Shown: one piece after another, positions 1 to 32,000 of the stretch
How the letters are laid out: each line of letters begins with the position of its first letter
Numbering within the stretch: the stretch's first letter is position 1
NCBI GenBank assembly: GCA_900234795.1
Contig: LT962688.1
Span: forward strand, 2,070,001 to 2,102,000
Direction: 5' to 3'
Length of the DNA: 32,000 nucleotides
Origin: Methylorubrum extorquens
GTDB lineage: Bacteria > Pseudomonadota > Alphaproteobacteria > Rhizobiales > Beijerinckiaceae
Program-made: the position numbers and the translations under genes
The notes under the pieces: model-generated
The model's input: only the letters and a program-made list of their open reading frames with translations
The model's database searches: none
What the model was told of the DNA's origin: nothing

Positions 1-10
1 ACGAACAGGA

Positions 11-51
11 GTGATACGTGCCCCGCTCGATCGAAGCGGGGTACGTATCAC
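11..51. repeat. 41-nt inverted repeat / stem-loop (17-bp stem with one G-T pair, 7-nt loop CGATCGA)
   Basis: Read directly: GTGATACGTGCCCCGCT (11-27) pairs with AGCGGGGTACGTATCAC (35-51). It lies about 150 nt upstream of the adenine deaminase start. There is no flanking T-run, and the element sits at the window edge so upstream context is unknown. Confidence 0.6.
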
Positions 52-200
52 TCAGCCCGCGCGGCGCCTGAGCGATGTCCAAATCCGCCATCCCGAAGGG
101 ATCAACCGGATTTGGAATGTTACCGGCGGCTGCGCCCGGCCTTCCTTTCGTGGCACGATGCCTGCGCGTCGTGCCCGAGAGCCACGTAAGGAAGGCCCCG

Positions 201-2006
201 ATGACCGCCCAACCCCTCACCCGCTTCGCCGTCGCGCCGCTGGCCCGGATGACGCGGCGCCTCGCCGATGTCGCCGCAGGCCGCGCCGAGCCCGATCTGG
301 TGATCACGGGTGCGCGGGTGCTCTCGACCTATTCCGAGCGCGTCCTGCCCGACCGCGAGATCTGGATCGCGGGCGGGCGCATCGCCGCGGTGAAGCCGGC
401 GGGCCAGCATCGCGGCGCCGCCCCGCGCTACGATGCGCGCGGCGGCCTGATCGCGCCGGGGCTGGTCGATCCGCATCTGCACATCGAGAGCAGCATGGTG
501 ACGGCTTGTGCCTACGCGGAGGCCGCACTGATCAACGGCACCACCACGATCGTCTGCGACAGCCACGAGATCGGCAACGTGCTGGACGTGAACGGCGTGG
601 AATGGATGCTGGAGGATGCCCGCGCGGCGCCCCTCAACATCTTCCTGACCGTGCCGAGCACGGTGCCCGCTACCACGCCGGATCTCGAGACGGCGGGCGG
701 CGACCTGACGGCGGAGAAGATCGGCGCCCTGTTCGATGCCTGGCCCGAGGCGATCGGACTCGGCGAGAAGATGGATTTCGTCGCGGTGGCGAGCGGGGAC
801 GAGCGGGCGCACGCCATCATCCGCGCCGCGCTGGAGCGGGGCCGCCCGGTCTCCGGCCATGTCTACGGCCGCGACTTCGTGGCGGCCTACGCCGCGAGCG
901 GCGTCACCGACACCCACGAGGCCGTGGATGCCGACATCGCCGACGACCTCTTGGAAGCTGGCCTCTGGATCTTTCTGCGCGGGGGCCCGCCGACCACGCC
1001 CTGGCACTCGCTGCCCAAAGCCATCGGCACCGTGACCGAGTACGGCGCCGCCTGGAAGCGGGTCTGCGCCTGCACCGACGACCGCGATGCCGACGACCTT
1101 CTCGCGTTCGGCCTCGACTGGGTGGTGCGCGAGGCGGTGGCGCGCGGCATCCCGAAACCCGCGGCCTGGGCCATGGGCTCTTTGCATGGAGCCACGCGCT
1201 ACGGCCTCGACGGCGAGGTCGGCGGCCTCGGTGGCGGGCGCCGGGCCGATCTCGTGCTCCTGAACGACGATCTCGTGCCGCAGGCGACGTGGTATGGCGG
1301 GCAACAGGTGGTGGAGGATCGCCGGCCGACGCCACGTCTCGAAGAGGCCCTGGCCCGGCCCTACCGCTACCCGGCCCCCGCCTACGCCACGGTCCGCCTG
1401 CCCGATCCGGTTCCCGCCCTGATCCCGGCGCTGCCCGCCGGGCCCTGCACGGTCAACGCGATCCGCACCACGCTGCCGGGCATCGAGCTGACGCATGAGC
1501 GCGTCTCGCTCACCCCCGGCGCGGATTGGGCGGCGACGCTCGCCGCACACGATCTCTGCCATGTCGCGGTGGTCGAGCGGCACGGCCGTTCCGGCGGCGT
1601 CGCCCACGGGCTGCTCTCGGCCTTCGGCTTGAAGCGCGGCGCGGTAGCGAGCAGCGTCGGCCACGATTCGCACAACCTCATCGTCGCGGGCTTGAACGAG
1701 GCCGACATGCGGGTGGCTCTCGACGCCATCGCCGCGCATCAGGGCGGCGTCTGCGTCGTCGAGGAGGGCCACGTCGTCGCGATGGTGGCGCTGCCGGTGG
1801 CGGGGCTCCTCTCCGACAAGCGCGTGGGCGCGGTGGCGGATGAGGTGAAGGCGCTCAAGCGCGCCTGGGAGCGGGCCGGCTGCAGCATCCCCTATATGGG
1901 CTTCAACCTGATCCCGCTCGCGGTGATCCCGCAGATCCGCATCACCGACAAGGGCGTGGTGCTGGTGCCGGAGATGCGTTCGGTGCCGCTGTTCGAGGCG
2001 GCTTGA
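201..2006 (+). CDS. ade: adenine deaminase (amidohydrolase superfamily), about 601 aa
   Basis: This is the frame of track ORF 75..2006. I place the start at ATG 201, preceded by AAGGAAGG. It has the metal-binding signature [14 protein letters not shown], and its length and overall sequence are typical of adenine deaminases. Strong GC3 bias in this frame. Confidence 0.85.
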
Positions 2007-2023
2007 ACGCAGCGCTCCGCCGA

Positions 2024-2054
2024 GCCCCTCTCCCCGCTGGGCGGGGCGAGGGGC
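2024..2054. terminator. GC-rich hairpin between convergent genes (14-bp stem with 1 mismatch, 3-nt loop)
   Basis: GCCCCTCTCCCCGC (2024-2037) pairs with GCGGGGCGAGGGGC (2041-2054). It starts 18 nt after the ade stop and lies 36 nt from the lipoprotein gene stop. No T-run, so the intrinsic-terminator call is tentative. Confidence 0.5.
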
Positions 2055-2089
2055 GCACGCTGGTTCGACGCGCTCGATCGGAATCCGCG

Positions 2090-2977
2090 CTAGCGCGCGG
2101 CGGAGACGCCCGGCCCCTTGTCGGTCCATTCCGGCGGCAGGCCGACCATGTCGCCGAGGATGCCGTCGAAGCCGGGCGCCCGGCCGAAGGCCTCGCAATC
2201 CGGGTCGAGGGGCGCCTCGCCCAACGTGGTGATGCGGATGCGGTCGTAGGTCGGCAGCTGCAGCTCGCCCTTGAACGGATCCTTGCCGGTGGCGAGGTAG
2301 GAGCCGAAATCCTGTCCGAACTCGCCGGCGAGATCGTAGGCGTCGCTGGCGGCCGAGAAGCGGGCTTGGTTGGTGAAGGAGTTGGCCGCACCCGCCCAGA
2401 TCATCGCCGCGCGCTGGCGGTTGCGGGCGTCGAGCGCCTCGGATTCGATGGTCAGGCTACCGAGCCCGATCGGCAGCCGCGGCACCGGCACCCGGCCCAG
2501 GGTGTTGGCGAAGCCGATGCCGACTTGGCCGGCCACCGAGATCGCCGTCGTGGCGGCGACGGTCGCGCCGGAGGCGGGAATGTTGGTGAGATCGACCCGC
2601 GTGATCGCCGAGCGGACGGTGAGGTCGGCGCGCCCCGACGACACCACGTCGTAGCGCAGCGAGAGGTCGTAGCAGAGCGCCCGGTCGGCGGCGTTGGCGA
2701 TCAGGCGCCGTTCCACCGGCGACAGGCCGGGGCCGGAGACCGCCTCGGAAAACACGGTCGGGACGATGCGCACGGTACGCACCGTCTGCGGCAGGGTCGG
2801 ATCGATGAACAGCTTGGACTCGGAGGCGACGGCATCGCTGGCCACGAACTGGTCGCGGCGCGAGAGGGCGCCGCCGTCGGTGAGCACCACGTCGCCGCAG
2901 CCGGCCAACCCGGCGAGCAGGGCGGCGGCGAGCGCGAGACGGGAAACGCCGGGACGAAGGTTCGACCGCAGGGGCAT
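2090..2977 (-). CDS. putative lipoprotein of unknown function, 295 aa
   Basis: N-terminus MPLRSNLRPGVSRLALAAALLAGLAGCGD carries a signal peptide plus lipobox (LAG|C). Coding-like GC3 bias. It may belong to a DUF3313-like lipoprotein family, but I cannot verify that. Confidence 0.7.
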   Translation of the reverse strand: MPLRSNLRPGVSRLALAAALLAGLAGCGDVVLTDGGALSRRDQFVASDAVASESKLFIDPTLPQTVRTVRIVPTVFSEAVSGPGLSPVERRLIANAADRALCYDLSLRYDVVSSGRADLTVRSAITRVDLTNIPASGATVAATTAISVAGQVGIGFANTLGRVPVPRLPIGLGSLTIESEALDARNRQRAAMIWAGAANSFTNQARFSAASDAYDLAGEFGQDFGSYLATGKDPFKGELQLPTYDRIRITTLGEAPLDPDCEAFGRAPGFDGILGDMVGLPPEWTDKGPGVSAAR

Positions 2978-3234
2978 TAGGCTCTTTCGCGGGATGGAGG
3001 CCGGCGCCGGGGGGACGCTCGGGGACGCGTATCCTGCCGTGACCGGCGGGACAGCATCGCTTTTCGGGCGGAAGCCTAGCCTTAAGCCGGCGGTCCCGGA
3101 AGGATTGGACGGGGGACGGCGCGCGTATCCGGCGGGCCTGTGACCGTTCCGCCACGTTGTTTCATCCCACGCCCACGCAACGTTGGGTTCCGGCGTCGTC
3201 TTCGTGCAACGTCGCCGCGCCTCTCGCGCGCGAC

Positions 3235-3267
3235 TTGCGCGCCCGTTGCGCGCCCCTTGCGCAACCT
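3235..3267 (+). promoter_or_regulatory. three direct TTGCGC(G/A)(C/A)CC repeats with 11-nt periodicity upstream of the MFS gene
   Basis: TTGCGCGCCCG / TTGCGCGCCCC / TTGCGCAACCT begin at 3235, 3246 and 3257. They end about 30 nt upstream of ATG 3296. The function is inferred only. Confidence 0.35.
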
Positions 3268-3295
3268 TCGGCGCGTCGCGCGCTTCTCCCTGCCG

Positions 3296-4778
3296 ATGCG
3301 TCCCGCCCAGATCGTCCCCCTCGTCGTCGCCACCGCCTTGTTCATGGAGAACACCGACTCGACGGTGATCGCCACGGCCCTGCCGGCGATCGCGGCGAGC
3401 CTCGGTGTCGATCCGATCGCCCTCAAGCTCGCGCTCACCGCCTATCTCGTGAGCCTGGCGATCTTCATCCCGGTCTCAGGCTGGGCCGCCGACCGCTACG
3501 GCGCCCGTAACGTCTTCCGCGCCGCCCTGTGCGTGTTCATGGCGGGTTCGCTCGCCTGCGCCGCCGCGAACTCGCTCACCGGTTTCGTCGCCGCCCGCTT
3601 CGTGCAGGGGATCGGCGGGGCGATGATGGTGCCGGTCGGCCGCCTCGTGATCCTGCGCTCGGTGCCGAAATCCGAACTCGTCGGGGCGCTCGCCTACCTC
3701 ACCATCCCGGCGCTGATCGGCCCGATCCTCGGGCCGCCGCTCGGCGGCTTCATCACCACCTATGCCGACTGGCGCTGGATCTTCTTCATCAACATCCCGA
3801 TCGGGCTCGCCGGCATCGTCCTCGCGACCCTGTATTTCGGCGATATCCGCGAGGAAACGCGCCCGCCGCTCGACGTGGCGGGCTTCCTGCTCTCGGGCGG
3901 CGGGCTCGCCCTGCTGATGCTCGGCTTTGCCGCAACCGGGCGCCACCTCCTGCCGGACGGCGTGTCCTGGGCCTGCATGGCCGGCGGAATCGTGCTCGTC
4001 GGGCTCTACCTGCGCCATGCTAAACGCACCGAGCATCCGCTCATCCGCCTCGACCTGCTCAAGCACGACACCTTCGGCGCGGCGGTGACGGGGGGAAGCC
4101 TGTTCCGCATCGGTACCGGCGCCATCCCCTTCCTGCTGCCGCTGATGCTGCAGATCGGCTTTGGGCTCGATCCGCTGCATTCCGGGCTCATCACCTTCGC
4201 CGCGGCGGCCGGCGCCCTTCTCATCAAGATCGTCGGCCCGCGCATCCTACGCGCCTACGGGTTCCGCCGGGTGATGGTGGTCAACGCGCTGGTCGCCTCC
4301 GCCTTTCTCGCCGCCAACGGGCTATTCACGGCGCAGACCCCGCACTGGATCATCGTCGGCGTGCTCCTGCTCGGCGGCTGCGTGCGCTCGCTGCAATTCA
4401 CGTGCGTCAACGCCATCGCCTATGCCGACCTCGAATCGCGGGAGATGAGCGCGGCCACGAGTCTGGCCAGCGTCGCGCAGCAAATTGTCCCTCAGCCTCG
4501 GTGTCTCCATCGGCGCCCTGGCGCTGGAGGGCGCTGCCGCCTGGCACGGCCATGCGGGGATCGAGGCGGGGGATTTCTCCCTCGCCTTCCTCGGGGTGGC
4601 CGTGGTCTCGGTGGGCTCGTTCTTCGTGTTCCGGCGGCTCGCGCCGGATGCGGGCGCGGAGGTGTCCGGTCAGCGACGGGTCGCCGAGGCCGTGCCGAGA
4701 CCCGCCGATGGTTCGCCCCAGAGCCTTGCCCCTGTTATGCCGCGGCCCGCGCCGGAGCCCGGCCGCCCGCCCGCTTGA
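3296..4778 (+). pseudogene. MFS transporter (DHA2 / EmrB-QacA-like, multi-TM) interrupted by a 1-nt insertion near 4484
   Basis: The start is MRPAQIVPLVVATALFMENTDSTVIATALPAIA at ATG 3296. MFS motifs are present (GWAADRYGARNVF, FVQGIGGAMMVP). The frame is lost after ...SLASVAQQ (CAA at 4481-4483). It continues in the +1 frame as LSLSLGVSIGALALEG... to the stop at 4776-4778 (track ORF 4485..4778). Total length is 1483 nt, i.e. 3n+1. This could be a sequencing error in the AAA run. Confidence 0.8.
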
Positions 4779-4789
4779 CGCTGCCGGAC

Positions 4790-5263
4790 TTAGGCCGCGC
4801 GGGCGCCTTGGCCGCCGGCTTGGCGGGGGGCTCGTGCGGGCGCCGAAGCCTCGCCGGAGCTGAAGACCCCGCGCCAGCTCCAGGCGCCGGGGCCGGTCAT
4901 CGCGTACATCAGGAAGGCGCCGGCCAGCCCGAGATCGGCGAGGAGGAAGCTGCGCTCGGTCACCGCGGCGGCCCCGGCATGGAGCCAGAACGGGTGCAGC
5001 AGGGCGGCCATGCCGGCCACGAAGCCGGCCATGGCCAGTCCGGTGATCCGCGGCATCACACCGAGGATGACCGCCAGCGGCCCGAACACCTGCACGATCA
5101 CCGCCGCCGTCGCGACGGCGTTGGGGGCGGGACAACCGGCGCCGGCCAGGGCCACCGCGAAGCCGGAGACGTTGAGTGCGCGCGCCACGCCGGTCGGCAG
5201 CAGGGCCGAGGCCATGAGGAGACGGGCGGCGAGAAGGACGCCGTTCTGGGCTGAACCGAACAC
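4790..5263 (-). CDS. DoxX family membrane protein, 157 aa (GTG start)
   Basis: A small protein with four hydrophobic segments and a DoxX-like sequence (LLAARLLMASALLPTGVARAL..., HPFWL). A GGAG lies about 10 nt upstream of GTG 5263. Confidence 0.75.
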   Translation of the reverse strand: MFGSAQNGVLLAARLLMASALLPTGVARALNVSGFAVALAGAGCPAPNAVATAAVIVQVFGPLAVILGVMPRITGLAMAGFVAGMAALLHPFWLHAGAAAVTERSFLLADLGLAGAFLMYAMTGPGAWSWRGVFSSGEASAPARAPRQAGGQGARAA

Positions 5264-5416
5264 GGGCCGAGGACTCCGGGAGAAAAGGAATACCGGGAAG
5301 CCTCGCGGGGCAGCGTGAATCGCCGGTTAAAGAGGCAGGGCGAAGCGATGGATGCCTGGGGATCGTCCAAGAACCATGCGCTCACCATGCACGCACCATG
5401 GACTTGCCCTTGCGTT

Positions 5417-5428
5417 GGGCTTAAGCCC
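5417..5428. promoter_or_regulatory. perfect 12-bp palindrome GGGCTTAAGCCC in the DoxX / carrier-protein divergent intergenic region
   Basis: Read directly. It lies 45 nt upstream of the carrier-protein start at 5473. An operator role is inference only. Confidence 0.25.
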
Positions 5429-5472
5429 GCAACCCGAGACCAGCACAGGACCGATCGAGGGGCATCCAAGCC

Positions 5473-5736
5473 GTGGTTCAGTCGATGGCCGACGTGCGGG
5501 AGGCGATCTTCGCCTTCATCGCGGCCCGCAACCCGGGCCTTCCCTCCGGCGCCGTCACCGGGGAGACGTCCCTCGTGACCAGCGACGCGCTCGATTCGAT
5601 CGGCATCCTCGACCTGATGATGCATCTCGGTGACCGCTTCGGCGTCGAGGTCGACGAGGACAGCTTCGACCTCGCGAACTTCGCCAGCGTCGACACGCTG
5701 GCCCATTTCATCGACGACCGGCGTTCCGACGTCTGA
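5473..5736 (+). CDS. acyl/peptidyl carrier protein (DltC-like), 87 aa
   Basis: Phosphopantetheine-attachment context ...LVTSDALDSIGILDLMMHL... on a four-helix sized acidic protein. GTG 5473 has GAGGGG about 12 nt upstream. The alternative start is ATG 5485. Confidence 0.8.
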   Translation: MVQSMADVREAIFAFIAARNPGLPSGAVTGETSLVTSDALDSIGILDLMMHLGDRFGVEVDEDSFDLANFASVDTLAHFIDDRRSDV

Positions 5737-5755
5737 TCCGCGCCTGACCCGTCCC

Positions 5756-7273
5756 ATGGCCCCGACGCTGCTGCACCACCTGCTCGAAGGAGCCGGCGCG
5801 GACGATTCCCCCGCGATCGTCGAGGGGGGCGAGACCCTCACCTATGGCGGCTTCCGGGCCCGCATCGCCGCTTTGGCGGGGCGCTTGGCACGTCTCGGCC
5901 TGCGGCCCGGCGACCGGGTCGCGATCCTGCTGCCGAAATCGATCTGCGAATGCGTCGCGATTTTTGCCGCCAGCGCGGCCGGCGGCGTATTCGTGCCGAT
6001 CCACCCGTCCTTGCGCCCGCGTCAGGTCCATCACATCGTCGCCGATAGCGGCGCGCGCGTGCTGCTGACCGATGCCACCCGCGCCGCCGGGCTCGAAGGC
6101 GCGCTCGATGACCTCGCGGACCTGCGCATCCTCGATGGGGAGAGGGGTGACGACGCCGCGGCCCTCATCCCCGGCGAGCCGGCGCCGGAGGGGCTGGCGG
6201 CGATCCTCTACACTTCGGGCTCGACCGGCCTGCCCAAGGGCGTGATGCTCTCCCACGCCAACCTGATCGCGGGCACCCGCATCGTGCGGACCTATCTCGG
6301 CATCAGCCCCGCGGACCGCCTCCTCTCGGTGCTGCCGTTCTCGTTCGATTACGGCCTCAACCAGCTCCTCACCACCGTAGAGCAGGGCGCGCGCATCGTG
6401 CTGCTGACGCCCCGGCTCGGCGACGACGTGGTGCGGGCGCTGGAGGCGCACCGCATCACGGTGCTGGCCGGCGTGCCGACGCTGTGGACGCTGCTGACAC
6501 GGGCCGCGCCGCATCTGGCGAAGGCGGACCTTTCGGCCCTGCGGGCGATCACCAATTCCGGCGGCAGCCTCGCCCTGCCGACGATCGAGCGCCTGCGCGC
6601 GCGGCTGCCGCATACGGCCGTCGTGCTGATGTACGGCCTGACGGAAGCCTTCCGCTCGACCTACCTGCCGCCGGAGGAGATCGACCGGCGGCCGGACTCG
6701 ATCGGCCGCGCCATCCCCGAGACCGAGATTTTTGCCGTCACCCTCGAAGGGCGCCGGGCGCGACCCGGCGAGCCCGGCATCCTGCATCACCGCGGCCCCA
6801 CCGTCTCGATGGGCTACTGGAAGCGGCCCGAGGACACCGCCCGCGTGCTGGTGCCCGATCCATTTCCGCCACCCGGTTCCGCGCCGGGCCTCGTCTGCCG
6901 CTCCGGCGACCTCGTGGTGGAGGATGCTGACGGCTTCTTCCGGTTCATCGGCCGCGAGGACACGATGATCAAGACGCAAGGGTTTCGCGTGAGCCCGACC
7001 GAGGTCGAGGCGGCGTTGATGGAGACGGGCGCCTTCCGCGCCGCCGCCGTGATCGGCCTGCCCGACCCGAGCCTCGGCCAGCGCATCCACGCCGTGACCG
7101 TCCCCGCCGAGGGTGCGCCGGGCACGGCGGACGTGCTGCAGCGCCTCCGCGCGGCGCTGGCACCCCATCTCGTGCCCCGCACCATCGAGGCGGTGGCCGC
7201 GCTGCCGACCACGCCCAACGGCAAGGTCGATTACAAGCGCCTCACCGCCGAGCGCGCGGCGGTGGAAATCTAG
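5756..7273 (+). CDS. AMP-dependent synthetase/ligase (adenylate-forming; acyl-CoA ligase-like), 505 aa
   Basis: Adenylation motifs are present: ILYTSGSTGLPKGV, YGLTEA, SGDLVVEDADGFFRFIGREDTMIKTQGFRVSPTEVE and PTTPNGKVDYKRL. ATG 5756 is 19 nt after the carrier-protein stop. The upstream part of track ORF 5630.. overlaps the carrier gene and is not coding. Confidence 0.9.
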   Translation: MAPTLLHHLLEGAGADDSPAIVEGGETLTYGGFRARIAALAGRLARLGLRPGDRVAILLPKSICECVAIFAASAAGGVFVPIHPSLRPRQVHHIVADSGARVLLTDATRAAGLEGALDDLADLRILDGERGDDAAALIPGEPAPEGLAAILYTSGSTGLPKGVMLSHANLIAGTRIVRTYLGISPADRLLSVLPFSFDYGLNQLLTTVEQGARIVLLTPRLGDDVVRALEAHRITVLAGVPTLWTLLTRAAPHLAKADLSALRAITNSGGSLALPTIERLRARLPHTAVVLMYGLTEAFRSTYLPPEEIDRRPDSIGRAIPETEIFAVTLEGRRARPGEPGILHHRGPTVSMGYWKRPEDTARVLVPDPFPPPGSAPGLVCRSGDLVVEDADGFFRFIGREDTMIKTQGFRVSPTEVEAALMETGAFRAAAVIGLPDPSLGQRIHAVTVPAEGAPGTADVLQRLRAALAPHLVPRTIEAVAALPTTPNGKVDYKRLTAERAAVEI

Positions 7274-7278
7274 GACCG

Positions 7279-8568
7279 ATGGCTGACGCTCCCGACCTCG
7301 CCGCCGCGCTGATCGCCGAAAACTTTTCCCGCGATGCAGGCGGCGTGCTGCGGGTCGGCGGCCTGCCGCTGACCGACCTCGCAAAGGAATTCGGCACGCC
7401 GCTCTTCGTCTACGACGCCGATACGATGCGCCGGACCTACCGGGCGCTGTGCGCGGCACTCGCCGGCTTCGCGGAGGTGGATTTTTCGGTCAAGGCGAAC
7501 CCGAACCCGGCGGTGATCCGCGTCTTCTCTCAGGAGGGTGCGGGGGCCGAGATCGCCTCCGGCGCCGAGTTCGACGCTGCGATCAGGGCGGGTGTTCCAC
7601 CGGAAAAGATCCTGTTCGCCGGCCCAGGCAAGGGTGCGGCCGACCTCGACCGGGTGATCGGCGGCGGCATCGGCGAAATCCATCTCGAAAACCGCGAGGA
7701 GATTGTTCGCGTCGCGGCGGCGGCCGAGCGTCACGGTGTGCGCGTGCGGGTGGCGCTGCGGATCAATCCCGGCGCGACCGCGCAAGGCGGGGCGATGCGG
7801 ATGGGCGGCAAGCCTTCGCCGTTCGGCTTCGACGAGGAGGACATCGAGGCCGCCATCGACACGGTGGAGGCCGCACCGCGCTTGCGCCTCGTCGGGCTCC
7901 ACCTGTTCGCCGGCACGCAAGGGCTGAAGGCGGACACCCTCCTCGGCCAGTGGACCTACGGGCTCGGACTTGCAGCGCGGATCGCGAACCGAATCGGGCG
8001 GCCGCTGGAGACGATCGATCTCGGCGGCGGCCTCGGCATCCCGTACTTCTCCGGCGACACCGCCCTCGATCTCAGCGCGATCCGGGCCGGGCTGCCCGAC
8101 CTGATCGCCACCCTGCGGGCGGACCCGCTGATGGCGCGCGCCCGCGTGGTGCTGGAGCCCGGCCGCTATCTCACCGGTCCGGCGGGCGTCTACGTGGCGC
8201 GGGTGCTGGCGGTGAAGGAATCGCGCGGCAGCCGCTTCGTCATCACCGATGGCGGCATGCACCATCATCTCGCCGCCAGCGGCAATCTCGGCCAGATCGT
8301 CAAGCGCGACTTTCCCCTCGCGGCCGTGACCGATGTGGGCGGTGAACGCGCGGCGACCGCGGTCGTCGGCCCGCTCTGCACGCCGCTGGACATGCTGGCC
8401 CGCGCCGCCGCCCTGCCGCCGCTGGCCGAGGGCGATTTCGTCGCGGTGCTGCAATCGGGGGCCTACGGGCTCACCGCGAGCCCGACGGGATTCCTGAGCC
8501 ACCCGACCCCGGCCGAAGTGCTGGTGGACGGGGGCGAGGCCAGGGAGATCCGGGCGCGCGGGCCTTGA
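7279..8568 (+). CDS. PLP-dependent decarboxylase, Orn/DAP/Arg decarboxylase fold (LysA-like), 429 aa
   Basis: Motifs: FSVKANPNPAV (PLP lysine), DLGGGLGIPY, LEPGRYL and GPLCTPLD. It starts 5 nt after the ligase stop. Confidence 0.9.
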   Translation: MADAPDLAAALIAENFSRDAGGVLRVGGLPLTDLAKEFGTPLFVYDADTMRRTYRALCAALAGFAEVDFSVKANPNPAVIRVFSQEGAGAEIASGAEFDAAIRAGVPPEKILFAGPGKGAADLDRVIGGGIGEIHLENREEIVRVAAAAERHGVRVRVALRINPGATAQGGAMRMGGKPSPFGFDEEDIEAAIDTVEAAPRLRLVGLHLFAGTQGLKADTLLGQWTYGLGLAARIANRIGRPLETIDLGGGLGIPYFSGDTALDLSAIRAGLPDLIATLRADPLMARARVVLEPGRYLTGPAGVYVARVLAVKESRGSRFVITDGGMHHHLAASGNLGQIVKRDFPLAAVTDVGGERAATAVVGPLCTPLDMLARAAALPPLAEGDFVAVLQSGAYGLTASPTGFLSHPTPAEVLVDGGEAREIRARGP

Positions 8569-8677
8569 TCCTGGCGCGTTCGCAAGACCGCGCGGCGCTT
8601 GCGGAAGCCCCCATCGCGCTCGCGTGACGGGGCCTCGGATGCCGTTCGGGATGTGGTGGCGCGGCTTTGCGTGTCGA

Positions 8678-10354
8678 TCAGGCGGCCCGCACCGTGGCGA
8701 GAAAGCGCTGAACCTCTGTCGAGAGGTTCTCGGACTGGCGTGACAGCTCCGCGGCGGCGCTCAGGACCTGGCTCGCGGCAGCCCCCGTCTCCTCGGCGGC
8801 GCCGGCCACGCTGGTGATGTTCGTCGTCACCTCCCCGGTGCCGATCGCGGCCTGGGCGACGTTGCGCACGATCTCCTGAGTCGCCGCCCCCTGCTGCTCC
8901 ACCGCGGCGGCGATGCTCGACGCCACGCCGTTGATCTCCCTGATGCGGCTGGCGATGCCGCCGATGGCTGCCACCGCCTGCCCGGTCGCCCCTTGGATCG
9001 TGCCGATCTGGGAGGCGATTTCATCGGTGGCGCGCGACGTCTGGTTGGCGAGCTCCTTCACCTCGGACGCGACGACGGCGAAGCCGCGGCCCGCCTCGCC
9101 GGCCCGCGCCGCCTCGATCGTCGCGTTCAGCGCCAGCAGGTTGGTCTGACCGGCGATCGTCGAGATCATCGCAACGACGTTGTTGATCTGAGCCGCGGCG
9201 TTCGACAGGTTCTGCACCAGCACCGCCGTATGGTCGGCCTCGCCGACCGCGCTCTCGGCCAAGTCCGCCGAACTCGCCACTTGGCGGCCGATCTCCTGCA
9301 CCGAGGCGCCGAGTTCCTCGGCCGCCGCGGCCACGGTCTGCACGTTCGCCGCCGCCTCCTCAGCCGCGGACGCCACGGTCAGGGATTGCGACGCCGTCTC
9401 GGTGGCCGTTCCCGACATGCTCCGGGCCGTCGCCTGCAACTGGCTGGCGGACGAGGTCACCATGCCGATGATCCCGCTGACCATCGTCTCGAAATGATCG
9501 GCCATCTGCCGCATGCCGGCCTTGCGCTGCTCCTCCGCCGAGGCGCGGGCGAGAGCGGTGTCCTCCTCCAGCTTGCGCGTATGGATCAGGTTCGTGCGGA
9601 ACACCTCGACGGTGGATGCCATCTCGCCGATCTCGTTCCGTCGGCCCTTGGACGGCACCTCCCGGTCGGTATCGCCGCTCGCGATGTCGCGCATCGCGCG
9701 CGTCATCTGCTCGATGGGCCGGGCCACGCCGAAGATAGAGAACGCCATGGCCAGGATCGTGACGACGAGGCCCGCGACCAGCATCGCGATGGCCGTATGG
9801 ATCGCCTGAGTCTGTTGGATCTGCGCGGCCTCTCCGGCGGCCTTGCTCACCTCGAAGTTCAGATCGACGAGCCGGGTCGCGGCGGCGGCGGCGGCGCGAT
9901 ACCGTGCATGGTTCTCCGTCCGGAACAGCACCAGCGCCTGATCGGCGTTTGTTTCGGCGATCCGCAGCAGGTTGGACCAGTCCTGCTTCAGCGCGCCGAC
10001 CGTCTGGATGAGGTCGTCGTAGGCGGCCTGCTCGGTGCTGCTGACGATGAGCACCTTGTACTTGTCGAGCTCCGCGGTGCGCGCCTCCATCAACTCATGC
10101 GCCAAGGCGAGGTCTTCTTTCCTGATCGCATCATTGGGTGCGGTCAGGAACCGCAGCTGGGCCGTTCTGACCTGCAGGATGAGCCTATTGATGCGACTCG
10201 CCTGATTGAGGGATGGAATTGCATTGGTGATGATGACGTTCGTGCTCTCGCCATTCGTTTGGAGGGCTTTGATCGAAATGATCCCCTGAATGGCGGATAC
10301 AATCGTCAGGATGGCAAACATGCCAACGAGTATTGCTTTGATGCTAATTCTCAT
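8678..10354 (-). CDS. methyl-accepting chemotaxis protein (N-terminal TM, four-helix-bundle type sensor, TM2, HAMP, MA signalling domain), 558 aa
   Basis: N-terminus [24 protein letters not shown], a second TM at [23 protein letters not shown], and the conserved signalling hairpin ...[37 protein letters not shown]... Confidence 0.9.
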
Positions 10355-10783
10355 TTTTCGCCCCAGTCTAATTTCTCCTCAAATCTATCATGAGTTTGAT
10401 AATGGAATCTAAATCCCAATGCGGCGCGCCCTGCTCGATTATTGCTGTTTCAATGAGATATAATGATTTTGACTGGGATTATTGGCGGACTTATTTCGTT
10501 TGTCTTGATCAGCGGTTGAGATTTCTGTCGATGTTCGTTCAAAGGTTGCATCAACTGATGAGGGGACAGGGACGGGCTGAAGCCGCCGGTCTTCGAGGCT
10601 CGGCTCCGGAGCGGCGACGACGGGAGCGCATTCCGACGAAGTGGTCACCGGCTCGTCGAAGGAATGCGCACCACAACAAGGACCGAGAGGCACCGACCCG
10701 ATGCCATCAGGCCGGGCGACGCCGGGTCCTCGCGACCGCACAGGGGCTGCTCCCGAAGGCCGGCCGGTGAGGCGTATGCCGGA

Positions 10784-10815
10784 AATGCAAAAAGGCCCGG
10801 CCTTGCGGCCGGGGC
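10784..10815 (-). terminator. rho-independent terminator downstream of the aldehyde dehydrogenase gene
   Basis: On the minus strand: GCCCCGGCC-GCAA-GGCCGGGC followed by CTTTTTGCATTT. It starts 29 nt after the stop at 10844. Confidence 0.7.
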
Positions 10816-10843
10816 TGAAGTCGGTCTCGAACTCTCGAAGGGC

Positions 10844-12367
<1,524 letters not shown>

Positions 12368-12554
12368 CGCGTTTCCTCCATTGCGCTTGTTCGTTGACCG
12401 CTCTTGCCGCCGGTCTTGCCGCGTCTTGGCGGGAGACAAGAGCAGTCGCCTCGTCCGATCAAGATGGACTTTTGTCCAACGCGGCTTCTGGCGGCCGCCG
12501 ACTTGACTGTCTTCGCAATTGTTTTTGCCTGCCGCCGGGGCGGCTGCGGCTCCA

Positions 12555-14381
12555 TCAGTTAGACCCTTTCAGGCCCCCTGGCGACCCCGCCCTTTGTCCA
12601 AGGAGCGGGGGCGTGGCGCCCTCGTCGGGCAATCGGGGCGCGTCGGTCTCGAGGCCGTTCCGGAGCAGGATCAGGCCAGTGACGCGGCCGGTCTCGTCGG
12701 CGGTGAAGCGGATCTGCGCATCGTTCGCGCGCAGGAAGAAGGCACGCTCGCCCTCGGGGAAGAGTTCGTTGCGCGGCTGCCGTGTGGTTTGCGCGAAGAT
12801 CCGCCCGTCCTCGACGGTCACTGCGATCTCGGAGCCCGGCCCCAGGGCGTAGCGGCCGGCGAGCGCCGCCAGGCCGGAGCGGTCGATGGCGACTTCGCGG
12901 TGCTCTTGAGGCGGCTCGGCGAGCACGGCCCGCGCCTCCTCGGCGGCGACGCGCGGCCCGGTCCGGTCGCGGCCGTCGCGATGCAGGATCAGGCCGGTGG
13001 GCGTGCCGTCGGGCTCCGTCTCGAAGGTCAGGCGCATGTCGGCGACGGGGCTGACGAAGGTGCGGTCGCTCTCGGGCACGAAGGGGAAGGCAGGCTCGCG
13101 CAGCCCCGGCCCTTCCGCCCGTGCCGTCAGGCCCCGGCCCTCGCGGGCGACGGTGAGGAAGGCGCGGGGGCCGAGGCGGTAGGTGCCGGGGTAGCGGTCG
13201 AGGATCACGTCCTCCAGCACGATCTCTTCGGGCGCCGCGTAATGGCCGAGATGGAGGGCGCCGAGGTCGCGGGCGATCTTCTGGGCCGGCGCGGTCTCGG
13301 TGTTCGAGAGCACGATCACCGTGAGCCGGTCGTCGGGATAGACGTCGTTGATCGAGAGGAAGCCGGGGATCGACCCGGCATGGCCGAAGACGCGGTGGCC
13401 GCTCGTCTTGTCGCCGGACTTGTCGTCGGAACGTTTCCCAAAGGCGCGGGAGACGAACCAGCCGAGGCCGTAGCCGGTGCCGCGATCGTCGAACATCGCC
13501 GCGCGCGAGGCTTCGGAGAGCAGGCGCGGGCCGGCGAGCGCCTCGTCCCAGGCGAGAAGGTCATCGACCGTGGAATAGAGCGCGCCGGCGGCGTAGGCCG
13601 AACTCGCCGCCATCGGCACCGCGTTGCGCCACTGCGCCCGCCCCCGCCGGTAGCCGGCGGCCCGCCGCGGCAGGATCACGGTGAGGTCGTCGTAGCCGGT
13701 CTCTTTCAGCCCCAGCGGCGCGAGGATGTTTTCGCGCAGGTAGCCTCCGTAGGAGAGACCGGAGGCGGCCTCGATCACCATCCCGAGCAGCACGTAATTG
13801 GTGTTGCTGTACTCGAAGCGTGTTCCCGGTGGGAACAGCAGCGGGTCGCCCGCCGTCAGCGCCACGATCTGCGCGGGCGTGTGATCGACCCGCGCGATCT
13901 GGTCGTAATAGTTCGGCAGCGCCGTGAAGTTGATGATGCCGGAGCGGTGCTGGAGCAGGTGGCGCAGGCTCACCCCCGCCCAGGCCTCCGGCACGGACGG
14001 AACCCAGCGGCGGACGGGGTCGTCGAGCCCGAGCCGGCCGGCCTCGGCGAGCTTCAGCACGGCCGCCGCGGTGAAGGCCTTGGTCAGCGAGCCGATGCGG
14101 AAATGGGTCTGCGGCGTGTTGGGGATCTCCCACTCGCGGTCGGCGAGGCCGTAGGCTTGGCGGAAGACCGGCCGCCCGTCCCGGGCCACGAGGATGACGC
14201 CGGAGAACAGGCCCGCCTCGACGTAAGGGGCGACGAGTCCCTGCGCCCGCGCCGTGTCACCGTCTTGCGCGCACGCCGGGCTCAGGGCCGCCAGGGCGAT
14301 CGCGACTGCGAGCCAGGCTGCGCGAACGGGCAGCGGGCGACGCGGGCTCACGGGGGCACGGCTCAAGAGGGCACGGCTCAC
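12555..14381 (-). CDS. serine hydrolase, beta-lactamase/PBP4-type esterase family, with two tandem C-terminal beta-sandwich-like repeats; secreted
   Basis: Motifs S-x-x-K (IGSLTKAF), Y-x-N (YSNTNY) and HAGSIPGF. Signal peptide [27 protein letters not shown] favour GTG 14381 as the start, with AAGGAG about 11 nt upstream. The longest frame extends to 14492. Confidence 0.8.
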
Positions 14382-14625
14382 GGGCTGCTGTTCTCCTTCA
14401 GGTCGGCGGTTTGACTGCAGACTTGGCAGCCAGCTTGGCCGCGAAGCAGAGGCCGGCTTTGCGGCTGCGGCGTGGCGAATGCGGTCGCGCACGCAACGGG
14501 CCGCTCCGGGATGCCATCACGCTTTCGCCGCGACCCGCTGCGACAAGCCCCCGGCGCGGGCGAAAGCCACAGCGCTTGCGGGGTTTTCCTCGGCGCCGCC
14601 GACACGACACCAGAGGCAGACGATC

Positions 14626-15225
14626 ATGACGATCCTATCGCGCAGCCTGTTGGCCGCTTCCGTCTCCGCCCTCCTCGCCGGAACCGCCCTGGTTCCGGGC
14701 ATCGCGCTCGCCCAGGCGCCTGCCCAAGTCCCTGCCCAAGCCCCTGCCCAGGCTACAGCGCCGGAGCCGGGCAAGGCGCTCGCGCTGACGCAAGGACAGA
14801 TCGACGGCCTCCTCGTCGCCCAGCCCGAACTCGCGAGGCTGCCCGGCGCCGCGCCCGACAAGCCCGATCCGAAGGCCGAGGCGCAGGCTCAAGCCGAAGC
14901 CGAGGCGATCGTGAAGCGGAACGGCTTTGCCAGCCTCGAAGAGTTTCAGGATGCCAGCGACACCGTCGATGCGGTGCTCGGCGGCATCGATCCCGAGACG
15001 AAGAGCTATGTCGGCGCAACGCCGTTGCTGAAGAAGCAACTGGCGGCTCTCCAGGCCGACAAGGCGATGCCCGCCAAGGAGAAGGCCGAAGCGGTCAAGG
15101 AGATCGAGGCGGCGCTCGCGGCGGGCGAGCCCGAGAAGCCGTCGCCGGCCAACATCACCCTCGTGACCCGGAACTACGCCCGGCTCAGCGCGGCGATGGC
15201 CGAAGGCGACGGGAAGCCGAAATAG
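14626..15225 (+). CDS. secreted protein of unknown function with APAQ repeats, 199 aa
   Basis: The signal peptide is MTILSRSLLAASVSALLAGTALVPGIALAQA. It is followed by PAQVPAQAPAQATAPEP and then a Lys/Glu/Ala-rich helical region. ATG 14626 is in the frame of track ORF 14254..15225. I recognise no family. Confidence 0.6.
   Translation: MTILSRSLLAASVSALLAGTALVPGIALAQAPAQVPAQAPAQATAPEPGKALALTQGQIDGLLVAQPELARLPGAAPDKPDPKAEAQAQAEAEAIVKRNGFASLEEFQDASDTVDAVLGGIDPETKSYVGATPLLKKQLAALQADKAMPAKEKAEAVKEIEAALAAGEPEKPSPANITLVTRNYARLSAAMAEGDGKPK
14713..14754 (+). repeat. short tandem repeat, 12-nt unit about 3.5 copies (GCNCCTGCCCAR), coding for (A/V)PAQ
   Basis: Read directly: caggcgcctgcccaagtccctgcccaagcccctgcccaggct. 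Confidence 0.7.
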
Positions 15226-15335
15226 GCGCCGCGTCGCAGACAACCCTCCTTCCCGTATGGGGGAGGGATAGCGCCGGCTTCCCCCGCGTTACGACACGCC
15301 AACCCCTTGTCCCGCTGCGCCCGGTTCCAAGCCGG

Positions 15336-16721
15336 ATGCTGCCCCTGAGAGCATCCGCGACCGTGATATCCTCCCCTCGGCCCACCCTCGGAAGCCCGGC
15401 CTCCGAGGCCTCGCCGGGCGGTTCGCCGGGAGCGGCCCAGAGCGTGCCCGTGGGCACGCCGGCGAGCCCGTCCCCTTCGGGTCCATCCCCCTCGAGTCCA
15501 TCACCCTGGGTCGGGCCGGGCTTTGCCGAGTTCGTCGGCATCGTCGCGCTGATGATGGCGGTCACCGCCATGTCGATCGACAACCTGTTGCCGGCCTTCC
15601 CGATGATCCAGGAGCGGTTCGGGGTTGCCGACCCCAACAGCCTGCAGCTCCTCGTCTACGTCTACATGATCGGCTTCGGGGTGGCGCAGATCGTCTACGG
15701 GCCGGTCTCGGACGCCCTCGGGCGGCGGCCGACGCTGCTGATCAGCCTCGGCATCTACACCGCGGGCTGCATCCTCTCGATGCTGGCGCCGAGCTACGAG
15801 TGGCTGCTCGCCTCCCGCGTCATCCAGGGCATGGGTGCGGCGGGCGGCCGGGTGCTCGCCACCGCGATCGTGCGCGACCGCTTCTCGGGGCGCGAGATGG
15901 CGAGCGTGATGTCGCTCATCATGATGGTGTTCCTGATCGTGCCGATGCTCGGGCCGGCGATCGGCGCGACCATGCTGCTGCTCGGCTCGTGGATCTGGGT
16001 GTTCGTGTCGATGCTGGCGCTGGGCGGCATCCTCACCCTGTGGTTCGCCCTGCGCATGCCCGAGACGCTGCATCCCGAGTACCGCCGCCCGCTCTCGCTG
16101 CGGGCCACGGGGCAGGCGCTCGCCACGGTGCTGCGCAACCGCGCGGCGATCGGCTACGCCACGGCGCTTGGCCTGCTGACGGGCTGCATCATGGGCTATG
16201 TCGGCTCGGCCCAGCAGGTGTTCGACACCGGGCTCTATCATCTCGGCGGGCTGTTCCCCGTCGCCTTCGGCGTGGTGGCCGGCGCCATGGGGGCGGCGAC
16301 GCTGATCAATTCCCGCGTCGTGCGCTGGCTCGGGATGCGGACCCTGTCGCATGCGGGCGTCACCGCCTTCACGGCGGTCGGCCTCGTGCAGGTCGGCATC
16401 GGCCTGCACTATCAGGGGCATCCGCCGCTGGTGCTGTTCCTATCGGTGCTGGCGCTCAACCAGTTCCTGATCAGCTTCGCCCTGCCGAACTTCAACGCGC
16501 TGGCGCTGCAGCCGCTCGGGGCGATCGCCGGCACGGCCTCGTCGTTCCTCGGCTTCTACACCACGATCCTGGGGGCCTTCTGCGGCTTCGTCATCGGGCA
16601 CGCCTTCGACGGCACGGTGATGCCGGTGGCCTATGGCTACGCCCTGCTCGGTGCGCTGGCCCTGCTCACCGTGGCCTGGACCGAGCGCGGGCGGCTCTAC
16701 CGGGCCGGCGTCTCCGGCTGA
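15336..16721 (+). CDS. Bcr/CflA-family MFS drug efflux transporter (12 TM); start uncertain
   Basis: The conserved core begins at FAEFVGIVALMMAVTAMSIDNLLPAFPMIQERFG, then ...YMIGFGVAQIVYGPVSDALGRRP... Only the last ~400 codons of track ORF 14472..16721 are transporter-like. In-frame starts upstream of TM1 are ATG 15336 and GTG 15444 or 15450. ATG 15551 would truncate TM1. Confidence 0.8.
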   Translation: MLPLRASATVISSPRPTLGSPASEASPGGSPGAAQSVPVGTPASPSPSGPSPSSPSPWVGPGFAEFVGIVALMMAVTAMSIDNLLPAFPMIQERFGVADPNSLQLLVYVYMIGFGVAQIVYGPVSDALGRRPTLLISLGIYTAGCILSMLAPSYEWLLASRVIQGMGAAGGRVLATAIVRDRFSGREMASVMSLIMMVFLIVPMLGPAIGATMLLLGSWIWVFVSMLALGGILTLWFALRMPETLHPEYRRPLSLRATGQALATVLRNRAAIGYATALGLLTGCIMGYVGSAQQVFDTGLYHLGGLFPVAFGVVAGAMGAATLINSRVVRWLGMRTLSHAGVTAFTAVGLVQVGIGLHYQGHPPLVLFLSVLALNQFLISFALPNFNALALQPLGAIAGTASSFLGFYTTILGAFCGFVIGHAFDGTVMPVAYGYALLGALALLTVAWTERGRLYRAGVSG

Positions 16722-16728
16722 GATCGGC

Positions 16729-16749
16729 GGCCCGGAGCGCGTCCGGGCC
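16729..16749. terminator. hairpin between the convergent Bcr and SDR genes (8-bp stem GGCCCGGA/TCCGGGCC, 5-nt loop)
   Basis: Read directly. It is 8 nt after the Bcr stop and 12 nt from the SDR stop. No T-run. Confidence 0.4.
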
Positions 16750-16760
16750 GCAGGCACCGG

Positions 16761-17501
16761 TCAGGCGTTGGCGCCGCCATCGACCGTGAGGGTGGTCCCC
16801 GTGATCTGTCGCGCCGCCGGGCTCGCCAGGAAGGCGACCGCGGCAGCGATGTCCTCCGGCCGGCCGTAATGGCCGAGCGCGGTCATGGCGCGCTGGAGGT
16901 CCGACTGTTCGCCGTTGGACGGATTCATGTCGGTGTCGGTCGAGCCCGGCTGCACGAGGTTTACGGTGATGCCCTGAGGCCCGAGTTCGCGGGCGAGACC
17001 ACGGGTGAACGAGAGCAGCGCGGACTTCGTCATCGAGTAGACCGTGACACCGGGAAACGGCACGCGCTCGCCGAGGCACGAACCGATGGAGATGATCCGT
17101 CCGCCCTCCCCGAGATGCGGGATCGCCGCCTGCGAGGCCAGCACCACGGAGCGAATGTTCACGGCCAGCAGCGCGTCGATATCGGCCAAAGACATATCCG
17201 TCACCGGGCCGCCGCGGGCGATGCCGGCATTGTTCACGAGGATGTCGAGTCCGCCGAGTTCCGCCGCGGCCGCCTCGACCGAGCGCTTCACCGCCGCAGC
17301 ATCCGCGCTGTCAGCCTGGATGGCGAGGCCGCGCCGGCCCTGTCCCTCGATCGCCCGCACGACGTCCGCCGCTCGCTCGGCCGAGCGCTCGTAGGTGATC
17401 GCCACGTCCGCACCCCGCTCCGCCAGCGCCAGGGCGATGGCGGCGCCGATCCCGCGGGAGGCGCCGGTTACGAGGGCGCGCTTGCCTGCCAGTTCACTCA
17501 T
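16761..17501 (-). CDS. SDR family oxidoreductase (classical short-chain dehydrogenase), 246 aa
   Basis: Motifs TGASRGIGAAIA (cofactor binding), NNAG and catalytic YSMTKSA. Confidence 0.9.
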   Translation of the reverse strand: MSELAGKRALVTGASRGIGAAIALALAERGADVAITYERSAERAADVVRAIEGQGRRGLAIQADSADAAAVKRSVEAAAAELGGLDILVNNAGIARGGPVTDMSLADIDALLAVNIRSVVLASQAAIPHLGEGGRIISIGSCLGERVPFPGVTVYSMTKSALLSFTRGLARELGPQGITVNLVQPGSTDTDMNPSNGEQSDLQRAMTALGHYGRPEDIAAAVAFLASPAARQITGTTLTVDGGANA

Positions 17502-17513
17502 CGATTGATCTTT

Positions 17514-17531
17514 CTGTATCGAACGACACAG
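17514..17531. promoter_or_regulatory. imperfect 18-bp palindrome CTGTATCGAACGACACAG in the SDR-TetR divergent intergenic region (candidate TetR operator)
   Basis: 14 of 18 positions are self-complementary. It lies in the 81-nt gap between the two divergent start codons. The operator role is inferred. Confidence 0.3.
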
Positions 17532-17582
17532 AATTGGCTACGAGCGTTGCCGATCGCGGTCAAGCGAATTATAGAACGATCG

Positions 17583-18239
17583 ATGCAGAATTCTGAACCC
17601 GGCCCTTCCCCGCTGAGCTGCGGCCCAACGCGTGGCCGCGGCCGGCCGCGCGCCTTCGATCGGGACGCGGCGCTGACCCAGGCCATGCACGTGTTCTGGC
17701 GCAAGGGCTTTGCGGCCACCGCCATCTCCGAGCTGACCGCGGCGATGGGGATCGGCTCGCCGAGCCTCTACGCGGCGTTCGGCTCGAAGGAGGGGCTCTA
17801 CACGGAGGCCCTGCGCCACTACCGCGAGCGATACGGGGCGCATGTCTGGGGCAACTTCGATGCGGCCCCGACCGCGCGCGCGGCCGTCGAATCCCTGCTG
17901 ATGGACACGGCCGCCGCTCTGACGCAGGTCTGCGCGCCCGAGGCGCCGCGCGGCTGCATGGTGACGCTCTCGGCCGTCGGCGGCGAGGGCCATGCGGAGC
18001 TCGGCGCCTGCGTGCGGGCGGCGCGCGCCCTCGGATTCGAGCGCGTCGTGGCGCGGCTCAGCCGCGCGGCGGTGGAGGGCGAATTCGGTGCCGCGGTCGA
18101 TCTCCCCGCCCTCGCCCGCTTCGTGATGACGGTGCAGGGCGGGATGTCGCTTCAGGCTCGCGACGGCGCGAGCCGGGCCGAGCTGGAGGCGGTCGCCCGT
18201 CTGACGATGGCGGGATGGGACGCCAGGGTCGCCGCTTGA
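17583..18239 (+). CDS. TetR/AcrR family transcriptional regulator, 218 aa
   Basis: N-terminal HTH region GRPRAFDRDAALTQAMHVFWRKGFAATAISELTAAMGIGSPSLYAAFGSKEGLY. ATG 17583 is in the frame of track ORF 16869..18239, whose upstream part is antisense to the SDR gene. Confidence 0.9.
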   Translation: MQNSEPGPSPLSCGPTRGRGRPRAFDRDAALTQAMHVFWRKGFAATAISELTAAMGIGSPSLYAAFGSKEGLYTEALRHYRERYGAHVWGNFDAAPTARAAVESLLMDTAAALTQVCAPEAPRGCMVTLSAVGGEGHAELGACVRAARALGFERVVARLSRAAVEGEFGAAVDLPALARFVMTVQGGMSLQARDGASRAELEAVARLTMAGWDARVAA

Positions 18240-18252
18240 TCGCGCCCGGCCT

Positions 18253-19155
18253 TCAGGCCGCCTCGTCCTCGGGGATGACATCGACCTCGACGGTGAGCTT
18301 CTGCTCCCCGGCAGAGGCGACCATGCCATCGATGGGGGCGACGTCGGCGTAATCGCGTCCGCGCGCCACGACGATGTGGTCGTCCCGCACGACGCAGGCA
18401 TTGGTCGGGTCGAGGCCGATCCAGCCACCCTCCCCCGCGCCCGCCTCGGGTCCGCACCAGAGGGCGACCCAGGCGTGGCTGGCATCCGCCCCACGCAGGC
18501 GCGGACGCCCGGCCGGCGGCCGGGTGCGCAGGTAGCCGCTGACATAGGCCGCCGGCAGGCCGAGCCCGCGAAGGCCGGCGATCATGACATGGGTGAAGTC
18601 CTGGCAGACGCCCGCCCTCAAGGCGAAGGCTTCCGCCAGCGGCGTCGAGACGGTGGTCGCCTTGGCGTCGAAACGGAAGTCGTCGCGGATGCGCTGCATC
18701 AGCTCGACCGCGCCGCCATAGGCGCTGCGCCCCGGCGGGAAGCTGGCGCGGGCATAGTCCGTCACCGCCGGTTCGAGCGGCACCCGCTGGCTGCGGAACT
18801 GGAAATGCGCCGGCCCGTCCGGCCCGAGCGAGGGCAGCGCCAAGGCGGCCGCACGCACGGCCTCCCAGGACAGGCCCGACTCGGGCGGCGGCGGGGCCGG
18901 CCGCTCCACGGCGACGCGGGAGACCGCCTCGACCGTGAATTCGCGATGGGGCTCGTCGAGGGTCAGGGTCAGCGTGTCGAGGCCGAAGAAGTCGCGCCGC
19001 GCGAGACGGCTGGTCGGCGTGGGCGTGACGTGAAGCGCGCTCTCCAGCACCCGCTGCCCCTCGCCGTCGCGGGGGCGAAGGCGCAGGTTGCAGCGCGCGA
19101 AGCGGACGGCCCGCGCATAGCGGTAGGTCGTCAGGTGACGCAGGCTGTAGATCAA
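18253..19155 (-). CDS. transglutaminase-like family protein (Bact_transglu_N plus transglutaminase core), 300 aa, TTG start
   Basis: The start is (L/M)[16 protein letters not shown], the typical N-terminus of this family. Cys/His/Asp motifs are GVCQDFTHV, SHAWVALW and GLDPTN. TTG 19155-19153 overlaps the upstream TGA (TTGA). There is no ATG or GTG nearby in frame. Confidence 0.8.
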   Translation of the reverse strand: MIYSLRHLTTYRYARAVRFARCNLRLRPRDGEGQRVLESALHVTPTPTSRLARRDFFGLDTLTLTLDEPHREFTVEAVSRVAVERPAPPPPESGLSWEAVRAAALALPSLGPDGPAHFQFRSQRVPLEPAVTDYARASFPPGRSAYGGAVELMQRIRDDFRFDAKATTVSTPLAEAFALRAGVCQDFTHVMIAGLRGLGLPAAYVSGYLRTRPPAGRPRLRGADASHAWVALWCGPEAGAGEGGWIGLDPTNACVVRDDHIVVARGRDYADVAPIDGMVASAGEQKLTVEVDVIPEDEAA

Positions 19156-21692
19156 GCGAGACCCGTGAGCTTCTCGGGCCGCAGGGCATCGGGGCCGTTG
19201 GGGAAATAGCGGCCGGCGATCCCGTCGGCGAGGCCCTCCAGGTCCGCCTCGAACCGCTCCAGGGTCTCGGCGTCGAGCGCGGCGGCCTCCGCCGTCTGGA
19301 GCGTGCTGGCCAGCGCCAGCGCCCGACGGCGGTGCGGCTCGGGCAGTCCGTCGGCGGCGAGCGCCGGCAGGGCGTCGAGATGGGCGACCATCGCCTGGAG
19401 CTGGTAGGCGACGGAGCGGGGATTGTTGGGGTCGAGCACCGCCATGTCGCAGACCGCGTCGCGGCTCACGCCGACGAGGTAGCGCGCCCCGTAGGCGATC
19501 TGCGAATCGGCGAGCGAGAGCATCACGCCGAGATCCTCGGCGCCGGCGTCCGGGCTGCAGAAGCGGAGCGCGAAGCCGCAGGTGTTGATCGCCCGCTCGA
19601 CGCGCCGGCCCATATCGGCGAAGCGCCAGCCGGCGGCGTGGCCCATATTTTCGTGGAGCAGGCCGGTGAGCGCGGCGAGATGGCCGAGCGCCCGCTCGGC
19701 CTTGCCGAAGAGCTGCGCCTCGGTCGGCGCCCAGGCTTCGGTATAGGCCAGGGTGTCGCGCAAATCGGCCAGAGCCCGCCAGGATTCGGCCGGCAGCCGC
19801 TCGCGCAGGGAGGCGGCGATGCGCCGGGCCTCCAGCACATGGGCGAGGCCCGAGCCGTGAAGCGTCTTGCCGGAGAGCGCCTCCCCGGCCACGGCCGCGG
19901 GCGGGAGATCGACCGCGCTCACCGCGCCCCAATCCTTGAGCAGCGCGCGGATGGCGAGCGCCGTCGGCGCACCCTCCTCGCCGGAGGCGTCGGCGGCGAT
20001 CGCCTCGCTGAACACGCCGAGATGGGCCTGGACGAGGCGGATCACCGCTTCCGCGCGCTCAAGGTAGCGCCCGAACCAGAACAGGTTGTCGGCGGCCCGT
20101 GACGGCAGATGGCCGGCGATGCGGCGGATGCGCGGCGCGCTCGTGTGCACCAGGCCCGGGGTGTCGACGGGCGTGTCGGACAGGACCCAGACGTCGGCGG
20201 AGCGGATGCCGGCGCGCATCTCGCTGGGGTCGCCGCCCTCGTGCTCGGCGACGCGGCAGAAGGCGCTCGGCAGCACGCGCCATCCGTCGGGCGTGGCGGC
20301 GGCGAAGACGCGCATGACGAAGGGGCGTGCGACGAGCCGCCCGTCCTGCCACGCGGGCATGGTCGAGAGCGGCGCGGGCTCCTGCGCCACCCAATCGAAC
20401 GGCCGCTCGCGCAGGGACGCGACGGCGCGGGCGCGGGCGGCGTCGAGCGCCGGGCCGGCCAGCATCGCGTCGCGCTCCGGGCCGCGCACCGGGGTCGCGG
20501 CGGCGCGCAGCGTCAGGCGGTCGAGGTTGGCCAGCGCGTGGTCGAGGCCGTCCGGATCGCCGCACCACCATGTGCGGGGCCCCGTGAGCCGCAATTCCTC
20601 GCCGGTGAGCCGCCGGGCGATGGCCGGCAGGTAGGGCCCGAGCGCGGCCGATTCGAGCACGCCGGAGCCCGGCATGTTGCCGACCACGGCACCGCCCCGG
20701 CGCAGCACCTGGAGGATGCCGGGCACGCCGAGGCGCGAATCCGAGCGCAGCTCCATCGGGTCGAGATAGTCGGCATCGATCCGGCGCCAGACCGCGTCGG
20801 TGCGCTTGAGCCCGGCGATGGTCCGGACATGCAGGAGCCCGTCCCGCACCACGAGGTCGTCGCCCTCCACCAGCAGGAAGCCGAGATAGCGGGCGAGCGC
20901 GGCCTGCTCGACATAGGTGCTGCTGTAGGGGCCCGAAGTGAGAAGGCAGATGCGCGGGTCGCTGCGGGCGCAGGACGCGGCCAATCCGGCGCGGAACGCC
21001 TGGAAGAAGCCGGGCAGGCGCTCGACATGGAGGTCGGCGAACAGGTCCGGGAAGGCGCGGGCGAGCACCATCCGGTTCTCCAGCGCATAGCCGAGGCCCG
21101 AGGGCGCTTGGGTGCGGTCGGCCAGAACCTGCCAGCGCCCGTCGGGGCCGCGGCCGACATCGGCGGCGTAGATCGGCAGCCAGCGCCCGCCGGGCGGGGC
21201 GATGCCGTGGACGGGCCGAAGATATTCGGGATGCCCGGCGACCACGCCCGCCGGCAGAAACCCGTCCGCGACGAGCCGGCCCGCGCCGTAGATGTCGGCG
21301 ACGATGCGCTCCATCAGGCCGGCGCGCTGGACGATCCCGGCCGACAGCTCCGCCCAGTCGGCGGCGTCGATGACGAGCGGCAACGAGCCCAGCGGCCAGG
21401 GATGCTCGCGCCCGTCGCCGTAGACCCGGTAGGAGATGCCCGCGTCGCGGATATGCCGCTCGGCGGAGAGGAAACGGGCGGCGACCTCGCGGTCGTCGAG
21501 CCGGGCGAGACGCTCCAGAAAGCGCGGCCAGCCGCCGCGCAGGTTGCCTCCCGCATCGACCAGCTCGTCGGCGAGGCCGGGGCGGGGCGCGTAGCCCTCC
21601 GTCCAGCGGCGCATGCGCGCGGCCGGGTCGTCGGCCGCCCAGGCGGAGGCGTCGGGCGGTGGCCCGTCCGCGAGGGCGGCCGATGCGCTCAT
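19152..21692 (-). CDS. fusion protein: circularly permuted type-2 ATP-grasp domain (about nt 20109-21692) plus alpha-E domain (about nt 19155-20108), 846 aa
   Basis: The N-terminal half resembles CP ATP-grasp (DUF404/DUF407-type) proteins (...[16 protein letters not shown]..., ...[27 protein letters not shown]...). The alpha-E hallmark [20 protein letters not shown] starts at residue ~529. ATG 21692 overlaps the upstream stop (ATGA). The first 240 codons of track ORF ..22412 overlap the upstream gene and are not coding. Confidence 0.85.
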
Positions 21693-24600
21693 CGGGGTGC
21701 GGGCGTGCGAAGGTCGAGGGTCAGGGGGAAATCGCCCGTGCGCTCCTCGGCCGGCATCGCGAGGCGGCCGGGGGTGTGGCCCATGGCCTCGAACCGGGCG
21801 AGGCGGCGCCCCTCCGCTTCGTACGCGTTGACGGGGAAGCTGTCGTAGTTGCGCCCGCCCGGATGGCTGACATGGTAGCGGCAGCCGCCGATCGAGCGGC
21901 CGCTCCAGGCATCGAAGATGTCGAAGGTCAGCGGCCCGTGCGGCGGGATCGTCGGGTGCATCGAGGAGGCCGGCTGCCACGCCTTGAAGCGCAGGCCCGC
22001 AACCGCTTCGCCGCTGGCGCCGGTCGGCGTCATCGGCAGGCGGCGGCCATTGCAGGCGATGACGTGCCGGCCGGGGACGAAGCCCTCGACCTTCACCTGA
22101 AGCCGTTCGACGGATGCGTCCACGAAGCGCACGGTTCCCCCGGCGGACCCTTCTTCGCCCAGCACGTGCCACGGCTCCAGTGCTTGGCGCAGTTCGAGGC
22201 CGACGCCGCCCTGCTCCACCCGGCCGAAGACGGGGAAGCGGAACTCGGCTTGCGCCGCGAAGGCCTGAGGGTCGAAGTCGTAGCCGCCGCCGCGCAGGTC
22301 TTCCAGCACGGAGAGGAAGTCCGCCCAGAGGAAATGCGGCAGCATGAAGCGATCGTGCAGCGCCGTGCCCCAGCGGACACAGCCGCCGGTCTGCGGCTCG
22401 CGCCAGAGCCACGCCACGATGGCCCGCAACAGCACCTGCTGCGCGAGGCTCATGCGCGCGTCCGGTGGCATCTCGAAGGAGCGGAATTCGAGCAGGCCGA
22501 GGCGGCCGGTGGCGCCGTCGGGCGAGAACAGCTTGTCGATGCAGATCTCGGCGCGATGGGTGTTGCCGGTGACGTCGGCGAGGATGTTGCGGAACAGCCG
22601 GTCCACCAGCCAGTGCGGGATGTTGGCCCCATCCGGCTCCGGCACCTGCGCCAGCGCGATCTCCAATTCGTAGAGCCCGTCATGGCGCGCCTCGTCCATG
22701 CGCGGCGCCTGGCTCGTCGGGCCGACATAGAGCCCGGCGAACAGGTAGGACAGGCACGGATGCCGCTGCCAGAACAGCACGAGGCTCTTCAAGAGGTCCG
22801 GCCGGCGCAGGAACGGCGAGTCGGACGGGGTCGCGCCGCCGAGCACGACATGGTTGCCCCCGCCGGTGCCGGTGTGGCGCCCGTCGATCATGAACTTCTC
22901 GGCGCCGAGGCGCGTCTGCCGCGCCTCCTCGTAGAGGCCGCGGGTGATGTCGACCGCCTCGCGCCAGGAGGCGGCGGGGTGGACGTTGACCTCGATCACG
23001 CCGGGATCGGGCGTGACCTTGATGACCGGGAGACGCGGATCGTAGGGCGGCTCGTAGCCCTCGATATGGATCGGCTGGCCGATGGTCTCGGCGACGCGTT
23101 CGAGATGTCCGACGAGGTCGATGTAGTCGTCGGCCCGCTCCACGGGCGGCATGAACACGCAGAGCACGCCGTCGCGGGGCTCGACCGACAGCGCGGTGCG
23201 CACGGCCACGCCCTCCATGCCGGCGCCGTTGGCCCGGTCGGCGCCCTTCGGCAGGGGAGCGTCGCGGGGGCCGCCCGGTTCGACGGGCAGGTCGCCGCGC
23301 GCCTCGAGCGGGTCCTGCGGATGGTAGTAGGGGTAGGAATCCGGCGGAACGTAGGGAAGCGAGCCGAGCGGCAGGCGGAAGCCCAAAGGCGAGTCGCCGG
23401 GGTTCAGGTAGGCGCCGCCGCGGCGGAACTTCCAGGTCTCCGAGATCCAGACACGGCCCTCCCCCGCCGCGAGGTTGGCCAGCGGCAGCACGTAGCCGAC
23501 GGGCTTGTCGAGGCCGCGCCCGAACACGCGCCTGAACCGGGCATCGGTCTCCGGGCTGCCGGTTTGCGGCTCCGCGGTCGTGACGTTGACCGGCAACTCG
23601 CTCTCGCGGATCCGCCAGTAGTCGGCGTCCTCGTAGGCCGGGAAGACGAAGCGGGCGAGTTCGAGCCGCTCGGCGAGCGTGCTGATCAGTCGCTCGGCAT
23701 CCGTGATGGTGGCGGTCTTCGGGCCGTCCTCGACGGCGATCAGGTCGGCGTTCTTCCAGATCGGCACGCCGTCCTTGCGCCAGTAGAGGGCGAAGGCCCA
23801 GCGCGGCAGGCTCTCGCCGGGATACCACTTGCCCTGGCCGTAATGCAGCATGCCGCCGGGCGCGAAGCGGTCCCGCAGGCGGCGGATCAGTTGGTCGGCC
23901 AAGCCCCGCTTGGTCGGCCCCACGGCGGCGACATTCCATTCGGGGGATTCGAAGTCGTCCACCGAGACGAAGGTCGGCTCGCCGCCCATGGTCAGGCGCA
24001 CGTCCTGCTCGGCGAGATCCGCGTCGATGCGCTCGCCGAGCGCGTCCATCGAGGTCCAGACCTCGTCCGAGAACGGCTTGGTGATGCGCGGCGCCTCGGC
24101 GACGCGGCTGATCGTCATCTCGTAGGCGAACTCGACCTTGGCCGGTTCGGCGAGCCCGGAGATCGGCGCGGCGGCGTTGTAATGCGCGGTGGCCACGAGC
24201 GGGATGTGCCCCTCGCCCGTGAGCAGGCCGGAGGTGGCGTCGAAGCCGATCCAGCCGGCACCGGGCAGGTAGACCTCGGCCCAGGCATGCAGGTCGGTGA
24301 AGTCGGTCTTGGTGCCGGCCGGGCCGTCCACGGCGGTGGTGTCGGGCACGAGCTGGATCAGGTAGCCCGAGACGAAGCGGGCGGCAAAGCCGAGGCGGCG
24401 CAGCACCTGCACCAGCAGCCACGCGGAATCGCGGCACGAGCCGCTCTGCAGGGTGAGCGTCTCGGCCGGCGTCTGCACGCCGGGCTCCATGCGCACGCCG
24501 TAATTCACCTCCGCCCGCAGCAGCGCGTTGAGCGCCACGAGGAAGGTGACCGTATGGGTCTCCTCGGGAATGCGCGTGAGGAAGGCGTCGATCTCCGGCC

Positions 24601-24973
24601 CGTGCGCGTCGTCGAGAACGAGGTAGGGTGCCAGCGCGACCTTCAGATCGGGCTCGTACTCGAAGGGATGGCGCTCGGCGTAGGGCTCGACGAAGAAGTC
24701 GAACGGGTTGATGACCGCGAGGTCGGCGGTGAGATCGACCTCGATGCGCAGTTCCGTGGTCTTTTCCGGGAAGACGAGCCGGGCGAGCCAGTTGCCGGCC
24801 GGATCCTGCTGCCAGTTGATGAAGTGGTTTTCCGGGCTGACCTTCAGCGCGTAGGCCGGCACCCGGGTTCGCGCATGCGGCGCCGGGCGGAGCCGGATCG
24901 TCTGCGGTCCCAGCGCGATCGGCCGGTCGTAGCGGTAATGCGTGACGTGGTGCAGGGCGGCTTGGATCGACAC
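21689..24973 (-). CDS. large transglutaminase-like / DUF2126 (predicted GS-like amidoligase) protein, about 1094 aa
   Basis: N-terminus ...[32 protein letters not shown]. Transglutaminase core motifs are [52 protein letters not shown] long C-terminal region is typical of DUF2126 proteins. I prefer GTG 24973, with GGAG 5 nt upstream. The longest frame starts at ATG 25039. Confidence 0.85.
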
Positions 24974-25219
24974 GGAGGCTCCGAAGGCTTCTGCGATTGT
25001 CTCGAACGAGCGGGCGGTGCGCTCGGCCGCCGGTTGCATGCCTTACTACAGTTCGGGCGGCCGGAAGGAGCAATCGGAATAGCAAGAACCGTGCAGTGGC
25101 CGTTGCCCGGCATGGAACTTCGTCCGGCTCACACCCTTGGTTGATGCGGAAGGCCGCGGGAGCGAGGCTGCGGCCCGGTTCTTGTAGGGATCCCGCGACG
25201 GCCGAAGCGGGGGCCTCCC

Positions 25220-26380
25220 ATGAAAATCTTTCAGTGCCAAGCCTGCGACCAGCCGCTGTCGTTCGAGAGCACCGTCTGCGAGAGCTGCGAGCGGCGGCTC
25301 GGCTATGTCTGCGACCGGCACGAGATCTCGGCGCTGGAGCCCAGCGGCGAGGATGGGCGCGGGCCGCTGTTCCGGGCCTACGCCCATCCCGGCCGCAAGT
25401 ACCGCCTTTGCGCCAACGCGGCCCATGACGCCTGCAACTGGATGGTGCCGGAGGAATCCGACGAGGCCTTCTGCGTCGCCTGCCGCCACAACCGGATGGT
25501 GCCGGACCTGGGCGTCGGGACCAATCTCGACCGCTGGCGCCGGATCGAGGCGGCCAAGCACCGGTTGTTCTACTCGCTCCTGCGCCTCGACCTTCCGCTG
25601 GTGACGCGGGAGCAATATTCCGACGGGCTCGCCTTCGATTTCCTCGCCGAATCCGCCGGACCGCCGGTGATGACCGGCCATCTCGACGGGCTCATCACCC
25701 TGTCCATTGCCGAGGCCGACGACGTCGAGCGGGAGCGCCGCCGCAAGCTGTTCGGCGAGTATTACCGCACCCTGCTCGGCCATTTCCGCCACGAGATCGG
25801 GCATTACTTCTGGAACCTGATGGTGCGCTTCGACGCGAGCCTGCCGACCTTCCGCGCCCTGTTCGGTGACGAGAGCGCCGATTACGGGGCCGCGCTCAAA
25901 CGCCATCATGCCGAGGGGCCGCCGCCGCATTGGGAGGAATCGTTCGTCTCGTCCTACGCGACCGCCCATCCGTGGGAGGATTTCGCCGAGACCTTCGCCC
26001 ACTACCTGCACATCATCGACACGCTGGAGACCGGCAGCGCCTTCGAGATCCGCCTGAAACCGAAGCTGCGGGCCAAGGCGGAGCCGGCGGTACCGGCCAC
26101 CTGCATCGATTTCGATCCCTACGAGACGCCGGACTTCGAGCGGGTGGTCGAGGCGTGGATCCCGCTCACCTACGCGGTGAACTCGCTCAGCCGCTCCATG
26201 GGGCAGCCGCCGCTCTATCCGTTCACGCTGACGCCGTCGGTGATCGCCAAGCTCGCCTTCGTACATGAGCGGATCTACGCCGCGCGCGCACCCGGCGGCT
26301 TCACGGAGGAGGCGAGCGCCGAGATGCTGAAGGCGGTGATCGCGGGGCTGCGCCAGCGGGTGGCGACCCCGACGACCTGA
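25220..26380 (+). CDS. zinc-ribbon plus HEXXH putative zinc metallopeptidase, 386 aa
   Basis: N-terminal CxxC...CxxC (MKIFQCQACDQPLSFESTVCESCERRLGY). HEIGH at residues 191-195 (nt 25790-25804). Downstream HPWEDFAETFAHYLH is a candidate third-ligand region. Divergent from the transglutaminase operon. Confidence 0.8.
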   Translation: MKIFQCQACDQPLSFESTVCESCERRLGYVCDRHEISALEPSGEDGRGPLFRAYAHPGRKYRLCANAAHDACNWMVPEESDEAFCVACRHNRMVPDLGVGTNLDRWRRIEAAKHRLFYSLLRLDLPLVTREQYSDGLAFDFLAESAGPPVMTGHLDGLITLSIAEADDVERERRRKLFGEYYRTLLGHFRHEIGHYFWNLMVRFDASLPTFRALFGDESADYGAALKRHHAEGPPPHWEESFVSSYATAHPWEDFAETFAHYLHIIDTLETGSAFEIRLKPKLRAKAEPAVPATCIDFDPYETPDFERVVEAWIPLTYAVNSLSRSMGQPPLYPFTLTPSVIAKLAFVHERIYAARAPGGFTEEASAEMLKAVIAGLRQRVATPTT

Positions 26381-26455
26381 GCTGCTTTCGCGGGGGCCGA
26401 AGGCGATCCGGCATGCCTGCCGCAGGGGTCGTGTGACCCGTTCCGTGTGGGCCGG

Positions 26456-27145
26456 TTACTGCGCCAGGGCCGGCGCCGGGGTCTTGGGGGCGGCAGCCTT
26501 CGGCGCGGACTTCGCCGCGGCGCCTGCGCTGCCGGTGGCGGCGGGCGCGTTGGCGGCCGTGCCGGGGGCGGATTTCGGAGCCCATTCGGCGTCGGCGCGG
26601 GGCCCGTTCGGACCATTGGTCGGGCCGGTGAGCTGGCCGGGCTGGGTGTCCGTCACCTTCTTCCAGGTCTGCGACTGGCACAGGAAGGCGATCAGGCAGC
26701 CCTTGACCGTCAGTTCCTCCGGCTCGTCCGACCAGACCGTGACGTCGTAGAACTTGCCGTCCTCGGCGTTGTAGATCTTGCCCTCGTAATGGGCATCCTC
26801 GTTCAGCTTGAGGCCGAGGATGAGCTGATGCCCGAGCGAGGCGCGGGTGCGCTTCTTCGCATCGGGGTTGCGGAAATCGACCCGCGGCTTGCCCTCGTCG
26901 TTGAGCGGCGTCTTCAGCCACACCGCGTAGCCGCACAGGTTCTTCTCCTGCGGGCCGCACTTCTCGACGCGGATGCGCGCCTTGCCGTCCTGCGTCAGCC
27001 AAGTACCGCTCGGGTCATGCTGGGGCGCCGCGGCCGAAGCGGGAGCCACCGACAGGCCGCCCACGACGGCGAGGCCGGCGGCGAGGGCCGCGACGCGGCC
27101 GGTGCGGAGGAAAGGCGCGCGCGCACCGATCGGTCCGAAGATCAT
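26456..27145 (-). CDS. DUF2147-domain periplasmic protein with an Ala/Pro-rich C-terminal tail, 229 aa
   Basis: Signal peptide ...VAALAAGLAVVGGLSVAPASA. The core GTWLTQDGKARIRVEKCG...LCGYAVWL...GKIYNAEDGKFYDVTVW...LTVKGCL matches my memory of DUF2147. ATG 27145. Confidence 0.75.
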   Translation of the reverse strand: MIFGPIGARAPFLRTGRVAALAAGLAVVGGLSVAPASAAAPQHDPSGTWLTQDGKARIRVEKCGPQEKNLCGYAVWLKTPLNDEGKPRVDFRNPDAKKRTRASLGHQLILGLKLNEDAHYEGKIYNAEDGKFYDVTVWSDEPEELTVKGCLIAFLCQSQTWKKVTDTQPGQLTGPTNGPNGPRADAEWAPKSAPGTAANAPAATGSAGAAAKSAPKAAAPKTPAPALAQ

Positions 27146-27328
27146 GCAAAAACATCCCCACTCGGGCGCGGCAGCGAGTGCGGGCCGCACCGTTTATCCT
27201 GACGATTGGGCCGCCCGCGCACGGACCGTTGCCCCTTCGCCGCAGCCATCGAATCGGAAGGTGACCGGATCATGACCGCCGCGGGGCGGTTCCGACGCAA
27301 TTTGCTGGTCTTCCCACGCCCCATGCGA

Positions 27329-27359
27329 AAAGGGCCGGTGCACATGGCACCGGCCCTTT
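27329..27359 (-). terminator. strong rho-independent terminator (perfect 13-bp stem, 5-nt loop), potentially bidirectional
   Basis: AAAGGGCCGGTGC (27329-27341) pairs with GCACCGGCCCTTT (27347-27359). On the minus strand the 3' arm runs into TTTTCGC. It lies 26 nt downstream of the small-protein stop at 27385. Confidence 0.75.
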
Positions 27360-27384
27360 CGAACTACTTCGGTTGAGTCGCGAC

Positions 27385-27594
27385 TTACTCGGCCGGGGCG
27401 AGATCGGCGGTGAAGTGGCCGCACCAATCCTTGGAAGCGACGACCGGCCACAGGCCCTGGCTCTGCGGGTCGGGCTGGCTCACCGGCGGGTTGAAGCGGC
27501 ACAGGCCCTGGTCGCCCGCGGCCTGGGCGCCGTTGGTCTTGTGGTCGTCGAAGAAGCGGCAGCTCTGGCAGGCGGCGTTGCTCGAGGTGGCCAT
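27385..27594 (-). CDS. small four-cysteine protein of unknown function, 69 aa
   Basis: MATSSNAACQSCRFFDDHKTNGAQAAGDQGLCRFNPPVSQPDPQSQGLWPVVASKDWCGHFTADLAPAE. GGAGAG lies 5 nt upstream of ATG 27594, the third codon positions are GC-rich, and a dedicated strong terminator follows. The longer track ORF (to 27681) lacks an RBS. Confidence 0.6.
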   Translation of the reverse strand: MATSSNAACQSCRFFDDHKTNGAQAAGDQGLCRFNPPVSQPDPQSQGLWPVVASKDWCGHFTADLAPAE

Positions 27595-27686
27595 GATCTC
27601 TCTCCAGTTGTCGTTCGATCGTTGCTCGTTGGCGGGTCTTCCGTCGGGGCCGTTCGGCCCTGCACGTCCCGCCGTCACCACCCTTG

Positions 27687-27725
27687 ATTAGAACAAGTCC
27701 AAACTCTGAGCAAGCTCTTTAGAAC
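27687..27725 (-). promoter_or_regulatory. AT-rich candidate promoter region with two direct TTAGAAC repeats, 31 nt apart
   Basis: TTAGAAC occurs at 27688-27694 and 27719-27725 (plus strand). On the minus strand there is TTGCTC-N15-TCTAAT (27713-27687), a weak sigma-70-like pair with short spacing. It lies about 95-130 nt upstream of the small CDS. Confidence 0.25.
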
Positions 27726-27861
27726 GATTCCGAATTGTGAGCTGGCGTGCGAAAGGTGGCGTCCGATCCGTATGAAACCGCAGGTTGGCCAACGGTTTGC
27801 GGACGGAGCGAGGGGAAGCCGGGCGATCGGAAGGGCGTTGCGCCCTACCTCACGAATGCGT

Positions 27862-27895
27862 GAAGCGGCGGAGAGGCAAGGCTCTCCGCCGCTTC
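27862..27895 (-). terminator. hairpin (perfect 14-bp stem, 6-nt loop) downstream of the FAD-binding protein gene
   Basis: GAAGCGGCGGAGAG (27862-27875) pairs with CTCTCCGCCGCTTC (27882-27895). It lies 35 nt after the stop at 27930. No T-run. Confidence 0.5.
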
Positions 27896-27929
27896 GAGGC
27901 GACGCTTCGGACGACTGGGATGAGGGGGG

Positions 27930-29312
27930 CTACGCCGCGGCGGCGCGGTCGAGGGTGGCGGCGACGAGGCCGGCCAGTTCCGCCGCCTCGTTGCGGATGT
28001 CGGGCACCGCGGTGCATTCCCAAAGGACGCCGCGTAGGAGCGGCCCGAGGATCCAGAGCGGTCCCCCGCCCTCCCCCGCCGCGGTGCGGACCGCCCGGTA
28101 ATCCACGCCCGCGTCGAGGCCGAGCCCGAACGGGCCGGGACGCACGAGGCCCCGATCGAGCAGCCGCCGCAGCAGCGGGTCGCGGCTCTGCGGGAGATGG
28201 CCGAATCCGGTGGCGTCGATCATCGCCTGAACGGCGAGGCGCTCCGGGCGCTCGGCCCCGCGCAGGCGCAGCGTCACGACCGCCTGCGACGCCTCGTCCT
28301 CGATCGCGATCAGGCGACCGGCCCGCACCGTGAGGGCGCCGCGGGCGATCTCGTCGGCGATGGTCTGCGCGGCGGGTGGGGCGGTGCGGTGGCGGTGCAC
28401 ATCCCAGAACGGCCGCAGGTGGCACTGGAACCGAGCCTGCTCCCGCGGCGGCAGGCTGCGCCAGATCGTATCGGTGAGCGGACGCAGGGCGTCGATGACG
28501 CCATGCCAGCCGACACCCCGTTCCGCGGCCCGCGCGACATCCGAGCGGATGCGGGCGAGGAGCCGCCTCAGGGAGGCGAAGTCGGCCGGCCTCAGGTCCG
28601 GCATGGGCCAGAGGTCGGCGGGGGCGTGGGCGTTCGGCAGCAGGCCGCGGCGCGACAGGGCGAGGATCGCGCCGGTAAAGCCCTGTGCCCGCAGGCTCGC
28701 CACCGCGTCGAGCATGGTGAGGCCGGTTCCGACGATGAGGACCGGCGCATGGGGGTGCAGGCGGCCGAAGCTGTCCGGGGCCCAGGGGTCGAGGCTATGC
28801 CGGCTCTTTGGCGCCGCCGAGGCCAGATTGCCCATGGCGAGTACGGCGCCGCCAACCCGGTGGGTCTGCCCACCCTCGGTGCGCAGCAGGAAGCCGCCGG
28901 CCCGCGGCTCTAGATCAACCACCGCATCGTTGACGAGGCGAAGGCGCGGCACCCCCGGCCCGGTGACGGCCGCGGTCAGCAGGTCGGTGAGATAGCTGCC
29001 GTAATGGCCCCGCGCCACGAAGGTGCCGGCCGACGTCGTCACGACGCCATCGCCGAGATCGGCGCCGGAGAGCCACTCCTCGAAATGGCCCGGCCGGTCG
29101 GGAAAGGCGCTCATGTTGGCGGCGCGCACGTTGAGGAGGTGGGCCGGGTTGCCGGTGCCGTAGGCGAGCCCGCGGGCGAAGCTGCCTCCGCGCTCGCACA
29201 GCAGCACCGGCTGCTCCGGCGGCAGGGCTTCCAGAAGCTGGAGTGCGGCCATGGTGCCGCTGAACCCCGCGCCGATCACCGCGATGGGGGGCAGGCTCGC
29301 CTGACGGGTCAT
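27930..29312 (-). CDS. FAD/NAD(P)-binding oxidoreductase-like protein, 460 aa
   Basis: N-terminal Rossmann dinucleotide motif IAVIGAGFSGTMAALQL, plus a second nucleotide-binding-like segment VLIVGTGLTMLDAV. ATG 29312 is 34 nt after the upstream ssuA-like stop. Confidence 0.75.
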   Translation of the reverse strand: MTRQASLPPIAVIGAGFSGTMAALQLLEALPPEQPVLLCERGGSFARGLAYGTGNPAHLLNVRAANMSAFPDRPGHFEEWLSGADLGDGVVTTSAGTFVARGHYGSYLTDLLTAAVTGPGVPRLRLVNDAVVDLEPRAGGFLLRTEGGQTHRVGGAVLAMGNLASAAPKSRHSLDPWAPDSFGRLHPHAPVLIVGTGLTMLDAVASLRAQGFTGAILALSRRGLLPNAHAPADLWPMPDLRPADFASLRRLLARIRSDVARAAERGVGWHGVIDALRPLTDTIWRSLPPREQARFQCHLRPFWDVHRHRTAPPAAQTIADEIARGALTVRAGRLIAIEDEASQAVVTLRLRGAERPERLAVQAMIDATGFGHLPQSRDPLLRRLLDRGLVRPGPFGLGLDAGVDYRAVRTAAGEGGGPLWILGPLLRGVLWECTAVPDIRNEAAELAGLVAATLDRAAAA

Positions 29313-29346
29313 CGTGTTCGATCCCTTAGCGTGAAACCCCCTCGGG

Positions 29347-30310
29347 TCAGCGTGACGGCAATTCCCAGACCGGCAGCGCGGACGCATCCACGGCGCGCGG
29401 CAACAGGCCCTCGGCGCGGAAGGCGTCGGCGATGGTCTGCTGCTCCGCCAACCCTTCGCGGTTCACCGGTTCGACCCGGTAAGAGCGGCGGGCATTGGCC
29501 TGTTTGACGATCTCGGGCTCGATCTTCCACAGGGCGCCCAGCCGCGTGGCGGCGGCGTCCGGGTTGGCTTTCACCCAAGTCCCGGCCTCGCGCAGCTTGG
29601 TGACGAGCAGGGTCAGCACGTCGGCGCGCTTTTCGGCGTAGGCGTCGGAGGCGAGATAGTAGCGCTTGTAGGCCGAGAGCCCGGTGCCGTCCCGCAGGAT
29701 GCGCGCGCCGGCCTGGATCTGCGCGGCGGAGAGGAACGGGTCCCAGGCCACCCAGGCATCGACGCTGCCGCCGGAAAGCGCGCTGCGCCCGTCGGCCGGG
29801 GTGAGGTAGGCCGGAGTGATGCTCTTGAAGGGCAGCCCCTCCGCCTTCAGCGCGGCGAGCAGCAGGTAGTGGCTGCCGGCGCCCTTGGTGACCGCGACCT
29901 TGCGGCCCTTGAGGTCGGCCACCGTCTTCAGCGGGGGAATCGCCCGGCACCAGGATCGCCTGCGCCTCCGGCGAGGCCGCCTCCTGCGCGATGTAGGTGA
30001 TCTTGGCATTCGCCGCCTGCGCGAAGACCGGCACCGTGTCGGCGACGTCCGCCGAGACGTCGATGCGGCCGACATTCAGCGCCTCCATGATCGGCAGGCC
30101 GCTGGTGAATTCGTGCCAGGACACGATGACGCCGAGCGGCTTCAGGGCCGTTTCCAGGGTCGCGTCCTCGCGCAGCAGCGAGATCAGCGCCGAGGAACGC
30201 TGGTAGCCGATGCGCAGGGTGGATTCCTCCGCCGCGGCCGGGTTGCGACCGAGAGCGAGACTCAGCGTCAGGCCGGCGAGGACGAGGCGGGCGGCGGACC
30301 GGCGGTTCAT
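29347..30310 (-). pseudogene. ssuA: aliphatic sulfonate-family ABC substrate-binding protein (SsuA-like, copy 2) interrupted by a 1-nt insertion in a G5/C5 run (29933-29937)
   Basis: The N-terminal part MNRRSAARLVLAGLTLSLALG...STLRIGYQRSSALISLL...AQAILVPGDSP lies in one frame. The continuation (P)LKTVADLKGRKVAVTKGAGSHYLLLAALKAEGL...DAWVAWDPF... is in track ORF 29347..30075. Length is 964 nt, i.e. 3n+1. Confidence 0.8.
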
Positions 30311-30411
30311 GAGGGCTTTTCGTTTTTTTAGAGGACGCAAACGGGACGGACGCCTCCCCCCGCAAGGAGGGAGGACAGAGCTACGGCGAGGGGCCGGTTG
30401 GGGAAGAGAAA

Positions 30412-31387
30412 TCAGCTTCCGGGCTTGCGCACGGCGCCGGCGATGTCGACCGTCTTCGGCACAAGCTTGAGCCCGTGGAAGGTGTCGGCGATGCGCTGCT
30501 GCTCCTTCGTCACCGCCTCGTCGAGGGGGGCGGATGCCGTAGGTCTGGCGTTTGAGGGCGATGCTCAGGATCGGCGCCGGGATACCGACGGACGGGCTCA
30601 GTTCCTTGGCCACCGCATCGGTGTTGTCCTTGGCCCAGGCATCGACCTCGGCCACCGCCGCGACGATGGCGTCGAGCGCCGGGCCGTTCTCGGCGACGAA
30701 GGACTTGGAGGAGAGATAGAACTGGTGGTTCGGCACGAGGCCGGTGCCGTCGGCCAGCACCCGGGCGTTGCCGCCGGCTTCGGCGGCCGCGAAGTACGGG
30801 TCCCAGATCACCCAGGCATCGATCGCGCCGCGCTCGAACGCCGCCCGCGCATCGGCCGGGGCGAGGTAGACCGGGGTGATGTCGGCGAGCGTCAGGCCCG
30901 CCGCCTCAATGGCGCGCACCAGCAGGTAGTGGACATTCGAGCCCTTGTTCAGCGCGACCTTTTTTCCGCGCAGATCGGCCACCGATTGCACGGCACTGGA
31001 TTTCGGAACCAGGATCGCCTCGCCCTTCGGCGCGGCGGGCTCGTGGGCGACGTAAGCGAGCACGTCGCTCGCGGCCTGGGCGAAAATCGGCGGGGTCTCG
31101 CCCGCCGAGCCGAAATCGACCGCACCCGCATTCAGCGCTTCCATCAGCGGCGGGCCGGAGGGAAACTCCGACCACTGCACCCGGTAGCCCAGCGCCTTCA
31201 GCTTCGGCTCCAGGCTGCCGCGGCCCTTGAGCAAGACCAGCGTGCCGTATTTCTGGTAGCCGATCCGCACCGTGCGCTCCTGCGCGTGTGCCGCCAGCGT
31301 CAGGCTGACGAAGATCAGCGCGGCCAGCGCCAGCCACAGGCGCGGCAGCAGCGAGGATGCGGGAACGGCGCGGGTGCGGGTAAGCAT
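30412..31387 (-). pseudogene. ssuA: aliphatic sulfonate-family ABC substrate-binding protein (SsuA-like, copy 1) interrupted by a 1-nt insertion in a G6/C6 run (30525-30530)
   Basis: MLTRTRAVP...signal peptide...RTVRIGYQKYGTLVLLK...DLRGKKVALNKGSNVHYLLVRAIEAAGL...DAWVIWDPY...LKRQTYGIRP, then the frame is lost. The -1 shifted frame reads LDEAVTKEQQRIADTFHGLKLVPKTVDIAGAVRKPGS and stops at 30414-30412. Length is 976 nt, i.e. 3n+1. Confidence 0.8.
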
Positions 31388-31405
31388 CGGACTAAAAATC
31401 CCCGA

Positions 31406-32000
31406 TCAGTGGGCGCTGACGCGGCGGGTCGGCACGATGTCGTTGGCGATCACCTCGCCGAACGGACCGTTGTTGCGGGCCGTGCTCGGGGCCGTGCCGG
31501 TGGTGGCGCGCAGGGGGAGCTTCGGGAAGACCAGTTCGGCAAAGCGGTAGGCCTCCTCCAGATGCGGGTAGCCGGAGAGGATGAAGCGGTCGATGCCGAG
31601 ATCGATGTACTCCTTCATCCGGTCGGCGACCTGATCGGCCGAGCCGACCAGAGCCGTGCCCGCCCCACCGCGGACGAGGCCGACGCCGGCCCAGAGGTTG
31701 GGCGAGACCACGAGCTTGTTCCGGTCGCCGCCGTGCAGCGCCATCATCCGGCTCTGGCCGACGGAATCCTGGCGCTTCAGGGTCGCCTGCGCCTGGGCGA
31801 TGGTGGCGTCGTCGAGCCGCGAGATCAGCCGGTCTGCCGCCTCCCAGGCCTCGCTCTCGGTCTCGCGCACGATGACGTGCAGGCGGATGCCGTAAGAGAA
31901 GGTCTTGCCCTTTCTCTCGGAGGCCTCGCGGGCCTTGGCGATCTTCTCGGCGACACCGGCCGGGGGCTCGCCCCAGGTGAGGTAGACCTCGCAATGTTCG
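31406..32000 (-). CDS. ssuD: alkanesulfonate monooxygenase (FMNH2-dependent, LLM class), C-terminal ~198 codons; the 5' end is beyond the window
   Basis: Close resemblance to the E. coli SsuD C-terminus: ...[23 protein letters not shown]...[14 protein letters not shown]...[61 protein letters not shown]... The frame stays open to the window edge. Confidence 0.9.

Follow-up and report, generated by a model that had tools for sequence, protein, structure and literature searches.

Three adjoining genes in a 32,000-nt stretch of Methylorubrum extorquens DNA (hereafter the window) encode a small carrier protein, an adenylate-forming ligase and a PLP-dependent decarboxylase, and raise the question which reaction such a set would carry out. 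The best NCBIfam models are TIGR03098 for the ligase and TIGR03099 for the decarboxylase, both of which are 'exosortase A system-associated' 'hypoth_equivalog' models that have no assigned chemistry, and no functional study of the trio or of any TIGR03098/TIGR03099 member was found in the literature searched. Here we propose that the operon probably builds an omega-aminoacyl thioester on its dedicated carrier, where an acidic amino acid would first be loaded and then decarboxylated. This mechanism is of an already-known kind, as found in some antibiotic pathways: a ligase (BtrJ, CtaD, FlvN), a carrier (BtrI, CtaE, FlvL) and a decarboxylase (BtrK, CtaF, FlvO) together yield carrier-bound GABA or beta-alanine (PMC11350588, PMC7857480). 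What concerns catalytic steps, substrate, acceptor and final product we infer from homology, active site residues, gene linkage and selection.

Operon layout and conservation

The three genes are located on the same strand (Table 1), with gaps of 19 nt (5737-5755) between carrier and ligase and 5 nt (7274-7278) between ligase and decarboxylase. The ORF coordinates confirm this arrangement and the DoxX and chemoreceptor flanks as originally described. The only alternative start of the ligase ORF is a GTG at 5630, which overlaps the carrier gene by 107 nt; counted from the ATG at 5756, the TIGR03098 alignment begins at residue 6. A promoter and terminator scan of 5150-8800 identified neither a sigma-70 consensus nor another promoter-like site, and no intrinsic terminator-like site in 8569-8677; the single terminator-like match in the scanned region lies within the ligase gene and is not above chance. 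An Rfam scan of the entire window gave zero matches. Comparison with two Methylorubrum-group orthologues demonstrates purifying selection on all three genes (dN/dS 0.09-0.25; carrier 0.09-0.14), and the trio is kept in Methylorubrum and Methylobacterium at 62-100% identity.

Table 1. Coordinates of the trio, its flanks and the DUF2126 operon in the window
Feature	Position	Strand	Remarks
DoxX gene	4790-5263	-	upstream flank of trio
Intergenic region, divergent DoxX gene / carrier gene	5264..5472	+	presumed operon promoter region, from gene layout
Carrier-protein gene (ACP)	5473..5736	+	87-aa ORF, GTG start, GAGGGG 9 nt upstream
Adenylate-forming ligase gene	5756..7273	+	505-aa ORF, ATG start at 5756
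Fold-type III PLP decarboxylase gene	7279..8568	+	429-aa ORF
Intergenic region, convergent decarboxylase / chemoreceptor genes	8569..8677	.	operon end
Methyl-accepting chemotaxis protein (MCP) gene	8678-10354	-	downstream flank of trio
DUF2126 amidoligase / circularly permuted ATP-grasp + alpha-E / transglutaminase operon	about 19152-25042	-	

The three proteins and their closest known systems

Pfam domains and motifs bear out the predicted protein types, i.e. a carrier, an adenylate-forming ligase and a LysA/ODC-fold PLP decarboxylase. The carrier passes the gathering score of PF00550 (24.2 bits against 20.8), with Ser42 within DALDSIG as the predicted phosphopantetheine attachment site, in agreement with the D-S-(L/I) motif with which helix II begins in such carriers. 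Its top NCBIfam matches are specialised stand-alone ACPs, none of which reaches cut-off, and it matches an HMM of carriers from related loci with an E-value of 2e-26, the window carrier itself being part of the HMM input. The serine context, earlier described as DltC-like, turned out to be unspecific: neither DltC model (TIGR01688, NF003464) matches the window carrier at E <= 1e-3. The Shinella orthologue is the sole one with DltC-model matches, which are weak (24-25 bits) and below cut-off.

The ligase consists of PF00501 (E 7e-82) and PF13193 and its translation carries YTSGSTGLPKG, YGLTE, SGD, GREDTMIKTQGFRV and PNGKVD. It obtains 532.1 bits with TIGR03098 (ligase_PEP_1; cut-off 592.35, runner-up model 272 bits), whereas the decarboxylase obtains 406.3 bits with TIGR03099 (dCO2ase_PEP1; cut-off 478.45). 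The claim that the trio is the exosortase-associated set of TIGRFAMs therefore stands in that these are the top models and lack chemistry, and falls in that both scores are below cut-off (532 vs 592; 406 vs 478); judged by these scores, the ligase and decarboxylase are relatives of TIGR03098/TIGR03099 rather than members. Shared with both families are the ligase-decarboxylase adjacency, the gene order and the motif MYGLTEAFR, which including its Arg is found in nearly all of 70 aligned ligases, VinN-like actinomycete ligases carrying MYGLTECKR instead. Besides the scores, the window pair differs by the placement of its decarboxylase in a sister clade. The usual neighbours of the families (TIGR03100 and TIGR03101 hydrolases, XrtA-type amidotransferase, EpsB TIGR03013 and O-ligase TIGR03097) were found only in relatives and are absent among the window ORFs scanned. 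Likewise, no exosortase, PEP-CTERM or polysaccharide gene was identified among the 19 larger ORFs scanned, for which the earlier statement that the window holds nothing related to exosortase, PEP-CTERM or EPS is correct.

Comparison of the ligase with VinN (3wvn) gave 215 bits, and the two align with 34% identity (E 2e-68). A pocket-code alignment based on LgrA was ambiguous near position 299/301, which was resolved by the alignment with VinN. Residues D197, Y198, S268 and R300 align with VinN D230, F231, S299 and R331, hence four of VinN's five signature residues are present. D197, part of FSFDYG, matches the amino-group Asp (D230 in VinN, D235 in GrsA), and Y198 and S268 represent the bulky residue and Ser of VinN positions 231 and 299, both Ala in GrsA. 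The beta13-beta14 loop aligns without gaps from TNSGG to PDSIG, which equates R300 with R331 and shows F299 in place of K330. The meaning of the VinN pocket residues (D230, 231, S299, K330, R331) was taken from PMC11253843, according to which K330 and R331 bind the alpha-carboxylate of the substrate. VinN loads aspartate-type substrates via the side-chain carboxyl. With Phe299 instead of K330, the carboxylate site differs from that of VinN. The pocket residues suggest a ligase of VinN type, with the side-chain carboxyl of an acidic amino acid as the predicted point of attachment to the carrier.

The decarboxylase comprises PF02784 (E 7e-37) and PF00278, with PLP Lys72 in VKANPN. The closest solved structure is BtrK (7ru7; 293.6 bits, E 3.3e-86), the best DAP decarboxylase (DAPDC) reaching 185.2 bits (E 2.6e-53). 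Where DAP decarboxylases read DAGMNDLIRPS, GPICETGD and AGAYG..S.HYNMRP, the window protein shows the BtrK-type DGGMHHHLAAS, GPLCTPLD and SGAYGLTASP..FLSHP, so that HHHLAA and CTPLD stand where DAPDCs have NDLIRP and CE(S/T)GD. In DAPDC structures the distal end of DAP makes contact with the Arg and Glu of these segments. The fold and the positions of PLP-lysine, His, GGGxGxPY, EPGR and Cys are common to LysA and the window decarboxylase, but the segments DAGMNDLIRPS, GPICETGD and YNMRP of LysA read otherwise in both the window protein and BtrK. LysA identity was rejected given these BtrK-type motifs and a sub-cut-off score with TIGR01048 (266.2 bits, cut-off 297.9); for annotation this means that the gene is not a second lysA. 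In a NJ tree the decarboxylase groups with BtrK and actinomycete macrolactam-type enzymes, apart from the DAP-decarboxylase outgroup, in a sister clade of the S. meliloti TIGR03099-annotated protein and its relatives. Hence, two marks of a carrier-protein-dependent decarboxylase are found: BtrK is nearer than free-substrate enzymes and its motifs are present, and a dedicated carrier and loading ligase are co-encoded. The enzyme is predicted to be of BtrK type and to remove the alpha-carboxyl of a carrier-bound amino acid.

The macrolactam starter modules for vicenistatin (Vin) and fluvirucin (Flv) are made of the same parts, namely an ANL-type adenylation enzyme, a stand-alone carrier and a fold-type III PLP decarboxylase, and actinomycete decarboxylases of the same type share the carrier-associated clade, VinO and FlvO themselves falling outside the comparison. 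The trio differs from these modules by the Phe at VinN K330, by a window without VinM-type protecting ligase, VinK-type acyltransferase or PKS, and by an alphaproteobacterial host and closest relatives that occur in polysaccharide loci. The butirosin side chain system BtrI/BtrJ/BtrK of Bacillus circulans provides the closest solved decarboxylase with its shared motifs. Its BtrJ is an ATP-grasp ligase, not an ANL enzyme. It furthermore differs in that its substrate is glutamate and in that its second glutamylation, hydroxylation and aminoglycoside transfer steps are not encoded here. BtrI is an 87-aa carrier (PMC7857480), which is the same length as the window carrier. The stand-alone ANL ligase SMb20650 of Sinorhizobium meliloti 1021 is co-transcribed with a dedicated ACP, SMb20651; rather than functioning as a fatty acyl-CoA synthetase, it acylates this ACP in E. 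coli (PMC7232532). This pair is a precedent for the logic of a ligase with dedicated ACP only; as a direct precedent it was not established, as the TIGR03098/03099 trio that other S. meliloti strains carry on pSymB is found at high identity in 27 Sinorhizobium plasmid records, 1021 pSymB not being among them.

Genomic context in relatives

The linkage counts cover 72 related loci, spread over many phyla, in which ORF calling found the decarboxylase. The ligase gene is directly upstream of the decarboxylase gene in 50 and anywhere in the locus in 59 of these, and a carrier gene is found at 6 kb or less in 48 of 73 loci, the window included. Polysaccharide-type genes occur in 40 of the 72 loci, with a tandem-GNAT gene directly upstream in nine of them; the decarboxylases of polysaccharide-locus relatives are at most 58% identical to that of the window. 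The tandem-GNAT partner, the gene of which is unannotated, is present in Shinella, Rhizobium and Sinorhizobium, and in M. gnaphalii it also lies directly upstream of the trio. Methylobacterium species, among them M. adhaesivum, carry a CelD/BcsL-type GNAT near the trio. The 19 larger ORFs scanned in the window include no transferase, glycosyltransferase or exporter for the product, and tblastn of the window with the 'hypothetical' genes that precede the trio in Shinella and S. meliloti gave no match. Word-indexed searches, from which distant homologues may escape, were performed with the tandem-GNAT of M. gnaphalii (16 matches) and the CelD/BcsL GNAT of M. adhaesivum (150 matches), and in neither was a match named Methylorubrum. 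The idea of a self-contained module thus applies to the trio as operon and not as pathway, since the adjoining transferase of the relatives is absent here.

The trio of Methylorubrum sp. POS3 and Leaf118 adjoins the transglutaminase operon, and DoxX is found about 6 kb from it, beyond AldDH and beta-lactamase genes. The window has the same genes with one block of about 10 kb inverted and the MCP gene added. DoxX and chemoreceptor flank the trio because of this inversion and were, given the POS3/Leaf118 gene order and the added MCP gene, rejected as functional partners. The DUF2126 operon is found just upstream of the trio on the same strand in Methylobacterium sp. 77, M. adhaesivum, M. segetis, POS3 and Leaf118, an arrangement apparently shared by Leaf91, as judged by ORF sizes alone; in the window it is about 10 kb from the trio and divergent after the inversion. 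An Asp/Glu racemase neighbour was considered as a clue and discarded as not recurrent beside the trio: the adjoining gene in Methylobacterium sp. 77 scores above cut-off as cysteate racemase CuyB, whereas its Shinella counterpart matches no model.

Proposed chemistry and alternative readings

In the proposed pathway, carrier Ser42 would be converted to the holo form by a phosphopantetheinyl transferase encoded elsewhere. The VinN-type ligase would then adenylate an acidic amino acid at the side-chain carboxyl and transfer it to the carrier thiol, Asp197 holding the amino group and Arg300 the free alpha-carboxylate. Subsequent removal of the alpha-carboxyl on the carrier by the BtrK-type decarboxylase would result in beta-alanyl-S-carrier, or GABA-S-carrier in case of glutamate, and an acyltransferase outside the window would hand the aminoacyl group to an acceptor. 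By analogy with the relatives, whose decarboxylases are at most 58% identical to that of the window, a surface polysaccharide would be the most probable acceptor, through an amino sugar or another of its residues. L-aspartate is the favoured substrate, glutamate or a close analogue being the alternative. GABA thioesters cyclise readily, and the butirosin and vicenistatin pathways add a protecting group; aspartate is favoured because the window has no such protecting enzyme, and also because beta-amino acids are the substrates of every VinN-type adenylation enzyme listed in the review PMC11253843. The closest solved decarboxylase, BtrK, uses glutamate rather than aspartate, so that on sequence grounds the preference for aspartate is tentative.

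The original suggestion was that the trio could join a free amine to an acyl carrier: the decarboxylase would make the amine from an amino acid or diamino acid in free form, ligase and carrier would activate a separate acid, and both would be joined as a small amide, lipid or polymer modification. The decarboxylase indeed belongs to a DAPDC-related clade, the members of which use varied distal-end-conjugated substrates (PMC7857480), it obtains 266 bits with the lysA model, and TIGR03098 is named after an acyl-CoA ligase. Decarboxylation on the carrier is nevertheless better supported, by a BtrK-like decarboxylase without the DAPDC motifs and with a lysA score below cut-off, and by a VinN-like ligase that retains VinN's Asp for the amino group and Arg for the carboxylate. 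The window ORFs scanned contain no condensing enzyme, and the adjacency of ligase and decarboxylase in many phyla fits consecutive steps on a single tethered substrate, which makes a separate amine unlikely. A PKS/NRPS pathway encoded elsewhere could receive a beta-amino-acid starter or building block from the trio, as with VinL/N/O and FlvL/N/O, a reading suggested by the homology of ligase and decarboxylase with the macrolactam set and by two actinomycete loci with further ligase and acyltransferase genes adjoining (L072, L021). We regard this as very improbable, since the window ORFs scanned include neither a PKS or NRPS nor an acyltransferase of VinK type or a second ligase of VinM type, and the closest relatives of the decarboxylase (49-58% identity) are all in polysaccharide loci.

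The remaining alternatives concern the fate of the aminoacyl group. Instead of to a polysaccharide, the product of the same chemistry could go to the DUF2126 / ATP-grasp + alpha-E / transglutaminase system, the operon of which is the ancestral neighbour of the trio in Methylobacteriaceae and is retained in the window, the word-indexed searches having found no GNAT partner in Methylorubrum. This destination seems improbable: in the window both operons are now about 10 kb apart and divergent, with purifying selection on the trio persisting, no DUF2126 operon is found beside the trio in the annotated non-Methylobacteriaceae loci examined, and the M. gnaphalii trio is located elsewhere, with a tandem-GNAT gene. 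The absence here of the tandem-GNAT known from M. gnaphalii, Shinella, Rhizobium and Sinorhizobium would also fit a stranded remnant, functionally inert in Methylorubrum upon loss of its transferase partner; with all reading frames and catalytic residues intact, dN/dS of 0.09-0.25 and conservation in both genera, there is little chance that this applies.

The on-carrier formation of an omega-aminoacyl thioester can tentatively be extended to the widespread 'exosortase A' set, which might make a cationic beta-alanyl or GABA donor that tandem-GNAT, CelD/BcsL-type GNAT or alpha/beta-hydrolase partners add to surface polysaccharides. Since the Methylorubrum donor module has no recognisable partner, it might then rely on a transferase that is unlinked and unrecognised, or on its ancestral neighbour, the DUF2126 / ATP-grasp / transglutaminase system. 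If the polysaccharide-donor reading is true, the set would carry out a carrier-protein-based glycan aminoacylation that resembles teichoic-acid D-alanylation in its logic.

TIGR03098 and TIGR03099 occur in hundreds of genomes and, like the sister clade of the window, have no assigned chemistry. The logic of the Btr, Vin and Flv systems provides these families with a concrete reaction that can be tested by MS: loading of Asp or Glu on the carrier, followed by loss of CO2. It also predicts that bacterial exopolysaccharides carry amino-terminated acyl groups. These would alter the charge of the polymer and could therefore affect flocculation, adhesion and plant-surface colonisation.

The operon and its family

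The original prediction described a cassette of three same-strand genes (hereafter the trio), and three ORFs were indeed found at the positions, strand and spacing it gave, with Pfam domains that agree with a carrier protein, an adenylate-forming (ANL) ligase and a fold-type III PLP decarboxylase. The intergenic gaps are 19 nt (carrier/ligase) and 5 nt (ligase/decarboxylase), and the translations show the DS(I)G serine of the carrier, the ANL core motifs of the ligase and the VKANPN lysine of the decarboxylase. The latter is 100% identical to one Methylorubrum extorquens protein, with 62-100% identity across Methylorubrum and Methylobacterium. Measured against two orthologous loci, all three genes show dN/dS values of 0.09-0.25, so selection maintains the cassette.

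Coordinates of the features discussed, in the window and in related loci (L-numbers)
Feature	Locus	Position	Strand	Family or basis
Carrier, 87 aa	window	5473-5736	+	PP-binding (Pfam)
Ligase, 505 aa	window	5756-7273	+	AMP-binding + AMP-binding_C (Pfam)
Decarboxylase, 429 aa	window	7279-8568	+	Orn_Arg_deC_N + Orn_DAP_Arg_deC (Pfam)
DoxX, flank	window	4790-5263	-	scan of window ORFs
Methyl-accepting chemotaxis protein (MCP), flank	window	8678-10354	-	scan of window ORFs
MFS gene, split	window	3296-4775	+	comparison with POS3
Inverted block	window	about 5473-16700		comparison with L091, L092
GC 0.57 segment	window	10001-11000		
DUF2126 operon	window	about 19152-25042	-	
~290-aa protein	L001	9277-10119		
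~290-aa protein	L002	12471-13355		
~290-aa protein	L086	5293-6180		
Sugar-gene run with trio	L004	1982-11230		
Compact trio variant	L005	11992-16902		
CuyB-type racemase	L088	9322-10035	-	score 252, cut-off 190 bits

The top NCBIfam matches were TIGR03098 for the ligase and TIGR03099 for the decarboxylase, two 'hypoth_equivalog' models that bear the name 'exosortase A system-associated'. The association with exosortase A given in the original prediction thus served well as a lead, but both proteins score below the curated cut-offs (532 bits where 592 are required for the ligase, 406 where 478 are required for the decarboxylase). Decarboxylases from 73 loci and BtrK, the carrier-dependent decarboxylase of the butirosin pathway, were placed in a neighbour-joining tree using diaminopimelate (DAP) decarboxylases as outgroup. 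The carrier-associated group includes BtrK together with actinomycete macrolactam-type enzymes. The same group holds two further clades. The window decarboxylase falls in one of them, here clade A, with those of other Methylobacteriaceae, of Shinella and Rhizobium plasmids, and of MAGs of Betaproteobacteria, Terriglobales, Deltaproteobacteria and Planctomycetes; its sister, clade B, contains a S. meliloti protein annotated with the TIGR03099 name. Given the sub-threshold scores and this sister-clade position, the trio is a relative of the exosortase-associated pair and no member by the curated test. As predicted, Pfam scans of the 19 larger ORFs across the window identified no exosortase, PEP-CTERM or polysaccharide genes. 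No studies of the TIGR03098/TIGR03099 pair or of clade A were found in the searchable literature.

Predicted chemistry

The best PDB match of the decarboxylase is BtrK (293.6 bits, E 3e-86), deposited as 'L-glutamyl-[BtrI acyl-carrier protein] decarboxylase', versus 185 bits for the top DAP decarboxylase; its score with the lysA model, 266 bits, lies under the 298-bit cut-off. In residue-level alignments the window protein follows BtrK rather than the DAP decarboxylases at three segments. The Arg and Glu missing from the window decarboxylase touch the distal end of diaminopimelate in DAP decarboxylase structures. A six-sequence alignment shows no variation at the PLP lysine, His, GGGxGxPY, EPGR and Cys positions. 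Judged by its sequence, then, the enzyme is not a LysA paralogue in function, and its gene should not be annotated lysA; some public annotations already carry the BtrK name on Methylobacterium orthologues.

Motifs separating the window decarboxylase and BtrK from DAP decarboxylases
Motif	Window	BtrK	DAP decarboxylases
1	DGGMHHHLAAS	DGGMHHHA-AS	DAGMNDLIRPS
2	GPLCTPLD	GPLCTPED	GPICETGD
3	SGAYGLTASP..FLSHP	SGAYGLSFSP..FLGHP	AGAYG..S.HYNMRP

Among single-domain PDB entries the standout match of the ligase is VinN (3wvn), the adenylation enzyme of the vicenistatin pathway, with 215 bits; the next beta-amino-acid adenylation enzymes, HitB, CmiS6, SlgN1 and IdnL1, reach 159-180 bits. Direct BLASTP with the VinN sequence, obtained via a PDB search with an Actinomadura homologue, gave 34% identity (E 2e-68). 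VinN takes 3-methylaspartate or aspartate as a beta-amino acid, holds the amino group by D230, has bulky F231 and S299 as one wall, and bears K330 and R331 on a beta13-beta14 loop that is one residue short of the usual length (PMC11253843). The window ligase resembles it in having D197, Y198 and S268, in aligning gap-free from TNSGG to PDSIG and in carrying R300 at the R331 position; the only listed residue to differ is K330, replaced by F299. Residues that would hold an amino group and a second carboxylate indicate that the substrate is an acidic amino acid, with activation at the side-chain carboxyl. The motif MYGLTEAFR(S/A)T is almost invariant among 70 aligned ligases from related loci, where actinomycete VinN-like ligases instead carry MYGLTECKR. 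The family comprises two types that may have different substrates: FDYG, to which the window ligase belongs and which has Tyr where VinN has F231, and FDAG, which has Ala there. In the alignment of loci L001-L085, many loci that have exosortase-type neighbours carry an FDAG ligase.

In the three-part sets described in two reviews, Glu or Asp is joined by its side-chain carboxyl to a carrier (BtrI, CtaE, FlvL) by a ligase (BtrJ, CtaD, FlvN), and BtrK, CtaF or FlvO strips the alpha-carboxyl on the carrier to yield GABA or beta-alanine (PMC11350588, PMC7857480). The proteins of the window operon are homologous to those sets in which the ligase is of the adenylation type, so a corresponding route is proposed: aspartate (or glutamate) would be loaded to give an aminoacyl-S-carrier, which would be decarboxylated to beta-alanyl-S-carrier (GABA-S-carrier if glutamate is used). 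By analogy the mechanism would be of a known kind, and loading followed by decarboxylation on the carrier is moderately well supported by the sequences.

The choice of aspartate over glutamate is a weak preference. GABA thioesters cyclise easily, and the butirosin and vicenistatin pathways attach a protecting group; since no enzyme providing one is encoded in the window, aspartate is slightly favoured. It is also favoured because the VinN-type enzymes listed in PMC11253843 all use beta-amino acids.

A rearranged neighbourhood

The trio is flanked, as originally described, by DoxX and a chemoreceptor. In five Methylobacteriaceae loci it lies just downstream, on the same strand, of an operon encoding DUF2126, ATP-grasp + alpha-E and transglutaminase proteins, and Leaf91 resembles these by ORF sizes only. 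The order in Methylorubrum sp. POS3 (L091) and Methylobacterium sp. Leaf118 (L092) is transglutaminase operon, trio, AldDH, beta-lactamase, hypothetical gene and MFS, then DoxX, second MFS and DUF3313. The window carries these genes too, except that the stretch from trio to first MFS (about 10 kb) is inverted and the MCP gene, present only in the window, is added; GC content drops to 0.57 between MCP and AldDH. DoxX and the chemoreceptor were therefore rejected as functional partners, being neighbours by inversion and MCP gain, and the rearranged flanks make present neighbours uninformative on trio function. The adjacency kept in the five loci would fit delivery of the trio product to the DUF2126 system, its ancestral neighbour; we consider this improbable. 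The window copy of that operon has genes for a transglutaminase-DUF2126 amidoligase and for an ATP-grasp plus alpha-E protein that is circularly permuted.

The MFS gene near DoxX is split into two reading frames at about 4482-4486 relative to the intact 499-aa POS3 orthologue: frame 2 covers residues 1-397 at 93% identity and frame 3 covers residues 396-499 at 80%. The gene is a true pseudogene, or else the split comes from a sequencing error. A 704-aa ORF at 3140-5254 was dismissed as an artefact of high G+C content.

Related loci and a candidate transferase

Searching plasmids by tblastn and scanning 185,579 species genomes once yielded 85 related loci, whose ORFs were called and clustered with a crude custom caller. 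Of the 72 loci with a called decarboxylase, 50 have the ligase immediately upstream on the same strand and 59 have it at any position; 48/73, the window included, have a carrier gene no more than 6 kb away. At least one polysaccharide-type family is present in 40/72: hydrolases TIGR03100 and TIGR03101, an XrtA-type amidotransferase relative and EpsB TIGR03013. Further families are a Wzx-type flippase, the TIGR03097 O-ligase and a DegT aminotransferase + FemAB/BspF-like GNAT pair. Annotated polysaccharide loci include Shinella pShin-01, S. meliloti pSymB, a Rhizobium plasmid and a Paracoccus plasmid with GDP-sugar genes.

On Paracoccus ferrooxidans pFER4 (L004) ligase, carrier and decarboxylase end a run of GDP-mannose dehydratase, GDP-fucose synthase, DegT aminotransferase, lipase, GT61 and hexapeptide acetyltransferase, an arrangement suggestive of the synthesis of an N-acylated 6-deoxy-amino sugar. 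Streptomyces and Nocardiopsis have a compact variant (L005, L071, L073), in L005 ordered decarboxylase, holo-ACP synthase, hotdog protein, VinN-like ligase, carrier, ectoine synthase and EctA-like acetyltransferase, suggesting an unexplored small-molecule pathway that uses the same donor module. In Methylobacterium sp. 77 (L088) a gene scoring as a CuyB-type racemase of cysteate, an aspartate analogue, converges on the decarboxylase gene; such a neighbour is not recurrent among related loci.

A protein of ~290 aa is encoded directly upstream of the trio in nine of the related loci and in M. gnaphalii. Loci with the family are L001, L002, L017, L019, L031, L055, L065, L077 and L086; in most of them its gene directly precedes the trio (or ligase), with one intervening gene in L065. 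They come from Actinomycetota as well as from Alpha- and Betaproteobacteria. Neither Pfam nor NCBIfam has a model that matches the protein. Its AlphaFold model (mean pLDDT 83.7) matches Eis/2i00-type tandem-GNAT acyltransferases (E 1e-9, TM-score about 0.5), making it, on this modelled fold, the obvious candidate for a transferase using the loaded carrier. No homologue was found in the window, and database searches with it, or with a CelD/BcsL-type GNAT near the trio of M. adhaesivum, returned no match named Methylorubrum. The link to polysaccharide loci through the tandem-GNAT partner appears undescribed. The analysis is of value mainly because it gives a widespread, uncharacterised gene set a chemical assignment that can be tested.

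Follow-up and report, generated by a model that had tools for sequence, protein, structure and literature searches.

What does an operon that pairs two predicted ATP-dependent ligases with two transglutaminase-like thiol enzymes make or break? The question is raised by three adjoining genes within a 32,000-nucleotide stretch of Methylorubrum extorquens DNA (the window), which are an ordinary Methylorubrum copy of a very widespread, already known three-gene operon. Comparative genomics brought the arrangement to light in 2008-2009: Iyer, Burroughs and Aravind (2008) named the Rv2566 family as transglutaminase-like plus carboxylate-amine ligase (PMC2588565), and Iyer 2009 is cited, in passages of PMC6376114, PMC5666114 and PMC3597751, for an ATP-grasp/Alpha-E/transglutaminase system of unconfirmed role. 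We found no paper assigning a product; the initial annotation of this DNA had likewise called the neighbourhood a computational prediction with no demonstrated product, in agreement with Iyer 2008 and the papers citing Iyer 2009.

Here, we establish the gene structure, domain identities, invariant catalytic residues, synteny, peptidase association and promoter motifs of the locus. From these we infer enzyme activities, a substrate class and a physiological role.

Gene content and organisation

The operon comprises three minus-strand genes (Table 1), which encode in order a transglutaminase-like module fused to DUF2126, a circularly permuted ATP-grasp fused to Alpha-E, and a second transglutaminase-like protein. 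GC content at third codon positions (0.86-0.96) tracks all three frames. Both 4-nt stop/start overlaps can be read directly from the sequence, and consensus scans found neither a promoter nor a terminator inside the operon. Because genes 2 and 3 lack good Shine-Dalgarno sequences, their translational coupling appears plausible. The coordinates, overlaps and single-operon organisation given in the initial annotation thus all hold, but its phrase 'stoichiometrically coupled' is an over-reading, because the gene 1/gene 2 overlap is kept in only 11/68 loci, too few to count as conserved, and coupled genes need not be translated 1:1. The gene 2/gene 3 overlap is retained in 35 of the 68 loci, mostly as GTGA, and junctions at these loci in general either overlap or are tight.

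The same gene order and strand recur in about 72 of 80 loci, each from a different species and ranging from Alpha- and Gammaproteobacteria to Planctomycetes, which is far beyond chance; clustered at 90% identity, the family still comprises at least 8000 clusters. Downstream of gene 3, at a distance of 13 nt, is the end of a convergent TetR gene.

Table 1. Coordinates of the operon, its domains and its upstream elements in the window
Feature	Position	Strand	Basis
Gene 3, 300 aa, TTG start, last gene of operon, C184/H227/D249	18253..19155	-	translation, Pfam, 3isr alignment
TTGA stop/start overlap, gene 2/gene 3	19152..19155	-	read directly from sequence
Gene 2, 846 aa, ATG start, circularly permuted ATP-grasp fused to Alpha-E	19152..21692	-	translation and Pfam
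Alpha-E domain, gene 2 residues 529-830, two GRxxERA-type 'ER' motifs	19203..20108	-	Pfam 4e-60
CP_ATPgrasp_2 domain, gene 2 residues 105-482	20247..21380	-	Pfam 3e-131 and 3n6x motifs
ATGA stop/start overlap, gene 1/gene 2	21689..21692	-	read directly from sequence
Gene 1, 1094 aa, GTG start, N-terminal transglutaminase-like thiol module fused to DUF2126 putative amidoligase	21689..24973	-	translation and Pfam
DUF2126 region, gene 1 residues 277-1089	21707..24145	-	PF09899 E = 0, positions 2-826 of 826
Bact_transglu_N and Transglut_core module, gene 1 residues 1-276, C180/H229/D245	24146..24973	-	Pfam, 3isr matches, triad
GGAG Shine-Dalgarno, 5 nt upstream of gene 1 GTG	24979..24982	-	sequence, conserved in alignment
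CTGCACGGTTCTTGCT, sigma-54-like -24/-12 element, 108-123 nt upstream of gene 1 start	25081..25096	-	motif match
Peptidase_Mx zincin and zinc ribbon, 386 aa, HEIGH and EDFAETFA motifs	25220..26380	+	Pfam 6e-103 and 6e-30

The GTG and first codons of gene 1 are conserved across four Methylobacterium/Methylorubrum loci; an in-frame ATG at 25039, the choice of automatic gene callers, is not conserved in those loci and was rejected as the start. The product matches Bact_transglu_N (1e-26), Transglut_core (5e-16) and full-length DUF2126 (E = 0, 1278 bits), the domain composition that had been proposed, and is unusually well conserved, with 331 of its 1094 residues at least 97% conserved among 81 homologues (median identity 63%) and about 60% identity between phyla. 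Its N-terminal module matches PDB 3isr both by sequence and by Foldseek (E = 2.5e-8). The same module is 28% identical to gene 3 (E = 7e-16) and, judged by this similarity, the two are paralogues, such that the operon would contain two parallel ligase and thiol-enzyme units. DUF2126 was predicted to be a carboxylate-amine ligase by Iyer 2008 (PMC2588565), and its description as a glutamine-synthetase-like ligase, which derives from the literature and the Pfam name, is putative: HMMER searches returned no PDB or Pfam link for the region, and an hhalign comparison with E. coli YbdK was negative as well.

Gene 2 matches only the CP_ATPgrasp families (CP_ATPgrasp_2, 3e-131) and Alpha-E (4e-60) in Pfam, as expected. 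Residues 67-506 span PDB 3n6x – deposited as a 'putative glutathionylspermidine synthase' – end to end (E = 4e-71), with the motifs ENR, EGxDL, RRIDxDxxDP and NxxGxG in common, and 72 residues are at least 97% conserved among homologues. A homologous ATP-grasp protein frees phosphate from ATP (PMC6376114). The Alpha-E domain is all-helical in an AlphaFold model (13 helices, pLDDT 81.7), which as a query found no fold relative in the PDB (top E = 0.83).

Gene 3 matches Bact_transglu_N (4e-24) and Transglut_core (5e-15) and aligns to 3isr, and its TTG start lines up with the GTG starts of relatives. Both its start codon and its identity as a second transglutaminase-like thiol enzyme were correctly called in the initial annotation. 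The Cys/His/Asp motifs quoted there for genes 1 and 3 are also present, and the triads are invariant in 81/81 gene-1 and 70/70 gene-3 homologues.

Upstream sigma-54-like element and a divergent zinc peptidase

Upstream of gene 1 lies CTGCACGGTTCTTGCT, whose -24 box is non-canonical, with TG where GG is expected, and so is missing one of the two G residues that are nearly invariant there; set against the window by itself, the match does not reach significance. Among 108 regions upstream of gene 1, the variant nGCAYG-N4-TTGCT is present in 13 (0.2 expected) and the canonical GG-N8-TTGC in 34 (6.6 expected), giving sigma-54-type promoters in 47 regions against about 7 expected. The element is sigma-54-like, a clade-conserved variant of a -24/-12 promoter common among relatives. 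The homologous cluster BCAM1233-1236 of B. cenocepacia is NtrC/sigma-54-dependent (PMC5491218), that of P. putida (PP_2685-2688) is induced by nitrogen limitation (PMC8050072, PMC3325844), and, across marine metagenomes, the operon's domains vary together with those of urea metabolism (PMC3597751). We think that the Methylorubrum operon, too, is part of a nitrogen-limitation response, the nitrogen-limitation data coming from other species and partly from an Anbu-type paralogous operon.

The divergent gene beyond this element encodes a zinc metallopeptidase, Peptidase_Mx. Such a gene adjoins the gene-1 homologue in 11/80 gene-1 loci and, conversely, a gene-1 homologue is present in 17 of 32 Peptidase_Mx loci (close homologues with enough flanking sequence), in three different arrangements; it is a recurrent, facultative fourth component of the system. 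Anbu-type relatives have a different peptidase in the fourth position (PMC6376114), and both this and the three arrangements suggest that the last step is the hydrolysis of an amide or peptide. While the domain and operon reading of the initial annotation stands, it missed this gene, the sigma-54-type promoter, the induction by nitrogen limitation and the contested claim for Rv2569c discussed below.

Proposed function and its alternatives

Our best explanation, which we hold tentatively and at somewhat under even confidence, is a cytosolic, ATP-using, nitrogen-stress-linked system for making and cleaving amide bonds, composed of the three-gene unit and the divergent Peptidase_Mx. Genes 1, 2 and 3 would form one transcription unit carrying two ligase/thiol-hydrolase pairs: a fused one in gene 1 (a papain-fold transglutaminase-like module and the DUF2126 putative carboxylate-amine ligase), and a translationally coupled one of genes 2 and 3. 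Each ligase would convert a carboxylate to an acyl-phosphate and couple this with an amine, each Cys/His/Asp module would hydrolyse or transfer an amide via a thioester intermediate, and the zinc peptidase, where present, would finish the breakdown. The system looks cytosolic, because none of the four translations has a signal-peptide-like N-terminus and the peptidase opens with a zinc ribbon.

As substrate, a protein tag seems less likely than a short (iso)peptide or a small metabolite that contains nitrogen, a gamma-glutamyl- or glutathionylspermidine-type conjugate being one possibility. The conservation of gene 1 between phyla would fit a universal small substrate, and a universally conserved protein target explains it equally well. 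No oxidoreductase of the kind used in gamma-glutamylation scavenging is conserved at these loci, and with nothing in between, ligase and amidase would run a futile cycle if they were neither regulated nor acting as a transferase. The 'ligate-and-trim or tagging' cycle of the initial annotation was a reasonable suggestion. In its tagging form, the ligases would attach amino acids or a peptide to protein side chains or termini, as do PafA, RimK and tubulin-tyrosine ligases, the transglutaminase-like enzymes would strip or transfer the modification, and Peptidase_Mx (elsewhere Anbu) would degrade the marked proteins and recycle their nitrogen. We consider this whole scheme unlikely, though a serious competitor. 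Tagging or peptide modification was proposed by Iyer 2009, according to passages of PMC6376114 and PMC5666114; the system is linked to peptidases and is induced in nitrogen starvation, a state of increased protein turnover (PMC8050072, PMC3325844, PMC5491218), and protein glutamine and lysine residues are typical targets of transglutaminase-fold enzymes. However, no conserved small ORF able to encode a tag occurs near gene 1 loci, a lack also found by Iyer 2008, who argued from it for a peptide metabolite over protein conjugation (PMC2588565), the window has no AAA+ unfoldase or proteasome gene, and proteins of the Anbu operon gave no stable complexes in pull-downs, with Anbu itself devoid of peptidase activity (PMC6376114).

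The fusion of a Cys-hydrolase to an ATP-dependent ligase in gene 1 also resembles glutamine amidotransferase logic, and the thiol modules could deamidate free or peptide-bound glutamine or asparagine via a thioester, the released ammonia, or an amine, being captured by the ligase. Ammonia release by transglutaminase chemistry has been raised (PMC6376114), and the regulatory tie to nitrogen limitation (PMC5491218; the upstream sigma-54-type motifs) would suit such a scavenger; but the proposal is wholly inferential and leaves two ligases, Alpha-E and the peptidase unexplained, and we regard it as improbable. A quite different role, with gene 3 a serine protease that is secreted or sits on the cell surface and attacks host or extracellular proteins, and the operon a virulence or colonisation factor, follows from a contested report that recombinant M. 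tuberculosis Rv2569c, a gene-3-family protein ('YebA superfamily', transglutaminase-like COG), degrades casein, fibronectin and E-cadherin as a serine protease (PMC11081392). That activity was blocked by AEBSF and PMSF and not by E-64 or N-ethylmaleimide (PMC11081392), a serine-type pattern at odds with the invariant Cys/His/Asp triad, and may reflect a contaminant or a secondary activity. Since gene 3 is moreover coupled translationally to cytosolic ATP-dependent enzymes, has no signal-peptide-like features at its N-terminus and belongs to a family ubiquitous among free-living soil and water bacteria, this role is very doubtful. Anti-phage defence, or another conflict system, is the least credible reading: multi-enzyme operons with peptidase and ligase domains invite it, and ATP-grasp and transglutaminase-like domains are found in some conflict systems, yet none of the four proteins has a PADLOC match, no mobile-element context is seen in the flanks, and a chromosomal locus with gene 1 so alike across phyla contrasts with fast-evolving, patchy defence genes.

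Comparison with known systems

For the amide-bond system that we favour, the best mechanistic parallel to each ligase/thiol-enzyme pair is E. coli GspSA, which combines a papain-fold thiol amidase with an ATP-dependent ligase for the same amide bond. The likeness is one of mechanism, and no link of the operon to glutathione or spermidine was seen; the thiol module of GspSA is CHAP whereas those of the window are transglutaminase-like, and the window has two different ligases plus Alpha-E. Amine scavenging by gamma-glutamylation (PuuA/PuuD, and gamma-glutamylmethylamide synthetase in methylotrophs) places oxidoreductases between ligation and hydrolysis and uses class-I amidotransferase-type hydrolases. 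It would share with the operon a glutamine-synthetase-type ligase and a Cys hydrolase, a ligate-then-hydrolyse order and nitrogen-responsive expression, but its oxidoreductase and class-I amidotransferase-type genes are not conserved at window-type loci.

Pupylation (PafA/Dop/Pup and the proteasome) likewise pairs a ligase, of the same superfamily according to Iyer 2008 (PMC2588565), with a reversing amidase, but the window lacks a Pup-like ORF, a proteasome and an AAA+ partner, and sequence similarity is undetectable at the HMMER level. Closer is the Anbu operon (P. putida PP_2685-2688; PMC6376114, PMC5666114), which encodes cpATP-grasp, Alpha-E, transglutaminase-like and proteasome-like Anbu proteins – the first three families in the same order as in the window – and which has relatives induced under nitrogen limitation. 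In the window, by contrast, ATP-grasp and Alpha-E are fused, a DUF2126 gene is added upstream, Anbu is absent, and the peptidase partner, where present, is the unrelated zincin Peptidase_Mx.

The Rv2566-type family is closest of all, having gene 1 followed by a cpATP-grasp::Alpha-E fusion (Rv2567), with the small tag gene absent in both. Gene 3 is co-directional and overlapping with gene 2 in the window, whereas in M. tuberculosis Rv2569c is presumably encoded on the other strand. Nothing essential differs, and the window is an orthologous alphaproteobacterial instance of this family.

Layout and protein families of the operon

The window has a G+C content of ~70%, and GC at the third codon position (0.86–0.96) defines three successive minus-strand frames spanning 18253–24973. 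Gene 1 encodes a transglutaminase-like module fused to DUF2126, gene 2 an ATP-grasp domain fused to Alpha-E, and gene 3 a second transglutaminase-like protein; these and the other features discussed are listed in the table.

Features of the operon and its surroundings, with positions counted within the window
Feature	Position	Strand	Remarks
Gene 1	21689-24973	-	start GTG 24973-24971; 1094 aa; GGAG 5 nt before GTG
Gene 2	19152-21692	-	start ATG at 21692; 846 aa; start overlaps gene 1 stop as ATGA
Gene 3	18253-19155	-	start TTG at 19155; 300 aa; start overlaps gene 2 stop as TTGA
-24/-12-like element	25081-25096	-	CTGCACGGTTCTTGCT; one G only of the GG pair
Inverted repeat	25152-25175	+	G+C-rich; 8-bp stem (GGCCGCGG...CTGCGGCC)
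Peptidase_Mx gene	25220-26380	+	zinc-ribbon and zincin; divergent from gene 1
TetR and SDR genes	16761-18239		just downstream of gene 3
Low-G+C stretch	~10100-10560		G+C down to ~0.43 (window 0.70)
Chemoreceptor (MCP) gene	8678-10355	-	N-terminal part low in G+C
AMP-binding enzyme and Orn/DAP/Arg decarboxylase genes	5756-8568	+	5 nt between the two genes
Second variant-type motif	4392-4407	-	ACGCACGTGAATTGCA

Automatic calls start gene 1 at an in-frame ATG at 25039, giving 1116 aa. We prefer the GTG at 24973 proposed in the initial annotation, because in an alignment with four Methylobacterium/Methylorubrum loci conservation is confined to GGAG-N5-GTGTCGATCCAAGCC and does not extend to the stretch upstream, and because most of the relatives listed are 1080–1100 aa long, with the consensus N-terminus MSI. 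On this comparison the deposited models, which include an extra 24974–25039 on the minus strand, are probably 22 codons too long. Both stop/start overlaps between the genes, ATGA and TTGA, are present as first described. At the gene 2/gene 3 junction, 35 of 68 loci have a 4-nt overlap, mostly GTGA, which supports the proposed TTG start of gene 3; at the gene 1/gene 2 junction only 11 of 68 do, and the gap there is mostly less than 15 nt. Neither gene 2 nor gene 3 has a convincing Shine-Dalgarno sequence at its start, and consensus scans found no sigma-70 promoter or terminator within the operon, so that translation of genes 1–3 by termination-reinitiation coupling from a single transcript is plausible. 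Neither the Rfam scan nor the tRNA scan gave a hit in the window.

The transglutaminase-like assignments of genes 1 and 3, and the Cys/His/Asp motifs read in them initially, are borne out by Pfam and by invariant triads. Matches to PF01841 and PF08379 lie above the curated cut-offs in both proteins (59.5 and 93.7 bits for gene 1; 56.1 and 85.7 bits for gene 3). Bact_transglu_N and Transglut_core occupy residues 7–83 and 138–246 of gene 1, and both domains are also found in gene 3. All 81 gene-1 homologues compared keep C180/H229/D245, and all 70 gene-3 homologues keep C184/H227/D249. The PDB structure 3isr, a transglutaminase-like putative cysteine protease, is matched by gene 3 and by the gene 1 N-terminus, and the Cys, His and Asp of gene 3 line up with those of 3isr. 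Both are thus predicted thiol-dependent amidase/peptidase/transamidase modules with intact triads. Gene 3 and the N-terminal ~280 residues of gene 1 are paralogous (28% identity, E = 7e-16) and, given the domain fusions, the operon therefore encodes two parallel units: one with a thiol module fused to DUF2126, and one with ATP-grasp::Alpha-E coupled to a free thiol module.

Gene 2 matches both families expected of it – a circularly permuted ATP-grasp and Alpha-E – well above cut-offs. CP_ATPgrasp_2 (PF14403) covers residues 105–482 with 438 bits (profile positions 1–374 of 374), and residues 67–506 align end to end (E = 4e-71) with PDB structure 3n6x, which is deposited under 'putative glutathionylspermidine synthase' and shares the motifs ENR, EGxDL, RRIDxDxxDP and NxxGxG. 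The sole evidence of activity is the release of phosphate from ATP by a Y. bercovieri ATP-grasp homologue (PMC6376114). Alpha-E (PF04168) follows at residues 529–830 with 204.5 bits. Its AlphaFold model (pLDDT 81.7, pTM 0.82) is all-helical with 13 helices, and a Foldseek search of the PDB with this good model found nothing of related structure (best E = 0.83, TM <=0.23). Two GRxxERA-like motifs, at R542/E545/R546 and E699/R700, suggest an internal duplication of Alpha-E; these ER motif residues are at least 97% conserved among 74 homologues.

DUF2126 (PF09899), also recognised at the outset, is matched at full length by residues 277–1089 of gene 1 (E = 0, 1278 bits). Its glutamine-synthetase-like description comes from Iyer, Burroughs and Aravind 2008 (PMC2588565), who described Rv2566 of M. 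tuberculosis as a fusion of a transglutaminase-like domain with a carboxylate-amine/ammonia ligase domain, and the Pfam name follows them. We regard DUF2126 as a putative carboxylate-amine ligase on the basis of that study and the Pfam description. With shallow alignments, phmmer and hmmsearch with the gene 1 family against the PDB gave no glutamine-synthetase, GCS or PafA match, hmmscan of the C-terminal part of gene 1 against Pfam, with E allowed to reach 10, gave no GCS2/glutamine-synthetase/PafA link, and hhalign against E. coli YbdK gave a probability of 0.2; the HMMER searches recovered just the transglutaminase-like module and DUF2126 itself. Because the alignments are shallow, these searches are not to be read as negative. 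A full-length AlphaFold model of gene 1 (13-sequence alignment) was unusable at pLDDT 47.6, and Foldseek with it returned only 3isr, for the N-terminal module. There is no NCBIfam model for the gene 1, 2 or 3 proteins, and a full-text literature search returned no papers on DUF2126 by name.

Distribution, gene neighbourhood and the Peptidase_Mx gene

The nearest named relatives are from Methylorubrum and Methylobacterium, with 93% identity to M. aminovorans and 89% to M. salsuginis. Gene-1 homologues form at least 8000 clusters at 90% identity, and 2894 representatives in a library clustered at 50% identity match gene 1 at E <= 1e-30. That the three families occur together, on one strand and in a fixed order, holds in ~72 of 80 loci from different species, which span Alpha- and Gammaproteobacteria, one Planctomycete and one Vulcanimicrobiota MAG. 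Conservation is greatest in gene 1, with 331 of 1094 residues at least 97% conserved and a median identity of 63%, compared with 72 of 846 (40%) for gene 2 and 40 of 300 (44%) for gene 3. Gene 1 occurs without genes 2 and 3 in six of the 80 loci (L025, L029, L042, L066, L077 and L079), among which no common substitute partner was found. Some of the listed representative homologues, of ~770–845 aa (P0370, P0385, P0395, P0404 and P0407), match only the DUF2126 part and have no transglutaminase-like module, although some may be fragments. From these proteins and the gene-1-alone loci, the units of the system are separable. Several gene-1 homologues are labelled 'IMP dehydrogenase' or 'dehydrogenase' in public records, names that we consider propagated misannotation because the domain content does not support them.

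Divergent from gene 1 lies a gene matching Peptidase_Mx (PF15887, 343.8 bits), which contains the zincin motifs HEIGH (HExxH) and EDFAETFA; H191/E192/H195 and the downstream Glu, E257, are unchanged throughout its alignment. It adjoins the gene-1 homologue in 11 of 80 gene-1-centred loci. In the reciprocal test, restricted to metagenomic loci in which Peptidase_Mx is flanked on each side by 1.5 kb or more, 17 of 32 have a gene-1 homologue; about half of close Peptidase_Mx homologues thus adjoin one. Three arrangements are seen among 29 metagenomic loci with gene 1: the peptidase upstream on the same strand (21 loci, 18 of them within 105–330 nt), a divergent order (six loci, of the Methylobacterium clade, which includes the window), and gene 1 – gene 2 – gene 3 – peptidase (two loci). 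Loci L011 and L089 show the same patterns as the metagenomic ones, and two of the three genomic Peptidase_Mx homologues examined stand alone. Because it is linked in three arrangements yet alone in some genomes, Peptidase_Mx is a facultative fourth component of the system.

Clustering of flanking ORFs of at least 90 aa in the 80 loci gave no conserved partner besides Peptidase_Mx. The flanks are elsewhere generic or lineage-specific (ABC-F, LysR, aldehyde dehydrogenase, glycogen phosphorylase and others), and of the window's downstream genes, those for TetR, SDR and MFS are not kept even in the nearest species. The TetR gene and gene 3 converge across a 13-nt gap, and since TetR and SDR are missing at this position in related loci L021 and L007, the downstream boundary of the operon is strain- or species-specific. 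Farther away in the window, G+C drops across the N-terminal coding part of the chemoreceptor gene and the adjoining intergenic region, and this stretch may represent part of a sensor that was acquired or recombined recently. The genes for an AMP-binding (adenylate-forming) enzyme and a PLP-dependent Orn/DAP/Arg decarboxylase probably form a small operon.

Putative promoter elements and possible nitrogen regulation

Between the peptidase gene and gene 1 there is a sigma-54-type element, usually CGGCCCGGAAATTGCA (TGGCATAAGTCTTGCG in Pseudomonas), which in most cases lies 48–100 nt before the gene 1 start codon. Canonical -24/-12 sites (GG-N10-GC, i.e. TGGCAC-N5-TTGCW) were sought upstream of the first gene. 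GG-N8-TTGC canonical sites are present in 34 of 108 non-identical upstream regions, where 6.6 are expected, and a variant, nGCAYG-N4-TTGCT, in 13 of 108, the window included, where 0.2 are expected. In the Methylobacterium clade, again including the window, the variant replaces the GG pair by TG, AG or CG. The window's own -24/-12-like element is not significant within the window by itself, and is conserved in its clade. A second motif of the variant type lies near MFS and DoxX genes. The divergent intergenic region also contains an inverted repeat, ~55–95 nt upstream of the -24/-12-like element and not obviously conserved in L021 and L007, which could be an activator site or chance.

Published expression data on related operons concern nitrogen. 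In B. cenocepacia, BCAM1233-1236 – which encode DUF404/407, DUF403, a transglutaminase-like protein and a 'large' transglutaminase-like protein – are strongly NtrC- and sigma-54-dependent under nitrogen limitation (PMC5491218). The P. putida genes PP_2685-2688, which are of the Anbu type (a related cpATP-grasp / Alpha-E / transglutaminase-like operon with the proteasome-like Anbu), are induced on nitrate relative to ammonium and in nitrogen-limited growth (PMC8050072, PMC3325844). The system's domains also co-vary with urea-metabolism domains in marine metagenomes (PMC3597751).

Possible function and comparison with known systems

The initial finding is real and correctly described, but earlier papers had already drawn attention to this system, of which the locus is an ordinary orthologue; Iyer et al. 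2009 may likewise already report the link with the peptidase and the pattern of promoters. It is noteworthy as a persistent unknown and not as a discovery, and this copy adds nothing new as an object. The system is among the most widespread bacterial enzyme systems without a function, from Proteobacteria to Planctomycetes and mycobacteria. If its substrate were found, a real gap in the physiology of nitrogen stress, and possibly one in prokaryotic protein modification, would be closed; the Peptidase_Mx partner, the sigma-54-type promoters and an Alpha-E domain with no solved relative offer experimental handles in a genetically tractable methylotroph.

What is seen is a tight operon with two predicted ligase-type and two thiol-hydrolase-type modules, the latter with intact catalytic triads. 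Each predicted ligase would form an amide via an acyl-phosphate, and each thiol module would hydrolyse or transfer such a bond, by a ligase/amidase logic like that of E. coli glutathionylspermidine synthetase/amidase. A substrate that is a small nitrogen-containing metabolite or short (iso)peptide, acted on within a nitrogen-limitation response, is quite possible, and is the reading that we tentatively favor because a tag gene is lacking, gene 1 is extremely conserved across phyla and Iyer 2008 reasoned the same way. Protein tagging followed by degradation, the main rival, seems somewhat unlikely; an amidotransferase-like device for ammonia capture is a minor alternative and less probable still. 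All models have a common weak point, in that a ligase and an amidase by themselves constitute a futile cycle, so there must also be regulation, transfer chemistry or a partner encoded elsewhere.

In Anbu operons the fourth position is held by a peptidase non-homologous to Peptidase_Mx (PMC6376114), so that by analogy hydrolysis is suggested as the terminal step of the system. A bolder proposal, which we think improbable, is that the four genes constitute a nitrogen-starvation-induced, sigma-54-controlled conjugation/deconjugation pathway of a biochemically undescribed kind: either a new prokaryotic protein-marking system, with Peptidase_Mx as the counterpart of Anbu, or the maker of an abundant, unrecognised amide-linked metabolite, with Alpha-E as a specificity or carrier domain in both cases.

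A literature search found no product for the system, in agreement with the initial annotation. The roles proposed in the Anbu structural papers are unconfirmed (PMC6376114, PMC5666114); among the titles listed from 2019 on, no Anbu paper concerns the function of the operon, and PMC8665760 makes no mention of the ATP-grasp or transglutaminase genes. Rv2567, expressed as a candidate GABA-trehalose synthetase, was negative (bioRxiv 10.64898/2026.04.15.718621). For Rv2569c, of the 'YebA superfamily' (the transglutaminase-like COG), a study reports surface serine protease activity with cleavage of E-cadherin; AEBSF and PMSF blocked this activity, whereas the thiol reagents E-64 and N-ethylmaleimide did not (PMC11081392). 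We do not take this as the native function because the Cys/His/Asp triad is invariant and the inhibitor profile runs contrary to it, there is no signal-peptide-like N-terminus, and in free-living bacteria the protein is coupled to ATP-using enzymes of the cytosol. Membership in a known anti-phage defence system finds no support either, as none of the four proteins (Peptidase_Mx and genes 1–3) matches a PADLOC defence model.

Pup-like tagging involves a small tag gene and a proteasome/AAA+ partner, whereas the operon neighborhood has neither: across 111 loci, no small ORF is conserved in the 700 nt upstream of gene 1, and the flanks contain no proteasome or AAA+ partner. Clusters of small ORFs upstream of gene 1 proved to be alternative-frame shadows of the peptidase gene. 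Anbu operons have Anbu, a proteasome beta-like protein, as their fourth gene, whereas the window operon is without it; no proteasome-family Pfam match was found in the window genes scanned on both operon sides, and no Anbu-like (proteasome) cluster in the flanks of the 80 loci. E. coli glutathionylspermidine synthetase/amidase has a papain-fold amidase fused to an ATP-dependent synthetase. Its CHAP amidase and GSP_synth domains are both absent from the operon proteins, in which the thiol and gene 2 domains belong by Pfam only to Transglut_core, Bact_transglu_N, the CP_ATPgrasp families and Alpha-E. The resemblance to this enzyme is one of predicted mechanism, not of membership.
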